Translations under genes and position numbers: made by a program
Notes under the pieces: generated by a model
Database searches by the model: none
Told to the model about the DNA's origin: nothing
What the model saw: the letters and a program-made list of their open reading frames with translations, nothing else
Part shown: positions 1 to 64,000 of the stretch, one piece after another
Numbering within the stretch: the stretch's first letter is position 1
How the letters are laid out: every line of letters begins with the position of its first letter
NCBI GenBank assembly: GCA_041671325.1
Contig: JBAZBR010000001.1
Location: 415,504 to 479,503, forward strand
Direction of reading: 5' to 3'
DNA: 64,000 bases
Origin: Patescibacteria group bacterium
GTDB taxonomy: Bacteria; Patescibacteriota; Patescibacteriia; PEXW01

Positions 1-579
1 CTTTGCACGAAGTGTATTCTCCTTAAAAATGGACAAGTGGTAATGTTTGACGAAACAAACAAAGTGGTTGACACATACCTTCAAGGCGGACAACTTGCCA
101 CGCAACAACCACTCCGCCAGCGTCGCGACCGAGACTCAAAAGGTCGAGTGACAATGACCGACATTGCTGTAACTACGCTTAGCGGTAAGGCGGAAATTGA
201 AAGTGGCGACGCGCTTCGCTTCCGTATAAAGTACGAGAGTGTTTTTACAAAACCAATCCATAATGTCCGAATGGTAATAATGATTGTAAATGATGATCTC
301 CAAAATGTTTTATGGTTTGATAATGAAGTGAGTAAGCAGACCCTCACTGAATTTTCACCAAATGGTGAATTTTTATGCGAAACAGGACCTCTAAATCTTT
401 CGCCTGGACGCTACTTTGTCAACCTTCATTTTCATAGCGATGGCGTCAGTGAAGATTCAGTACTTTTGGCTGCCTCGTTTGAAGTAAAAGAAAACTTGCA
501 TAGGTATGCGTTTCAAAAAAGTGCTGACTACAAGGTTACCAACTTCATTGCGCCATTTCAGTATTCGCAAAAAAAATAA
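1..579 (+). CDS. wzt: ABC transporter ATP-binding protein, C-terminal part (Wzt/TagH-like): end of the nucleotide-binding domain plus a C-terminal carbohydrate-binding beta-sandwich domain. Partial; continues upstream of the window.
   Basis: Frame 1 is open from nt 1 (LCTKCILLKNGQVV..., typical of the ABC ATPase C-terminal region). The downstream ~150 aa resemble the Wzt C-terminal O-antigen-binding domain. Confidence 0.6.
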   Translation, partial: LCTKCILLKNGQVVMFDETNKVVDTYLQGGQLATQQPLRQRRDRDSKGRVTMTDIAVTTLSGKAEIESGDALRFRIKYESVFTKPIHNVRMVIMIVNDDLQNVLWFDNEVSKQTLTEFSPNGEFLCETGPLNLSPGRYFVNLHFHSDGVSEDSVLLAASFEVKENLHRYAFQKSADYKVTNFIAPFQYSQKK

Positions 580-617
580 TTATCTTTTCAAATTTACACC
601 ATTAACTTATTGATAAT

Positions 618-1394
618 ATGAAAGTCATTATTTTAGCCGGTGGTTTTGGTACGCGTTTGGGCGATATGACCAGGGAAATTCCAAAACCAATGGCTTTAAT
701 TGGCGACAAACCCATAATTTGGCATATCATGAAAATTTATTCGCATTACGGTTACGATGATTTTATTTTAAGCTTGGGTTATAAGCATCAGGTGATTAAA
801 GAATTTTTCTGCCACTATGATACTCACACTAATGATTTTGCCGTCAACCTTGGTACGAACAAGATTGAAAACTTAAACACCCATAATGAAGTGAATTGGC
901 GAGTTATGTTGGTAAATACCGGCTTAAACACCTTAAAAGGCGCCCGCATTAAACGCCTGGAAAAATACTTAGATGATGATTTAACCATGTGCACTTACGG
1001 TGATGGCGTTGCTGATATCAATATTAAAGCGCTAGTTGAATTCCATAAATCACAAGGCAAAATGGTCACCATAACCGGCGTTAGACCACCCTCAAGATTC
1101 GGCGAAATCACAACAGATGGCGATAAAGTTCTATCTTTCAGTGAAAAGCCGCAATCTTCAACCGGCTTGATAAACGGCGGTTTTATAATATTTGACAAGA
1201 GATTGTTGGGATATCTTTCAGAAGACGAAAATTGCGATTTAGAATATGGCGCTTTTGAAAAAATCGCAAAGGAAGGCGAATTAATGGTTTACCGGCATAC
1301 TGGCCAATGGGAATGTGTTGATACGGAACGCGACTTTAAACATTTAAATAAAATATGGGAAGCAAATGAAGCTTTTTGGAAAGTTTGGAAATAA
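618..1394 (+). CDS. rfbF: Glucose-1-phosphate cytidylyltransferase
   Basis: MKVIILAGGFGTRL...KPM..IG.KPIIWHIMK.YS.YG..DFIL..GYK nucleotidyltransferase signature. About 257 aa, as expected for RfbF/DdhA. Confidence 0.9.
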   Translation: MKVIILAGGFGTRLGDMTREIPKPMALIGDKPIIWHIMKIYSHYGYDDFILSLGYKHQVIKEFFCHYDTHTNDFAVNLGTNKIENLNTHNEVNWRVMLVNTGLNTLKGARIKRLEKYLDDDLTMCTYGDGVADINIKALVEFHKSQGKMVTITGVRPPSRFGEITTDGDKVLSFSEKPQSSTGLINGGFIIFDKRLLGYLSEDENCDLEYGAFEKIAKEGELMVYRHTGQWECVDTERDFKHLNKIWEANEAFWKVWK

Positions 1395-1397
1395 CTA

Positions 1398-2498
1398 ATG
1401 ACTGATAAATTATTTAATGGCATATACAAGGACAAAAAAGTTTTCCTAACCGGAAACACTGGTTTTAAGGGTTCTTGGCTAGCTTTATGGCTTACTAAAC
1501 TGGGTGCGCAAGTTCACGGCTATTCTTTGGACATCCCAACCAAACCAAGTCATTTTGAATTATTGAAGTTAGAAATAGACACTGAATTTGGTGACATCCT
1601 GGATAAAAAAAGATTGCATACCGCCATAGACTCTTTTAAACCTGATATTGTTTTCCATATGGCAGCGCAACCACTGGTCAGAAAATCTTACGCTTTACCT
1701 GTGGAAACATTTGAAACAAACATTATCGGTACACTTAATGTTTTAGAAAGTTGCCGCAAAGCAGGAATAAGAACAATTATCAATATTACCAGTGATAAAT
1801 GCTACGAAAATAAAGAACATCTCCGGGGTTATACAGAAGATGACCCAATGGGTGGTAAAGATCCTTACAGCGCCTCCAAGGGCTGTGCTGAATTAGTAGC
1901 CAATTCATACCGGCATTCATTTTTCAATTTGAACCAATACGGCAAAAGTCATTCAACCCTTTTGGCAGATGTCCGGGCGGGTAATGTAATCGGCGGCGGG
2001 GACTGGGCTGACGACAGATTGATCCCTGATCTAATCAAGGCCGCCAGTATTAACCAAAAAGTAATAATTCGCTATCCCCGCTCAATAAGACCCTGGCAAC
2101 ACGTTTTAGAACCATTAAGCGGCTATTTGCAATTAGGCTGGAAATTATTGGAAGGCAAATTGGAATTCGCCCAAAATTGGAATTTCGGGCCGAATAATGA
2201 ATCTGACCTGACGGTTAACGAAGTGATTGAACGTTCGAAAAAAATTTGGGATAAAATTGACTATCAAATACAGGAAAGCTCTGAAAATTTCCACGAAGCA
2301 GGTTTATTAAAACTGGATTCGACCAAAGCCCGTTCCCAATTGAAATGGTCAAGCGTTTGGGATCTTAATCAAACTTTCGAAAAAACCATTGCATGGTATA
2401 AAAATTATTATTTAAATAGCCAAATCTTCAGTGAAAAGGATTTAGATGATTATATTCAAGACGCGCAAAAAGCTGGATTGGCTTGGACGATAATATGA
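1398..2498 (+). CDS. rfbG: CDP-glucose 4,6-dehydratase
   Basis: Extended SDR: TGNTGFKGSWLALWL Rossmann motif and YSASK catalytic motif. 366 aa. Follows rfbF directly. Confidence 0.88.
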   Translation: MTDKLFNGIYKDKKVFLTGNTGFKGSWLALWLTKLGAQVHGYSLDIPTKPSHFELLKLEIDTEFGDILDKKRLHTAIDSFKPDIVFHMAAQPLVRKSYALPVETFETNIIGTLNVLESCRKAGIRTIINITSDKCYENKEHLRGYTEDDPMGGKDPYSASKGCAELVANSYRHSFFNLNQYGKSHSTLLADVRAGNVIGGGDWADDRLIPDLIKAASINQKVIIRYPRSIRPWQHVLEPLSGYLQLGWKLLEGKLEFAQNWNFGPNNESDLTVNEVIERSKKIWDKIDYQIQESSENFHEAGLLKLDSTKARSQLKWSSVWDLNQTFEKTIAWYKNYYLNSQIFSEKDLDDYIQDAQKAGLAWTII

Positions 2499-3046
2499 AA
2501 ATTATTCAAACCCAACTAAACGAAGTGTATATAATTGAGGCTGATGCCTTCCCCGATGACCGAGGCATTTTTGTCAAAATCTACAATCAAGAAATTTTTA
2601 ACGAACATAAACTTAATTTTCAACCCAAAGAAACTTATTATTCATTTTCAAAAAAAAATGTTATTCGAGGCATGCATTTCCAAACCCCGCCCGCTGACCA
2701 CACTAAATTGGTATATGTCACACAGGGAAAAATTTTAGATGTGATACTGGATATCAGGGTTGGTTCTCCAAATTATGGAAAATACATTACGATAGAATTA
2801 TCCGCTGAAAACCATAAAGCCATTTATATCCCTTCTGGTTTTGCCCACGGCTTTTTATCTTTACAGGAAAATTCTTGTGTCATTTATTCCCAAACTGCGG
2901 TGTATTCACCAGAGAATGACAATGGCATAAACATAAACTCTTTTGGCATGCAATGGGGAATTGAAAATCCAATCGTTTCCAAAAGAGACCAGAATTTCCA
3001 AAATTTCAAGGATTTCAAATCGTCTTTTATCTATAAAAAACCATGA
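2483..3046 (+). CDS. RmlC-like cupin sugar-nucleotide 3,5-epimerase
   Basis: About 187 aa with an RmlC-family pattern (GMHFQ..P....KLV.V..G.I.DV.LD.R..S..YGK). Start overlaps the rfbG stop. Confidence 0.7.
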   Translation: MDDNMKIIQTQLNEVYIIEADAFPDDRGIFVKIYNQEIFNEHKLNFQPKETYYSFSKKNVIRGMHFQTPPADHTKLVYVTQGKILDVILDIRVGSPNYGKYITIELSAENHKAIYIPSGFAHGFLSLQENSCVIYSQTAVYSPENDNGININSFGMQWGIENPIVSKRDQNFQNFKDFKSSFIYKKP

Positions 3047-3930
3047 AATTACTAATCAGCGGGGCTACAGGTTTTATTGGCAACTATTTGGTAAAACGCT
3101 TACTGGCAGAAGGACATGAAATTTTTATTGTAGTCCGGCCTTCAAGCAAGGAAATCCCTGCTGAAAATATTGGTTCCTATGTTTTTGATGGCGACACTGG
3201 AAAACTTATAGACTTTATGCGCCAAAATAATTTCAACGGCATAATACACCTGGCTTCACTTTTTTTAGCCCAACATACTACTCAAGACATTAAAGCCTTA
3301 ATTGATTCAAATGTTTTGTTCTCAACCAACTTGTTGGAAGCCGCCAGCAAAAGCGAAGTTCCTTGGTTCATCAATACTGGGACTTTTTGGCAACATTTCC
3401 AAAACAGTACTTACTCCCCTGTTAATCTCTATGCGGCAACCAAACAAGCTTTTGAAGACATCGCCAAGTACTATATCGAAACTTCCAATATAAATTTTGT
3501 TACCTTAAAATTGTGTGATACTTTTGGCCCCAATGACACCCGAAAGAAAATTTTTAACTTGTGGATGAAAATTGGCAAATCTGGTGAAACTTTGGATATG
3601 TCAAAAGGCGAACAAATCATTGACATAAGTTATATTGAAAATGTCATTGATGGCTATATATATTTAATAAATCTATTAAGCCAGGATGATTCCAAAAAAC
3701 TGCAAGGGCGTTCCTTTGCCCTGAAGTCAAACGAAAGGATGACCCTAAAAAATTTAGCTAAACTTTTCGAAGAAGTGACGAACACTAAATTGAACATCAA
3801 TTGGGGCAAAAAGAAGTACCGCTTAAGGGAGGTTATGGTGCCTTGGGAAAACGGCGAAACTATTCCGGGCTGGCAGCCAAAAATTTCCTTGAGAGAAGGA
3901 ATTAAAAGGACATTTAATCAAAGTCTTTAA
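3043..3930 (+). CDS. NAD(P)-dependent epimerase/dehydratase (SDR); candidate CDP-4-keto-3,6-dideoxyhexose reductase
   Basis: GATGFIGNYLVKRLL Rossmann motif. About 295 aa, similar in size to RfbJ/RfbS. The synthase assignment is inferred from its position in the CDP-sugar operon. Confidence 0.6.
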   Translation: MKLLISGATGFIGNYLVKRLLAEGHEIFIVVRPSSKEIPAENIGSYVFDGDTGKLIDFMRQNNFNGIIHLASLFLAQHTTQDIKALIDSNVLFSTNLLEAASKSEVPWFINTGTFWQHFQNSTYSPVNLYAATKQAFEDIAKYYIETSNINFVTLKLCDTFGPNDTRKKIFNLWMKIGKSGETLDMSKGEQIIDISYIENVIDGYIYLINLLSQDDSKKLQGRSFALKSNERMTLKNLAKLFEEVTNTKLNINWGKKKYRLREVMVPWENGETIPGWQPKISLREGIKRTFNQSL

Positions 3931-3931
3931 T

Positions 3932-5266
3932 ATGACAAAAGCAGAAAAGCTTAAAAAGGAAATCTTTGAAAAAGTTAAGGCATATTACCAAGAAGCCCAC
4001 AACCAACCTAAAAAATTCGTTGAAGGTGTTAGTACGGTAAGATACGCTGGCCGGGTTTTTGATGAAAAAGAAATTCTTAATCTAATTGATTCCTCATTAG
4101 AATTTTGGCTGACCTATGGCCGCTATTCCAAACTTTTTGAAGAAAAATTGGCTAAATTTCTGGGCAGGAAATGGACTTTTTTAGTCAATTCAGGCTCTTC
4201 AGCCAACCTTTTGTCCTTATCAGCCCTAACTTCGCCTTTACTTCGCGATAGGCGCCTTAAAAAGGGCGATGAGGTAATTACCCTGGCCGCCGGGTTTCCA
4301 ACCACAGTAGCGCCAATAATCCAGAATGGAGCGATTCCAGTATTCGTTGATATCGACCTAAAAACTTGTAATATAGACGTTAACTACCTGAAACAAGCGC
4401 TTTCGGAGAAAACCAAAGCTATTATGATCGCCCACACCCTAGGCAACCCTTTTAACTTAAGAGCAGTTAAAAATTTCTGCGAAATAAATAAGCTTTGGCT
4501 AATCGAAGATAACTGCGATGCCTTAGGTAGCACTTATGAAGGTAAGTTAACTGGCACTTGGGGTGATATTGGGACTTCCAGCTTCTACCCGGCCCATCAT
4601 ATAACTATGGGTGAAGGCGGCGCGGTTTATACCGATAATGTTATTTTAAAAAAAGTCATCCTGTCTTTACGCGATTGGGGTAGGGATTGCTGGTGCGACA
4701 GTGGCAAAGAAAATACTTGCGGCGCTAGGTTTTCCCAACAACACGGAACCTTGCCTTTTGGTTATGACCATAAATATGTTTATAGCCATTTTGGATATAA
4801 TTTGAAAGTTACCGACATGCAAGCGGCTATTGGCTGTGCCCAAATTGACAAATTGCCAATGATTATCCAAAAACGTAAGGACAATTTTAATAAATTATTT
4901 GAAGGACTGAAGAGTCTCCAAGATTATTTTTACCTGCCCCAAGCAACACCTAACAGCGATCCAAGCTGGTTCGGCTTTTTATTGATCCTCAAGGACAAAT
5001 TGCTATTCACCAGAAAGGATTTGACCACTTACCTTGATGAAAAACATATCCAATCCAGAAATTTGTTTGCCGGAAATTTAGTCAGGCAACCTTTATTTCA
5101 AAACTTAATTCCTGATAAAGATTTTCGGGTAATTGGCAATTTAAAAAATACTGACAAGGTTATGAACGACGCATTTTGGCTAGGCGTATATCCGGGCAGG
5201 AAAATCGATGAGATCGAATATATGATTAAAACCCTTAAAAATTTTGTTTCAATTTATGCAAAATAA
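3932..5266 (+). CDS. rfbH: CDP-6-deoxy-D-xylo-4-hexulose-3-dehydrase (E1, PLP/PMP-dependent DegT/DnrJ/EryC1 family)
   Basis: 444 aa. Aminotransferase-fold motifs (LVNSGSSANLL, DNCDALG) plus a cysteine cluster (CWCDSGKENTCGARF) characteristic of the E1 iron-sulfur site. Confidence 0.85.
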   Translation: MTKAEKLKKEIFEKVKAYYQEAHNQPKKFVEGVSTVRYAGRVFDEKEILNLIDSSLEFWLTYGRYSKLFEEKLAKFLGRKWTFLVNSGSSANLLSLSALTSPLLRDRRLKKGDEVITLAAGFPTTVAPIIQNGAIPVFVDIDLKTCNIDVNYLKQALSEKTKAIMIAHTLGNPFNLRAVKNFCEINKLWLIEDNCDALGSTYEGKLTGTWGDIGTSSFYPAHHITMGEGGAVYTDNVILKKVILSLRDWGRDCWCDSGKENTCGARFSQQHGTLPFGYDHKYVYSHFGYNLKVTDMQAAIGCAQIDKLPMIIQKRKDNFNKLFEGLKSLQDYFYLPQATPNSDPSWFGFLLILKDKLLFTRKDLTTYLDEKHIQSRNLFAGNLVRQPLFQNLIPDKDFRVIGNLKNTDKVMNDAFWLGVYPGRKIDEIEYMIKTLKNFVSIYAK

Positions 5267-6680
5267 TCAAAGAAAATTAATTAGTGTTGGGTTGCCGGTC
5301 TATGACATGCATGGGCTGGGTCATATTTTTCTGAAGCATAGCTTGGATATCTTAATTAATCAGAGCTTCAAGGATTTTGACGTGATTGTTTCTGATTATT
5401 CGGCCGACAAGGTCATTAAAAACCTGTGCCAAAGTTATACCGGTCGGCTCGACATCAAGTATTTCAAAAATACCGACCCTACTGGCGGCATGTCGGCTAA
5501 TACCAATAATGCTATTCGACACGCCACTGGTAAAATTATTAAAATCTTATTCCAAGATGATTTTCTTTATGATGAGAAATCCTTGCAAATTATTGCGGAA
5601 AACTTTGACTTGGAAAAAGATAACTGGTTGGTGACGGCCTGCGAACATTCTAAAGACGGTAAAACTTTTTTTCGGCCTTTTTACCCTAGATATAACCATA
5701 AAATACTTTTGGGCAATAATACTATAAGTTCGCCGTCTGTTTTATCAATTAAAAACGATAACCCCCTGCTTTTTGACCCAAAACTCAAATGGCTGATGGA
5801 CTGCGATTATTACAAAAGATGCTATGACAAATTTGGCGAACCGAAAATTGTTAACCAAATTGCCGCAGTTAACAGAATTGGCGATCATCAAATCTCAAAA
5901 ACTGAAGCTGATGAACACTTAAGAAAGGTTGAATACAAATATGTCAAAGAAAAAAATTCAATAAAAAACGCAAGCAAAATTCGACTACCTGACGTCACTT
6001 TAGTGGCAGTATCGGGCATAAATCCAACCGGCGTTATAAAAGCTCTGGAAATATCAATGGATGGTATTGAATTCAATGAAGTTGTGCTTATCGCCCATAA
6101 TTGCCCGCCGGATATGAATAAAAAAATAACCTTTAAAAAGTGCAAACCAAACCAATTGGCAAGTCAAGATCCCAAAAATACCAATGATTTTAGCCATTTT
6201 ATGGCTTATGACTTGTGGGAATACATAAACAGTGATTATGCGTTAATCGTACATAATAAAGCCTTTGTTTTAAGACCTGACAAATGGGATGAAGAATTTT
6301 TAAAATATGATTATATTGGCCCGCCCTGGCCTAAAGGCGTACATTTTACCAATGAAGGCAATAATGTTCGGGTTGGGAATGGAGGTTTTTCTTTACGCAG
6401 CCAAAAACTGATGCGTACACTGAATGAATTAAAATTACCTTTTACTGACAATGGTACTGGTTTTTTCCACGAAGACGGCATAATTTGTGTATACTATCGA
6501 AAAAAACTGGAGAACTACGGAATTAAATTCGCTCCCGTTGATATAGCATCACGCTTTGGCAGAGAAAAAGATTGTGAAGATTCTGTTTCTAAACCATTTG
6601 GCTTTCATAACAACTCCAAGGCTATGCCCAGATTCTTTTATCTCAAACGTAAACTAAAAAATCTCGGGTTTAATACATGA
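5244..6680 (+). CDS. Two-domain glycosyltransferase-like protein (N-terminal GT2/GT-A-like; C-terminal uncharacterised domain)
   Basis: The N-terminus has the GT2 pattern (VGLPVYDM....L..SLDILINQSFKDFDVIVSDYSAD; DD). The C-terminal half (VGNGGFSLRS motif) resembles an uncharacterised GT-associated domain. Confidence 0.5.
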   Translation: MFQFMQNNQRKLISVGLPVYDMHGLGHIFLKHSLDILINQSFKDFDVIVSDYSADKVIKNLCQSYTGRLDIKYFKNTDPTGGMSANTNNAIRHATGKIIKILFQDDFLYDEKSLQIIAENFDLEKDNWLVTACEHSKDGKTFFRPFYPRYNHKILLGNNTISSPSVLSIKNDNPLLFDPKLKWLMDCDYYKRCYDKFGEPKIVNQIAAVNRIGDHQISKTEADEHLRKVEYKYVKEKNSIKNASKIRLPDVTLVAVSGINPTGVIKALEISMDGIEFNEVVLIAHNCPPDMNKKITFKKCKPNQLASQDPKNTNDFSHFMAYDLWEYINSDYALIVHNKAFVLRPDKWDEEFLKYDYIGPPWPKGVHFTNEGNNVRVGNGGFSLRSQKLMRTLNELKLPFTDNGTGFFHEDGIICVYYRKKLENYGIKFAPVDIASRFGREKDCEDSVSKPFGFHNNSKAMPRFFYLKRKLKNLGFNT

Positions 6681-6739
6681 TTACTGCAGATACAATAGAA
6701 TAATTTTTTTAGGAAATATAATACGTTCTATCACTCTAT

Positions 6740-6768
6740 TTGAAATTATATCAGTTTTAGTATATAAT
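6740..6768 (+). promoter_or_regulatory. Consensus sigma-70-type promoter (TTGAAA, 17-nt spacer, TATAAT) in the AT-rich spacer upstream of the methyltransferase gene
   Basis: TTGAAA at 6740-6745 and TATAAT at 6763-6768 with an exact 17-nt spacer. Sits in the only ~100-nt intergenic gap of the plus-strand gene array. Confidence 0.5.
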
Positions 6769-6784
6769 TAAACAGAAATTTTTA

Positions 6785-7654
6785 TTGTTAAACAATAACA
6801 CTCATATGACAGTAAAAAAACTAGGTTGGGAAAAATGTCCAGACGGTAACGCTCAATTGTACATGGACAAATGTAAATTATTTGTCGCCGACGAAAAGAG
6901 CTTTGCTAACTTTAAAAGGGACAAGGACTATGGCAAAATTCTAGAAGGAGGCGAGAAAATCGTCGGTGAAATTGCACTAAAAGGTATCTTGAAAATGAAA
7001 GGTCAAACTATTCTGCTGGATAATCTGAAAAAATTCAAAGAAAACGAAATGTACGGTAACCCAATCCTGCATGAATATGAATTAACCGGACCCATGGTGC
7101 CATCCACGCTACGCTACGTCAATACTTATTTGGAAGTCAAGGAACTTACCAAAGATCATAAATTAAAAAAAATAGTTGAGGTCGGAGGAGGTTACGGTGG
7201 GCTTTGTAAAACAATAAGTGTTTTGGAAAACTTTGATGAATACACAATGGTTGATTTACCTCCGGCTATTGCACTTTGTCAAAAATATTTAAATCATTTT
7301 GACAGCATTAAAAACAAAATTAAATACATTTCATGCGAGGATATTAAAAGCCTTGAAGCGATAACTGATGTGGATTTGTTTATCAGTGATTCGGCTCTGG
7401 CTGAATGTGACCTTGAAACGCAAATACTGTACACAAAGACAATTGCAAAAAAATCCAAATTCATTTACGTAAACTTTAACACACTTCATATAAAAAGTGC
7501 GGCAAAGGAAATGAAATTATTTATTAAGAGTTTTCCAAATAAAAAAGTGCAGACATATCAATCTGGCATGGTCACAGCCATAATTATTGACACTACGAAG
7601 GAAGCTTCTCCGAAATTCTTTTCGATCAAAGGTCTAATAAAGAAATTCACTTAG
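6785..7654 (+). CDS. Class I SAM-dependent methyltransferase (putative sugar O-methyltransferase)
   Basis: VEVGGGYGGL glycine-rich SAM-binding motif followed by an acidic residue. Lies within the glycan operon. Confidence 0.55.
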   Translation: MLNNNTHMTVKKLGWEKCPDGNAQLYMDKCKLFVADEKSFANFKRDKDYGKILEGGEKIVGEIALKGILKMKGQTILLDNLKKFKENEMYGNPILHEYELTGPMVPSTLRYVNTYLEVKELTKDHKLKKIVEVGGGYGGLCKTISVLENFDEYTMVDLPPAIALCQKYLNHFDSIKNKIKYISCEDIKSLEAITDVDLFISDSALAECDLETQILYTKTIAKKSKFIYVNFNTLHIKSAAKEMKLFIKSFPNKKVQTYQSGMVTAIIIDTTKEASPKFFSIKGLIKKFT

Positions 7655-7658
7655 AAAA

Positions 7659-9341
7659 ATGATTGTAACTGAAATATACAGGGGGCAAGGACTGGGAAAT
7701 CAACTTTGGTGCTATGTTACAACCAGGGTTATTGCCAAAGATAAAGGCTATGATTTTGGCATTAAATCTCCAGAAAAATTCAAGTGCAATGATTTCTTAC
7801 AATTAGATTCTGGCAAAACGGTGGCCGGCGGGTCTGGCCCTGAAGGTGGTCCACCGCATGTTTTACCTGAAGGCATCCAATATTATTATAACGAACGTCG
7901 TATTAACCATCCTGAGAATGGCGTTGACATCCGAACTTTTGATAAAAATCTAGTCGAAATTCCGGACAATACAAAAATCGATGGCGTCATGCAAGATGAA
8001 CAATACATACTACACCGTAAAAACGAAATTCGTATTTGGTTGAAAGTTAAACAGGAATTTGAATGTCATGATTACGCCAGCGAAGAAATTTGCGTCATTA
8101 ACTTTCGTGGTGGCGAATACGTCAATATAAAAAACGTATTTTTACCCCAAAAATACTGGGACGATGCCGTGGCGCATATGCGGAAAATCAACCCGAATTT
8201 CAAGTTTGTGGTTATTACTGATGATGTTAAAACCGCCAAAAAGTTCTTCCCCGAATTTGAAGTTCACCACTTCAACATTGCCAAGGATTACGTCATCGTC
8301 AAAAATGCCTATTATCTTATCCTTTCCAATTCCAGTTTTGCGTGCTTTCCCGCTTGGCTGAGTGAAAACCTGAAATTTTGTATTGCGCCAAAATACTGGT
8401 CACAGCATAACACATCTGATGGATACTGGGGCTGCGGTTATAATATGATTCACGGTTGGCATTACCTTGATCGTCATGGCAAATTTTTTGACTATGAGAC
8501 GTGTCAAAATGAATTTAACGACTACGCAAAAAAACACGCTATCTTTTTTGAACAAATGAAAATTAAAAACAATTTCTTAGTAATTTCAAATTATCATAAT
8601 GATCTTAGTTGGGTACCAGAATACACGGAGAATTATCTTATTTATGATAAAACGTCAATAAGCGTTCACCCCCCCAAACTTAATTCGCAAAAAGTTAAAA
8701 AAAGTCCAAATGTCGGTTATAACCTTTACGATTATTTCGATTATATCATCGATCATTATGAAAATCTGCCGGATTGTATAATTTTTACAAAAGGCAATGT
8801 CTTCCCAAGGCACGTGACTAAAGAATATTTCGATCGAATAATCAATAATGACTTTTTTACGCCTATTGAAGACTATCGTATGCATAAAGAAAAATGGCCT
8901 ATCTGTTTCTTTGCATCAGATGGAGGTTTTTGCGAATTAAATAACGACTGGTATCTAAATTACCATGAAACCAAGTATTTTTACCACTATAATGATTTTC
9001 TCCAGTTTTGCTTTAAAAATCCAGTATTACCAAGGTATATAAGATTCGCTCCTGGTGGCAATTACATCGTCCCAAAAGAAAACATACTTAAATTACCAAA
9101 AATTTTTTATGAAAATTTACGAACTTTTGTATCCCATACCCAGCTTCCTGGTGAAGCCCATATTATTGAAAGAGCTCTGTATACTTTATGGACATGTAAT
9201 TTTGAAATAAATACTACTATGTTAAGACCAGCTGATAGTAATTTTATTACTAAACCAAGCCCAAACCTCTCTTTTAAAGAGCGGATTACTAGAAGAATTA
9301 AATCTCTTTTTGAAAAAACTGTTACCAAAATTTACCAATAA
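7659..9341 (+). CDS. GT11-family (alpha-1,2-fucosyltransferase-like) glycosyltransferase with an ~290-aa uncharacterised C-terminal extension
   Basis: GT11 motifs are recognisable in order: GQGLGNQLW.Y, INFRGGEY (HxRRGDY-like), VITDD (FSDD-like), and LSNSSFACFPAWL (STFSWWAAYL-like). Confidence 0.6.
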   Translation: MIVTEIYRGQGLGNQLWCYVTTRVIAKDKGYDFGIKSPEKFKCNDFLQLDSGKTVAGGSGPEGGPPHVLPEGIQYYYNERRINHPENGVDIRTFDKNLVEIPDNTKIDGVMQDEQYILHRKNEIRIWLKVKQEFECHDYASEEICVINFRGGEYVNIKNVFLPQKYWDDAVAHMRKINPNFKFVVITDDVKTAKKFFPEFEVHHFNIAKDYVIVKNAYYLILSNSSFACFPAWLSENLKFCIAPKYWSQHNTSDGYWGCGYNMIHGWHYLDRHGKFFDYETCQNEFNDYAKKHAIFFEQMKIKNNFLVISNYHNDLSWVPEYTENYLIYDKTSISVHPPKLNSQKVKKSPNVGYNLYDYFDYIIDHYENLPDCIIFTKGNVFPRHVTKEYFDRIINNDFFTPIEDYRMHKEKWPICFFASDGGFCELNNDWYLNYHETKYFYHYNDFLQFCFKNPVLPRYIRFAPGGNYIVPKENILKLPKIFYENLRTFVSHTQLPGEAHIIERALYTLWTCNFEINTTMLRPADSNFITKPSPNLSFKERITRRIKSLFEKTVTKIYQ

Positions 9342-11133
9342 AACTAGCCAAAACTCAATGCCATTAGAGAACCTGCCTGAACAATCAAAAAAAAATCCTA
9401 AGATTTACGACATTTTTACTTTTTTTAACGAATTAGACTTATTGGAAATTAGGCTGAATATTTTGGATAAAGTTGTGGATTATTTTGTCATTATTGAATG
9501 CGTGGAAACTTTTTCTGGTTTGCCAAAAATGCTTTATTACCAAGAAAACGCTAAGCGATTCGAAAAATTTAAACATAAAATCATTCACTACGTTGTCGAT
9601 GGTGTCCCTAAGGACTTTAATGATGCCCAGATAATGCTCCAAAACAGCGCTTCTGGTTCATTAGAGCGAGATGCGTTACAAAATGCCCTGACTTCGGATA
9701 ATGTTCCAAAGGGAGTGATCCACTGGCTAAAAGAATTCTATCAAAAAGAAATGATCAAAAATGCATTGCTAAATTTACGGGATGACGATATGTGTTTTGT
9801 CTCCGACGTGGACGAAATCTGGAATCCACGGGTTAAAATTGATTTTACCAAACCTGATGTGTATAAACTCAGACAATTGGTTTATTCGTACTATCTGAAT
9901 AACCGTTCTAATGAACCTTGGGCGGGTACATTAGTAACGAAGTACAAAAATATCAAAAACAACTGTTTAAATCATCTACGGACTTCAAGAAAAACTAAAT
10001 ACACTTATGTAGAAAATGGCGGATGGCATTTTACAAATCAAGGGGGAGCTGAACAAATCAAAATGAAAATCGAATCTTCATATGGACAAGAAGATTATAA
10101 TAACAACAGTATTAAATCAAAAATAACTGAAAGAATTCTTAAAAATAAAGACTACATCGGCAGAAAATTTAAGTTTTGGATCGATGAAAGCGATCTGCCT
10201 AAGTATATACTTGATAATAAAGAAAAATACCGACATTTATTCAACAATCAAACTGATTTAAAGTCAGCTACTGTTTTACCATTGATTATTAAACTGCATG
10301 GAGGCTTAGGCAATCAACTTTTTGAATATGCTTTAGGTCGGAGCCTGGCTTTAACAAAAAATGTTAAAGTAAAATATGACATTTCTTGGTTTGCCGAACA
10401 GACTAAAAGAAAATATGAGTTGGACAACTTCAATGTCAAAGCTGATTTTGCCACAAACAGAGAAGTAAACAAATTAAAAAAATTCCAAAAAAGGACAGGC
10501 TATTGGGGTTTTATTTACAATTTTTTCTTTGCCAATGATGCTGTTTATATTAAGGAAAAACAGTTAAGCTTTGACCCAAAAATTCTGGAAATTACTCCCC
10601 CAGCCTATTTAGAAGGCTACTGGCAAAGTGAAAAATACTTCGCTGGGATTGCCGACCAAATTCGAAAGAATTTTACTTTAAAGAATCTCCCATCCAGACA
10701 TTTGGAAAGCCAAAAAAATGATATTGCTAACTCTAATGCAGTTTCATTGCACATCCGCAGGACAGATTACTTAACCGGCAGTAATGGCTTTTATCACATC
10801 TGCTCCTTGGGATATTATCAAGATGCAATAAAATTAATTGAAAAATCCCAAAAGAACCTAAAATTATTTGTTTTTTCCGACGACATAAATTGGGTAAAAG
10901 AAAATTTAAAGACTAACCAACCTATGGTCTTTTTACAAGGTAATACTAGTTATGAAGACTTAATATTAATGAGTTTATGCAAGCATAATATTATTGCTAA
11001 TAGCACTTTCAGCCTCTGGGGTGCCTGGCTGAATGCCAATCCCAATAAAATTGTAGTTGCACCCAAAAAATGGTTTACCGACCCAAAAATTAGCACTCAA
11101 GATTTGGTGCCAAGTTCTTGGTTTAGAATTTAA
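9310..11133 (+). CDS. Fusion glycosyltransferase: N-terminal GT17-like domain plus a complete C-terminal GT11 (alpha-1,2-fucosyltransferase-like) domain
   Basis: The N-terminus has the Glyco_transf_17 pattern (IYDIFTFFNELDLLEIRLNILDKVVDYFVIIE). The C-terminal half carries all four GT11 motifs (HGGLGNQLFEYA, HIRRTDY, FSDD, NSTFSLWGAWL). Confidence 0.7.
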   Translation: MKKLLPKFTNKTSQNSMPLENLPEQSKKNPKIYDIFTFFNELDLLEIRLNILDKVVDYFVIIECVETFSGLPKMLYYQENAKRFEKFKHKIIHYVVDGVPKDFNDAQIMLQNSASGSLERDALQNALTSDNVPKGVIHWLKEFYQKEMIKNALLNLRDDDMCFVSDVDEIWNPRVKIDFTKPDVYKLRQLVYSYYLNNRSNEPWAGTLVTKYKNIKNNCLNHLRTSRKTKYTYVENGGWHFTNQGGAEQIKMKIESSYGQEDYNNNSIKSKITERILKNKDYIGRKFKFWIDESDLPKYILDNKEKYRHLFNNQTDLKSATVLPLIIKLHGGLGNQLFEYALGRSLALTKNVKVKYDISWFAEQTKRKYELDNFNVKADFATNREVNKLKKFQKRTGYWGFIYNFFFANDAVYIKEKQLSFDPKILEITPPAYLEGYWQSEKYFAGIADQIRKNFTLKNLPSRHLESQKNDIANSNAVSLHIRRTDYLTGSNGFYHICSLGYYQDAIKLIEKSQKNLKLFVFSDDINWVKENLKTNQPMVFLQGNTSYEDLILMSLCKHNIIANSTFSLWGAWLNANPNKIVVAPKKWFTDPKISTQDLVPSSWFRI

Positions 11134-11141
11134 ACTTAAGT

Positions 11142-12125
11142 ATGAACAATTTACAAAAGAAAAAAATACTCGTATTTGGCGGATTAGGTTTAATTGGTAG
11201 CTCAACAGCAAGAAAATGCATTGCGGAAGGTGCGTTAGTAACTATAGCTGATAACCGGGCGCCAATGTATGGGGCAAATGATTTTAATATGCAGGACCTG
11301 GAAGGAAAATTTCAGTTGGTTATTGGCGACATCCGAAATGGTGATTTCGTGAACGAAATAGTCAAAGGCCAGGATTATATTTTTAATTTTGCCGCTCAGG
11401 TTAACCACAATTTAAGCATTGAAGACCCGATTTTGGACAATCAAATTAATTGCATCGGCCATATTAATGTCTTAATGGCCTGTAAAAAAAATAACCCCGA
11501 AGCCAAGCTTGCCTATCCTGGCTCAAGATTACAGTACGGCAAAATAAAAAAATTGCCGGTAAATGAATCACACCCTCTCCAACCTTTAAGCGTTTATGCA
11601 ATTCACAAAAACACGGCCGAACAGTATTATCAAGCTTTTTATAAGCATTATGGCATTCGATCAGTCTGTTTTAGAATTACTAATCCCTATGGTCCTCGAG
11701 CTCAAATGAAATCTTCCGGTTATAGCATTATTAATTGGTTTATCCGTCAAGCTTTGGATGATAAAAATATAACTATTTTTGGTGAAGGCACACAAATCCG
11801 AGATTATATTTATATTAATGATTTGATTGCAGGAATTATTACTGCGGTTACTAATCCAAAAACAGACGGCCAAATATATAACCTTGGCTCCGGACTCGCC
11901 ACGCCATTTAAAAAAATGGCCGAATTGGTTATTGAAATCGCGGGCGGAGGTAAACTTAAAAAAGTACCTTGGCCGAAAAATTACGACAATTTTGAAACTG
12001 GTGATTTTTACGCGGACATAACCTCAATTAAATCCGCAATCGATTGGATGCCCTCAACATCCTTAAGGGATGGGGTAAAAAAAACCGTGGAATATTACAA
12101 GCAAAACCGAAAATATTACTGGTAG
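11142..12125 (+). CDS. NAD-dependent epimerase/dehydratase (extended SDR), sugar-nucleotide epimerase-like
   Basis: GGLGLIGS Rossmann motif and YAIHK (YxxxK) catalytic motif. About 327 aa. Could be a CDP-paratose 2-epimerase-like enzyme, but this is unverified. Confidence 0.7.
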   Translation: MNNLQKKKILVFGGLGLIGSSTARKCIAEGALVTIADNRAPMYGANDFNMQDLEGKFQLVIGDIRNGDFVNEIVKGQDYIFNFAAQVNHNLSIEDPILDNQINCIGHINVLMACKKNNPEAKLAYPGSRLQYGKIKKLPVNESHPLQPLSVYAIHKNTAEQYYQAFYKHYGIRSVCFRITNPYGPRAQMKSSGYSIINWFIRQALDDKNITIFGEGTQIRDYIYINDLIAGIITAVTNPKTDGQIYNLGSGLATPFKKMAELVIEIAGGGKLKKVPWPKNYDNFETGDFYADITSIKSAIDWMPSTSLRDGVKKTVEYYKQNRKYYW

Positions 12126-12154
12126 GCAATCCAAGTTAATTAAAGAATTAGCAA

Positions 12155-13171
12155 ATGTTAAAAAAACCTTTAGTAACCGTTGTAATGCCAATTTATAATG
12201 GTGAAGTCCACCTTGAAACTGCCATTAAAAGCATCCTTAATCAGACTTATCCAGATTTTGAATTGCTTATTTTAGATGATGCCTCAACTGATTCCAGTTT
12301 GAAAATTATAAAGTCCTTCAACGACCCGCGGATACGTTTAATCCAAAATGAAGCAAATGCAGGACTTAATAAAACCCTGAATATCGGTTTGGCCGCTGCC
12401 CATAGCGTGTATATTGCCCGCATGGATCAAGATGATATCAGTCATCCTGAACGATTAAAGAAGCAAATTGCTTATCTGGAACAAAATCCAGAAATTGGCG
12501 TCTGCGGGACTGCAGTCGAATTTTTAGCTAAGACCGGTAAAAAAACCAATTTAATTTTCCCCACGGGTAATAACTTAATTAAATGGGCGTTTTGTTTTTA
12601 CAACCCAATTGCTCACCCTACAGTAATGATGCGAAAAAAAATTGTCGAGCAAGTAAATGGCTACTCTACCTTGGAGCATACGCATTACACTGAAGATTAT
12701 GACTTGTGGTACCGACTTCTGCCGATTACGAAATTCCATAATCTTGAAGAACCCTTACTCACCTTGAGGAAACATGAAAGCAACATGACTGTAAAAAACC
12801 TTGAAAAAAATCTTCAAAATGCTGGGACAGTGAACAAGAATTTTCTGGAATATTTTCTTAATCACAAAATCCAGTGGGATTTAATGAATAAGCTGAATAC
12901 AAAAAATGAAATTTATTTTAACCATGTAATATCTACCATTATTGAGCTAGTCAAAAATTTTAAAATTATCCAAAATTTATCCAGGGAAGAGCAAAAATTC
13001 ATAACTTTTGACGCGGCCAGGCGTTTAGTTAACTTGTTTCTGATTAATTTGAAAAATAAAAGCAGTTGGAAATTCTTAAAGACCGCTCTGAACATAGACC
13101 CTTTATTGCCGATCCATTACTTGCTTAATTTTTTTAAATCCGCTAATTCTAATGCCTATAGAAAAGAATAA
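12155..13171 (+). CDS. GT2-family glycosyltransferase
   Basis: VVMPIYNGE...L.SIL.QTY.DFELLILDDASTD and the DQDD motif. Confidence 0.8.
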   Translation: MLKKPLVTVVMPIYNGEVHLETAIKSILNQTYPDFELLILDDASTDSSLKIIKSFNDPRIRLIQNEANAGLNKTLNIGLAAAHSVYIARMDQDDISHPERLKKQIAYLEQNPEIGVCGTAVEFLAKTGKKTNLIFPTGNNLIKWAFCFYNPIAHPTVMMRKKIVEQVNGYSTLEHTHYTEDYDLWYRLLPITKFHNLEEPLLTLRKHESNMTVKNLEKNLQNAGTVNKNFLEYFLNHKIQWDLMNKLNTKNEIYFNHVISTIIELVKNFKIIQNLSREEQKFITFDAARRLVNLFLINLKNKSSWKFLKTALNIDPLLPIHYLLNFFKSANSNAYRKE

Positions 13172-14372
13172 AAAAAAATTACTAATCGTTGCCATGTCTG
13201 ATAGTATTCACACGGCACGCTGGCTTTCGCAAATCACTGACCAAGGCTGGGATATCCACCTTTTCCCCAGCATGGATCTTGGGGTAGTTCATCCTGAATT
13301 GAATAATATCAATGTCCATCATTCCGTTTATGGTACTCAAGCCAATTTACCAGCAAAAATTAAGTTGGCAGGCATCCCTATATTTTCAAGTTTCTTAGCC
13401 ACTGGCATAAGGTTTATTTTACGAAAATTCTTCCCTTCATACCGCGCAAAACAATTGGCTAGGCTAATCCGTAATCTGAACCCGGACTTAATCCATTCAA
13501 TGGAAACTCAACACGCCGGTTATCTTATGCTAGAAGCTTTAAATGAACTGGACATGAAACTACCGGCTTGGATACACTCTATTTGGGGCAGTGACCTTTA
13601 TTTATTTGCAAAACTTAAAGGACATCAAGCAAAAATACGTGAAGTACTGACCTGCTGCAAATATTTGTGGTGCGAAGGGCAGAGGGATATTAAACTCGCT
13701 CGTGATCTGGGTTTTAAAGGTACTTCCCTACCAGCCTTGCAAGCAACAGGTGGTTTAGACATTAATAAATGTTTAAAATTAAGGAGCCAGGAACTTCCAT
13801 CAAAAAGAAAAATAGTTATTCTTAAAGGTAACCAGGGTTGGGCAGGTAGGGCTTTAATTGGACTTCAAGCATTGGCAAAATGCACTGATTTTCTAAAAAA
13901 TTATAAATTGGTTATCTATTCAGTAAGTCCAAATTCAGAAGTCGAAAAAGCCGCTAAGGTTTTTTTTAGCCAAACAGGAATCCCGATCACAATAATTTTA
14001 AAGGGCATGAAATATGAGGAGTTACTAAAAATATATGGCCGAGCGCGGCTTTCTCTTGCATTAAGCATTAGCGATGGTGTACCGAATTCTTTACTTGAAT
14101 CAATGGTAATGGGCGCCTTTCCTATCCAGTCCAATACTTCTATGGCAGAAGAATGGATTATAGATAGAGAAACCGGATTTTTAACCCCACCAGAAGACTT
14201 ACAAATCATTCAAAAAGCCATAAGCACTGCCATGACAAACGATGTCTTGATTGATTCAGCAGCAGAAAAAAATTTAATGACTATAAAATCAAAATTGGAT
14301 TATAATATCGTGAAAAAGCAAGTGATTAAAATTTATTTAAATATCCTGGATTCTGCTAACCTACATGTTTAA
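13152..14372 (+). CDS. GT4-like (group 1) glycosyltransferase
   Basis: C-terminal SDGVPNSLLESMVMG motif (EX7E-like) typical of GT-B retaining transferases. Confidence 0.6.
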   Translation: MPIEKNKKKLLIVAMSDSIHTARWLSQITDQGWDIHLFPSMDLGVVHPELNNINVHHSVYGTQANLPAKIKLAGIPIFSSFLATGIRFILRKFFPSYRAKQLARLIRNLNPDLIHSMETQHAGYLMLEALNELDMKLPAWIHSIWGSDLYLFAKLKGHQAKIREVLTCCKYLWCEGQRDIKLARDLGFKGTSLPALQATGGLDINKCLKLRSQELPSKRKIVILKGNQGWAGRALIGLQALAKCTDFLKNYKLVIYSVSPNSEVEKAAKVFFSQTGIPITIILKGMKYEELLKIYGRARLSLALSISDGVPNSLLESMVMGAFPIQSNTSMAEEWIIDRETGFLTPPEDLQIIQKAISTAMTNDVLIDSAAEKNLMTIKSKLDYNIVKKQVIKIYLNILDSANLHV

Positions 14373-15642
14373 TCCAAGCAAAAAAATTCTAATCGTTTCG
14401 AGCTGGGCTCCGCCAGATATTGGCGGTCCCCAAAGCCTTTACGCTTTTTTTTCCCAATTTCCGCCAGAAAGTTTTGTTATTCTCACCAGTTTTTATTCAG
14501 AACAACAACGCAAAACCGGTAATTGGTTACCTTGTGACTATTATTATTATGATCATCCTCCGGTTTTTTTTAAGGAACAAAAACTTTATCATAAAATCCA
14601 CTTAACTACTTTTTTAAAACAGAAAAAAAATAAAAGTCCAAAAAGACCAAGCAGAATAAAAACAATAGTTAAAAAACTTCCCCTGATAATGGCCATGATT
14701 CTTGGTTATATATTAGTAAAAAAAATAATTAGTTTTTATTCAGCTGGTAAAAAATTAGCATTTGACGAGAATATCCAAGTAATTTTAGGCACTTCGGATT
14801 CAGGGCCTAGCTTAATCGCCGCTTATTTATTAAGCAAGAAATCCGGAAAACCGTTATGTTATTTCCTTTTTGACATTTATAAAGGCAACTTTCTTGAAGC
14901 TCCTAGCAATTGGGTTGCAAACCTCATGGAAAAAAGAATGTTCAAAAAGGCCAGTAAAATATTTATAACAAACGAAGGTACCGCTGAATACTACCGAAAG
15001 CGTTACCCATTTTTACATGATCGATTGTTGATCATCCATAATTCAGTTTTTCCAGAAGAATACGAAAATCAGCGTACATCTTACCAACCAAAACCTCCTT
15101 TCACCATCCTCTTTACCGGTCATGTATATTGGGCCCAGGAACAAAGCGTTTTGAATATGATCAAGGCTATGGACTACTTGACGGATATTCCAGTCAAACT
15201 GGAATTATTCATACCAAATGCCATTGAGAGTATTAAACTGGCAATTAATAAGAAGCCTAATATTACACTGTCATCCGCACCGCCTTCAGAAATGCCAAAA
15301 ATCCAAAGCCGGGCGACATTATTGTTTTTACCTCTGGCGTGGAATACAAAAAGTCCTGACATTGTTGCTACGGCAACTCCTGGCAAATTTACCGGATACC
15401 TTGCTTCTGGACGTCCCATGCTAATCCATGCTCCAGATTATGCCTACGTCAGCCAATATGCGCGAAAAAATAATCTTGGTTTGGTGGTTGATCAAAACAA
15501 TATTCAATTGCTTGCCGATAGTATCCGCGAATTTCTTAAGCACCCCGAACAAGGCCAGATTTTTATCAAGAATTCACTTGAAATCTTCTATCAAAATCAT
15601 GATGCCCGGCAAAACTTCAAAAAATTGACAGAATCGCTGTAA
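14365..15642 (+). CDS. GT4-like (group 1) glycosyltransferase
   Basis: GT-B architecture. The C-terminal region (GKFTGYLASGRPMLIH...) resembles the GT4 sugar-donor-binding half. Confidence 0.55.
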   Translation: MFNPSKKILIVSSWAPPDIGGPQSLYAFFSQFPPESFVILTSFYSEQQRKTGNWLPCDYYYYDHPPVFFKEQKLYHKIHLTTFLKQKKNKSPKRPSRIKTIVKKLPLIMAMILGYILVKKIISFYSAGKKLAFDENIQVILGTSDSGPSLIAAYLLSKKSGKPLCYFLFDIYKGNFLEAPSNWVANLMEKRMFKKASKIFITNEGTAEYYRKRYPFLHDRLLIIHNSVFPEEYENQRTSYQPKPPFTILFTGHVYWAQEQSVLNMIKAMDYLTDIPVKLELFIPNAIESIKLAINKKPNITLSSAPPSEMPKIQSRATLLFLPLAWNTKSPDIVATATPGKFTGYLASGRPMLIHAPDYAYVSQYARKNNLGLVVDQNNIQLLADSIREFLKHPEQGQIFIKNSLEIFYQNHDARQNFKKLTESL

Positions 15643-15656
15643 ATGCTATGATTTTT

Positions 15657-15692
15657 AAGGTTTTCAAGGTGATAAAACCTTATTTTAAAAAA
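15657..15692 (+). terminator. Rho-independent terminator-like hairpin after the GT4 gene
   Basis: aaggtttt-caaggtgat-aaaacctt (8-bp stem) followed by an A/T run (attttaaaaaa). Confidence 0.5.
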
Positions 15693-15740
15693 TTCAAGGT
15701 TTGGTTAATTTCACTTAAATATTTTTAACTAAGCTCACTT

Positions 15741-16778
15741 ATGGACGAATTCCAAAAATCTATTGAAGACAAAACTATTTTAGTAACCGGCGGCACGGGT
15801 TCTTTCGGCAATGCGGTAGTAAAAAAACTGCTTGCAAAAAATGTTAAAAAAGTAATCGTCTTCAGTCGAGATGAAAAAAAACAATTTGACATGGGCAATA
15901 AATTCAATTCGGACAAGCTAAGGTTTTATTTAGGCGATATCAGGGATAAAGATTCAATTTCCCATGCCATGTATGGCGTAAATTATGTTTTCCATGCTGC
16001 CGCTTTAAAACAAGTTCCCAATTGCGAATTTTTTCCGTTAGAAGCTATTAGGACAAATTCTTTGGCTGCCCATAATGTCATTGACGCCGCAATTGATAAT
16101 CACGTTGAACGAGTGGTGGTTTTAAGCACTGATAAGGCGGTTTACCCGATTAATGTTATGGGCATGACTAAAGCTTTGATGGAAAAAGTCATGACTGCTG
16201 CTGCGCGTGAAAACAGGAATAAAACCATATTATGCGGAACGCGTTATGGGAATGTTATGTTTACTAGGGGCTCGGTAATCCCCTATTTTATCGATTTAAT
16301 GAAAGCCAACAAACCTTTGCGAATGACCAACGGTAAGATGACTAGATTCATGATGTCTTTGGACCAGTCAATTGATTTAGTGCTTTTTGCCTTAACTAAT
16401 GGCAGTGGCGGTGATATTTACGTCAGAAAAGCCCCGGCTGGCACAGTTGAAAATTTGGCTAAGGCCATGATTGAAATTTTTAAATATGACAAAGGCCTGG
16501 AAGAAATTGGCATTCGCCCAGGCGAAAAAATGCATGAGACTTTAATTTCCTCGGAAGAAACATTTCGGACCGAAGATAAGGGCGACTATTTTAGAATCGC
16601 CCCTGAAGTTCCTAATATGGATTATAAATCTTACTTTTTTAAAGGTCAGGGTAATGAAGCAGTGACAAGCTCTGGCTACACTTCAGCAAACACGAAACAA
16701 TTAACTGTGCCTGAGATAAAAGATCTGCTTTTAAGCTTAGGGGAAGTCAGGCAGGAAATAGCAAATTTTAAGAACTAG
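15741..16778 (+). CDS. fnlA: UDP-N-acetylglucosamine 4,6-dehydratase/5-epimerase (FnlA/CapE/WbjB-like polysaccharide biosynthesis protein)
   Basis: KTILVTGGTGSFGNAVVKKLL; about 345 aa with the CapD-like layout; upstream of a UDP-GlcNAc 2-epimerase. Confidence 0.8.
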   Translation: MDEFQKSIEDKTILVTGGTGSFGNAVVKKLLAKNVKKVIVFSRDEKKQFDMGNKFNSDKLRFYLGDIRDKDSISHAMYGVNYVFHAAALKQVPNCEFFPLEAIRTNSLAAHNVIDAAIDNHVERVVVLSTDKAVYPINVMGMTKALMEKVMTAAARENRNKTILCGTRYGNVMFTRGSVIPYFIDLMKANKPLRMTNGKMTRFMMSLDQSIDLVLFALTNGSGGDIYVRKAPAGTVENLAKAMIEIFKYDKGLEEIGIRPGEKMHETLISSEETFRTEDKGDYFRIAPEVPNMDYKSYFFKGQGNEAVTSSGYTSANTKQLTVPEIKDLLLSLGEVRQEIANFKN

Positions 16779-16786
16779 CCTATTTT

Positions 16787-17155
16787 ATGATTGAAGATTT
16801 GTTGATTAAAGAAGACCCCCGGGGAAAATTAATTGAAATTTTCAAAGTTCCCAACTTCGGACAAATCCATTATTCCACTTCCAAACCAGGGGTAATACGA
16901 GGCAACCACTACCATACCAGGAAGATTGAAAAATTTTGCGTTATTGAGGGTCAAGGCAAAATATGCTTAAGAAACCGGAAAACCGATGAACGAAAGGAAT
17001 TTTTGGTATCAGGTCAAAAACCACAGGTCGTTGAAATGTCGGTCAATTGGACGCATAACATCCAAAATGTCGGTGAAACAGAAATGAAATTATTAGTCTG
17101 GAACAGTGAAATTTTTAATCCCCAAGACCCTGACACTTTTCCGGAAGAAGTTTAG
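16787..17155 (+). CDS. Stand-alone cupin (RmlC-like jelly roll; CapF C-terminal-domain-like)
   Basis: 122-aa cupin pattern (G..RGNHYH......F.V.EG.G). Lies between the FnlA-like and WecB-like genes. Confidence 0.5.
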   Translation: MIEDLLIKEDPRGKLIEIFKVPNFGQIHYSTSKPGVIRGNHYHTRKIEKFCVIEGQGKICLRNRKTDERKEFLVSGQKPQVVEMSVNWTHNIQNVGETEMKLLVWNSEIFNPQDPDTFPEEV

Positions 17156-17175
17156 CAACTTAACCAATATATCCT

Positions 17176-18318
17176 ATGGACTTGAAAAAAAGTAACTTAA
17201 AAGTAATGACAATTTTCGGCACCCGGCCGGAAATTATCAGAATGTCGAGAGTTTTTGCCAAGCTTGATCAATTCGTCAACCACATTATGGTCCACACCGG
17301 CCAAAGCTTTGATTATGAAATGGATAAAGTTTTTTTTGAGGAATTGGGAATCCGCAAACCAGATTATTTTTTAGAAATAAAATCTGAAACCTTAGGCGGC
17401 CAGATTGCGAATGTTATCCTAAAAAGCGAAGAGGTTTTTAAGAAAGAAATGCCGGATGCTTTGGTTCTGCTTGGTGATACCAACAGCGCTCTTTCAACCA
17501 TCATCGCCAAACGGATGAAAATCCCGATTTTCCATTTGGAAGCTGGCAATAGAAGTTTTGACGAGAATGTCCCTGAGGAAATTAATCGCCGTATTGTTGA
17601 CCATATTAGCGATCTCAACTTCCCTTATAGCGAAAATGCTCGGCTTAATCTTTTACGCGAAGGCATCCACCCTGGAAAAATGTTCACCACAGGTTCCCCA
17701 CTGCCCGAAGTTCTCGAATACCATAAGCAATCAATCACCAAATCAACAATTTTAGATGACCTTAAATTAGAACCAAAAGCCTATTTCTTGGTGAGTATCC
17801 ATCGGGAAGAAAATGTTGACTCTGAAAAACAACTTTCGATCCTAATTGAAATATTGAATACAGTTGCGGAAAAATACAATTTTCCGCTTATTGTAACTAC
17901 CCACCCCCGAACCAAAAAACGATTAGATGAGCATAAATTTACGCCACATAAACTCATTAATTTCCATAAACCCTTTGGTTTTTTTGAATATGTTCACTTA
18001 CAAATGAATGCTTTTTGCGTGCTTTCAGACAGCGGAACAATCCAAGAAGAATGCTCAAATTTAGGTTTCCCAGCAATACAAGTCCGAAACAGTTCTGAAA
18101 GACCAGAAGCCTTTGATGAGGGCGTAACAATTCTCACTGGTTTGGATAAAGACATCGTTTTGAAATCCATTGAAATTATAACCCAGCAAAAAATCGAGGG
18201 TCTAAAGTTCAATATCCCCCAAGCCTACAAAGATACCAACTTTTCAAGCAAGGTCTTAAGGCACATTGTTGGTTTGGCAAAAATCACCAAAAAAAGACGC
18301 GGCGACCCAATGGTATAA
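17176..18318 (+). CDS. wecB: UDP-N-acetylglucosamine 2-epimerase (non-hydrolysing)
   Basis: IFGTRPEIIRM....L......VHTGQ..DY.M; ...GDTNS.L..........IP..H.EAG.RS. Confidence 0.85.
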   Translation: MDLKKSNLKVMTIFGTRPEIIRMSRVFAKLDQFVNHIMVHTGQSFDYEMDKVFFEELGIRKPDYFLEIKSETLGGQIANVILKSEEVFKKEMPDALVLLGDTNSALSTIIAKRMKIPIFHLEAGNRSFDENVPEEINRRIVDHISDLNFPYSENARLNLLREGIHPGKMFTTGSPLPEVLEYHKQSITKSTILDDLKLEPKAYFLVSIHREENVDSEKQLSILIEILNTVAEKYNFPLIVTTHPRTKKRLDEHKFTPHKLINFHKPFGFFEYVHLQMNAFCVLSDSGTIQEECSNLGFPAIQVRNSSERPEAFDEGVTILTGLDKDIVLKSIEIITQQKIEGLKFNIPQAYKDTNFSSKVLRHIVGLAKITKKRRGDPMV

Positions 18319-18349
18319 TTTTCGATAAATTTACTAAATAAGAATTTTC

Positions 18350-19237
18350 ATGAAGACAGTTGCGATTACTGGGCCGACAGAAATGCTCGGCAGCATGGTC
18401 TATAATGTTCTAAAAAATAAATACAATCTAATTCTCATTTGCGATGAAAATGATGATTTTGAATTGCTTGAAAAGACTTATAGTCATACCTCAAAACATA
18501 AGCAATTAAAAATAAAACTACATGCTTTGTACCAAGACTACCTGGCTGGCTTTTCGGATAAGCCTATTGGCGTAAATTTTAAAAAAATGGTTTCTGAAAT
18601 TGGCCAAATTGATGCAATCATTAATTGTTTAACCATCACCAAGCCCAATTTAACAACCGACCCAGTAATGGCATTTTTTATCAATGGTTGTTTGCCCCAT
18701 GTTTTAAGCCGCTTTTACAAAGAAAAACTGATTCATATTACAACTGACTGTGTCTTTGATGGTTTAAATGGCGCCCCTTATACTGAAGACTCCATATTTA
18801 ATCCAACAGATTTTTATGGACTTACCAGGAGCTTGGGCGAACCGAATAAACAATCATTGGTATTGCGTACTTCTACAATTGGCCCAGAAATCCAAGGATT
18901 TAACCTGTTTTTGGAATGGTTTAAGAAGCAGGAAGGAAACACTATTAAAGGTTTTACCAACCATTTATGGAATGGCATTACTACCAAGCAATTCGGGGAA
19001 ATCTGCGATAAAATAATTTTTGACCGCCAAAATTACCCCGCCAATGGCCTGTACCATATTTTTTCAAACGAAGTTACAAAATTTGAGATGCTTACAAAAT
19101 TCAAAGAAAAATTTAATATTAAAGTAAATATTGAAGCAGAAAAATCAACACCTATTGATAGGCGTTTGGCTACCAAAAAAGATTTATGTGCGAAACTGCA
19201 AATCCCCTCTTTTGAAAATATGCTTTTAGATTTATAA
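18350..19237 (+). CDS. RmlD-like sugar-nucleotide reductase (SDR; dTDP-4-dehydrorhamnose-reductase family)
   Basis: N-terminal VAITGPTEMLGSMV Rossmann-like motif. About 295 aa. Candidate 4-reductase (FnlB/CapF N-terminal-domain equivalent). Confidence 0.5.
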   Translation: MKTVAITGPTEMLGSMVYNVLKNKYNLILICDENDDFELLEKTYSHTSKHKQLKIKLHALYQDYLAGFSDKPIGVNFKKMVSEIGQIDAIINCLTITKPNLTTDPVMAFFINGCLPHVLSRFYKEKLIHITTDCVFDGLNGAPYTEDSIFNPTDFYGLTRSLGEPNKQSLVLRTSTIGPEIQGFNLFLEWFKKQEGNTIKGFTNHLWNGITTKQFGEICDKIIFDRQNYPANGLYHIFSNEVTKFEMLTKFKEKFNIKVNIEAEKSTPIDRRLATKKDLCAKLQIPSFENMLLDL

Positions 19238-19250
19238 TAACAAAAACTTA

Positions 19251-20381
19251 ATGAAAAAAATTTGTTTTATTTCAACATTTGCTTATCCTCTTTTTAACAA
19301 ATCGTCAAAAATAATTCATGGTGGAGCTGAGATAGATTTATTCTTTATAGCAGAAGAATTAGCTAATCATGAAAATTTTGAGGTGTTTTTCGTTACGGCA
19401 GATTTTGGACAACCAAATCCTGAAAAATTTAATAAAATCGTTGTTTATTCTTCATGGAAAGTAAACTTGACTGGTTGCTTAAAATATCTTTATTCATTTT
19501 TTGGTCTTTTTAAATTTATTAAGGCTCTTAAAAGTACTAAATCTGAAATATTCGTTCAAGAAGCTGCAGGAATTGAAACATTAATTGTTTCATTATTCTG
19601 TCGATTAACCAAAAAAAAGTTTGTTTATCGTGTTTCCAGTACGGTGGAATGTGATGGGAAAATAATACAACTTCATCCATTTATGGGAAGGCTATTTTTG
19701 TTAGGATTACGTCTAGCTGACGCAATTGTAACCGAAGATCAAGAAGAAGTTGATTTACTAAAACAAAAATATAATTTAAAAGCGCAAGCAATATATGATA
19801 CAACGCCACTACCAAATATTAAGCTATTAATTCCAGTGGAACAGCGGCGTCATATTATTTGGGTGGGCCGTTTAGTTAAAATTAAACGACCAGATATTTT
19901 TTTAGATTTAGTAACAAATTTACCTTATGAAAAATTTATAATAATCGCTGCTACGGTTGATTCAAATGATGAATATACAAAAAAAATTATAGTCCAAGCA
20001 AAGACTTTAAAGAATACGGTGTTGATTCCGGGGCTTAAATATTATGAGCTTGATGAATTTTATCGTTACTCGAAATTATTAATTAATACTTCGGATTTTG
20101 AAGGATATCCAAATACTTTTATTGAAGCTGGGAAATACGGCGTACCTATCATCACTTTGAATGTAGATCCCGACAAATTATTAAGTTTGAATAATTTTGG
20201 AGAATGTGCTAGAGGTAATATAAATATATTGATTGATACTGTTAGTACTTGGTTAAAAAATATAAAAAAACGCGAGGTCGCGGGTCAGGCATTCAGGGAA
20301 TATGTTGAAAAAACCAATGATATCCATAAAAATATCCAGGATTACATCTCGCTTTTTGATCGTTTATCTATGCCCAAGTAG
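19251..20381 (+). CDS. GT4-family glycosyltransferase
   Basis: C-terminal SDFEGYPNTFIEAGKYGVPII (EX7E region). Confidence 0.7.
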   Translation: MKKICFISTFAYPLFNKSSKIIHGGAEIDLFFIAEELANHENFEVFFVTADFGQPNPEKFNKIVVYSSWKVNLTGCLKYLYSFFGLFKFIKALKSTKSEIFVQEAAGIETLIVSLFCRLTKKKFVYRVSSTVECDGKIIQLHPFMGRLFLLGLRLADAIVTEDQEEVDLLKQKYNLKAQAIYDTTPLPNIKLLIPVEQRRHIIWVGRLVKIKRPDIFLDLVTNLPYEKFIIIAATVDSNDEYTKKIIVQAKTLKNTVLIPGLKYYELDEFYRYSKLLINTSDFEGYPNTFIEAGKYGVPIITLNVDPDKLLSLNNFGECARGNINILIDTVSTWLKNIKKREVAGQAFREYVEKTNDIHKNIQDYISLFDRLSMPK

Positions 20382-20407
20382 ATATTAAAATATTGTCTGT
20401 TGATTAA

Positions 20408-21901
20408 CTACGAAGCTATTTTATACAAAACTATATTCGAATCACTATATTCCTTTGAAAAATATTTCGTATTATCAAAAACCTTCAGGTTCATATCGTA
20501 AATCGCACTATTACGCCAATAATCAATTGCACTTGGGCGTTGTTTAATTTGATATAATGAAATCAATACGTAAATATTGGTATTTTTATATGTTCCTTTT
20601 ATATAATCATAAGCTTCCTTGGATGATGGGATTTTAAACAACTGTGGTCCGTCTTGAGTAATAATATAATTATTTCCAAGAAGTGCATATCTTATTTGTA
20701 AATAATTAGCATTTGTAGTTAAAATCATAGAATCATTTTGTATATACAATTTTGACATTGCATCTAGTGTTTTAAAATCAGCGGTAAACATATTATCAAA
20801 AACTAATCCTCCGGGAATGGTAAATAAAAATAGTACACTAAAGAAAAAATACTGTAAAACTTTTTTGTTTTCAAAAAATGTAAACATATAATCAAAACCA
20901 TAACCCAATAAAATGATTGTATAAAGGGTAAACCATGTATAAAACCTCCAAGGTATTAAGCTATATAAATTCAAGTTAGGCAATATGTATAAAAAAGAAA
21001 AGTAAAATAATGTTATAACCAAGATTATTATAAAACTTAATTTGCTTGAAGTTTTTATTTTTTTAAACAGATTTACAAACCCGTATATTATTCCCAAAAA
21101 GAGCGGGAGAAGAAAAATAAACGAATAATTAGTTAAAAATCTCGATATTGGGATAGCATCACCATTAAAAGCTGTATCAGTGTTATTTGATTGTGTTAGA
21201 AAAAATTTAAAACTATTGAACAAATCTTTATTAAAGAAAAGAATAGATGATAAAAAAACTAAAAGTCCGATAAAAATTAATATTTTTGACTTAATTTTGT
21301 ATTTCTGGCTAAATAAAAAATAAAGAAATATTGTGACTAAACTGAAAAAAATAAAATTTAATCCACTCTGGTGCAAATGAAAATACAAATAGTTACATAC
21401 CAGTATCAATAATAAGTATACTAACTTCTGGTCTTTAAACAGCTTAATAAATAAATAAACTAAATACATCCCGACTAGATAACTTAAAGTTTCTGGCAGG
21501 TACATTATCGAACGTGGCAACAATTGAACTGCTGTCGCGTAAATCAATAATACAAGTAGACGAGCAAGTTTATTTTCGAATAATAAAATTAAAATTTGAT
21601 ATAAAACAAGAAAAGTTATTAAGGTTATAATCCCACCTCCTAATAAATAAACATAAAACAAATTAATACCAGAAATCATGGAAATAAATGCATTAAAAAG
21701 CGGGAAAATAAAAAGGCTATGCAAGGGTGCTTGTCCTGATAATAATATCTGTTTGGACTGCATTGCCCAGTCAAAAATATCAAACTGGGTCAAGGCTTGA
21801 AATTTTAAAGGCTGATATAGACGATAGAAAGCAGCGATTAAAAAAACTACTATCAAAGTTGATTTGTAAAATAGTTGACTTTTATCAATAAAAATTTTCA
21901 T
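20408..21901 (-). CDS. Polytopic membrane protein, GT-C-like (ArnT/PMT-like glycosyltransferase or polymerase candidate)
   Basis: About 11 predicted TM segments, an acidic first loop (FDIFDW), and a ~130-aa C-terminal soluble domain. This topology is typical of the GT-C fold. Confidence 0.45.
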   Translation of the reverse strand: MKIFIDKSQLFYKSTLIVVFLIAAFYRLYQPLKFQALTQFDIFDWAMQSKQILLSGQAPLHSLFIFPLFNAFISMISGINLFYVYLLGGGIITLITFLVLYQILILLFENKLARLLVLLIYATAVQLLPRSIMYLPETLSYLVGMYLVYLFIKLFKDQKLVYLLLILVCNYLYFHLHQSGLNFIFFSLVTIFLYFLFSQKYKIKSKILIFIGLLVFLSSILFFNKDLFNSFKFFLTQSNNTDTAFNGDAIPISRFLTNYSFIFLLPLFLGIIYGFVNLFKKIKTSSKLSFIIILVITLFYFSFLYILPNLNLYSLIPWRFYTWFTLYTIILLGYGFDYMFTFFENKKVLQYFFFSVLFLFTIPGGLVFDNMFTADFKTLDAMSKLYIQNDSMILTTNANYLQIRYALLGNNYIITQDGPQLFKIPSSKEAYDYIKGTYKNTNIYVLISLYQIKQRPSAIDYWRNSAIYDMNLKVFDNTKYFSKEYSDSNIVLYKIAS

Positions 21902-21907
21902 AAATTA

Positions 21908-23008
21908 TCATCTAGTAACTCTTTTTGTTCCCTGACAAGTAATCCCCGCCTCTGGATGTTCGTAAGATTTAATTGATTGAAATCCGCTTTGTCTAAACCA
22001 ATCTTCAATTTCTTCTACAAAATAGTAGTTACTTTTTGGAGTAGCCAATACATCAAAAGAATCATTTAATTTCATGCTAAAGGGAAAATTTGCATAATAT
22101 GAAAATGGTATTTTGTTGCCTAATTTTTTGTTTCCAATTTTTTGAAAAACTTTAGTTAATCCATTAAATCCCTCAACAATTAGTGCGGGGATATAACATA
22201 ATTTCAATAATACTTTTTTCGGGATAAACTTCATTACCGATCTTATTGGTTCATAAATATAAAGTGCCCGTCTATTATGACGACGATTGTATACCCAAAT
22301 AATCATCTGACCACCTGATTTTAATAATTTAACCAAACTTGAAAACCCTACCTGGGGCTGGGGTAAATGATGAAGAACACCGATACTGTAGGCGTAATCA
22401 AAAATTTCAAAAAATGGCATACAATAAATATCTGCTTGAATAATACAAATATGTTCATCGCCTTTGGTCATTTCATAAGCGACTTCAACGCTTTCACCTA
22501 AATCCGTGCCAAAAGCTATATTTGCCCCACAGACAACCGCCTGCTTAGTAAAGCGCCCAGAACCACAACCGATATCAACAACTGTTTTACCTTTCAAATC
22601 ATTAGCTGTAATGTGAGGTCCGATAAAATGTAGAAAATTCTGTTTTTCAAAATTATTTTCCTGGTAAATATTTTTCCATTCAAAAGCAAAACTTGCTCCT
22701 GTTTTTTCTTGGTGCTGAATAAATTTATTATAATCCTTTACATCCGCAACGGCTTCTTGCCACTCAGTTTTAACTAATAATGGCAATTCATTAAGCCAAG
22801 TTCGATAAAAGATTAAATGGTTTCTCAACATTTGTTTTCTTAATTCTTTTACTAACATTCGCGGGATACCATTGATTATTGGGAACCATTCTTGTTTATT
22901 TATCAGCAAACCAGCTGTTATCTGATTATCTTGAGTTTGAAATTTAATCAAGTTTAAATCCTGTTTGGATATTGGCGCTTTAATATAGTTTATAAATTTT
23001 TCCCTCAT
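21908..23008 (-). CDS. Class I SAM-dependent methyltransferase
   Basis: VVDIGCGSGRF motif I, and acidic motif II. Confidence 0.75.
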   Translation of the reverse strand: MREKFINYIKAPISKQDLNLIKFQTQDNQITAGLLINKQEWFPIINGIPRMLVKELRKQMLRNHLIFYRTWLNELPLLVKTEWQEAVADVKDYNKFIQHQEKTGASFAFEWKNIYQENNFEKQNFLHFIGPHITANDLKGKTVVDIGCGSGRFTKQAVVCGANIAFGTDLGESVEVAYEMTKGDEHICIIQADIYCMPFFEIFDYAYSIGVLHHLPQPQVGFSSLVKLLKSGGQMIIWVYNRRHNRRALYIYEPIRSVMKFIPKKVLLKLCYIPALIVEGFNGLTKVFQKIGNKKLGNKIPFSYYANFPFSMKLNDSFDVLATPKSNYYFVEEIEDWFRQSGFQSIKSYEHPEAGITCQGTKRVTR

Positions 23009-23062
23009 ATTTAATTAAGTAAAAATAATGATTAATTGACTAAGCAAAATGCATTTATAAGT

Positions 23063-24184
23063 TTATATTAATTCCTTAAAAAAACGACTTAGTTTAGCAA
23101 CGCCTTGATCGACTGAAAAATAATTATTGACCCGTTGCCTTGCTGCTGCGCCCATTTTTTTTCGCAATGATTCATTATTTAATAATTCTACAATAGCTTT
23201 TGAAAATTTTTCTTCATTTGCTGTATCTATTAGTCGTCCGGTTTCAATAGTTATCACTTCACGGTTTTCAATTGTGTCAGTAATCAATACGGCTCGTTCA
23301 GCCGCCATTGCCTCCAGTAAAGCAACTGACATACCTTCAAAATATGAAGCAATGACGAAAACGTCAATCATTGGGAGAATTGAGGGAACATCATTTCGAT
23401 CTCCAAGAAAACGAACGTGGTTAGTTATTTCAAGTTTAGCAGCAAGTTGTTCCATTTGGCTTTTTAATACACCGCCTCCAATAAAAATCGCATAAACTTT
23501 AGGTGAAGATTTGATAACTATTGGCAGTGCATTTAGAAAACGTTCAACACCCTTTTCAGGACGTAATTTAGAAACTGTTCCGATAATCATAGCATCGACG
23601 GGTAAATCGATTTCTTGTAGAAAAAAATTACGTTTAGATTTATCTGCGTGGGTAAAAAATTGTAAAGGATTTATGCCACATGTAATAACTGTAAATTTTC
23701 TAGCTGGTAAATTAATATCTTCAACAAAAAATCTTTTTACTTCTTCGGAAACGGCAATATATCGATCTACCATCCAATTAGTCAAAACCATTAAACGGAT
23801 TGGGTTTTGAAACCTATCCCCTCTAAATCGGGCAACTAAATAACTTACTATATTTGGTATGCCGCATATTTTACCCCAGACTCTACCAATTAAATCAGCG
23901 TGGATTAAATAAGTAACCAAGACTTGCGGATGATATCGCTTAACTAATTTAAAAAATTTAAAAAATGCATGGGGACTGAAAGGAAAATGCATATTAAGAA
24001 TTGCGGTAGTCAATCCAACGCGCTCATATGCTTCACGCATGGGACCATCACCCCTAAGCGAAATGACAATATGACGAAATTCAGATAATTTAGGTAAAAA
24101 ACTTTCAAGCAAGCGTTCTGCGCCACCTATTTCAAAACAGGTTATTAAATGGAATACAACAGGTTGTTTATTTTTAGTGATCAT
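23063..24184 (-). CDS. GT4-family glycosyltransferase
   Basis: GGAERL...; C-terminal SYFEGMSVALLEAMAAERAVL (EX7E). Confidence 0.8.
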   Translation of the reverse strand: MITKNKQPVVFHLITCFEIGGAERLLESFLPKLSEFRHIVISLRGDGPMREAYERVGLTTAILNMHFPFSPHAFFKFFKLVKRYHPQVLVTYLIHADLIGRVWGKICGIPNIVSYLVARFRGDRFQNPIRLMVLTNWMVDRYIAVSEEVKRFFVEDINLPARKFTVITCGINPLQFFTHADKSKRNFFLQEIDLPVDAMIIGTVSKLRPEKGVERFLNALPIVIKSSPKVYAIFIGGGVLKSQMEQLAAKLEITNHVRFLGDRNDVPSILPMIDVFVIASYFEGMSVALLEAMAAERAVLITDTIENREVITIETGRLIDTANEEKFSKAIVELLNNESLRKKMGAAARQRVNNYFSVDQGVAKLSRFFKELI

Positions 24185-24199
24185 AAATCAAACCCTTAT

Positions 24200-26101
24200 T
24201 TACTGAGTGACTTTTGCTGTGTCAAAAAAAGTTTGGAACCAAAGTTCTAGCGTCAACAAGGCCCAAAGTTTACGTGACTGGTCCAGTTTAGTATTTTGGT
24301 GGCTTATAATTAAGTTATTGATTGATTCTGGATTAAATATGTTCCTTGCTCTGGCACGGGGATTTAATAAGCTCTCACGGATATAATCCTTTAATTCATG
24401 CCTGAACCAATGTTCAATTGGCACACTAAAACCCATCTTTTTTCTGTAAAGAATTTCATTTGGCAATAACCCTTCAAGAGCCTTCTTGAAAATGTATTTA
24501 TTTTTTTGCCCCTTTAATTTTAATGATGAGGGTATGTTAGCGGTAAATTCTAAAAATTCATGGTCAAGCAGAGGTGAACGTCCCTCTAAAGACACAGCCA
24601 TTGAAGCAATATCAACTTTGACTAATAAATCATCTGGCAAAAATGAATTAAAATCAACCGACAATGCTTGGTCAATTATATCAGTAGTGCCTGCCTGCAT
24701 AAATTTGTTCTCAATTATATCCCGCGAATCAGCCTCACCTACCCGGCTTTGAAAATCTTGGGTATAGAGTGCATGCTTGCTTTTTTCATTAAAATAAACG
24801 ATATACTCCAAATAACGCCGGAATTTACCTTCGGAAAAAGTATCATTGAACCTTAAAACCCGGTCAGATAAAGTCGATTTAAAAATTTTGTTATTCAAAC
24901 TTGCTCCTTGGCGGATAACAGATTCGCGCAACCATCTAGGAACATAATCGTAGTAACTAGCGAACTTTTGAATATTGTACCATTTATAACCTGCAAAATT
25001 TTCATCACCGCCATCGCCATTAAGCACGACGGTTACATGCTCTCTGGTTAATTTTGAAACATAATACGTTGGAATTGCCGATGAATCAGCGTAAGGTTCT
25101 TCATAGTGGTAAATCAACTCAGGTAATATTTCTAGAGCTTTTGGTTCAACAATGAATTCCGTATGGTCAGTTTTAAAAAGGTTGGCGATTTGACGGGCAT
25201 AAGGTAATTCATTATGTGATTGTTCTTTAAAACCAATAGTAAAAGTTTTAACCGGTTGATTTGAGTTTTTTGCCATTAAACCAACTATCGCGCTGGAATC
25301 AACGCCCCCTGATAAAAAAGCTCCCAAAGGTACATCAGAAACCAACCGTAATTTAACGGCTTTTTCCAAGCGCTCCATTATTTCCTTTTGCCATTCATTT
25401 TCGCTAAGCTTAAGTTTTTTTGAAAAATCAAGACGCCAATACCTTTCAATCCTGACTTTACCATTTTCCACAATTAAATAATGGGCTGGAGGTAGCTTTT
25501 TAATACCTTTAAAGCCAGTTAAGGGATTTGGGACGTATTGAAAACTTAAATAATGATGGATGGCGATATAATCCGGCTCCCGAGGCACTTCTGGGTCAAT
25601 CAAAAACACTTTCAATTCCGATCCAAAAACAATGAAATCTTTTCCAAGATAATATTTCAAAGGCTTTTTCCCTACCCTATCACGAGCTATGAATAGTTTA
25701 TGCTTTTTTGAATCCCAAATGGCAAAAGCAAACATGCCACGAAGGTGCTCAAGGCATTTTTCGCCATATTCCTCATAAAGATGGATGATGACTTCTGTAT
25801 CAGAATTTGAATTAAATTTATAGCCCAGTTTCCGTAATTTGATTTTTAACTCTTGAAAATTATAAATTTCGCCATTATAGACAATCCAGATAGTCGCATC
25901 AGTATTTGACATCGGTTGATGGCCTGCAGGTGAAAGATCAATAATAGAAAGACGCCTATGACCAAGCCCTATCTGACCTTGGCAAAAATGGCCTTCATCA
26001 TCTGGGCCGCGATACTTAATAGTATCGGCCATTTTTTTTATTAATTCTGGGTCAACTTGCCTTGCCCCAGAAAAATATAGTTTTCCAACAATCCCACACA
26101 T
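24200..26101 (-). CDS. asnB: Asparagine synthase (glutamine-hydrolysing) family amidotransferase (AsnB/WbpS-like)
   Basis: MCGIVG N-terminal nucleophile, a GATase-II domain, and SGGVDSS PP-loop. 633 aa. Confidence 0.88.
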   Translation of the reverse strand: MCGIVGKLYFSGARQVDPELIKKMADTIKYRGPDDEGHFCQGQIGLGHRRLSIIDLSPAGHQPMSNTDATIWIVYNGEIYNFQELKIKLRKLGYKFNSNSDTEVIIHLYEEYGEKCLEHLRGMFAFAIWDSKKHKLFIARDRVGKKPLKYYLGKDFIVFGSELKVFLIDPEVPREPDYIAIHHYLSFQYVPNPLTGFKGIKKLPPAHYLIVENGKVRIERYWRLDFSKKLKLSENEWQKEIMERLEKAVKLRLVSDVPLGAFLSGGVDSSAIVGLMAKNSNQPVKTFTIGFKEQSHNELPYARQIANLFKTDHTEFIVEPKALEILPELIYHYEEPYADSSAIPTYYVSKLTREHVTVVLNGDGGDENFAGYKWYNIQKFASYYDYVPRWLRESVIRQGASLNNKIFKSTLSDRVLRFNDTFSEGKFRRYLEYIVYFNEKSKHALYTQDFQSRVGEADSRDIIENKFMQAGTTDIIDQALSVDFNSFLPDDLLVKVDIASMAVSLEGRSPLLDHEFLEFTANIPSSLKLKGQKNKYIFKKALEGLLPNEILYRKKMGFSVPIEHWFRHELKDYIRESLLNPRARARNIFNPESINNLIISHQNTKLDQSRKLWALLTLELWFQTFFDTAKVTQ

Positions 26102-26102
26102 A

Positions 26103-27221
26103 TTAATAATTATTGTAAACTTCTTTGAATAAATTCATATATTGATCGGAAATTTTATTCCAATCAAATTCTTGAATAATCTTTTTTCGACCGGCCAAAG
26201 CAAGCTTTTGGCGTAATTCTGGATTTTCTACCAAACTTGATAACTTCTGAATTAGTTCCTTCTGATCGCCAGGTTTGAAAGACAAACCATTTACGCCGTT
26301 TTGAATCAAAATTTTGACTCCCCCCACATCTGAAGCTACACAAGCAATACCTGATGCCATAGCTTCCATTAAAGCATTTGGCAAGCCCTCCGAATAAGAA
26401 GACAAGACAAAAATATCCATGATTTTTAACAATGAATATATATCTTCTCTATGTCCTAAAAATATAATTTTTTCATTAATTATGTTTTTTACCATTTCTT
26501 CTTTACCTAAATATGAACCTATAAAGTAAAATTTTACTTGGGGATATTTAAAAGTTATCTGCTTTGCCACATCAATTATATCCTTATAACCCTTGATTGA
26601 TTCTAATCGACCGATATAACAAATATTAATCTGATTAATATGTTTAATAATATCAGTTGGTAGTTTTGCAGCAACTAACGTTTCCAGATCAACACCATTG
26701 TGTATAACCTTAAATCTTATTTTCAGTTTTTTCGCGATTCCTACTAATCCTTCATGATACAAAATTACCAAATTTGACAGCTTTAAAATCGGCCAGCCAA
26801 TTAACCAAGCATATATTGTCATGATAATACTAACTATTTTTTTTCGAGGATGCCAGTTAATTCCTGGAAAAGTATCAGTAGCTAATATAACTTTTTTTCC
26901 CATTATTCTTAATAGTATTACAGAAAATGAGGTAAAAAACATATGCTTATTAACTAAATAAACGTCTGGTTTCTCTTTTTTTACAACCCGCCATAAATTC
27001 CAGGCTAAATTTGGAACAATACTATAATTCACCGGATCCGGTAAAAACCAATCCACCATACGATATATTTTTATATGCTCACCTATTTGTTCAAATCGAG
27101 GCTGTCCGGTTGTTAGTACCACTACTTCGCACTGCTTAGCTAAATTCAGCGCCGTCTTATAAGCGCTGATCATCCATCGATGTGGTTCGTAAAAGTAAGG
27201 AGCAATAATCAAAAGTTTCAT
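26103..27221 (-). CDS. GT4-family glycosyltransferase
   Basis: SSYSEGLPNALMEAMASGIACVASDVGG (EX7E). Confidence 0.8.
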   Translation of the reverse strand: MKLLIIAPYFYEPHRWMISAYKTALNLAKQCEVVVLTTGQPRFEQIGEHIKIYRMVDWFLPDPVNYSIVPNLAWNLWRVVKKEKPDVYLVNKHMFFTSFSVILLRIMGKKVILATDTFPGINWHPRKKIVSIIMTIYAWLIGWPILKLSNLVILYHEGLVGIAKKLKIRFKVIHNGVDLETLVAAKLPTDIIKHINQINICYIGRLESIKGYKDIIDVAKQITFKYPQVKFYFIGSYLGKEEMVKNIINEKIIFLGHREDIYSLLKIMDIFVLSSYSEGLPNALMEAMASGIACVASDVGGVKILIQNGVNGLSFKPGDQKELIQKLSSLVENPELRQKLALAGRKKIIQEFDWNKISDQYMNLFKEVYNNY

Positions 27222-27565
27222 TCTTTATCATTTTTATCGCGCAATGCATCTTGTCTAACGAAATTTTCAAGTTTTCTTTCCATCCTTCTTAACAAAACAT
27301 AATTCCTAAAAGTGATCCCAAATAGCACAATTATGCCGACGATAACCACAAAATCGAACGTCCGGTTAATGCTAAAAGCATTTAAAATGAAATTTACGCT
27401 ATGTGGATATATAACTACTACAACCAAACCAATCCACAAAATTTGCCAGAAAATATATTCATATATGCCAAATTCCTTTCGACGATAGTGCAGGTACGAA
27501 AAATAAGTCATCCAAATAACAAATAAAATTGCTCCAATTTGTATGCCAATCATCTTAACCTCCAA
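27218..27565 (-). CDS. Small 3-4 TM membrane protein (DUF2304-like partner of GT2)
   Basis: 115 aa, hydrophobic, overlaps and follows the GT2 gene. Confidence 0.45.
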   Translation of the reverse strand: MEVKMIGIQIGAILFVIWMTYFSYLHYRRKEFGIYEYIFWQILWIGLVVVVIYPHSVNFILNAFSINRTFDFVVIVGIIVLFGITFRNYVLLRRMERKLENFVRQDALRDKNDKE

Positions 27566-28209
27566 ACTAATATATTAAAAATTATTCTAATTCCATCTAA
27601 AATTGTCATGCCACGGTATTTATCATTATAAATCGTGCTGATAGGAATTTCTTTGCAACGCAAATGATTCTTTCCGGCATTCACTATCATTTCCGTCTCA
27701 ACCGCATAACGTGCAGATTCCCAAGCTAACTTATTATAGACTGATAAACGAAAAGCCCGATAACCAGAAAGTATATCGCTAACTTTAATTCCAAATAATA
27801 CTTTTACTAGAGTTGTTAATAAAACTTTTCCAAATTTTGCAATTAGCGGCATTTGCTGATGTACGCTTCTGACTCCAAAAACCACATCAGCATCATTATT
27901 CATTATTGGCGAAAAAATTGAAGCAATCTCATCTGGATGATGCTGACCATCAGCATCAATAAATATTACCGCATCAAATTTATTACTAATTGCCCACTGT
28001 ACGCCAGTAGTCATAGCTGCACCTTTGCCTAAATTTATCCTATGGCGTAAGCAGATAATTTTGTCATCTAGTGGCAAAAATTGCTTCAAAGGTTTAGCTG
28101 AACCATCATCAACAACAATTACTTTGTCAACATACTGTCCAGCTGCAATTGCTACTGAAGCAATATTATTAATTTCATTTAATGCTGGGATAATGGCAGC
28201 GGTTTTCAT
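27550..28209 (-). CDS. GT2 polyprenol-phosphate glycosyltransferase (dolichol-phosphate-mannose-synthase-like)
   Basis: AIIPALNE....V......YVDKVIVVDDGS.....; DADGQHHP. Confidence 0.82.
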   Translation of the reverse strand: MKTAAIIPALNEINNIASVAIAAGQYVDKVIVVDDGSAKPLKQFLPLDDKIICLRHRINLGKGAAMTTGVQWAISNKFDAVIFIDADGQHHPDEIASIFSPIMNNDADVVFGVRSVHQQMPLIAKFGKVLLTTLVKVLFGIKVSDILSGYRAFRLSVYNKLAWESARYAVETEMIVNAGKNHLRCKEIPISTIYNDKYRGMTILDGIRIIFNILVWRLR

Positions 28210-29135
28210 TTATTTTGTGTAAGGCGCCAAGTTATATAACGGTCAATTCCGTCCCAGATTCCTACTTTTGGTAAAAAACCCAATCTTGATTTTGACTTTG
28301 TAATATCGCCACCAATAAAACTTTTAACTTCACCCGGCCGAGGCTCTTGGTACTCAATTTTTCCGTTCATTTTTTCAGCAATATGCTCAGCAATATGTTT
28401 AATTGATGTTTCAACGCCAGTCCCAAAGTTAAACACTTCCCCAGCGGTCCCATCATGTTTTAGCAATAAATCATAGGCTTGGACCAAATCATCTATATTC
28501 ATATAATCCCTGGTTTGCAGGCCATCACCAAAAATAACTATTGGCTGACCATCAAGAATACGCTTAACAAAAATTGCAATAGCAGCGCCACCGCCTTTTT
28601 CTTTTTGTCTCTCCCCGTAAATATTGAAAGGCCGGGCCATAGTGACATCTAAACCATAAGTTTTATAATAGGCAAAACATAAACGGTCAGCACCGGCTTT
28701 GCTTGCCGCATACGGGCTATGAGGCCGCATTTCTGCATCTTCTTTTATCAATAAATGCTGCTCGGGTGCACCATAAACTTCACAAGTACTGGCGTGAATC
28801 AAGCGATTACCGTATTCCCGGACAGCTTCCAAGACATTATATGTACCATAGATATTCACGTCTAAATACGCAGCTGGATCCTTAATTGATTCGTCTACAT
28901 TAATCCTGGCCGCTAAATGAAAAATCACATCATGATCGCGGATTGTTTTTTTTACTAATTCTTTATCAGTTATACTCCCCCAAACGCAAGTCATTCCCTT
29001 TGGCATTTTTTTCCAGATTTCAATGGCTCGATCAGAAATTGTATTCAAAACTGTTACCTCATGGCCAGCCTTCTGAAAATGTTCGGCTAAGTGACTGCCT
29101 TGAAAACCGAGGCCTCCAGTGATAAGAATTTTCAT
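28206..29135 (-). CDS. NAD-dependent epimerase/dehydratase family protein
   Basis: ILITGGLGFQGSHL and the YAASK motif. Confidence 0.78.
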   Translation of the reverse strand: MKILITGGLGFQGSHLAEHFQKAGHEVTVLNTISDRAIEIWKKMPKGMTCVWGSITDKELVKKTIRDHDVIFHLAARINVDESIKDPAAYLDVNIYGTYNVLEAVREYGNRLIHASTCEVYGAPEQHLLIKEDAEMRPHSPYAASKAGADRLCFAYYKTYGLDVTMARPFNIYGERQKEKGGGAAIAIFVKRILDGQPIVIFGDGLQTRDYMNIDDLVQAYDLLLKHDGTAGEVFNFGTGVETSIKHIAEHIAEKMNGKIEYQEPRPGEVKSFIGGDITKSKSRLGFLPKVGIWDGIDRYITWRLTQNK

Positions 29136-29199
29136 ATATAAGAGTTAAATTATAAAATTAAATATTTAATTATTTCAAATAGAACCGTTGGATAATTTT

Positions 29200-30486
29200 T
29201 TACCTGCCAATCCCTTTATAAATAATTCCCAATTTTTGTATTACTTCCTTATCCCAAACATTCTTACCGTCAATGACTATTTTGATTTTATGCTTTTTAA
29301 GTTCTTTAGGATTAAGCACGACAAAGTCTTTATGGTTAGTAGCTAAAATTATAGCATCTACATTTTTAAGAAAAGTATTCAGATCTTTCTCGGTTGATTG
29401 CTCGGGGAAATACGGGTCAAACACATGAATATTAGCCTTTAAATCGCTTAAGAGGCTGATAACCTTCTTGGAAGGACTTTCTCTTATATCGCCCACGTTA
29501 GCCTTGTAAGAAAGGCCTAAAATGCCAATGCTAGTACCTTTAATGGGTAAGCCAAGCTCATTTAAAGCCGATTGCAGCTTATCCACTGTATATTGCGGCA
29601 TACTGTTATTAATCTCTCTGGCTAGCTTTAAAAATTTATGATCAAAACCGGCTTTACGGGCTCTTTCAATTAAGTAATACGGGTCCACGGCAATGCAATG
29701 TCCGCCCACGCCCACTGAAGGATAATGCGGCATAAAAGCAAAGGGCTTGGTTGCCGCTCCTTGGATAACATCATAAACATCAATACCTAAAACATCAAAA
29801 GATTTTGCTAATTCATTGACATAGGCAATGTTAATATCTCGAAAAGTATTTTCAATAATTTTGGTAGCTTCAGCTTCTTTAATGGATTTCATGATTCTTA
29901 CTTCCCCATCCAAAATTGACCGATAAAATTTTGCCGCGCGGAGAGCGCCTTTTTTTGTAACCGAACCGACACAGCGCGGTATATTCCTGACATTCCATTT
30001 TTGATTGCCAGGATCAATTCTTTCTGGGCAATGCGTTAATTCAAAATCTTTACCGACTTTTTTGCCGGTTGATTCCAGAATTGGCAAGACTACTTCTTCG
30101 CAAACACCAGGGTTGATAGTTGATTCAATTATGATTAACTGGCCCTTTTTCAAATTTTTTAAGATACTCTTGCTGGCTGAAATCACGGGGGTTAAATCGG
30201 GATTATTCAACTCATCAATTGGTGTAGGCACACAAACAATTACTATGTCAGATTTTTTAACCGGTTCATATGACCAGCTGGCTTTGATCAATCGTTTTTT
30301 GATAGTAGCTTCTAAACTTTGATCATCTTTTAAAGTATTAACGCCTTTGTTAAGCAAATTGATATTATGTTTATTTCTAGCTACGCCAAAAACCCGATAA
30401 CCTTTTTCCGCAGTTAAGGCAGCCAAGGGTAAACCAACATAACCCAGGCCAATTATTGAAACGATTTCTTTTCTCTTATTTTTCAT
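29200..30486 (-). CDS. Nucleotide-sugar 6-dehydrogenase (UDP-HexNAc dehydrogenase, WbpO/TviB/WecC-like)
   Basis: IGLGYVGLPLA N-terminal NAD-binding motif of the UDP-glucose/GDP-mannose dehydrogenase family. 428 aa. Confidence 0.82.
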   Translation of the reverse strand: MKNKRKEIVSIIGLGYVGLPLAALTAEKGYRVFGVARNKHNINLLNKGVNTLKDDQSLEATIKKRLIKASWSYEPVKKSDIVIVCVPTPIDELNNPDLTPVISASKSILKNLKKGQLIIIESTINPGVCEEVVLPILESTGKKVGKDFELTHCPERIDPGNQKWNVRNIPRCVGSVTKKGALRAAKFYRSILDGEVRIMKSIKEAEATKIIENTFRDINIAYVNELAKSFDVLGIDVYDVIQGAATKPFAFMPHYPSVGVGGHCIAVDPYYLIERARKAGFDHKFLKLAREINNSMPQYTVDKLQSALNELGLPIKGTSIGILGLSYKANVGDIRESPSKKVISLLSDLKANIHVFDPYFPEQSTEKDLNTFLKNVDAIILATNHKDFVVLNPKELKKHKIKIVIDGKNVWDKEVIQKLGIIYKGIGR

Positions 30487-31409
30487 TGTTTTATTAAATC
30501 ATTAAAATATTGATAAGTTTTACTTAAGCCATCTTCAAATATTATTTGGGGTTCCCAGCCTAATTCATCTTTAGCTTTTTGGTAATCTAAAATACTTCTT
30601 ATTATTTCTCCAGGCATTGGTTCTTTGTGTTCAAATAAAACATCTTGGGAATGGTTCTTCTTGATTAGTTCTATAATGCCCAAAACGCTTAATTCCTTCC
30701 TAGTGCTGATATTATAGACCTCATTTTTACCATTTTCTATGGCTGCTAAAAAAGCCCTAACTACATCTTGGACATAAACATAATCCCGGGTTTGCTTGCC
30801 ATCGCCATTCACAAACAAAGTTTCTTTGGCGATTGCTCTTTTGCAGAAAATGGCAACCACTCCGGCTTCTCCATAAGGGTCTTGCCTGGGCCCATAAACA
30901 TTGGATAATCGTAATACGGTATATTGTAAATTATTCAATTTACCAAGCAATTCAAGATATTTTTCAGAAGTTAATTTTGCCAAGCCATATGGCGATTCCG
31001 GAGTTGCAAGTTCAGTTTCCTTGGCTGGTAATTCAACCCCTTCGCCGTACATGGCACCGCCGGTTGAGGCAAAAACAAATTTTTTTATACCAGTTGAAAA
31101 ACAAGTCTCTAAAAGCTTTAAAATTCCAATAATATTGATATCCGCATCATAGCTTGGTTTGCGAAGAGAATCCCTGACGCTTTTTTGAGCAGCCAGGTGA
31201 AATACTACTTCGGGTTTGAAATTTTTAATTTCTTCTTGGGTTTTATCATCACGTATATCGCCTTGATAAAAAATAGCTTTGGGATTAATAAATTCCTTTT
31301 TGCCTGTTGATAAATCATCCACAATTAAAACCTCTTCACCTTTTAAAATTAATGCGTCAACTAAATGTGAACCTATAAAACCTGCACCACCAGTAACTAA
31401 AATTTTCAT
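30483..31409 (-). CDS. UDP-hexose 4-epimerase family protein (GalE/WbpP/TviC-like)
   Basis: ILVTGGAGFIGSHLV and YGLAK. Directly downstream of the dehydrogenase, as in the tviB-tviC and wbpO-wbpP pairs. Confidence 0.78.
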   Translation of the reverse strand: MKILVTGGAGFIGSHLVDALILKGEEVLIVDDLSTGKKEFINPKAIFYQGDIRDDKTQEEIKNFKPEVVFHLAAQKSVRDSLRKPSYDADINIIGILKLLETCFSTGIKKFVFASTGGAMYGEGVELPAKETELATPESPYGLAKLTSEKYLELLGKLNNLQYTVLRLSNVYGPRQDPYGEAGVVAIFCKRAIAKETLFVNGDGKQTRDYVYVQDVVRAFLAAIENGKNEVYNISTRKELSVLGIIELIKKNHSQDVLFEHKEPMPGEIIRSILDYQKAKDELGWEPQIIFEDGLSKTYQYFNDLIKQ

Positions 31410-31439
31410 TGATGCCCCCTCTCCTGCCCTTCGACTCGC

Positions 31440-31545
31440 TCCGCTCGCTCAGGACATCCTCTCCCGCGTGGGGAGAGGAGGAATCCAATTACACTAAACC
31501 ACCCTCTCTCCACTGGTGGGAGAGAGTTGGAGAGAGGGGGAAAAT
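31440..31545. repeat. Pair of GC-rich palindromic hairpins (REP/terminator-like) in an otherwise AT-rich spacer
   Basis: cctctccc-gcgt-ggggagagg and ccctctctcc-(17 nt)-ggagagaggg. Related copies occur at ~41583-41612 and ~44283-44325. Confidence 0.6.
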
Positions 31546-31560
31546 AACTAATAAAATTCA

Positions 31561-32580
31561 TCATTCTTCTGGTTGGTAAGAGATGACCCGACTGGCCTTC
31601 ATGGCTTCAATAGTCTTGGCTAAACCATCTTCCAAAGGAATTGTCGGAAACCAGCCTAATATATCTTTTGCTAATCTGATGTCTGGCGAACCTTGCTTAT
31701 GACTGTAGAGATGAGCTTCAACATGTTCAATTGTGCTAGTGCTTTGGGTCAAGGCTAAAATTTTCTCTGCGACCGTAGCTAACAACACTGGCTCAGGACT
31801 GCCTAAATTGATTGGTCCACCTTCAGTGGATTTCATCATTTTTAATATTCCATCAATCATATCAGTAAAAAAACAAAAGGTGCCCAAAGAATCTGGCTTG
31901 CCATAAATTTTTAAATTTTCACCCTTTAATGCATTTTTAACTAAATCAGGAATGAACCGCCCATCATTCAAATTCATTCTGGGTCCGTAAGTCGTAAATA
32001 TCCTCACCACCTTAGCATCGAGTTCTTTATGATTTCGATAGTTGATAGTCAAGCTTTCGGCGAACCTTTTGCCTTCGTTATAACAGCTTCTGGGACCAAT
32101 AGGATCGATAAAACCCCAATAATCTTCACGAAAAGGCTGGGAATCAACCGGCTCACCATATATGGCTGAAGAAGAAGTAAGAAGATATTTGGATTGGTAT
32201 TGAACTGCTAAATCCAAGAGATATCTGGAAGCAAAGGCGTTTGCTAATAAAGTTTCAATCGGCAGTTTGGAATATTCTTTGGGTGAAGTCGGACAGGCAA
32301 AATTATAAATTTCTTGCACGCCTTGAAAAGCCACTTTAAAAGGCCGCAATTCCGCAAACCTTTCCAAATCCAGGGGTTCGGATAAATCATGCTTGATGAA
32401 TTTAAAATTAGGTAATTGCAGGAGGTGGTTTATATTATCAATTGAACCAGAGCTAAAATTATCCACGCAAATGACTTTATCCTTTTTTACCAATTCATCG
32501 CATAAATGTGAGCCTAAAAATCCCGCGCCGCCGGCTACAAGCACATTTTTGGTTTCAAAGATGGGTCTTTTTGATGTCAT
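31561..32580 (-). CDS. UDP-glucuronate decarboxylase (UDP-xylose synthase-like, UXS/ArnA C-terminal-domain family)
   Basis: VLVAGGAGFLGSHLCD..., VDNF..G, YNEGKR and TYGPRM..NDGR motifs typical of UXS. Confidence 0.78.
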   Translation of the reverse strand: MTSKRPIFETKNVLVAGGAGFLGSHLCDELVKKDKVICVDNFSSGSIDNINHLLQLPNFKFIKHDLSEPLDLERFAELRPFKVAFQGVQEIYNFACPTSPKEYSKLPIETLLANAFASRYLLDLAVQYQSKYLLTSSSAIYGEPVDSQPFREDYWGFIDPIGPRSCYNEGKRFAESLTINYRNHKELDAKVVRIFTTYGPRMNLNDGRFIPDLVKNALKGENLKIYGKPDSLGTFCFFTDMIDGILKMMKSTEGGPINLGSPEPVLLATVAEKILALTQSTSTIEHVEAHLYSHKQGSPDIRLAKDILGWFPTIPLEDGLAKTIEAMKASRVISYQPEE

Positions 32581-33302
32581 ATATTTTGAGCAAAAAATGG
32601 AAGAAATCGAAATCTTAATTTTATGAGGGTTAAAAGCATTATCAAACTTGTTTTAATTAATTTGGCTGGATTTCCAACAATAACCGAGTCTGAACGGTCA
32701 AACCAATGGGTCGGGTATTCGACTATCCTGGCCTTAAAATGCCTGGCTAAAAGCAAAAGCTCAACGTCAAAAGCAGTATCATTAACTTTTGAAAAAGCCA
32801 AAATTTTCTCCAGTAATTCTTTAGTAAAAATTTTAGCCCCGCATTGGGTATCGTAATAAGGCAGCCAAAAAAGGATTTTAACTATTTTCGAAAAAATAAT
32901 GCCTGCCAATTTTCTTAAGCGAGTCCGATTTTCGACAGTTGCCCCCGGCGCCAAACGGGATGCAATCACGCCATCAGCATCCTTCATTGCAATTAGCAAT
33001 TTTTTAAATTCCTCCGGACTAGTTGAATAATCCGCATCCAAATAAGCAACAATTGTGCCTGCGGCAAGAGAAAGGCCTTTTCTAACCGCCCGCGCCTTGC
33101 CGACAGGCTCTGGAATTTCATGAACTTTAAGGTTTGGATAATTTTTCTGGAAAGATCTGGCAATTTCAACAGTCCCGTCTTTGCAGCCATTGGGCACAAC
33201 CACAAATTCAAATGAATCCTTGGGGAAAAAACTTAAATAAGCTTTTAAAGTCTTGCTTAATATTTTCTCCTCGTTATAAGCTGGAATGACAATAGAAATC
33301 AT
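32577..33302 (-). CDS. GT2 polyprenol-phosphate glycosyltransferase (GtrB-like)
   Basis: ISIVIPAYNEE...; YLDADYS; followed by a GtrA-family gene. Confidence 0.82.
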   Translation of the reverse strand: MISIVIPAYNEEKILSKTLKAYLSFFPKDSFEFVVVPNGCKDGTVEIARSFQKNYPNLKVHEIPEPVGKARAVRKGLSLAAGTIVAYLDADYSTSPEEFKKLLIAMKDADGVIASRLAPGATVENRTRLRKLAGIIFSKIVKILFWLPYYDTQCGAKIFTKELLEKILAFSKVNDTAFDVELLLLARHFKARIVEYPTHWFDRSDSVIVGNPAKLIKTSLIMLLTLIKLRFRFLPFFAQNI

Positions 33303-33479
33303 TTGTTATTTTAAAAAACACCTCATTTTGGGTGTTTAAACTCTAACACTTTTTGTAATTTTTTGCAAGTTAAACTCCACCTATAAAAGGCGGTTTCGTA
33401 TAGGGACTGGTGCGGAGTAAAACCTCGCAACGTCCTGCTGTGCGGGACTGGTGCGCGGGCGAATAAACCTCAATATTTA

Positions 33480-33911
33480 TTAGTTATTTGAGGGTTTAAA
33501 AGCCCATTTACGGCCGGCTAAAAAATTCCAAATTAAAGCGGCGCCAACTGCTAAAGTTTTGCCCAGTAACCGGGATTGAGTCAGATGATAAACAATGCCT
33601 AAGACTAAAGTGCTTATCCCCAAACTGACAAAATTAATTAAAAGGAAAATGACTACTTGCCTTGCTACCTTGGGTTCTTTTGACTTAAAAGTCCAGTTGC
33701 GGTTAAAGGCAAAGCTGCTGGTAAAACCGCAGGCAAAAGAAATTATATTGGCGATAAGTACATGGGCTTTAAATAAGTCAATCCAGCTGGTTAAGGCAAA
33801 AAAAACTGCCCAATCTATTCCAGTGTTTAAAAATCCAATTATTACGAATTTAGAAAATTGCCGGGTTAAAGGGTGCTGCGCTATTGGGTGTTTTAATAAT
33901 TTATTAAGCAT
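33480..33911 (-). CDS. GtrA-family membrane protein (polyprenol-phosphate-sugar translocation)
   Basis: 143 aa, 4 TM, the FSKFVIIG..NT..DW..F motif. Classic partner of GtrB-like GT2. Confidence 0.82.
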   Translation of the reverse strand: MLNKLLKHPIAQHPLTRQFSKFVIIGFLNTGIDWAVFFALTSWIDLFKAHVLIANIISFACGFTSSFAFNRNWTFKSKEPKVARQVVIFLLINFVSLGISTLVLGIVYHLTQSRLLGKTLAVGAALIWNFLAGRKWAFKPSNN

Positions 33912-33912
33912 T

Positions 33913-36051
33913 TTATTTGACCACTATACTTGCCACCCGCACCCCAGTCTTGGAATTTAAAGTATAAGCTAGGAATTTGACAATTCGTTGCTTGGTTAAA
34001 TTCCTAAAAACCCTGATTTCAGGTTTGGCGCCTTGGCCAGTACCAGTGATAATATCATCTATACCGTCAGAATTAATATCAGCGCTGGCTACATTAACTC
34101 CGCCAGTTTGTGATTTATCATATGCTAACAATTCGCTTAACAGTTTTCCTGAATCGCTGAATACCCTCACTCTTGGCGAACCTTTAATTAAACCGACGAT
34201 TATCTCAATCTTGCCATCTCCATTCACATCACCAGCCGCAATATTTAAGCCTTCTTTAATTTTTAAAGGAAAAGCTCGAAAAGAATTGGCTTGCTTGCCT
34301 TGAATGTCATAAATTGCGACTCTTGGTTCTTTGCTGGCTTTTGAAATTATAATCTCATTCTTACCATCAGCATTGACATCGCCGATGGCTAACCTGACTC
34401 CCCCACTATAACTGGAAGTAAAAGCTGAAAATTGGGAAATTAATAATCCATTCAGATCAAAAATCCTGATGTGGGCTTTACCCGTGTCTGTCCCAGTGAC
34501 TATTTCATCTTTACCGTCTGCGTTAACATCGCCAATGGCCAAGCTGACTCCGCCTTTAAAACTTTTTGCATAAGCATAAAAGCTTGTCAGTTGGTCGCCT
34601 TTTTTATCATAAACTCTGATTGTAGAATCTGCGCCCTTTTGGAAAGCGGTGACAATTTCCATTTGGCCATTGGCATCCAAATCACCTGACGCCACGACTA
34701 CGCCTTTTTGGTTTTTTGAAGAACTCGTGATAAATTGGTTTTGGATTTTTCCGGCTTTAGAATATTCCCTAACTTTAGGCGTATCTCCTGCTTGCGGACT
34801 GGTTAAAATATTAATCTTCTGATTTTGCGCGGCTTTTATCTGGACTAATAAATTTTCTATGGAAAGCCTGCCGCTGCCTAAACTATTTATATAATCAGGA
34901 TTCAAACTGCTGATATCAATGGCTTTTTCTTTTAATATATTTTCAATCTCATCAACCGTTAGGTTCGGAGCCGTAGCCTCTAATAAGGCCGCCGCACCCG
35001 CAACTAAAGGTGAGGCAACTGAAGTGCCATACCAACCGTCACTATTTGTTTCTGTGTAATTCTTGCCTGGCTGGTAAAACAAGGTGCTGTAAATATTTTC
35101 ACCTGGCGCAGAAATGTCTATACATGAGCCATAATTTGAAAAAGTCGACTTAACGTCGTTTTCTCCGACTGAAGCTACGCCAACCACTCCGGAATAACAA
35201 ACTGGGTATTGCGGATCTGTGTCTAAATCTAAATTTTCATTGCCAGCGGCCGCAATTACCAAAACCCCAGCTTTGCGGGCTGACTCAATGGTGGCAGCCA
35301 AAGTCGGGCTGGTGCCAGAACCCACAAAACTTAAATTAATAATTTTCGCTCCGGCATTAACTGCATAGGTTATGCCTTTGGCGACGGTAACCGTATCTCC
35401 CGAGCCGGTGCTGTCTAAAACTCTGACTGGCAAGATCTTTACATTCCAGGCCGTGCCAGTGCCGGCCAGCCCATTATTGCCCCTGGCTCCGATTATTCCG
35501 GCAATAACCGTACCATGGTGGATGCCGGCAGTCGTGGCGCCTTCAGTTACTTGGGGCCTGGGATCATTAGAATTTTCGATAAAATTCCAGCCATGAATAT
35601 CATCAATATAACCGTTAACATCATCATCAAGGCTGTTTGCGGAGGTTTCTTCAGGATTAAGCCAGATATTATCAGCCAAATCAGGGTTGGTGATATCCAC
35701 TCCGGAATCCAAGACTGCCACGGTTATGCTAGAGGCATCGGTTAAAGTATCCCAAGCAATAGGCGCACCGATCTTGCTTAAACCCCATTGCAGGGAATAA
35801 TCCGGATCGTTTGGAATTAAGACAGTCTTATACTTGATATTTTTTTCAACGCGCAGGGCTCCGGGTAGTTTTTTTGCGATTTTCAAGGCTTGGCTTAGAG
35901 TGGGAGCTTTTATTTTTTCTGACTTAATGTTTCCATTTTTTTGCTGGATGACAATATCATAAGCATTTGTCTTGGCTTCTGCGGGCAACACAAAAATAAA
36001 GAATCCTGTGATTACTAAGAACCCCAAAACCGGCCTTAAGTATTTTTTCAT
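33913..36051 (-). CDS. Secreted subtilisin-like serine protease (S8) with C-terminal FG-GAP/VCBS repeat domain
   Basis: Signal peptide; S8 triad motifs VAVLDSGVD, HGTVIAG and GTSVASP; at least five GDVNADGKDEIV-type repeats. Confidence 0.85.
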   Translation of the reverse strand: MKKYLRPVLGFLVITGFFIFVLPAEAKTNAYDIVIQQKNGNIKSEKIKAPTLSQALKIAKKLPGALRVEKNIKYKTVLIPNDPDYSLQWGLSKIGAPIAWDTLTDASSITVAVLDSGVDITNPDLADNIWLNPEETSANSLDDDVNGYIDDIHGWNFIENSNDPRPQVTEGATTAGIHHGTVIAGIIGARGNNGLAGTGTAWNVKILPVRVLDSTGSGDTVTVAKGITYAVNAGAKIINLSFVGSGTSPTLAATIESARKAGVLVIAAAGNENLDLDTDPQYPVCYSGVVGVASVGENDVKSTFSNYGSCIDISAPGENIYSTLFYQPGKNYTETNSDGWYGTSVASPLVAGAAALLEATAPNLTVDEIENILKEKAIDISSLNPDYINSLGSGRLSIENLLVQIKAAQNQKINILTSPQAGDTPKVREYSKAGKIQNQFITSSSKNQKGVVVASGDLDANGQMEIVTAFQKGADSTIRVYDKKGDQLTSFYAYAKSFKGGVSLAIGDVNADGKDEIVTGTDTGKAHIRIFDLNGLLISQFSAFTSSYSGGVRLAIGDVNADGKNEIIISKASKEPRVAIYDIQGKQANSFRAFPLKIKEGLNIAAGDVNGDGKIEIIVGLIKGSPRVRVFSDSGKLLSELLAYDKSQTGGVNVASADINSDGIDDIITGTGQGAKPEIRVFRNLTKQRIVKFLAYTLNSKTGVRVASIVVK

Positions 36052-37319
36052 TTAGCTGTTACGTCTAAAGTAACGGGCAAACTTTCTTCTTTTCCATTTC
36101 TAGAAAACTGGATGGTTATTGTTGCTCTTGCGGACTGTGCTTGAATGATTTCAGCAACTGATAGCGAACCATTGATTTGCTGATCATTAATTTTTTTGAT
36201 TATATCGCCCGACTTCAAGCCAGCGCGTCCAGCCGGAGATTTTGCGCCAACCGCTGGAATATTTGCCGTATCTTCGCTGACTAAAAGCGCACCTATATCA
36301 CCAATATTGGCTGGGCTTAACAATAAGCCTTTCGCAACTTGCAAATCTAAATATTTAACGCCTAAAACGTTCCTGGTTACAGCACCCGTCTTATTGAATG
36401 AATCTAAAGCGTTGCTGATTATGTTCCCAGGAATTACCTCACCGTCTGTGCCGGTATGAATGCCGATTATCTTGCCGGCTAAGGAAAATGTCGAAACGCC
36501 AGGAATTTCTACGGTATTCTGAGTTTGGAAAAAATTGTTCAGCTTTTCGCTGCTTTCAATTAAATCAGCGCGGGTATTAACCCTTTTCATTCTTAATGAA
36601 ATCAGGCCTGTCAAAGCGACATTGATGGATTGGGTAGTGGTTTGGCGGCTAATGTCTAAAACAGTCTGAGGAACAATCAAGGCGCTTGCATCAGCAAAAT
36701 CCAAGGCTGGAAAGCCTTTGCCGCTTATTTTAAACAAGACAATATCTGATGCTGGATCTGGATAAAAAACTTTGGTCAAATATACGGTTTTATCACTGGT
36801 TATAATGGCAATTTCTTTGCTTAAATCTGGTATGGCTTTTCTGGTGGTCACGCCTATTCCGTCTTCAGTCAGTAACGTTCCAATGCCGCGGCGGTCGCCA
36901 GGCAAATAAAGCTGGTCTAATAATGCCGCGTTCTTTTTTACTGGCACTTGCCTGACATAAATTGAAACGACATTTGGAGAGAGCTTGTCAACCACCTCGG
37001 CGTAATTAGTAATGGAGCTTTCTTTCTTGGGCACAGATTTTATCACTGAAATTTCTTGGTTGGTATTCCCAATCCATTTTCCAAGCCATTGCCATTGTTC
37101 TTTACCAAACATAAAAAACATCGCCCCGACCAAACCAGCCAAAAAACTTATTATGACCGTTAAAATTAAAAAACTTGAAGAAAACCGAGTGATGTTTGGC
37201 TTGGTGATGGGCTGGGGTTCTTTCAAAAAAGCTTCCACTTCTGCTTCTTTTTCATCGTTAGCTCGATTTTTTGGAGAAGTAGGAATAGGCTTGGCTTTCA
37301 TAGTTTTTATATAAACCAC
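36048..37319 (-). CDS. Membrane-anchored HtrA-like protein (trypsin-like domain + PDZ domain)
   Basis: N-terminal TM; C-terminal PDZ (GALLVSED...AGLKSGDIIKKINDQQI). The trypsin-like region has D (DIVLFKI) and S (PGVSTFSL). The His motif is not evident (TTRKAI where TNNHVV is expected). Confidence 0.55.
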   Translation of the reverse strand: MVYIKTMKAKPIPTSPKNRANDEKEAEVEAFLKEPQPITKPNITRFSSSFLILTVIISFLAGLVGAMFFMFGKEQWQWLGKWIGNTNQEISVIKSVPKKESSITNYAEVVDKLSPNVVSIYVRQVPVKKNAALLDQLYLPGDRRGIGTLLTEDGIGVTTRKAIPDLSKEIAIITSDKTVYLTKVFYPDPASDIVLFKISGKGFPALDFADASALIVPQTVLDISRQTTTQSINVALTGLISLRMKRVNTRADLIESSEKLNNFFQTQNTVEIPGVSTFSLAGKIIGIHTGTDGEVIPGNIISNALDSFNKTGAVTRNVLGVKYLDLQVAKGLLLSPANIGDIGALLVSEDTANIPAVGAKSPAGRAGLKSGDIIKKINDQQINGSLSVAEIIQAQSARATITIQFSRNGKEESLPVTLDVTAK

Positions 37320-38068
37320 TTAGCAGTGGCTAATAAAAATATTAGCACGAGGGTATAAATTATTAAAGTCCATCGGCTTGCTTGCGGTTTTTCCAAAAGC
37401 TCATTCCTGTATATTTGAACGGCCAGGGTCAAGAAAACCACTAAAAAACCGGCTTTATAAATGGGTAAGATCGGAAACCAGCTTGCTAATAAGAATAATT
37501 GCACGCCAAAAACCACCAAACCAAAACTAAAGACCTTATTGATTTTTTTGGGAGCCTGGAGTAGCCTGCTTAAAAAGTATAACCAAACAAAGATCATAAC
37601 GATAAAAATAATCCCAGTTAACCAGATTGCCAGGTTTACAAAAAGACTAAAGTCAAAAATTGTCTTTAAAGCAAAAAGTAACCCAAAAACTGCAAAAATT
37701 AAAGAAAGATTTAAAAGCGCATTTGTTTGGTAGCGAGCTGGCTGGAATACAAATCGAAAAGTATTTTCCAGATAAAGGTTAGTTAAAAGCACCATACCTA
37801 AACAGATAATGACTTTAAAAAGCAGGGCTTCGGAAAACATTAAAGCGCCAAAGCTAGTTAAAATTGCGAATATTGGAAAAAAAATAAAAGTCATGAAACC
37901 TTGGGGTATATTAATTTTTTTTGTAATCAACCAAAGGGCTAAAAGCGGACCAATTAACGCTAAAACAATAAATATCCAAAATAAATTATAAAATTTAGTG
38001 GTGAAATAATAAATCAAGCCCAAATACGGGATAATGAGCGTTGGTAGTAATCTTAAGAATAAAATCAT
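37307..38068 (-). CDS. Polytopic membrane protein, unknown function
   Basis: 253 aa, about 8 hydrophobic segments, overlaps the upstream gene. Confidence 0.4.
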   Translation of the reverse strand: MILFLRLLPTLIIPYLGLIYYFTTKFYNLFWIFIVLALIGPLLALWLITKKINIPQGFMTFIFFPIFAILTSFGALMFSEALLFKVIICLGMVLLTNLYLENTFRFVFQPARYQTNALLNLSLIFAVFGLLFALKTIFDFSLFVNLAIWLTGIIFIVMIFVWLYFLSRLLQAPKKINKVFSFGLVVFGVQLFLLASWFPILPIYKAGFLVVFLTLAVQIYRNELLEKPQASRWTLIIYTLVLIFLLATAKWFI

Positions 38069-38075
38069 TTTTTTA

Positions 38076-38732
38076 TTAAAAACCTAAAATTAAGTTTCTG
38101 CTTTCTAATTTGACTTGCCGAATTTCAGGAGCGACTTTTAAAATTGGCGACAGTTCCTGGGCTAATAAAATTTTCGTGGGTTCACCAATTAACCAACTGG
38201 GGACTGAAACTTGGCCAAGAAAAGTTTTTGAAACAACAAATTCTAAAGAATTTTCGGCATTTAATATTGGCTGTAAGTAGAGCCTGACGATTGCATTATT
38301 CTTTTTGGGGATTAAAAAAGAAAATTCCATTGTTTGGCTTTCTATCGTTAAATTCGGACGGCTTATCCCCAAGTGCATGCCGGCTATAGAATTTGCAAGT
38401 AGATAAGTCAAACCGCCCTCTGAAAGCCTGAAGTTTTTATTAGTAATATCGGCCTTGGACTGAATGATCAATTCTGGAAAATTCTGGCTTATTGGGCCGA
38501 CAATCCTGATTGGTTCAGGGGCCTGGTAAAAATATTTTGTAAATAATGGAATTTGCCAAAGGCCGGTTCTAGCAACTTGAATAGCAGTCCAAACAACTAA
38601 AACCAATATTATTAATTTTATTAACCTGCCAATAGTAAATTTTGGAACAGGCAAATTGATTCCGGATTTATTAGGCACGGACGACTGAGCTTTAACAGGT
38701 TCGATTCTGGCCATATTTATTCCCCTCCGCAA
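38076..38732 (-). CDS. Hypothetical protein with N-terminal membrane anchor
   Basis: GGAGGGG RBS-like element 8 nt upstream of the ATG; single TM near the N-terminus. Confidence 0.4.
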   Translation of the reverse strand: MRRGINMARIEPVKAQSSVPNKSGINLPVPKFTIGRLIKLIILVLVVWTAIQVARTGLWQIPLFTKYFYQAPEPIRIVGPISQNFPELIIQSKADITNKNFRLSEGGLTYLLANSIAGMHLGISRPNLTIESQTMEFSFLIPKKNNAIVRLYLQPILNAENSLEFVVSKTFLGQVSVPSWLIGEPTKILLAQELSPILKVAPEIRQVKLESRNLILGF

Positions 38733-38865
38733 CTAAAACAGAACCCAAAGATTAGAGTATTCGAGGGGAAGCCTCCGAAGCTTTGAGCGGAGGAGGATAA
38801 AAAGCTACGGGGAATGAACTGCTTTTTGTATCGCTGCGTTAACTCGCAGCTTGCTGTAGGATAGT

Positions 38866-39480
38866 TCATTTTTCGTCTTCCTGTTTATGCGCAATTAAAC
38901 GCCGGAATTGCTCTTCGCCAATGCCTGCTTTAATTTTTTTAATCATTTCCAAAAGCTCATCCGCTGACAATTTGTCTTCGGTCTGCTTTGTTGCCTGGTT
39001 CTGCAATTTAACCAGCAAATCTTGGACTTTAACCGGGCTTCTTACGCCATTTAATTCAAGATTCACATTTGAGCCTGCGGTTTGAATAATAATGGTCCCA
39101 AACTGAAAAATTGTGGCAAAAACGCCTTTGACGCTGTAACTAATGTCTTGGATCTTATTAAAAGCTGCTTCCGAAACAACTTTATGGAAAAGTCCCTTTT
39201 GGTCAACATCAATAACCCTGTCTTTAGTAATGATAAAAGCATTTAAATGATGCAGCCAAAGGGTTCGAAATGCTAAACCTAAGCCAATTATAAATAATAA
39301 TCCAAAAATCAGACTGCCCACCCAGCCCCAACGTAATAAAAGGTAAAGGAAAAAAAAGGGTGCTATAATTAAAATCACGGAAATTAAAGTCGGGAAAAAA
39401 GAGACTATGGGCGAACGCTTGATGACCGCTAAAACCTCTTCTTCTTCTTTAACGTTTTCTAATAATCTTTTTTCAAACAT
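38866..39480 (-). CDS. Bacterial PH-domain (YdbS/YdbT-like) membrane protein
   Basis: Two N-terminal TM helices followed by a PH-like domain ending ...IIIQTAGS. Confidence 0.45.
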   Translation of the reverse strand: MFEKRLLENVKEEEEVLAVIKRSPIVSFFPTLISVILIIAPFFFLYLLLRWGWVGSLIFGLLFIIGLGLAFRTLWLHHLNAFIITKDRVIDVDQKGLFHKVVSEAAFNKIQDISYSVKGVFATIFQFGTIIIQTAGSNVNLELNGVRSPVKVQDLLVKLQNQATKQTEDKLSADELLEMIKKIKAGIGEEQFRRLIAHKQEDEK

Positions 39481-39597
39481 AATTTATATGAAAAAAAAGC
39501 GAATTGTAAAACTATTGTGGATTATCATCGTAATTATCGGGACCTTAAGTATGATATTTTTTACCATGCTCGGCATGTTTGGCATGGGGCAGACATT

Positions 39598-41448
39598 CTA
39601 GTCTCTTTTTAATACCGCAAAAAAGGCTTCTTGCGGAATATCGACTTTACCCAAGCTTTTCATCCGGCGCTTGCCTTTTTTCTGTTTTTCCAATAATTTC
39701 CTTTTTCGGGTCACATCGCCGCCATACAACTTTGCCGTAACATCTTTCCGCATGGCTGACAAGCTGGCTGAAGCGATTATTTTGGCATTAATTGCCGCTT
39801 GGATCTTCACTTCAAACATCTGCTTTGGTAAAATACCTTTTAAATGTTCAACCACCTGCCGGGCGACTTTATAAGCTTCATCTTGATAAACCATTACGGA
39901 CAAGGCATCAACTTTTTCCCCAGCTACCAGGACGTCCATCCTTTCTACTTCAGCTTTTTCTGAATTGCTGATTTCATAATTTAAGGATGCATAGCCACTG
40001 GAGACACTTTTTAATCTATCATAGAAATCAACTAAAATTCCAGCTAAGGGCAGTTTGGCATGGATTACCACCCGGCTTTCATCTAGGTATTCCGTATTTT
40101 CGTGCTGACCGCGCTTTTCAATGATTAAGCTTAAAATCCCGCCGATATTCGAAGTTGGCGTGACAATATCGGCTTTAGCCCAGGGTTCTTCAATATGCTT
40201 GATATGCGAAGGTTCAGGCAAGTCCAAGGGACTGGTTATGACAACGGTGCCGCTTTTGGCTTCTTTGATGGAAGACTGTTCTTTAACTTTTTTCTCGTGT
40301 GCATGGATTCCGGCTTCGCTTAAAAATATTTTATAAGCCACGGAAGGGACGGTAACGACTAAATCTAAATTATATTCGCGCTTTAAGCGTTCCTGGACAA
40401 TGTCCAAATGCAAGAGGCCTAAGAAGCCGCACCGAAAACCATGCCCCAAGGCTTGGGAATGTTCAGTTTCATAAGAAAGCGCGGCGTCATTCAATTTTAG
40501 TTTGCCTAAAGCTTCTCTTAATAAGGGGAAATCATCACCGGCTTTGGTATACAAGCTGGCATAGACCATGGGCTGTAAATGCCGATAGCCTGACAACGCC
40601 TGATTGGCCGGGGCTTTTTCCAAGGTTAAAGTATCGCCGACTCGCGCATCAGCCACGCTTTTTACGCCAGTGACCACATAGCCGATTTCTCCCGCACCCA
40701 AATTCGGGCAAGAAACAAATTTTGGGTGGAAGTATCCGACCTCTAAGGCTTCGCCCTTGGCCCCAGTAGCCATGAACCTGACATGGTCGCCTTTGCTGAT
40801 TTGGCCTTGAACAATCCTGACAAAAGTGATGACCCCTCGGTAATCGTCAAATTTTGAATCAAAAACCAAAGCCTGCAATGGCTTAAGCAAATCGCCTTTT
40901 GGCAATGGAACTTTTTCAATGACTTTTTCTAAAAGTTCTTTCACGCCTAACCCGCTTTTGGCTGAAACTCTTAAAATTTCCTCTTTTTTGCAGCCCAGCA
41001 ATTTAACCAGCTCCCTTTCACTTTCATCTGGCCTGGCATTAGGCAGATCCACCTTGTTAATTGCCGGGATAATTGTCAAGTCCTGTTCTAAAGCCAAATA
41101 CAAATTTGCCAAGGTTTGGGCTTCCACGCCCTGGGTAGCGTCAACTAAAAGAATCGCGCCTTCTACTGCGGCTAAAGACCGGGAAACTTCATACGTGAAA
41201 TCCACATGCCCTGGCGTATCGATCAAATTCATCTCAAACTCCTGGTTTTGGTATTGATATTGCATCCTGACTGCCGCAAGTTTAATGGTAATTCCGCGTT
41301 CCCTTTCAATATCCATTTGGTCTAAAACTTGGGAACGCATTTCTCTTTTCGATACTGTATTAGTCAATTCCAAAAACCGGTCGGCTAAAGTCGATTTCCC
41401 GTGGTCAATATGCGCAATGATACAGAAGTTACGTATATTCGTACTCAT
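39598..41448 (-). CDS. lepA: Translation elongation factor 4 (LepA)
   Basis: MSTNIRNFCIIAHIDHGKSTLADR (G1), DTPGHVDF (G3), NKVD (G4); 616 aa. Confidence 0.95.
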   Translation of the reverse strand: MSTNIRNFCIIAHIDHGKSTLADRFLELTNTVSKREMRSQVLDQMDIERERGITIKLAAVRMQYQYQNQEFEMNLIDTPGHVDFTYEVSRSLAAVEGAILLVDATQGVEAQTLANLYLALEQDLTIIPAINKVDLPNARPDESERELVKLLGCKKEEILRVSAKSGLGVKELLEKVIEKVPLPKGDLLKPLQALVFDSKFDDYRGVITFVRIVQGQISKGDHVRFMATGAKGEALEVGYFHPKFVSCPNLGAGEIGYVVTGVKSVADARVGDTLTLEKAPANQALSGYRHLQPMVYASLYTKAGDDFPLLREALGKLKLNDAALSYETEHSQALGHGFRCGFLGLLHLDIVQERLKREYNLDLVVTVPSVAYKIFLSEAGIHAHEKKVKEQSSIKEAKSGTVVITSPLDLPEPSHIKHIEEPWAKADIVTPTSNIGGILSLIIEKRGQHENTEYLDESRVVIHAKLPLAGILVDFYDRLKSVSSGYASLNYEISNSEKAEVERMDVLVAGEKVDALSVMVYQDEAYKVARQVVEHLKGILPKQMFEVKIQAAINAKIIASASLSAMRKDVTAKLYGGDVTRKRKLLEKQKKGKRRMKSLGKVDIPQEAFFAVLKRD

Positions 41449-41522
41449 ACAAAATTAAAATTGAGGTGCTCGAGTCTCGCCCCGCACCGTAATTCCGCAC
41501 GAGCGGAATGACTGGTGCGCGG

Positions 41523-41570
41523 GTGGTCAATATGCGCGATTATACAAAAGTTCCGAATGTTTTTAGGCAT
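41523..41570 (-). pseudogene. Divergent duplicate of the lepA 5' end (encodes MPKNIRNFCIIAHIDH then frameshifts/stops)
   Basis: 48 nt about 80% identical to lepA codons 1-16. Located 75 nt upstream of the real lepA start, separated by a GC-rich spacer. Confidence 0.6.
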
Positions 41571-41649
41571 AGATAATAATTAACAGTTTCCCTCTACCTC
41601 TGGGAGAGGGGGTTGGAAGAAACATACTTCTTAAAAATTTAATCATGGT

Positions 41650-43272
41650 TTAATTTGAATTACCCGGCTTATTACCATTATTTACAAAATTCCTGAATTT
41701 TTGCCACCATTGCCTAAAGACTTCCATTTCTTCAACCTTCAGAATTGATGCCAAACACAAGAATATTACAATGCCAAAAATTCCAGAGATTAAACCTTGT
41801 AAAAAGATGCCGACTAAAGTATGCATGTCTACACCCATTGCCACAAAATGCAAAGCTCCCCAAGCGCCAAAACCTGCAAACAATGAGGCGATGACAATTT
41901 TTACGCTTGACTTGGCAATATGCGCATCGTCCAGATTACCCAGCCGGCGTCGAAGCAAAAAATACAGCAAGGACATATTGACTAGACTTGAAATTGAAAA
42001 AGCCAAAGCCACGCCAATAATGCCGAAATGTTTTGAAAGGATGATGGCTCCGGCAATATCAATAACGACTGAAAAAATTCCTACTTTAACTGGGGTGGAA
42101 GTATCATGCAAAGCATAAAACGACCTGGCAATGATCGGGATCAAGGCTTGGGCAAAAATTGACAAGGTGAAAAACCCCAAAACCTGGGCAGTCAAATAAG
42201 TCGCGTTCCAATCAAAAGTCTGGGCGCCCACGACCACCCGGACGATTTGAGCCCGCAAAACTAAAAGCAAGACCGAAGTTGGGATCATGACTACCAATAA
42301 CCTTCGAATGGTTTTTGAAAAATGTTTTTTAAAAGCTTCCATGTCTTGGCTGGCATAAGCCTCGGAAAAAGCGGGAAAAATGGCGATGGCCAAGGAAACC
42401 CCGAAAACATTGATGGGAAAATTCTGGAGATTATTGGCAAAATTAAGCTGGGTTAAACTGCCAGCTGCCAAACTGGAAGCAATAATCGTGCTGACCAGCT
42501 GGTCAATTTGGTTGACAGCCAAGCCAAAAGTCCTGGGTAGCATAAGCTTCCCCACTTCTCTAACGCCTTTATGGCGCCAATTTAATATTCTTTGATAGCG
42601 GAATCCCAGCTTAAAGACGCTGGGGATTTGGATAGCTAAGTGGGCAAAAGCGCCCACGACCACGCCATAAGCCAAACCAATAATCCCCCATTTGGGCACA
42701 AAAAAAATGATGCCGGCGATTATGCCAAGGTTATACAAAACCGGCGCCAAGGCAAAAGCAAAAAACCTTTTGAAGGAATTGAGGATGGCGGAAACAATAT
42801 TACTGGCTCCGAAAAAAATTATGGCCACCAGCATTATCCGGCTTAAGTGGATGGTGGTCTGAAGTTTTTCACCGGAAAAGCCTGGGGCAATTAAAGGCAC
42901 CAAGTGATTGGCAAAAATAAAAAAGATTAGGCCTAAGACAATCAGGACGATCAGTAGCAAGTTCAAGATTGAATTGGCCACGCACCAAGCATCATCTTTC
43001 AGTTCTGGATTCTTTTCCGCCCTTTTTAAATAACTAACAAATACTGGAATAAAAGAGGAGGAAAGAGCGCCCAGCACCAAGACATTAAAGACAAAATCAG
43101 GGAGTTTAAATGCGGCAAAATATGGGTCCAGGTTGCCACCGCCGCCAAAAGTGCTGGCTAGCATCCGATCCCTGACTAAACCCAAAACTCGGCTGGCCAC
43201 GCCAGTAAAACCAATTACGATGGCGCCGCCAAGGATAGTGGTGGAGAGTTTGTGCCAAAGCTTCTTTAACAT
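41650..43272 (-). CDS. murJ: Lipid II flippase MurJ (MviN)
   Basis: 540 aa, about 14 TM, N-terminal VASRVLGLVRDRMLASTFG motif typical of MurJ. Confidence 0.88.
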   Translation of the reverse strand: MLKKLWHKLSTTILGGAIVIGFTGVASRVLGLVRDRMLASTFGGGGNLDPYFAAFKLPDFVFNVLVLGALSSSFIPVFVSYLKRAEKNPELKDDAWCVANSILNLLLIVLIVLGLIFFIFANHLVPLIAPGFSGEKLQTTIHLSRIMLVAIIFFGASNIVSAILNSFKRFFAFALAPVLYNLGIIAGIIFFVPKWGIIGLAYGVVVGAFAHLAIQIPSVFKLGFRYQRILNWRHKGVREVGKLMLPRTFGLAVNQIDQLVSTIIASSLAAGSLTQLNFANNLQNFPINVFGVSLAIAIFPAFSEAYASQDMEAFKKHFSKTIRRLLVVMIPTSVLLLVLRAQIVRVVVGAQTFDWNATYLTAQVLGFFTLSIFAQALIPIIARSFYALHDTSTPVKVGIFSVVIDIAGAIILSKHFGIIGVALAFSISSLVNMSLLYFLLRRRLGNLDDAHIAKSSVKIVIASLFAGFGAWGALHFVAMGVDMHTLVGIFLQGLISGIFGIVIFLCLASILKVEEMEVFRQWWQKFRNFVNNGNKPGNSN

Positions 43273-43656
43273 AGTTTGTGGAATTGAGTTTAGCTGAAAA
43301 GCCCAATAGTTTCAAGGTTTTTTATCGCACGTCTCCAGCTCCGTGAGAAAAAGCTATTATCATTGTCATTGCGAGAAGGCCAGTTTTTGCGGGACGACGC
43401 GGCAATCTCGCTTTACAGTGAAAGATTGCTTCGCTTCTCCCCGCGGCCGCGGGGTCGCCCGCAATAACAGGGTTTATACTGGTCCAAACTAAAAACCGCC
43501 ATCTTTATCAGATAACGGTTATTGGTTCTCCTGGCCGGATTACACCGTGCGAAAGATACCCGCGTCTTGCTTCCATTCATTAGGGAGAGAGTCCTTTTGA
43601 ATTTCATTAAAACGTGAGATCGTAAGAAGGGTAACCCGGCCGGGAGAAAATACTTT

Positions 43657-43767
43657 TGTCATTTCGAGCGAAGCGTAAGCGTAGTCGAGAAATCTCTTTG
43701 TAATAGTTGAGATTCCTCCGCTCGTCCTCGCTTAATCGAACTCGGTCGGAATGACAAAATGAAGTTT
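43657..43767. repeat. Imperfect inverted repeat (~45-nt arms beginning TTGTCATT[TC]CGA...) forming a MITE-like structure. Related motif copies at 43359 and 56480.
   Basis: Left arm ttgtcatttcgagcgaagcg...gaaatctc; right arm (reverse complement) ttgtcattccgaccgag...ggaatctc. Confidence 0.5.
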
Positions 43768-43858
43768 CACCCCGATTATAGTCCTCCTGCCTGAAAAGAC
43801 AAATTTTGTCTTTTCAGGAAGAGGAGCCAGTTTAAACTGACTCACTCAAGGTGCGGTT

Positions 43859-44242
43859 TTAATGCAATTTGAGCAAATTGACTTCGGCTGACCTACCTGA
43901 CCCCAGTTTATAACCAATTACCGAGCGTCCTAACGGAACCAGGTTTGAATCCTTGGCGGTTGCGATTATTACCGCACAAGCACTATCCTGATACAGCCGA
44001 TATGAGTACACGCTGGTATCCAGATCGGCATCAGGATAATAGATGGCCACATTGCTGAACAAAGAATCGCCCGCGTTAAAATGCCTCGACGCATTGACGA
44101 CTATTTGCAAAAGCTGACGCTCGCCTATAAAAGCGGTCTGCTCTTTCGAACGCTCAGTCTTAAGGTCGTTAATATAGCTAACCGCAAAGATTAACGATAA
44201 AGCTACCATAACGAAAAGAACCGTCAACACTCTACTGAACAT
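43859..44242 (-). CDS. Small membrane-anchored/secreted hypothetical protein (island gene)
   Basis: Start reassigned to MFSRVLTVLF..., preceded by AGGAGG 8 nt upstream. The track ORF extends to 44287. N-terminal TM/signal. Confidence 0.5.
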   Translation of the reverse strand: MFSRVLTVLFVMVALSLIFAVSYINDLKTERSKEQTAFIGERQLLQIVVNASRHFNAGDSLFSNVAIYYPDADLDTSVYSYRLYQDSACAVIIATAKDSNLVPLGRSVIGYKLGSGRSAEVNLLKLH

Positions 44243-44353
44243 ACAATATCCTCCTAAATCAACTTTATTTTTTAATCTCTCCCACAACCGACTTTTGTAA
44301 AATCAGCTCTGGGAGAGGAGCCAGAAAAGTATCTGGCTCAAAACGAACAATAC

Positions 44354-44743
44354 TCAATCAAGCGGTGACTGCAGATAATCGTCTGCCAGGCGATAGTATA
44401 CGCCGCAGACGAATGTGGTATCCCCTGAAAAATTCTCATCCCGGTACAGAAATTCCGAAGCTACGAATTTCCGGTTTTGGTTTTTCCATTCCTTGATTTT
44501 CTCATCAATCAACGGTTGTGCGATTGCGCTATCCGCCAAATTGTATTCAACTGGGATTTGAAGAACTAGTGCCGTGGAATCGGGATCTGTCCATGATCCA
44601 TGTGCAACCCCCAGCTCGCCATTAAAAACGATGACGGCGGTGTGGCTTGGAACAAGCCACGCATCCACGGCAATGCCAATCAGAATACCAAAAACCAATC
44701 CGATCGCGAAAACTGCAAAAACATTCCGCATCAAAACCTCCAT
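44354..44743 (-). CDS. Membrane-anchored hypothetical protein (island gene)
   Basis: Likely start MEVLMRNVF, with AAAGGA 10 nt upstream. The track ORF extends to 44824, across a terminator hairpin. One TM. Confidence 0.45.
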   Translation of the reverse strand: MEVLMRNVFAVFAIGLVFGILIGIAVDAWLVPSHTAVIVFNGELGVAHGSWTDPDSTALVLQIPVEYNLADSAIAQPLIDEKIKEWKNQNRKFVASEFLYRDENFSGDTTFVCGVYYRLADDYLQSPLD

Positions 44744-44812
44744 GTTTTGGTTATCCTTTTTTGTTTCTGTTTCTCCCCCACCCGTCGAAATTTTTTCAAC
44801 GCGTAAGGGAAA

Positions 44813-44842
44813 AAGGCAAACCACGGAAGGTTTGCCTATTCT
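44813..44842 (-). terminator. Intrinsic terminator-like hairpin after the 53-aa gene
   Basis: On the minus strand, ggcaaacc-ttccgt-ggtttgcc followed by tttttccc. Confidence 0.45.
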
Positions 44843-44853
44843 GCAATGAAATT

Positions 44854-45015
44854 TCAGCAGATGGAGGTATAATTAAAGCTCCAGGCTAAAGCACTCAAGA
44901 GAACAATTGTCATACCCGCGGGTATGACGAACTTTTTCGGCCGAAGGAACATGATCCCCAGCCCGATAGCCATGGTAAACACTGTGGCTATAAAAACCCT
45001 GGTACACAGATCCAT
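44854..45015 (-). CDS. Small (about 53 aa) two-TM membrane protein
   Basis: Start MDLCTRVF, preceded by AAAAGGAGAGG. The track ORF extends to 45072. Confidence 0.4.
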   Translation of the reverse strand: MDLCTRVFIATVFTMAIGLGIMFLRPKKFVIPAGMTIVLLSALAWSFNYTSIC

Positions 45016-45037
45016 ATCCTCTCCTTTTGTTTTGCAT

Positions 45038-45466
45038 TTAGTAATAAATGAACCTAAACAATTCTTTGACAACCGGGATGCACGAAGTCTTGGTTAGCTT
45101 TTTGGCAAGCCAGGAAAACCCAACCAAGACCAGACCAACGAGGGCAATTATGTAGTGATCCGAAGCGTTTTCCAAACCCTCGGTTGGATTTTTTACCAAT
45201 GCGGTGAAAAATCCAAACAGAAACAGGATAACGCCAACTATCAGTGAACTGGCCGCGAAATATACCACATAATACTTTGCGGTTATTTCCAGCCGGCGTC
45301 CACACAAATATGTAACGCATCCAAAAATCAGGTATGGCCATATAATGTAGTAAGCCAATCCTGGAACGTACCTGATTGGTAAGGTAACCATTAAAACTGC
45401 CAACAAAGCTGTTAACAGGGTGCAAACCATGACCCCGATCTCAAAAAATGTTTTCGTAAAAGTCAT
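45038..45466 (-). CDS. Polytopic (about 4 TM) membrane protein, unknown function
   Basis: Likely start MTFTKTFFEIG, with GGAGG 5 nt upstream. The overlapping other-frame ORF at 45054..45425 is judged spurious. Confidence 0.45.
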   Translation of the reverse strand: MTFTKTFFEIGVMVCTLLTALLAVLMVTLPIRYVPGLAYYIIWPYLIFGCVTYLCGRRLEITAKYYVVYFAASSLIVGVILFLFGFFTALVKNPTEGLENASDHYIIALVGLVLVGFSWLAKKLTKTSCIPVVKELFRFIYY

Positions 45467-45577
45467 CCAAACCTCCATGTTTGTTCATTTTTATTTCCTC
45501 TGAAAAGACTTTGTTTAAAATCTGTTCAGAGGAAATGGCGAAGTTTTTGAGGCTTCGCCAATCCAAAGAAAGTTACA

Positions 45578-46282
45578 TCACAGCTTGGTGATGTGCAAAC
45601 AAACATCGATGCCGTGGCCAATGGCAGGCGCCGTCAAGATGACGCTGATTGTTGAATTTGATGGCAATGCCAGGTCTATCGAAAACTTTTTATTTTCCAA
45701 AGACCATTTATAGGTTATGCCGTCAATCGTAACCAGTAAATCCTGCAAAGGCTGGTCATTCTGGGTTTCAGCGCTGAACTCCAGTCGATACGAACCGATT
45801 GGGTTCATGAGAAGCCAATTGATGACCTTATCGCACCCTTTCAGGTGCCCGCAGAATTTTTCACCGAGGTTGAGAGTGTCAGTGACGTAAACCGTATCCA
45901 CATGGCTACTATCGATAACGATCAGAGTAGACTCAGGCGGAACAACCCAGACGCCGTGTGAAGCTGTGGCAGTTTGGCCATCAGTCGAATTGACCAGCAG
46001 GCCAAAATCGAAATATCCGGTATCACTCAACCTGCCCTCAAAATAAGGCAAGTGAGTAATTACAGAATCTTTCAGATACCAGCTTGCTTGGTAGGGCTGC
46101 TGTCCACCGGTAATAGTTGCGAAAAGAAAAAACTTCTCGCCGACGTAGACAGTGTCAGGCCCCAGGATTCCGGCTTCCAGTTTCCCATACACTTCGGGTG
46201 AAACTGGATTGACCTGTTTTTCCGCGCAACCGGCAAAGATTGCCAGAAACGCCACGAACACGAGGAGGATAAACTGCTTCAT
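45578..46282 (-). CDS. Putative lipoprotein (signal peptide + AIFAGC lipobox-like cysteine), unknown function
   Basis: AGGAGG 9 nt upstream of the ATG. MKQFILLVFVAFLAIFAGC signal. Confidence 0.5.
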   Translation of the reverse strand: MKQFILLVFVAFLAIFAGCAEKQVNPVSPEVYGKLEAGILGPDTVYVGEKFFLFATITGGQQPYQASWYLKDSVITHLPYFEGRLSDTGYFDFGLLVNSTDGQTATASHGVWVVPPESTLIVIDSSHVDTVYVTDTLNLGEKFCGHLKGCDKVINWLLMNPIGSYRLEFSAETQNDQPLQDLLVTIDGITYKWSLENKKFSIDLALPSNSTISVILTAPAIGHGIDVCLHITKL

Positions 46283-47283
46283 TAGTGTTTACCTCCTGAG
46301 ATCGTGAACTGATAGGCAATAATCACACGAACGTGCGAATTCTCCCATTCAACTTCTTCGGTACCCCGCTGGTACACATACACTGGAGTCCAGACAGCAG
46401 CCAGAACCCAGCTTTTTGCGAAAGTCACCTGAGCCCCAAGCTCGGGTCCAGTTCGTTTCTCACCCCAGGGACCGTCGAAGTACCGGTTAATTTCGCTTCG
46501 TTGCCCACCAAAAATGAGTTCAAATGGTTTCTCCAACCAAGGTCGCACAAGAACATGGACTGAGCCGTATCTATAGATGTAGCTCATTTCTTCCTTGCAG
46601 TATGTACGATCTTCGCGGTAGAAAGAATAACCGCCCTCCAAAGCAATACGGAAGCGGTCATTCCCCCACTGAAGACATGCTATTGGCATAAAGCGTTCAG
46701 CCGGCGTATACGCTACGCCAATGCCGAACCAAATCCGGTTGTCGAAGTGATTAATCACTTCAGTTTTATAATTATTAACAACCGGCGCTAGTTTTGGCTG
46801 GGCGGCAAAAGCCGAATCAATTGAGTGCTGCATTTCTGCCGGTGTAACATACCGGTCGAACTGCACCACTTCGATAACGACTTTTCGATGATCGCCACCG
46901 ATTTTTTTCTCGTTATCCGGGTCAGGCATTCGTGGCCAGATCAAATCGCGAGGAGTGCCGCATTCTTTCAAATGCAAAGCGGCCCATTCATAGCGACTGA
47001 CCTTTAAAGCAGCTTCCAGCACGTCTTCCTTAGTCGGCGTATCGAATTTCAATCCGTCGACATAAGAATAAATCTTGATATAACGATGCTGGAATGCACA
47101 GACCGAATCAGTCAGCATTTGGAATACTGCCTGATTCTTTTTAGCCAGTTCCACCTGGCTCATGCCTTTTCCTGGTGCAAATCCAGAAATTTCTTTGCTT
47201 ATGATCACGGTTTCAGCCAAAGCCGAAACCGAAAAAATCACAAGCATGAGAAACGAAAGCAAGACTATCGTGAGTTTCTTCAC
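46282..47283 (-). CDS. Secreted protein with beta-strand-rich C-terminal half (possible outer-membrane beta-barrel)
   Basis: GTG start preceded by GGAGGT. Signal peptide MKKLTIVLLSFLMLVIFSVSALA. Alternating hydrophobic pattern in the last ~170 aa. Confidence 0.45.
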   Translation of the reverse strand: MKKLTIVLLSFLMLVIFSVSALAETVIISKEISGFAPGKGMSQVELAKKNQAVFQMLTDSVCAFQHRYIKIYSYVDGLKFDTPTKEDVLEAALKVSRYEWAALHLKECGTPRDLIWPRMPDPDNEKKIGGDHRKVVIEVVQFDRYVTPAEMQHSIDSAFAAQPKLAPVVNNYKTEVINHFDNRIWFGIGVAYTPAERFMPIACLQWGNDRFRIALEGGYSFYREDRTYCKEEMSYIYRYGSVHVLVRPWLEKPFELIFGGQRSEINRYFDGPWGEKRTGPELGAQVTFAKSWVLAAVWTPVYVYQRGTEEVEWENSHVRVIIAYQFTISGGKH

Positions 47284-47400
47284 TAAGTTACCTCCATGCT
47301 AAGGGTTTTTTCAATAATACGTTTTGTTGTTGGTTTTGCTAAAATATCTTAATTTTCAAGATGACTTTAGTAAAACTAACAAACCTCTATTAGGTTTATT

Positions 47401-47429
47401 ATATTATTTCTAATTGAGCCTTCTGTCAA
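47401..47429 (-). promoter_or_regulatory. Consensus sigma-70 promoter (TTGACA, 17 nt, TAATAT) about 110 nt upstream of the 333-aa secreted-protein gene
   Basis: Minus strand: ttgaca gaaggctcaattagaaa taatat. A 9-bp GC hairpin (47451-47483) lies just upstream. Confidence 0.5.
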
Positions 47430-47754
47430 AAATATGAAAAATAAATTGATGGTGTGCGGTTGCCCGAAAGCATTCCGCACACCACCATTTTTCCTTTTAC
47501 TTCGCCCGGTTTACGAATTTGCAACGAGAAAAAGCAAAAGGTCTTTAGCATATGGCTGTCTTGCCATGGTTGTGGTGCCAAGCATACCACCAGCCCGAAA
47601 TCATCTTCGGGTCCGAGGATCCAACCAAGTGATTATCTGATTGGAAATTTTTGTGAGGTTCTCCCACATTCCGCAGGACAAATTGCTTTCTCCTGCCGAA
47701 TGCAAGAAGGAAAACCACAGCGGTTCTCCTTCTAAAACGAACAGCTTATTTCCG

Positions 47755-47910
47755 TTATTCCAGTACTTCGCATCTTGCTTTCACTTCCGAAGGAATGAAC
47801 CCCAACGCGACATCGGCTGAAATGTCTCCGTCGTCCACTTTTGCGTCGAGAGCTCTATAGAACTCCTCAAACGCTAAGTCAAACTCGGCTTGCTCTTCAT
47901 GTGTCGCCAT
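47755..47910 (-). CDS. Small acidic protein (about 51 aa)
   Basis: Start MATHEEQ, preceded by AAAGGA 7 nt upstream. The track ORF extends to 47973. Confidence 0.35.
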   Translation of the reverse strand: MATHEEQAEFDLAFEEFYRALDAKVDDGDISADVALGFIPSEVKARCEVLE

Positions 47911-47962
47911 GTTTTCATCCTTTCTGGTGACCGAATTTTTGTCTTTAGTTTGTTTTTCGCGG

Positions 47963-48175
47963 CTACTCCACAACTCTTACGAGAATAGCCTCTTTCGCTG
48001 CAGCTCCTTCCATGGCGATTTCCATTCGCAATGGTTGTGTATTCAGTATTCCCACCAAACCGACAATGGCATCAAGAATAGCAGGCACGATTAAAACTGT
48101 TTTTCCATAAAATAACCATCCAGTTACGCAATAAAGCGCTGTTGCCAAAGCCGCATAAGATATAAGCCTCATCAT
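47963..48175 (-). CDS. Small (70 aa) two-TM membrane protein
   Basis: AAGGAGA 3 nt upstream of ATGATG; hydrophobic. Confidence 0.45.
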   Translation of the reverse strand: MMRLISYAALATALYCVTGWLFYGKTVLIVPAILDAIVGLVGILNTQPLRMEIAMEGAAAKEAILVRVVE

Positions 48176-48915
48176 TGCAAGATCTCCTTGTAATGGTTTA
48201 TTCGTTCATTTTTATACTTTCAAAAACAAGATTAAAGACGATTTAAAACCCCATCAAACCATCATCTTCACTGTTGTTTTAAAAAATTTGGGAGAGCGAG
48301 GGCCGAAGCCTCTCGCTCTCACCGGGGAGGAAGGAGGTGAACAATAAACATGCTTTACCAGGGAAGCTCCTTGGGATTTGACGAAAGAGAATGCGGCACT
48401 TGTCCCAGTGGATTGGAGCTTCCCTGATTTTTTTCTTTTTCCAAAAATACCAGTTTTATTGATACGCTTGGAAAAAGAGGCAACCGACCCTAATAAGCCA
48501 GTCGCCTCAAAATTTGGTTTCGCCTTGGAAACCTGCTTTTGTATGGCAATAAAGCCGCAAGCACCGCTAACGAAACTAGGCATTTTTATCAAAACAGGTG
48601 CCGCCTGTTGACCCGTACATCTTGCTGTCCTGCAACAGTCAAAATACCTACGGGTCCGAGGCCGTTCCCTAAGATACCAGGAAACTGATTTTTCAAGGCA
48701 ATTTCTGCCCGCAATTTACTTTTATAAAAATATTATAAAGGAAAATTCCCGAAAGAAATAATGGGAGGAGAGGATTTTGGGGTCCTACTCCTCCCTGGGC
48801 ACCATATGAAAGAAAATGAGGCAATGAGGCTAAGTGAGGCTTTTTAGTTTTTCTTTTTCTCTACTTTATTAAATAGTGGACAAGCAGAATTTCGGAAAAA
48901 TGATCGAACTATCGC

Positions 48916-49395
48916 TTAATTCTTGACAGCAAGACCGACAAAGAAGCCTATGACTAAAATAATGGGTATAACTCCCAATGACCAGTTGCCCAAGTTTGAC
49001 TTGATACGGATGGCTACCGCATTACCCCCGTCAAACGAGATCAACTCATAGGTCTGGGTAGTAAAATGTCCCGAATTCAAAACCGGGATATCCCAAGTCT
49101 TCATTTCGCGTCCAGCCGAAATTGAGATTATTCCACATTCAACTGAATCATGTGTGAGGTACGTCATAACCGCAAAGTCGTCTTCGGAAGTTTTAACTTC
49201 CGGCTCGACTCTGTTTACGGAATTCACGAAAGCGTCTCTTACCACATCGGAAAACGTCGCGCTTTGTAGCAACGTTTCAATCTGCGCCGTTTCATAAGCA
49301 GAAACGGTGACGTCGAAAACGGTGGCAGTTTTGGCAATCACAGGGTATGCCACAACACAGATCACGAATACGAGAATGATTGTCTTAAAATTCAT
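48916..49395 (-). CDS. Secreted/anchored hypothetical protein (signal peptide + C-terminal TM)
   Basis: TAGGAGC RBS-like element upstream. N-terminal signal; C-terminal VIPIILVIGFFVGLAV anchor. Confidence 0.5.
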   Translation of the reverse strand: MNFKTIILVFVICVVAYPVIAKTATVFDVTVSAYETAQIETLLQSATFSDVVRDAFVNSVNRVEPEVKTSEDDFAVMTYLTHDSVECGIISISAGREMKTWDIPVLNSGHFTTQTYELISFDGGNAVAIRIKSNLGNWSLGVIPIILVIGFFVGLAVKN

Positions 49396-49436
49396 TTCGA
49401 GCTCCTAAGCTAAATTGTTTATTTTACGTTTTTCCC

Positions 49437-49509
49437 TTTTTTCAACCGACGAAATTGCTTCTTCGGCTGGAAAAATCGCAGGATGCCGGATGGCATCCTG
49501 CAAAATGAC
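49437..49509 (-). terminator. Copy 1 of a repeated ~70-nt intergenic cassette: 10-bp GC hairpin (gcaggatgcc-NNNN-ggcatcctgc) + U-tract, then a conserved spacer leading into the next RBS
   Basis: Near-identical copies at 49776-49846 and 50985-51058. Each sits between consecutive minus-strand genes. Confidence 0.65.
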
Positions 49510-49749
49510 CTAATGCAAGCCAAGGTCTCTTGGGTTGACCTTAGTTAACACTATTAATATGGTCACCATCATCAAGCAAAATTCAAAAATTGCGGTGGTG
49601 AAGAAGCCAATACCCACTCCTATAATGATTGATGTGGGTTGCGCTTCAAATAAAGTGATGATTATCACCGCTATTGCTACTCCCAATCCTGAAGCGATCA
49701 CTAGATTGAGAGCCAATATCACCAACAGCGCTTTCATTTGAATTTTCAT
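49510..49749 (-). CDS. Small (79 aa) two-TM membrane protein
   Basis: AAGGAGA RBS-like element 5 nt upstream; flanked on both sides by the cassette. Confidence 0.5.
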   Translation of the reverse strand: MKIQMKALLVILALNLVIASGLGVAIAVIIITLFEAQPTSIIIGVGIGFFTTAIFEFCLMMVTILIVLTKVNPRDLGLH

Positions 49750-49775
49750 TTATTTCTCCTTTTTGTTTTTTTCTC

Positions 49776-49846
49776 TTTTTTCAACCGGAGAATTGCATCT
49801 TCGGCTGGAAAAAACGCAGGATGCCGGATGACATCCTGCAAAAGAG
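49776..49846 (-). terminator. Copy 2 of the repeated terminator cassette
   Basis: The same hairpin, with gacatcctgc in the second arm, followed by a U-tract. Confidence 0.65.
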
Positions 49847-50937
49847 CTAGTCTTCTTCGTAAGACCGGCAGACTTCACGTTTGATCTCATCAAAAACTAG
49901 GCGACTCGATCTAGCTTTGCGAGGAATCCGAGTTGGATTAACCCGATCTACAAAACTGCAAAGCGCTACTTGCGATCGCTGATATTGCTCTTCCAGCTTT
50001 TCAAGCCAGCGCCTTTTTTGTGCCTCCTCTCTCGCTCGTTTGATATCCTGCTCATCAAACTTTTTCAGAACAGCGTTTCCAATCACAATAGCTATGAAAA
50101 CTACGCAGAAGGTCCCGACAGCAAGATACATGACGTTCGCGGAATGAGTGGCGTTGAAGATCCGGCCCAGCACCATGAAAATGACAAAAGTCAAAATCGG
50201 GTAGATAGGCCGGAACATCCACAACCATGGCTTATTCCAGTACCAGGACTGATCCCAATAAATATATTTGGGTTCGCCAGAAAATATATCAATCCGGAAA
50301 GGGTTGACATATTTCCAATTTGGCACTCGGCCGATTGCCAGGTTCCACAGGCAAACCACGGCATTGACCAAAACCATAAAAATCCAACCAATTGCCACAA
50401 TAAACGGCTGGAGGGAATAGGCCGGAAAAATCCGGCGACGGCGCATATGGCATTGGTCAAAAGCTGGATGGGTAAACCAGAAATTTACCCATTTCCAGTC
50501 CCAGGGTTTGGCCGGAAACAGTTTCGGATCAACAGCAACGGTTTCCATCGCTTGGTCCATGGTGTTTTCCAGGTCATTGAGAAACGCCGAATTGCCACTA
50601 TTTAAAACTGTTGTACGATATTTACTATCCGACCTGCTAAGGTAGTTATCCTCAGGAGAAGACAGCTTTATTCCATTTTCAGTCTTATCCCAGCAAATGG
50701 TGATGAAAATTCGGTGTGCACCTGAGGATTTGAAGGGAATGTAAAAAGCTAGTTCCGACAGAGGCCGGATATATCGATGCTCATTTTTTTTCTTGACCGA
50801 ATAATCAACGATCAAGACGCATGGGTTTTCTCGGCTTTCACTTTTCAGCTTAGCCAAGGTTTCGGCGTTCGTGCACCACCTGACCACTGTGGTCGGATTG
50901 GCTGCGACTTTACTCTCAACAAACAACTGAAGCATTT
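49847..50937 (-). CDS. Hypothetical membrane protein (about 363 aa: N-terminal soluble domain, 3 TM, C-terminal charged coiled-coil-like tail)
   Basis: Start reassigned to MLQLFVESKV, with AAGGAGG 4 nt upstream. The track ORF extends to 51091, reading through the repeated cassette. No recognisable domain. Confidence 0.5.
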
Positions 50938-50984
50938 TTCCTCCTTTGAATTTTAGCTTCTTTTTAATTCTGTTTTTTAGTTTT

Positions 50985-51058
50985 TCTCTTTTCAACCGAC
51001 GAATTGCTTTATCGGCTGGAAAAAGTGCAGGATGCCGGATGGCATCCTGCAAAATGAC
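50985..51058 (-). terminator. Copy 3 of the repeated terminator cassette
   Basis: The same gcaggatgcc/ggcatcctgc hairpin followed by a U-tract. Confidence 0.65.
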
Positions 51059-51094
51059 TTTTCGAGATAGTCCTACTGTCACAAACGACATTGA

Positions 51095-51478
51095 TTAAGG
51101 CCGCCAATGCCGTTCCTCAAAGTCAAGGTGTTCAACTTGACCAAGAGGAAGATAGAAAACTGCGATCGTATCAAGGGAACCATCATCCTTTTGCCAAAAA
51201 CACAGTTTTTGTCCGTATGACGGCAACGCGTCGTTCACGCGCACAGATGGAAAATTTTGCTCAGTGAGCGTATCAAAAGGCGGTTCTTTGCCAACCGCCA
51301 CAAAATAATCAACGACAACTTTCGTCTCGCCGTCGATTTTGACGGTATGTACTCTGTAGCTGAGTACATCAGCTTCCTTCGGAATCCCTTTACTTATCAG
51401 GCTCATGCCCCAGCCAACCGAAAAAATGATAGCAAGAGCTATTACGACCACGATAACGTTACTTGTTCTTCTGTTCAT
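51095..51478 (-). CDS. Small membrane-anchored hypothetical protein (127 aa)
   Basis: AGGAGG 5 nt upstream; N-terminal TM VIVVVIALAIIFSVGWG. Confidence 0.5.
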   Translation of the reverse strand: MNRRTSNVIVVVIALAIIFSVGWGMSLISKGIPKEADVLSYRVHTVKIDGETKVVVDYFVAVGKEPPFDTLTEQNFPSVRVNDALPSYGQKLCFWQKDDGSLDTIAVFYLPLGQVEHLDFEERHWRP

Positions 51479-51618
51479 TTCTACCTCCTGTTAAACATTT
51501 AGTTTTTAATTTTTTCATTTTCTCATCTCGAATAACCTTTTGAAAAGATTAACCGGGACGAAAGCAGAGTTTAAGAAAATGTAAATTTTTAGGTACTCTG
51601 CAAAACCCTCAATTTCTA

Positions 51619-51861
51619 CTAATCAGTCTCCATGTAAAGCACGAGAGCATCACGAAGACTTTTGTACAGCCATATGCCTATACTTATGATCCAGTTTGTC
51701 ACATAAGCAATACCAACAAACACGACTGCTAGAGTTAACCCCGCAATTGGCCACTTAACATCCTTAAGAGTAAATGAACAGTGGTAGAAGAAAAAAAGGT
51801 ATACTGGACAAAAAATTATATACCTTTGAGTCTTTTTCCAAAACATTGGGAACTCAGACAT
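51619..51861 (-). CDS. Small (80 aa) two-TM membrane protein
   Basis: GAAGGA RBS-like element upstream; hydrophobic. Confidence 0.4.
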   Translation of the reverse strand: MSEFPMFWKKTQRYIIFCPVYLFFFYHCSFTLKDVKWPIAGLTLAVVFVGIAYVTNWIISIGIWLYKSLRDALVLYMETD

Positions 51862-52077
51862 TTTTTCCTTCTTTCAAAATTGGTTTATTTTCTTCTATTT
51901 ATTTGAAGACATAAAATCCAAATATCTTGAATTAATCTTTATCTCCCCAAGTAAATAGAAAAAATTGTCAAGGTGCCTTCCCTTTTCTCGCAATTATTCA
52001 AAATCGCTTTACTTAACATACCCGCGCTTGCATGGCAAAAACCAGATCCTCCCAAAAAGCGTGGTATGAGAGCGCCT

Positions 52078-52195
52078 GTCTTTAAATAAAGGCTGCTTTT
52101 TTGCCCTTGCTCTCTCGGCAAAAAAGCCAGTAAATGCGATTTTTATGAATTAACAAACAACAGGGAAATATAGTCTATTTCTTGAATTTTGTCAA
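52078..52195 (-). ncRNA. Candidate small RNA / transcription attenuator: consensus sigma-70 promoter followed ~80 nt later by an intrinsic terminator
   Basis: Minus strand: TTGACA (plus 52190-52195), 17 nt, TATATT (plus 52167-52172). Hairpin ggcttttttgcc / ggcaaaaaagc(ag)cc at plus 52091-52130, followed by UUUAUUU. Confidence 0.35.
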
Positions 52196-52320
52196 GCCCA
52201 TGTACCACTAAGGTTAGCCATTTTTATTCCTCCCAAACCCGTTCCAGTCTTCGGCTTTCCCGCACCCGCCTTCGATACCTTTGCAAGGGGAGGAGCTTAA
52301 AGAATTTTGTATAAAAAATT

Positions 52321-52358
52321 GGATTAAAAAGAGCTTCTGCAATTTCTGCAAAAGCTCT
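52321..52358 (-). terminator. Terminator-like hairpin after the 909-aa gene
   Basis: Minus strand: agagcttttgcag-aaa-ttgcagaagctct followed by ttttt. Confidence 0.4.
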
Positions 52359-52423
52359 CATTTGTTCATTTTACACATATGGACTTTCCAAGTTTCCAGG
52401 TGTGTAGGCTAAAGACCGGTTTT

Positions 52424-55153
52424 TTACTTAACCAAGAGCATTTTCTTGGTTTGGGTGAAAGATCCAGCAGACAAGCGATAAAAATAAACCCCCGAAGCGT
52501 ATCTGGAAGCCTCCCAGGTTTTGGCGTACTCGCCCGCTTCCTGGTATTCATTCAATATCGTTTCCACTTTCTGGCCCAGAAGGTTATAGACTTCCAGGCT
52601 GACTTCGCCGGCTTGAGGCAAAGTATAACTGATGGTCGTAGTTGGGTTAAAGGGATTGGGATAATTCTGGCTCAAAGCAAATTCTTTAGGCAGAGAAACA
52701 TCTTCCTCTGTTTCAGTATTTTGCTTCATTAATCCAGAACCGCTGGCGTTGAACTTGCCCATGATAAATCCATTAGTATAATCCCAGCCATAGCCTTCAG
52801 CCCGCCACCAGTAAGCCTGGTACAGAAAGCTGGAACCCGTGGACAAGAAAGAGTGGATAGCGCTGGAATACTGGCCATAGCGACAGGCCATGACGACATC
52901 AGCGTAACCGTCGCCATTGATGTCGCCCATTTGCATATACGGCATGGCATCCAGACTGTAGGAATCAAAATGCCACCACCAGCCTCGGTAATTAAAGCCT
53001 GAACCCGTGGAAAGAAAAGCCAGAAGCGCAGTTTCGCTTGGGCCATAACGGCAGGCCATGACTAAGTCTGATTTGCCGTCGCTATTCAAGTCGCCCATTT
53101 CCATGAACTTCATGGCATCTAGACTGAACCAGCCATCAGCCCAGAACCAGTACGGCACATAATTGAAGTAAGTGCCGTTGGTAAGGAATACATGGAGGGC
53201 GGTACTGGCTGGACCATACTTATAAGCCATGACAATATCGTCCCCGCCATCACCATTCAAATCGCCCGCGCTTACGAACTTGACGGCTTCGGCGCAGTAC
53301 CAGCCCGGCGCATGCCACCAGCCTTCATTACCCTGGTATATGAAATTCGTACCAGTGGAAAGCAGGACATGGATGCGAGTATCGCAACTACCGTAATTAT
53401 AGACTACGGCGATATCATCTTTGCAATCGCCGTTAAAATCCCCAGACACCGCGCCCTTGATGGCATAAGTGCAATAGCCGTTTGATTGCCACCAATAAAC
53501 CTGGTATTCAAAGCTTGAACCCCGGCTTAGAAGCATGTGAATGCCCACGCTGGATTCGCCATATTTGTAAATCATGGCAATATCCGTCAAGCCATCGCCG
53601 TTATAATCCCCGGCTATGCTCTTAAAAACGTACTGCAGGCAATAATTATTGAGGATTTTCCAGCCATCATTGCCTTGGTAGGCGAAGTTAGAGCCGTTGG
53701 AAAGCAGTACGTGCGCGCGGGTTTGGCAACCGCCGTAATCATACAAAACCGCCAGATCAGACTTGGGATCAACGATGCCAGTTGAGATGTGCACCTGGAT
53801 TGGCCAGACTTGCGTACCCGCAGCATTGTAAGCGTAAACAGTTCCCCCGCGCTCTTCCATCCGGCCAGTCTTGAAGTATTGGACATTGCCTTCGCGATCG
53901 CGGGTTGGCGCGCCAATGACCCAAGCCCCGGCTTCCTGGATGTTGGTATAGGTATCCAGGAAGTTTCCATACAAATAATAAGCTTCGTTGGTGGCTTCGG
54001 GATTGGTGTAATTGCGGGGGTCATAGAAAATCATGCCCCTGCCCCGCGCTCCCCAATTGAATTCTTGGACGCAATAATCCGTGGCCCGGCCAAAAGCTGG
54101 CCAATTGGAGACGACCTTTCCCATCGCCTCGCCAACCATTTGCCTGGCACCGTTTCTTTCATACGCCCGAGCAATCAAGTATGAGTGCTGGTTATCCCAG
54201 CCGGAATTTGTCCAGCCTGGCGCGCAATTCGGATATTGGTTTACGGAAACCGAACTGCCGTTCCAGTACAAGTAGCCTTTTTGGAAGTCCTGCCTGGCAT
54301 TGCCGTAACCCGCATACTCATTGTTTATAGGCATGCCCAGCGAACTTTGCGGACCATTCAAACTGTTCCACTTGCCGTAAAAGCCGGTTTTTACCACGTA
54401 GGCTTTTCTGGCACCGCCTAAAGCGTCATAAACAATGGCACAAGCACCATAAACAGTACCGAAATAATCCTCACGATAACAGCGTCGGGCGCAGTTATTG
54501 GCATCATAGCGGTCGTTGCTGTCCCAATTTCCCGGCCACCATGCCACGTTACTGACCTTGTTCCCAATGCTGCTGCCATGACGGACTTTCTCAACTTCAA
54601 AGATGTTGCGGTTGAGAGAAGTGTAACGATGTTGACCATCATCTGAATAAGAACAGTTCGATGGCCCAGTTGGCGTCCCGATATCCTCGAAATTCCACGG
54701 AATCGAACTTCCATTCACCGCGGTTTGATGTTGGTAGTGAATATGTGGCCCAGTTGAATTTCCGGTAGTACCACACATTCCTATGACTTGCCCTTGCACA
54801 ACGTACTCGCCAACTTTAACTACGACGCTTTGCAAATGAGCTAAACGGTCATACGATGATTCACCTATTTTTATCTCAACGGTATTGCCCCAACCATCGT
54901 TATAACCACCACCATCATACACGGCAGCTACAACTCCCGAATTCGACGCTAAAACTGGTTTGTTTAAGTCACTTGTACTGATTGTCCCCCAATTGAAATC
55001 GAATCCATATCTGTAGACACTTACATGTCCACATTGATCCTGTCCGCGGCTGCACCACCAAGTTTCCCCATACATAAATGGGGCTTTCGTACCAGCTATA
55101 GCAGTGGACACAATAGCCATAGCCAATACGACAACAGTAAATACCTTCTTCAT
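52424..55153 (-). CDS. Large secreted multidomain protein: N-terminal M23 (LytM) metallopeptidase domain, central FG-GAP/VCBS repeat region, C-terminal T9SS-type sorting domain (Por secretion tail)
   Basis: AGGAGG 9 nt upstream; signal peptide. M23 motifs H..L......G..V..G..IG..G.TGNSTGPHIHY. At least six GDxNGDG repeats. Por-tail C-terminus (NYPNPFNPTTTISYTLP...GVYFYRL). Confidence 0.7.
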   Translation of the reverse strand: MKKVFTVVVLAMAIVSTAIAGTKAPFMYGETWWCSRGQDQCGHVSVYRYGFDFNWGTISTSDLNKPVLASNSGVVAAVYDGGGYNDGWGNTVEIKIGESSYDRLAHLQSVVVKVGEYVVQGQVIGMCGTTGNSTGPHIHYQHQTAVNGSSIPWNFEDIGTPTGPSNCSYSDDGQHRYTSLNRNIFEVEKVRHGSSIGNKVSNVAWWPGNWDSNDRYDANNCARRCYREDYFGTVYGACAIVYDALGGARKAYVVKTGFYGKWNSLNGPQSSLGMPINNEYAGYGNARQDFQKGYLYWNGSSVSVNQYPNCAPGWTNSGWDNQHSYLIARAYERNGARQMVGEAMGKVVSNWPAFGRATDYCVQEFNWGARGRGMIFYDPRNYTNPEATNEAYYLYGNFLDTYTNIQEAGAWVIGAPTRDREGNVQYFKTGRMEERGGTVYAYNAAGTQVWPIQVHISTGIVDPKSDLAVLYDYGGCQTRAHVLLSNGSNFAYQGNDGWKILNNYCLQYVFKSIAGDYNGDGLTDIAMIYKYGESSVGIHMLLSRGSSFEYQVYWWQSNGYCTYAIKGAVSGDFNGDCKDDIAVVYNYGSCDTRIHVLLSTGTNFIYQGNEGWWHAPGWYCAEAVKFVSAGDLNGDGGDDIVMAYKYGPASTALHVFLTNGTYFNYVPYWFWADGWFSLDAMKFMEMGDLNSDGKSDLVMACRYGPSETALLAFLSTGSGFNYRGWWWHFDSYSLDAMPYMQMGDINGDGYADVVMACRYGQYSSAIHSFLSTGSSFLYQAYWWRAEGYGWDYTNGFIMGKFNASGSGLMKQNTETEEDVSLPKEFALSQNYPNPFNPTTTISYTLPQAGEVSLEVYNLLGQKVETILNEYQEAGEYAKTWEASRYASGVYFYRLSAGSFTQTKKMLLVK

Positions 55154-55223
55154 TGTTACAGACCTCCTGAGACATAGTCTCGGTTTAAGTTACTATTTAA
55201 TTGTCAACGTACGTTTTTTAGAT

Positions 55224-55970
55224 TTACTTAATTAAAAACGAACTAATAATGTTGTTAAATGTATTTAAAGCCGAAGTCCTAATATCCCCACCTGAGTAGA
55301 GCCGAAGAAAAATGAATTTTTTTTCATTGTAAACAATTTGAGACATCAGTTGAGGAACAGAATTACTAGCGAAAAGCTTACTTCCAATTCCATGGTTATA
55401 CCCAACTGAAGTACTTTGCGTTACCGATATACCCGCAAACTGAATTTGTCTCTCTGTATGACTAATTTCCTGACCCAAATCTTGAGCAAATTCCCAACCC
55501 GCCACTTTTGTATTTTGAACACCTATATCGATATATGATTGATTTAAATATAATCTTGTCCAAGGATCGCGAACATCTTCTGTGGTTATATCACCGTTGA
55601 GTAGAGAAATTCTAAGTAGGTCATTATTATCAACGGCTGAAATTTTCCAATCTTTTGGATATTTAAAATTGATACCATAATTATCGTTGACATATACCTT
55701 CCATTCACTAGTATTTACATTACTATTCGCATTTCCATTAAATCCCGAATTTACGTTCAAGTTTGAATTTACGTTAATTGGGGAATTAATATTTACATTC
55801 TGGTTAGTTTTATTAATAATATTGTCGTTATTGGTATTAATATTCTCTTGTTTTAACAAAAAATATCCGACGATTAATAAAGCGGCAATAATTACCCCAA
55901 ATATTACCCAGGCGATAATTGTGTTTTTTGGGGTATTTAAGGGCTGATTTTGAGGGTTATTTTGGTCCAT
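55224..55970 (-). CDS. Membrane-anchored hypothetical protein with Asn-rich low-complexity linker
   Basis: AT-rich, no Shine-Dalgarno site (host-like). N-terminal TM IIAWVIFGVIIAALLIVGYFLL. Confidence 0.5.
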   Translation of the reverse strand: MDQNNPQNQPLNTPKNTIIAWVIFGVIIAALLIVGYFLLKQENINTNNDNIINKTNQNVNINSPINVNSNLNVNSGFNGNANSNVNTSEWKVYVNDNYGINFKYPKDWKISAVDNNDLLRISLLNGDITTEDVRDPWTRLYLNQSYIDIGVQNTKVAGWEFAQDLGQEISHTERQIQFAGISVTQSTSVGYNHGIGSKLFASNSVPQLMSQIVYNEKKFIFLRLYSGGDIRTSALNTFNNIISSFLIK

Positions 55971-56039
55971 AAATGATTAATTAATATTTGCTTAATTTAA
56001 GGCTATCACACTTTTTGGCTAAAAAAGACAAAGTTATCC

Positions 56040-56330
56040 ACGATAAAACCGCGACGGCGCGACGGCGCTCGGGTCACCGCGAATGTCGGGTTTCGCGTGC
56101 TATTAGTGGGTTATAGCCCGCTTCACCCTTTATTCGCGTGCCCCTCTACCCCATCCCGCCGTATGGCGGGACGTGCTCACTACGTTCCGCGCCACATCTG
56201 CGGGGATCCCCTGATTTTTAACCAAATGTGCCGCTCTTCTTCACAAACCCGTGCTCGTCACGCTGCTGCGAGCCTGCGCTCCTGTCTTGTGGGGACCCCA
56301 AAATAAGAAACCTTAAATAATCCTGCATTC
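56040..56330. other. About 290-nt GC-rich (~60%) noncoding block in AT-rich surroundings; candidate structured RNA or decayed foreign fragment
   Basis: No protein-like ORF. Multiple short GC stems (ggggatcccc, gcgacggc x2). Confidence 0.3.
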
Positions 56331-56597
56331 CTGATTTACAGGGACCCAGATACAAAAAATAAACCTCGACTTATCTTAGCCGAAACCTTTTCACCACAAC
56401 GATACGGAGATCTACACCCAAACCCAACCCCCCTGTTAAACCGCTGGTTCCAATTTCACATCCACGGGTAAAATACACCACGTCATTGCGAGTGCAAACG
56501 AAGCAACCCCATTTAATATTGAATCAAATATATTAAACAACTATAATTACAAAACTAAGCAAACATAATATTTATAAATCCTTTTCATATATAAAAC

Positions 56598-57230
56598 ATG
56601 CTCAGATCAGAACGTATTGCCAAAAAAATTAATAAGAAAATTCAGTTATGGTCTAAAAACCAAACCAAATTAATCGTGGCAATTGACGGCTATGCCGGTG
56701 CCGGGAAAACCACAGTTACTGACTATCTTGCGAAACAAAACCATAATGTACTGCCTGTCCACTTGGATGATTTTATTAAGCATTGGAAAGACAGGAAGAA
56801 GATACTTGATACAGCTAAAAATAAATCACGAATTTTTGAATGCCGCTGGTTTCGCTATGATGATCTTGAAAAATTACTAAATGCTTTTAAAACAAAAAAT
56901 AAAGGGGTAATAAAATTTAGAACATACAACTACAACAAAAATAATTTCGGTCCCCAAAAATCGTTTGACTTATCCAAAAAAATTCTGATGATTGATGGCA
57001 TCTTTCTATTTAATCCTAAACGTAAAATATTCAAATTGCTGGATAAAACAATTTACCTTAATGTTGATTTTGCCAAAGCTGATAAAAAGAGAATTGCCAG
57101 GGAAAAGAAAAAATGGGGTAAAAATTATATTCCAGAAAATCATCCCGATAATTGGACAAAATACTACAAAAAAGCTTATCGCGGGTATGTAAAAAAACAA
57201 AAACCACAAAATAGCGACTTGGTGTTTTAA
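56598..57230 (+). CDS. P-loop nucleoside/nucleotide kinase (uridine kinase / nicotinamide-riboside kinase family-like)
   Basis: Walker A IDGYAGAGKTT, and a Udk-like second half (ILMIDGIFLF...DKTIYLNVDFAKADKKRIARE). Confidence 0.55.
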   Translation: MLRSERIAKKINKKIQLWSKNQTKLIVAIDGYAGAGKTTVTDYLAKQNHNVLPVHLDDFIKHWKDRKKILDTAKNKSRIFECRWFRYDDLEKLLNAFKTKNKGVIKFRTYNYNKNNFGPQKSFDLSKKILMIDGIFLFNPKRKIFKLLDKTIYLNVDFAKADKKRIAREKKKWGKNYIPENHPDNWTKYYKKAYRGYVKKQKPQNSDLVF

Positions 57231-57303
57231 GTGTAATATTTTATTAGATTATTAATTAAGTCCCGACAACTCTCCCCTCTCCCTATATCGCCACTTCCGT
57301 GCG

Positions 57304-57333
57304 AGGTTTCCTGGAATAAAAAAAGACGACAGT
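57304..57333 (-). terminator. Rho-independent terminator after the Nudix-like gene
   Basis: Minus strand: agacgaca-aatac-tgtcgtct followed by ttttttt. Confidence 0.6.
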
Positions 57334-57350
57334 ATTTGTCGTCTTTGTAA

Positions 57351-58106
57351 TCAAACTGCCAACAACATGCGCTCAAGCAATGGGACTAGATAATCAACGC
57401 AGGTGTGGGTAGTCGAAAATGTACAGATAGTATTTTTAGTTACTCTCATAATTTCGAGCTGGGAGAATTCTGGGCGCTCATTCCGCTGGAGTAATTCTTC
57501 AGTATACAGACGAAAATGTGCACGTAATTCGTCACCGGTGAGAGCTAAACTCACCCGAAAAATTACTGCAAGGAAATTATGATCACCGCCACTTTTTAGT
57601 AAATATGGGGTAATAGCGTTAACCTTTTGCGAAGTATGTACACTTAGACCTACTTCTTCTTCAATTTCCTTCGAGATATTGCCTAGGATGTTAAACTTTC
57701 CATGATCTACATCAGAAAAATCTAAGCCACCACCAACGCACTGAAACCTGTTGGGCGTCGATGTGTGAGAAGCCATTTTGCCAAAGGAGACAAAACCATC
57801 AGATGTTTCGAGAATTGCCGATGTATAGAGAACCTTACAAGCATATTCTTCTTGTAATTCGTTTTCGAGCGTAAACATATAATGCGCATAATCTGTTTCA
57901 TCTAATACAACTTGAAGCTGATCATTTTGCATGTTTATTTTACTAACCGTAAATACTACACCACGGCGTAATGATGGCCTGTTACCTATTAAAAGCTCCC
58001 AATTGCGTTCAATTTGATAAACAATTTTTTCTGGAAGAGCAACTTTCTTACCAGAAAACACTACATCTATTCTGTGTGCGACGGGTTGTAAAAGTACTGT
58101 TTTCAT
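57351..58106 (-). CDS. Nudix-fold hydrolase-like protein (degenerate Nudix box)
   Basis: KEIEEEVGL matches the REUxEExGU helix of the Nudix box, with R replaced by K. Upstream G/E positions are non-canonical. 4-bp overlap with the SIR2-like gene. Confidence 0.45.
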   Translation of the reverse strand: MKTVLLQPVAHRIDVVFSGKKVALPEKIVYQIERNWELLIGNRPSLRRGVVFTVSKINMQNDQLQVVLDETDYAHYMFTLENELQEEYACKVLYTSAILETSDGFVSFGKMASHTSTPNRFQCVGGGLDFSDVDHGKFNILGNISKEIEEEVGLSVHTSQKVNAITPYLLKSGGDHNFLAVIFRVSLALTGDELRAHFRLYTEELLQRNERPEFSQLEIMRVTKNTICTFSTTHTCVDYLVPLLERMLLAV

Positions 58107-59350
58107 TTTATCTCCTTTAAGTTTCTCATCAGGGCTAAGAACACATCACCAGCGCATTTCTTTACCAAAGCATCATCATTTTGAACTGACTCTAAAGGAT
58201 ACGAGATGAATTTACCATTTATCAAGTACCCTTCTGGATCAATGTACAAAACTTTTAATTTCTTTCGCCTTGCTGCATGCTGAATTTTTCTACGATCCGC
58301 ATGACTTCCGATAACAATTAGACTTTTTGCCTTTGGATGAAATTGTATATTAGGTATTAAATGTTGTTCATCAAACCTTCTTACCATTAGTTCTTTTAAG
58401 CCACTTTTCGTAGCAAGACCATCAAAATTATTGGTAATGATTGACCCAACAATATACCCCTTTTTGTGCAAATTTGTCAAGTGTTTATAGAATTGTGATG
58501 GCTTTGCGGTTAAGCATGTAATATACATATATGTCATTTGATGAAAACTTTCTTTTTGATCAATAATGATGTTCCTGACAAACCGATCTTCGCTTAAGGA
58601 AAGCGTAAACTTACCTGAAATTGGATCCCCAACTGAATAAACACTATGGAGATAATGAAGGGGTGGAATTTTTGCTTCAATTGCTGGCCCACAACCTAAT
58701 TCAACTTGAGCCGGAAAAAATTTAATAAGTTCAGAAACATTATTGATTATTTTTGGATTTCCGCGCTTATCTTTTTTTCTCATACCGCTGTTAAGTATTG
58801 TAAAAGCACGATTTATAAAAAATGGATGTGGGCGTTTATGAGAAAATATTGATATTTCCAAATTTGAATAGTTTTTAGGAAAAATCCTTTTAACATGTAA
58901 ATCAGCAGGATGATTTTTAAATATGTTTAATTCAATATTTAGATCACTTTTTGAAAAACTTTGAATTTTTTTATCTAAAGTTTGGAAATGTTTATTTCTT
59001 GTCCAATTGTTTTTTATAAATAAAGTATTTAGATCTTTTAAATATTGATTTATTTCTTGATTTGGAAAACAATAATTCAACCAAATAGTTGATCTCTGCA
59101 AAGCTAATGCTTTAATGTTGTGTTTATCTTTAACTAAACCATAAGTATGTCGGAAATGAATCATCCTGCGACGTCTGTCATTTTTTTCATGATATCCCGA
59201 AAAAAAGGCATTCTCTTTTTCTTGGGTTCTTCTCCAAATACCCTCATCAACACTTCTGTCCCATTGAAAATTTTTACCAGAATAATATTTCTTCCAGGTC
59301 TTAATATCTTTAACTTTTAAGCTAATTATGTATGGGAATTTAATCGTCAT
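58103..59350 (-). CDS. SIR2-family (sirtuin-like NAD+-binding) domain protein with ~200-aa unknown N-terminal domain. No Zn-ribbon or canonical HG motif.
   Basis: ELGCGPAIEAKIP (GAGIS.ESGIP-like), AKPSQFYKHL...IITNNFDGLATKSG (PN..H...TQNIDGLH..AG-like), LIVIGSHA (IGTS-like). Confidence 0.6.
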   Translation of the reverse strand: MTIKFPYIISLKVKDIKTWKKYYSGKNFQWDRSVDEGIWRRTQEKENAFFSGYHEKNDRRRRMIHFRHTYGLVKDKHNIKALALQRSTIWLNYCFPNQEINQYLKDLNTLFIKNNWTRNKHFQTLDKKIQSFSKSDLNIELNIFKNHPADLHVKRIFPKNYSNLEISIFSHKRPHPFFINRAFTILNSGMRKKDKRGNPKIINNVSELIKFFPAQVELGCGPAIEAKIPPLHYLHSVYSVGDPISGKFTLSLSEDRFVRNIIIDQKESFHQMTYMYITCLTAKPSQFYKHLTNLHKKGYIVGSIITNNFDGLATKSGLKELMVRRFDEQHLIPNIQFHPKAKSLIVIGSHADRRKIQHAARRKKLKVLYIDPEGYLINGKFISYPLESVQNDDALVKKCAGDVFLALMRNLKEIK

Positions 59351-59387
59351 ACTTCCATTTTGCTTAATCCAAAACCCAACCCTCTCC

Positions 59388-62204
59388 CTAAATCGCCGCC
59401 TCCAATTTCACATCCACGGGTGTAATCGGCAAAGTGAATTGGAAAGTGCTGCCCTTGCCTGGGCCATCGCTTTCCACCCAAATCTTGCCGCCATGCACTT
59501 CCACAATCCTTCGGGCCACATACAAGCCCAAACCCGAGCCGTCAGGATTCACCTGGGCAATGCCAAAACCCCGCACGAATTTAGTAAACAAGCCTTTAGC
59601 CTCTTTGGGATCCAAACCCCGGCCCGAGTCTTTAACTTTCACGTGCACCCACTCGCCTTCCCTTTCTGAAGTCAAGATTATACTGCCTTTTTCCGTATAC
59701 TTGATGGCATTATCAACCAAGTTCAAAATCACATCCGTGATCTTGTCGTCAATAGTCAGCAGGGGTAAAGCAGTTTTGGGTTTCTTGTATTCCAATTTCA
59801 ATTTCTTGTCTTTGGCAATCTTGTCCAAAACCTGCAATTCCTTATTAATCATGTCTTCCAATTGCATTGGCCGCTTGTCCAAAATCAATTTCCCGCTTTC
59901 AATCTTGGAAACATCCAAGAAGAGATTGATCAAACGGATCATCCTTTGGCTGGCATCCAACAAGCTTTCGATTATCTTTTTCAAGTCAGGCGTAAGTTTG
60001 CCATAATCCCCTTCCATCAACATGGAAAGGTAACCCATAATGCCGGTCATGGGCGTGCGCAATTGGTGGCTGGCAATAGAAACGAATTCGCTTTTGGCTT
60101 GGTCCAATTCTTTCAAATGCACATTAGCCTCAGCTAACTGTCCATTAGTTTCTTCCAGCCTTCGGACCAATTCAATGTTTTGGTAAACCACGCCAGTCTG
60201 GTCAGTGATTGCCTGCATCATGTTATAGTCATTCCGGCTAATTTCACCTTTGGGTTTGGCCAACAGGAAATCAATCGCGCCCACCACTTCATTTTCCGTC
60301 ACGATCGGCACGGCCACCACGGATTTAATGCCCGCCATCTTTTGCATGGCTTCGCAGCCTTCTTTGGGTACTGGTGGGCTGAAAAAATCCGATAAGTTTG
60401 AACTTACGCGAACTTGCCTGGCTTTCATAGATTCAATTGAAAGGGTTTTATCCACATTATAATCACCCCAATATTCATTAAAAGGCTTGGGCAGTAAAGC
60501 CATGACTTTATCCGTCAGCTTGGTTTTGGTAATGGCTTCTGGAAAAATTTTTCGTCTGGATTCACCCAAAAACAAAAGAATCCCTCCCACAAAACCCAGC
60601 TCGGTATAAATGGCGTCAACGATAGATTGAGTGACTTTCTTGAATTCCAAAGTCTGGGTAATGAGATTGGTAACTTTTTGCACCGCATCCAAAAACCGGT
60701 TACGGTCTTCCAACTGCAAGTTCTTTTGTTTTAACTTTTCCGTGGCCAGGGCAATATCTTTTTCCAATTTGATATTAAATAACCGGATTTCTTCATATAA
60801 CCGGGCTTTTTCCAAAGCACTGGCCAATTGCGGCCCTAATAATTGCAGGAGGTTTAAATCTTCATCAGAAAAAGGATCCCCGGATAACTTTCCACCCAAA
60901 ACTAAAATTGCGGCAATACGATCTTCTGTTAAAACTGGAAAAAGCACTGAAGCGTTCAGTTTATCCAGTTCTTCTTTGGATTTTTCCAAAGAAGTTCTTT
61001 GTTTGTCATCAGTGGTGTCTTCAATTTTCCGCTCCAAGGCTTCCAAAACTACGGTATCTTTTTGCTTTTTAATATACTGAGCCAACGCGCTGTTTCGCGT
61101 TAATACTGTTTCTTTATTACCGGTTGGCAGTTGGTTTACAAAAATCTCTCCACCTTGCCCTGGCAAAATAATCTTTGCTGATTGAATCTTTAAATCTTGA
61201 TGTAATTTAGTTTCAACTTCATCTAATAATTTATCAAGGTCGATTTCTTTATTAATGATTTCAACCAGATTTTGAAGTATTAATTGATAATTAACCTTAG
61301 CTTTAAAAAATAAGTTGTCTGTTATCTTTCCAATATAACTTTTCAACGGATCAAAAATAATAACTAAAACTATTGAAAGAAATATTGCGATTGCTGTTTG
61401 ATATGTTTGATTTGAAACTTGCTGTGGAAGAAATACCGCAAGACTAACAATAAAAACTGAAACTAATAAAACGACTAATGAATAAGTTACCGTCCGAATA
61501 ACAACAAAACGAATATCCAGTAAATGATGTTTCGCAATTGCATAAGCCGTAAATGCTGCGACAAAAATTGCGGCAAATGGCCCAACTTTAGTAAGTTCAT
61601 CAAAACCAGCAAAAGTTGGTAGAATTATATTGGTTAAACTTGCTATTACACCAGAAATAAGAACACCCATAAATAAATACGCAATTTGCGTGCGACTTGT
61701 ACCTTTTGCTTTACGAAAACTTTGAATTGTTCGACCAAATGCTAATGACATGTAAAATATAAAGTACGCGGCAAAAACGTAATAACCAGCACCGGGTGTA
61801 AATAATACACGTCCACCTAATCCTTGATTCTGATCAAATGAAATACTGTTAATAAAATAATTTGTTGGTACTAATAATAACAATACTATTGTTGGCAAAG
61901 GAAGTAATACCAATAACCGTTTAGTTAGAACTTTTCCCCTTAATGGGAAATACAATGTAAATAAAAAGAAAAAGTAGGGAATTAAAATTGGTCCTAAAAA
62001 TGAAGCTTTGCTCCAAAAAATTGCAGTTCCTAAAGAGGTTGATTTATCAGTTAAGTAGTCAGTTATTACCCATAATGCAGATGAAATAATAAATGCAAAA
62101 AAAGTTTGATTAATTTTACTGTGACTATTCCTTGAAATAATAAAAATGCCCAAAAATATAAATAGAATTCCAACTACTATTGACGTTTCATTAAGTGTAA
62201 TCAT
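59388..62204 (-). CDS. Sensor histidine kinase: N-terminal multi-TM sensor, two GAF domains, HisKA + HATPase_c
   Basis: H-box SHQLRTPMTGIMGY; N, G1 and G2 boxes (VDNAIKYT, DSGRGL, GSGLGLYVARRIVE). About 7 N-terminal TM helices. Confidence 0.85.
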   Translation of the reverse strand: MITLNETSIVVGILFIFLGIFIISRNSHSKINQTFFAFIISSALWVITDYLTDKSTSLGTAIFWSKASFLGPILIPYFFFLFTLYFPLRGKVLTKRLLVLLPLPTIVLLLLVPTNYFINSISFDQNQGLGGRVLFTPGAGYYVFAAYFIFYMSLAFGRTIQSFRKAKGTSRTQIAYLFMGVLISGVIASLTNIILPTFAGFDELTKVGPFAAIFVAAFTAYAIAKHHLLDIRFVVIRTVTYSLVVLLVSVFIVSLAVFLPQQVSNQTYQTAIAIFLSIVLVIIFDPLKSYIGKITDNLFFKAKVNYQLILQNLVEIINKEIDLDKLLDEVETKLHQDLKIQSAKIILPGQGGEIFVNQLPTGNKETVLTRNSALAQYIKKQKDTVVLEALERKIEDTTDDKQRTSLEKSKEELDKLNASVLFPVLTEDRIAAILVLGGKLSGDPFSDEDLNLLQLLGPQLASALEKARLYEEIRLFNIKLEKDIALATEKLKQKNLQLEDRNRFLDAVQKVTNLITQTLEFKKVTQSIVDAIYTELGFVGGILLFLGESRRKIFPEAITKTKLTDKVMALLPKPFNEYWGDYNVDKTLSIESMKARQVRVSSNLSDFFSPPVPKEGCEAMQKMAGIKSVVAVPIVTENEVVGAIDFLLAKPKGEISRNDYNMMQAITDQTGVVYQNIELVRRLEETNGQLAEANVHLKELDQAKSEFVSIASHQLRTPMTGIMGYLSMLMEGDYGKLTPDLKKIIESLLDASQRMIRLINLFLDVSKIESGKLILDKRPMQLEDMINKELQVLDKIAKDKKLKLEYKKPKTALPLLTIDDKITDVILNLVDNAIKYTEKGSIILTSEREGEWVHVKVKDSGRGLDPKEAKGLFTKFVRGFGIAQVNPDGSGLGLYVARRIVEVHGGKIWVESDGPGKGSTFQFTLPITPVDVKLEAAI

Positions 62205-63929
62205 TTATTTGCCAAAAATTTTCTTTCCAATATATTGATATTTAACCGCTCCTCTGTTTATAAGTGGACTTTTCTCAAATGGACCCTCTGCGAATTGGAA
62301 GAGTTTTACTAGAATATTTGCAGATTTAAAACGACTATCGACAATTAATTTATACCCATTGCTATAGTTTGGGAGTTGATTTTCAAAAATTCTTTTTATT
62401 ATCCCTACGTCAGCCGAAGTAGTCCCATTCTTTAGTTCCAAATCAATTTCAAATCGATAATCATCAGAAATAGCCATTTGGAAACTTGCAACAAGTTCTG
62501 ACACCTCCTTTAAATTCTCTATCATACGCCCAACTTCTTCGGGATAAATATTGGATCCGTCAATTGAAACCGTACCATCAGATCGTCCAAACACATATAT
62601 AAAAGGTAAAGGAAGTATTTTATTAATATCATTTCCCTGGTTTTTCAAAATTGCTTTTAAATTATATGAATAAGCTGATGAAATTCTAAAGACATCACTG
62701 TAACCTATCATCCCACTATCATCCTCAATGTTATAACGAATTATTGGTTGTGAAGCATGAGATTTTAAAACGGTAGTAAGAAGTTCAGTTCTAGTGACTC
62801 CAGTTGATGTTTTATTTGTAACTTGTTCTTCAAAATATGATATCGGTACACTTTGAAAGATCATGGGTAATCTCTTTTCTATTATTGGATCCCTTCCAAA
62901 AAGTTCTTTGATAAAAGCATTCGCTCTTTGTTCATTAGTAGGCATTACTTCTTCGTTTATGAAATGTTCTTTTGCTATTTCGCTAGCAAGCTTTTTATCG
63001 AATAAGTAAACTTGATTAATACGGATTAAATTACGCAAAATAATAGATAGAGGTGTTTCAAACCCTTCCGCTAAACCTTTATCTGTTGAGCCATAAGAAG
63101 AAGCTATAATGCACTTCTTACCAAGTTTTGTTTTTAAATAATCCCGCCATTCCTCCACAAAACCTTCACCACCAGTAATTACATCAATATGATACTGCGA
63201 CCAAGTTATTCCTTGTCGCTCACCTTCAGTTATCATGTTTCGTAAAAATGGTGGATAACCAGAAATTAAATAATTGTGTTTTGGACCTAAAAGTTTAAGA
63301 GTAGTAATAAGCTCATTAATATCTGTACCAATATTAATCATTTGTCCACACTTTCTTGCTGACTTAGTAAAATCGATTGCGGTTGGCCAGGTACCAAAAG
63401 CCCAACAGTTAAGAATTTTATACTCCTTACCTTTATAGCCAACGATATAATCAATTCCAAAAGGAACAAAAACTTCAAACTTGTCCTCTTCTTTTAATGC
63501 CTGAGTCCAATAAGTAGGATTTCCAGCGACACCTGCACTCCGAAAAATTATTCCATCTTTAGGTAATCTACCCCCCACGCATCGCTGTTCAAGAGGATAG
63601 GTTTTAACGTAATTTTGCTTTGTAGTTTGAGGAACTAATCGAGAAAAATCTTCAATTGTCTTGATATCACTTGGATTAACACCGTGCTCATCTAGAAACT
63701 TCCTGTATGCTGGAGTTGTTTTAACTGCACGTTGAAAAATGAACAATAATTTCTTTTTAGCAACATCCTCTAGTACCCCCGGTTTAATTGAAGTAAGGAA
63801 TTCTTCTAAATATTCTTGATCTGACCAAACTATATAATCAAAAACAACAAGCATTAGATCTGGAATCCAAATATGGTGATTTAGTAAATAAACAAAAACA
63901 CGTACGATAAATTTATTAATTTTTTTCAT
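62205..63929 (-). CDS. Phenylacetate-CoA-ligase-like adenylate-forming enzyme (CapK / coenzyme F390-synthetase family)
   Basis: RSAGVAGNPTYW (AMP-binding SSGTTG-like) and a PaaK-like architecture. 574 aa. Confidence 0.6.
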   Translation of the reverse strand: MKKINKFIVRVFVYLLNHHIWIPDLMLVVFDYIVWSDQEYLEEFLTSIKPGVLEDVAKKKLLFIFQRAVKTTPAYRKFLDEHGVNPSDIKTIEDFSRLVPQTTKQNYVKTYPLEQRCVGGRLPKDGIIFRSAGVAGNPTYWTQALKEEDKFEVFVPFGIDYIVGYKGKEYKILNCWAFGTWPTAIDFTKSARKCGQMINIGTDINELITTLKLLGPKHNYLISGYPPFLRNMITEGERQGITWSQYHIDVITGGEGFVEEWRDYLKTKLGKKCIIASSYGSTDKGLAEGFETPLSIILRNLIRINQVYLFDKKLASEIAKEHFINEEVMPTNEQRANAFIKELFGRDPIIEKRLPMIFQSVPISYFEEQVTNKTSTGVTRTELLTTVLKSHASQPIIRYNIEDDSGMIGYSDVFRISSAYSYNLKAILKNQGNDINKILPLPFIYVFGRSDGTVSIDGSNIYPEEVGRMIENLKEVSELVASFQMAISDDYRFEIDLELKNGTTSADVGIIKRIFENQLPNYSNGYKLIVDSRFKSANILVKLFQFAEGPFEKSPLINRGAVKYQYIGKKIFGK

Positions 63930-64000
63930 TTTAATTTAAGGCTAAATTTCATGATAATGTATATTTATGTTGTGAATCATCAAATTTAATAATACCATCA

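Follow-up and report, generated by a model that had tools for sequence, protein, structure and literature searches.

A recombination scar at the 3' end of a histidine kinase gene in a Patescibacteria bacterium

Results

Organization of the locus

The DNA analysed is a 64-kb stretch, hereafter the window, of contig JBAZBR010000001.1 (assembly GCA_041671325.1) from a Patescibacteria (candidate-phyla-radiation) bacterium of PEXW01. It carries an intact gene for a sensor histidine kinase (HK), and read in the sense of this gene the order is the live HK terminus (copy C), a SIR2-like and a Nudix-like gene with a terminator, a second copy of the terminus (B), a kinase gene in reverse orientation, and a third copy (A) followed by native flanking sequence (Table 1). 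The interval from A to C is 2.9 kb long and contains three genes only, namely the kinase gene and, nested between B and C, the SIR2-like/Nudix-like pair.

Table 1. Features of the HK 3' region, with positions in the window
Feature	Position	Strand	Description
Sensor histidine kinase (HK), intact	59388..62204	-	938 aa; 7TM, GAF, HisKA and HATPase domains
Copy C, functional HK terminus	59369..59426	-	Last 12 codons (..ITPVDVKLEAAI), stop, G-rich 3' UTR of native type (19 nt)
21-nt core shared by C and A	59401..59421; second copy 56449-56469	-	Identical in both
SIR2-like gene	58103..59350	-	415 aa
Nudix-like gene	57351..58106	-	251 aa
Strong intrinsic terminator hairpin closing the two-gene insert	57322..57346	-	-9.5 kcal/mol, z -5.6
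Copy B, fossil HK terminus	57268..57298	-	..EVAI*, then GGGAGAGGGGAGAGTT; without the 21-nt core
PRK/uridine-kinase-like P-loop kinase gene	56598..57230	+	210 aa; convergent with HK
Copy A, oldest fossil HK terminus	56417..56474	-	ILPVDVKLEPAV*, then G-rich 3' UTR
Ancestral HK 3' flank (GGGTGTAGATCTCCGTATCGTTGTGGTG..)	56361..56416	-	Homologous to the HK 3' flank of L014 and L007
Weak terminator-like hairpin ending the ancestral flank	56361-56388	-	z -1.3
GC-rich conserved non-coding stretch (56062-56330) and ~70-nt dispersed element (55993-56061)	55993..56330	-	

The GC-rich stretch and the dispersed element are both also found downstream of HK in a related locus (L007), and this segment is the native continuation of the locus. 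The dispersed element (R) bears a palindrome, is separate from the HK repeats and recurs at operon starts. A hairpin-like stretch adjoining A (56478-56512), present once in the window, has only a weak fold (z -1.7).

The Logan assemblies of SRR6484324 and SRR18595301, which are different read sets, differ from window positions 56040-64000 by 1 mismatch in 7961 nt, so that the repeats are present in three assemblies. A 13.7-kb Logan contig with element R at both ends was considered as a circle and rejected; its ends are 88% identical copies of the dispersed element that share a short exact stretch only. When HK, the SIR2-like protein and the kinase were each looked up as exact proteins, only the same arrangement was retrieved.

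Three copies of the HK terminus

An exact 21-mer (TCCAATTTCACATCCACGGGT) is shared by C and A, and no further site was found in the 64 kb at up to 3 mismatches; two matches were obtained in 0 of 100 shuffled controls. This core is part of a 58-nt direct repeat with 79% identity between A and C, in which all 12 differences fall outside the core, an arrangement with a calculated probability of (37/58)^12 ~ 0.005. A 23-mer of C (CCTCTCCCTAAATCGCCGCCTCC, 59381-59403) is found again at 57276-57298 with 3 mismatches (0/100 shuffles), within a 31-nt repeat between B and positions 59373-59403. The ungapped score of B against the 2.9-kb block was 19, compared with a null of 9.7 +/- 1.05 and a maximum of 14, and none of 300 shuffles scored as high. 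Against the 21-nt core B matches at 7 of 21 positions, which is the chance level. The repeats do not fold (z +1.5), and the 21-mer has no occurrence in IMG/VR.

The C-terminal translations read ..PVDVKLEAAI* (ITPVDVKLEAAI) for C, ..PVDVKLEPAV* (ILPVDVKLEPAV) for A and ..TEVAI* for B, with the in-frame stop codon retained in each. Copy C is composite: its left part corresponds to A (25/27 nt) and its right part to B (25/31 nt), with an overlap at GGA. Over the same 31 nt, B is 81% and A 68% identical to C; since B is closer to C than A is, B fits as the younger stub. The match of C to A ends 19 nt past the stop codon of C. Copy A continues into GGGTGT..CCGTATCG.TGTGG, a sequence that also comes after the HK stop in L014 and, in a form altered by indels, in L007/L015. 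Because A thus runs into the HK 3' flank of relatives, it represents the ancestral terminus. The HK orthologue of L014 carries the identical 21-mer; L014 also conserves the G-rich tract past the HK stop (GGGAG.GGG..TTGGGTTT), as L007 does in part.

A preliminary description of this DNA had reported these repeats with coordinates off by a few bases, including a second one of ~80% identity just past the terminator of the Nudix-like gene, and had nested them as B-C around the SIR2-like/Nudix-like pair and A-C around the larger block; all of this stands. It also noted the recurrence of the 21-mer, which is correct, but placed it at the very end of the HK coding sequence; the 21-mer ends 10 nt before the stop, and three further codons (AAI) follow.

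The SIR2-like/Nudix-like pair

The SIR2-like gene starts 37 nt past the HK stop, and a consensus scan of this gap gave no promoter-like or terminator-like site. The start of the Nudix-like gene overlaps the SIR2-like stop codon. As judged by the consensus scans, both genes would most likely be transcribed by read-through from HK, ending at their own terminator.

In the SIR2-like protein a C-terminal half of sirtuin fold is preceded by a beta-rich domain of unknown type. It scored 21.3 bits against PF02146, below the gathering cut-off of 24, and some homologues do carry this domain. An AlphaFold2 model (pLDDT 92) had Sir2 enzymes as its top Foldseek matches in the PDB (E 7.7e-7, probability 1.0), and the motifs GCGPSIEAGIPP and TNNFDGL are conserved. 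The Nudix-like protein of the window had no Pfam match, but 18 of the 64 members of its family match PF00293 (best E 6.4e-8); the family profile matches Nudix proteins in the PDB (E 9e-4), and E147, E150 and E151 are invariant. An AlphaFold2 model built from a two-sequence alignment was unusable (pLDDT 44). The names SIR2-like and Nudix-like, given in the preliminary description, are therefore kept at the level of fold and family.

The two genes form a conserved module, being adjacent in Bacillus infantis and fused in P0113 and P0418. The best non-self homologue, from Bacillus, shares only 46% identity, an indication of horizontal origin. A foreign composition of the insert was rejected, GC content and GC3 lying inside the genome's range; the SIR2-like gene has a GC content of 0.31 against a gene mean of 0.376 (sd 0.044), which is not anomalous.

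Phage neighbourhoods in which a sirtuin and a Nudix protein accompany RNA repair have been described (PMC9503650). The pair may also be likened to sirtuin-centred NAD/ADP-ribose pairs (SIR2-Macro, SIR2-HerA, Thoeris ThsA and DSR), in that a sirtuin-fold protein stands beside an enzyme able to process an ADP-ribose-type product (Nudix), with genes that are adjacent and also fused. Unlike those pairs, neither protein was matched by PADLOC, the SIR2-like family had no match in curated phage genomes, and the N-terminal domain is unique here. Moreover, members of the family in other genomes lie within ATP-grasp or nucleotide-sugar operons, not in defence islands. Matches labelled viral in IMG/VR were set aside, as they look like plasmid or biosynthetic contexts; one of them has exactly the size of the Streptomyces plasmid NZ_CP054917.1. 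The pair is probably not a phage-defence system; a role in metabolism linked to NAD or nucleotide sugars is more probable.

The kinase gene and the HK 3' flank in relatives

The 210-aa kinase shares 60-77% identity with homologues across Parcubacteria, and one homologue (P0203, on a 496-kb contig) is 99% identical. A promoter-like site precedes the gene (56519-56547). In L007 the kinase gene likewise lies in the HK neighbourhood, where it adjoins a 284-nt stub of the HK 3' end. By its distribution, the gene is native to the lineage and not cargo.

Orthologues of HK in Patescibacteria are 43-73% identical, and what follows them varies. An NTP-transferase gene lies directly behind HK in L004 and L019 and after four additional genes in L020; L014 has a tRNA 3' fragment and a GNAT gene, and L007 has a gene for a 215-aa protein and others. 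The HK 3' flank is hypervariable among relatives, and the SIR2-like/Nudix-like pair was found behind HK in 0 of 7 loci. In L007/L015 and L014, distant relatives that are ~70% identical over HK, the gene is contiguous with an A-type flank. Scans for HK in genome collections and metagenomes gave no empty site in a close strain, only distant relatives, the nearest being ~70% identical over the whole HK.

Two other lines were discarded. Orthology between the NTP-transferase upstream in this genome and that following HK in relatives would have implied a circular permutation, but the identity is 29% only. A mosaic HK as evidence of recombination was also dropped, the combination of low N-terminal and high C-terminal identity being common to all orthologue pairs and hence uninformative.

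Stubs of gene ends

The lineage offers at least three cases of gene-end stubs, two of them from the 3' end of HK (here and in L007) and one from the 5' end of lepA in the window. The coding parts of the HK stubs measure 284, 39 and 15 nt. The stub of L007 is 94% identical to its own HK and 85% to the HK of the window; of its 17 differences from its own HK, 15 are third-position changes, and among the 16 codons affected 12 are synonymous (P = 2e-5). The lepA stub, of 16 codons, lies 122 nt upstream of lepA, and 6 of its 8 changed codons are synonymous (P = 5.6e-4). Because these two stubs differ from their genes mainly at synonymous sites, they resemble alleles that were displaced more than duplicates that decayed. 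For the HK copies of the window the sites are too few, with 2/5 changed codons synonymous between C and A (P = 0.34) and 2/3 between C and B (P = 0.13). An IS30-like pseudogene adjoins the L007 stub.

Search for mobility machinery

A Pfam scan of ORFs from 38.8 to 64 kb matched no integrase or transposase, no IntI was found in the same ORFs, and no recombinase is encoded by the three genes of the 2.9-kb block. The ends of the block have no terminal inverted repeats, the repeats form no attC-like hairpin, being unstructured, and the 21-nt core lacks dyad symmetry. ARAGORN detected no tRNA or tmRNA in the window, which rules out a tRNA-type att site there. Rfam gave no family at gathering score over the whole window, and a PreQ1 match in a permissive scan of 55900-56650 was at chance level. 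Insertion of a transposon, IS or MITE is not supported: instead of a short exact target-site duplication there are diverged repeats of 31 and 58 nt, the block ends lack terminal inverted repeats, and no transposase was found in the ORFs scanned.

Discussion

The arrangement is best explained by serial insertion or replacement at the hypervariable HK 3' flank, through recombination anchored in the conserved HK terminus, a reading to which we assign a probability of about one half. The HK terminus and the adjacent flank would act as a local hotspot that gained DNA at least twice. The incoming DNA, presumably from diverged relatives, would have brought new last codons of HK, a stop and the start of a 3' UTR, while the former terminus would have been shifted downstream and left as a dead stub; HK would have stayed intact in each event because the incoming DNA supplied a new terminus. 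A and B may thus be displaced resident alleles. One end would be anchored by homology in the HK terminus and the other joined illegitimately, as in homology-facilitated illegitimate recombination; alternatively, the join may have been a Campbell-type single crossover on short homology. No donor, intermediate or empty-site genome turned up, the nearest relative sharing only ~70% identity across HK, so that both the order of the events and their mechanism are deduced.

In bacteria with natural competence, homology-facilitated illegitimate recombination is an established route (PMC3240628). That process pairs homology on one side only, within a conserved gene, with a join of non-homologous sequence on the other side, and the present locus would share this pattern. 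Foreign genes would be gained and the resident allele reduced to a stub without any element-encoded enzyme, and stubs of such differing length can be accounted for in this way. The process is known from laboratory transformation assays, whereas here it is deduced from scars alone. Integron cassettes would offer a further parallel, in that a promoterless unit lies behind a resident promoter, from which it is probably expressed, and in that serial stacking places the youngest unit nearest the promoter. Unlike integrons, the locus has no IntI, attI or attC hairpin, and its repeats derive from the terminus of the host gene itself. The preliminary description is supported in placing an insertion at the HK 3' end, as A running into the post-HK flank of relatives indicates; no feature shows the cassette that it proposed to be mobile, with no recombinase, terminal inverted repeats or attC-like hairpin found, and the kinase gene, which it included in the larger block, is a conserved gene of the lineage.

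Site-specific integration would take the 21-nt core as a crossover site (attL at C and attR at A) of an element that carried a replacement HK 3' end, with the recombinase acting in trans or since lost and B marking the junction of a second element in tandem. An identical core with diverged arms does resemble attL/attR, and the confinement of all differences to the arms is improbable by chance. In E. coli, prophage e14 and phage 21 integrate in the 3' end of icd, with icdC left behind as a pseudogene (Hill et al. 1989; PMC13626634). As around e14, the insert lies within a protein-coding gene at its 3' end, the upstream copy provides a replacement terminus by which the ORF is restored and the gene stays functional, what used to be the terminus persists downstream as a short 3' pseudogene, and the differences between copies are conservative or synonymous. 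The tRNA 3' fragment behind HK in L014 also suggests that integrative elements use the region. Unlike e14, the present locus has no phage genes and no integrase in the block or the ORFs scanned, the insert is only 2.9 kb long and has two nested layers, and the duplicated segment is 31-58 nt compared with the longer C-terminal fragment icdC. The core has no symmetry and the repeats no fold, the inner stub B lacks the core altogether, the 21-mer is missing from IMG/VR, and a conserved host gene makes up one of the two inserted units. Since the 21-mer is ordinary coding sequence in the L014 orthologue, conservation alone can account for its identity. We consider site-specific integration unlikely.

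Duplication in situ, segmental or tandem, of the HK 3' region, or the former presence of HK paralogues, would require that the interior was later deleted or replaced and that decayed fragments were left. The three copies are indeed in direct orientation and colinear order, the L007 stub and its own HK are mutual closest relatives, and the IS30-like pseudogene beside the stub could have driven a rearrangement. Nonetheless, the overwhelmingly synonymous differences in the L007 stub and likewise in the lepA stub, both analogous to the copies here and long enough to be read, are unexpected under neutral decay. The sequences after each copy are unrelated, so that several further replacements would be needed, and lepA is a single-copy housekeeping gene with a stub of a few codons close upstream. 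Tandem duplication followed by decay, the other origin put forward in the preliminary description, is disfavoured on this evidence, and we regard it as distinctly improbable.

It is very hard to credit that the three copies owe their existence to repeated use of a functional motif (such as an operator, terminator or element of the 3' UTR) and not to the history of the locus. The conservation of the G-rich post-stop tract behind HK in relatives would fit such a motif, and element R, with its palindrome, shows that a separate element does recur at operon starts. However, A and B contain in-frame HK codons and a stop, have no secondary structure, and are present only at this locus within the window, the motif being missing from other kinase-gene loci and from other loci. 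Chance similarity or an assembly artefact, the latter of which the preliminary description had asked to be checked through assembly coverage, has a negligible claim, given the shuffle controls (0/100, 0/100 and 0/300) and the identical arrangement in Logan assemblies from two separate read sets.

The reading preferred here, serial recombination anchored in the HK terminus, has a cost, which is that the origin of the HK-SIR2 adjacency is moved back to an unseen donor. Reduced Patescibacteria have few mobile elements. As a tentative extension prompted by the gene-end stubs, which we hold to be unlikely, one-sided homologous recombination with the DNA of diverged relatives may be a main route of gene gain in these organisms, with conserved gene termini as anchors and no element-encoded recombinase; the HK terminus would then be an integrase-free capture site at which promoterless genes are stacked behind a sensor kinase.

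Conclusion

The scar is real and of a familiar recombination type, and the finding is a modest one. It also corrects a tempting reading, as the SIR2-like/Nudix-like pair is no recognised defence system and elsewhere occurs among biosynthetic, nucleotide-sugar-type genes. What the locus offers is a dated, readable trace of gene gain in an organism with a reduced genome, with no recognisable mobile-element genes found in or around it, in which two nested additions lie behind a single sensor kinase that was preserved each time. If allele-like stubs prove general, scans for them in Patescibacteria genomes could gauge recombination-driven gene flow without donor genomes.

Three copies of the kinase terminus

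The gene for the sensor histidine kinase (HK, 938 aa) ends in a sequence that recurs twice beyond it. The three copies are referred to herein as A, B, and C, C being the functional end and A and B fossil stubs; coordinates are those of the plus strand, and "kinase sense" denotes reading along the minus strand, on which HK lies. An exact 21-mer, TCCAATTTCACATCCACGGGT, is shared by A and C, with no third site in the window even when 3 mismatches are allowed, and two such matches were reached in 0/100 shuffles. It is contained in a 58-nt direct repeat of 79% identity, which ranks third-longest among the direct repeats of the 64-kb window. A second repeat, of 31 nt and 81% identity, joins B to C and is likewise significant: as a 23-mer with 3 mismatches it was found in 0/100 shuffles, and its ungapped score of 19, against a null of 9.7 +/- 1.05, was equalled in none of 300 shuffles. 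These controls confirm the direct repeats that the preliminary description had placed at the HK 3' end, though its positions were off by 3-8 nt, and the 21-mer, which it took for the last 21 nt of the coding sequence, actually ends 10 nt before the stop codon. Nor are the repeats assembly artefacts, a possibility it had raised, since two Logan assemblies of different sequencing runs match 56040-64000 with one mismatch in 7961 nt.

On translation along the minus strand, A, B, and C each read as an HK terminus closed by an in-frame stop codon. Copy C ends in ..ITPVDVKLEAAI, the live HK end, copy A in ..ILPVDVKLEPAV, and copy B in ..TEVAI. Copy C is a composite, of which the left 27 nt match A (25/27) and the right 31 nt match B (25/31), the two matches overlapping at GGA; the 21-nt core cannot be traced in copy B (7/21 matches).

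Features of the HK 3' region, in kinase-sense order
Feature	Position	Description
HK	59388-62204	Minus strand
Copy C		Directly at HK end; 21-nt core, then tail GGCGGCGATTTAG, then 19 nt of G-rich 3' UTR
58-nt repeat, C	59369-59426
21-mer, C	59401-59421
31-nt repeat, C	59373-59403
Gap		37 nt, HK stop codon to SIR2-like gene
SIR2-like gene	58103-59350	After gap in kinase sense
Nudix-like gene	57351-58106	Start overlaps SIR2-like stop codon
Strong terminator	57322-57346	After Nudix-like gene, before B; -9.5 kcal/mol, z -5.6
31-nt repeat, B	57268-57298
PRK/uridine-kinase-like gene	56598-57230	Between B and A; 210 aa, reverse orientation to HK, own promoter-like site
58-nt repeat, A	56417-56474
21-mer, A	56449-56469
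Flank behind copy A	56361-56416	Ends in weak terminator-like hairpin
GC-rich non-coding stretch	56062-56330	Beyond flank of A
Dispersed element, ~70 nt	55993-56061	Last in this order

Copy A and the native flank

Alignment with orthologous HK ends showed that A, B, and C all share homology with the native terminus and the 3' UTR behind it, which together read ..GAAGCTGGGGGTTAAGGGAGGGGAGGGTTGGTTTTAGGTGTCGATTGCGGTATCGGTGTGG in L014, the HK locus of a relative. Because only copy A continues into the downstream part (GGGTGTAGATCTCCGTATCGTTGTGGTG..), and because the GC-rich stretch and dispersed element behind it also lie downstream of HK in L007, another such locus, A can be regarded from these alignments as the original HK terminus, with its native flank still attached, and the 2.9-kb interval separating it from C as added material. 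Copy B would be a more recently displaced terminus than A, which fits its greater closeness to C (81% identity over the same 31 nt, versus 68% for A). The nested insertion suggested in the preliminary description is supported.

The GC-rich stretch (about 50% GC in an AT-rich genome) is 66-70% conserved at L007 2136-2290, with apparent compensatory stem changes by eye. Rfam returned nothing for it, and it could represent a structured RNA or a cluster of REP-like hairpins. The dispersed element recurs at L007 2284-2362 and at positions 1-79 of a further sequence, L001. Within it, a GC hairpin precedes the palindrome TTATC-GTG-GATAA; the element lies upstream of three different operons and is the break point of both Logan contigs. 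Another repeat, of 94 nt, occurs in three copies of 76-81% identity (49412-49505, 49750-49843, and 50961-51054), and contains the perfect palindrome GCAGGATGCCGGATGGCATCCTGC. Each copy is closely followed by the start of a small uncharacterised gene, and the repeat could serve these genes as a common leader or operator. GC content rises to 0.44-0.55 at 43800-55200 (0.38 overall), a region filled with ORFs without Pfam match and containing a 909-aa M23-peptidase/FG-GAP protein with a type-IX-secretion sorting tail. No long ORF was found at 47.3-48.9 kb.

Genes of the added block

The interval from the HK stop codon to the start of the SIR2-like gene contains no promoter-like or terminator-like site; therefore, the SIR2-like/Nudix-like pair is probably transcribed by read-through from HK. 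The 415-aa SIR2-like protein belongs to a widespread family with members of ~410 aa, its best non-self match being 46% identical (Bacillus infantis). Its predicted model (pLDDT 92) has a beta-rich N-terminal domain and a sirtuin fold in the C-terminal half, and Foldseek against PDB returned Sir2 enzymes as top matches (E 7.7e-7); its Pfam SIR2 match is below threshold. The 251-aa Nudix-like protein represents a family of 491 representatives, whose profile matches PDB Nudix proteins and in which three glutamates are invariant in a Nudix-box-like motif; Pfam NUDIX was matched by 18 of the 64 aligned members. In B. infantis the two genes lie side by side, in the proteins P0113 and P0418 they are fused, and the SIR2-like gene occurs without its partner in other Patescibacteria.

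PADLOC gave no match for the pair, and no match to the SIR2-like family was found in curated phage genomes. Elsewhere, this family occurs in ATP-grasp clusters and in nucleotide-sugar operons on Streptomyces plasmids. A defence cassette is not supported, and we infer an NAD- or nucleotide-sugar-linked metabolic role. The family is also carried by an IMG/VR 'viral' entry, L024 (UViG_2912765049_000001), of 151,949 nt, exactly the length of Streptomyces plasmid NZ_CP054917.1, which has the same family match; L024 is probably a plasmid misfiled as viral. The family of the 210-aa kinase is 60-77% identical across Parcubacteria and is located elsewhere among isoprenoid-pathway genes; this gene belongs to the lineage and is not cargo.

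HK loci of relatives

HK is ~70% identical overall to its counterparts in L015 and L014, with 20-45% identity in the sensor domain and 85-97% in the C-terminal 500 aa, and the 3' flank is hypervariable across the orthologous loci. HK is followed by NTP-transferase, PGK, and enolase genes in L004 and L019, by four extra genes before the NTP-transferase in L020, by a tRNA 3' fragment and a GNAT gene in L014, and by a 524-aa gene in L005. In L007, which is from the same organism as L015, a 215-aa gene comes first, then the GC-rich stretch with the dispersed element, small peptide ORFs, and two more genes; behind these lies the same kinase gene (77% protein identity to that of the window, oriented oppositely with respect to HK), which precedes a 284-nt second copy of the HK 3' end and, after it, an IS30-like transposase pseudogene. 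The SIR2-like/Nudix-like pair is behind HK in none of L004, L019, L020, L014, L005, and L007/L015, and stubs of the HK end were found among these loci only in the window and L007.

The second copy in L007 (6065-6348), directly after the kinase gene, is 94% identical to L007's own HK, and the frameshifted pseudogene adjoining it (6470-7440) was identified by eye from ORF fragments. Among the small ORFs of L007 (2500-2950) is a Cys-rich one (..GRACCGGSCIGGNCKAVPK..) that could encode a peptide precursor. The fragment in L014 (~9527-9585, minus strand) resembles a tRNA 3' half, lies ~210 nt downstream of HK, and may have been left by an integrative element in that relative; ARAGORN called no intact tRNA there. 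The window derives from a Patescibacteria MAG, in which HK has 7TM paralogues around it, along with genes for a FeeM-type acyltransferase, a PaaK-like ligase, and a radical SAM protein.

Stubs as probable displaced alleles

Between the L007 stub and the HK of that locus there are 17 differences, 15 of them at third codon positions, and 12/16 changed codons are synonymous (P = 2e-5 versus a neutral expectation of 0.24). A gene-end stub of the same kind was observed at lepA in the window (41401-41577, minus strand), where a second version of the first 16 codons precedes the real start by 122 nt (MPKNIRNFCIIAHIDH versus MSTNIRNFCIIAHIDH), with 6/8 changed codons synonymous (P = 5.6e-4); the spacer contains a strong GC-rich hairpin (41462-41524, -19.6 kcal/mol, z -4.0). 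Because the changed codons are mostly synonymous, these two stubs look like alleles of another lineage that diverged under purifying selection and were placed beside the live gene by recombination, not duplicates decayed in situ, and the same excess disfavours the tandem duplication offered in the preliminary description. The test is informative only with enough sites, as in these two stubs; A and B, with stop codon kept and changes synonymous or conservative, lean the same way but are too short for significance.

Mechanism

Our preferred reading is that DNA of diverged relatives recombined with the locus. It would have been anchored on one side in the conserved HK terminus, and L014 carries the identical 21-mer as ordinary coding sequence. 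On the other side, the join would have been illegitimate, of the type known from homology-facilitated illegitimate recombination (PMC3240628), or else made by one crossover within a short stretch of homology. A less probable reading, and the main rival, is integration of the integrase type by a recombinase acting in trans. It would give the signature seen here, in which the core is identical, the arms have diverged, the ORF is restored, and a pseudogene is displaced; the e14 prophage, lying between icd and icdC, has all of these (PMC13626634). An autonomous mobile element, and with it a mobile cassette, is not borne out: no recombinase or transposase was matched by Pfam in the ORFs scanned (38.8-64 kb), no tRNA gene was found in the window, no terminal inverted repeats and no secondary structure in the A/B/C repeats were detected, and the 21-mer is absent from IMG/VR.

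As a recombination scar, the HK 3' end is clear but of an ordinary kind. What it adds are the allele-like stubs, a hint of a more general process of gene gain in this lineage.
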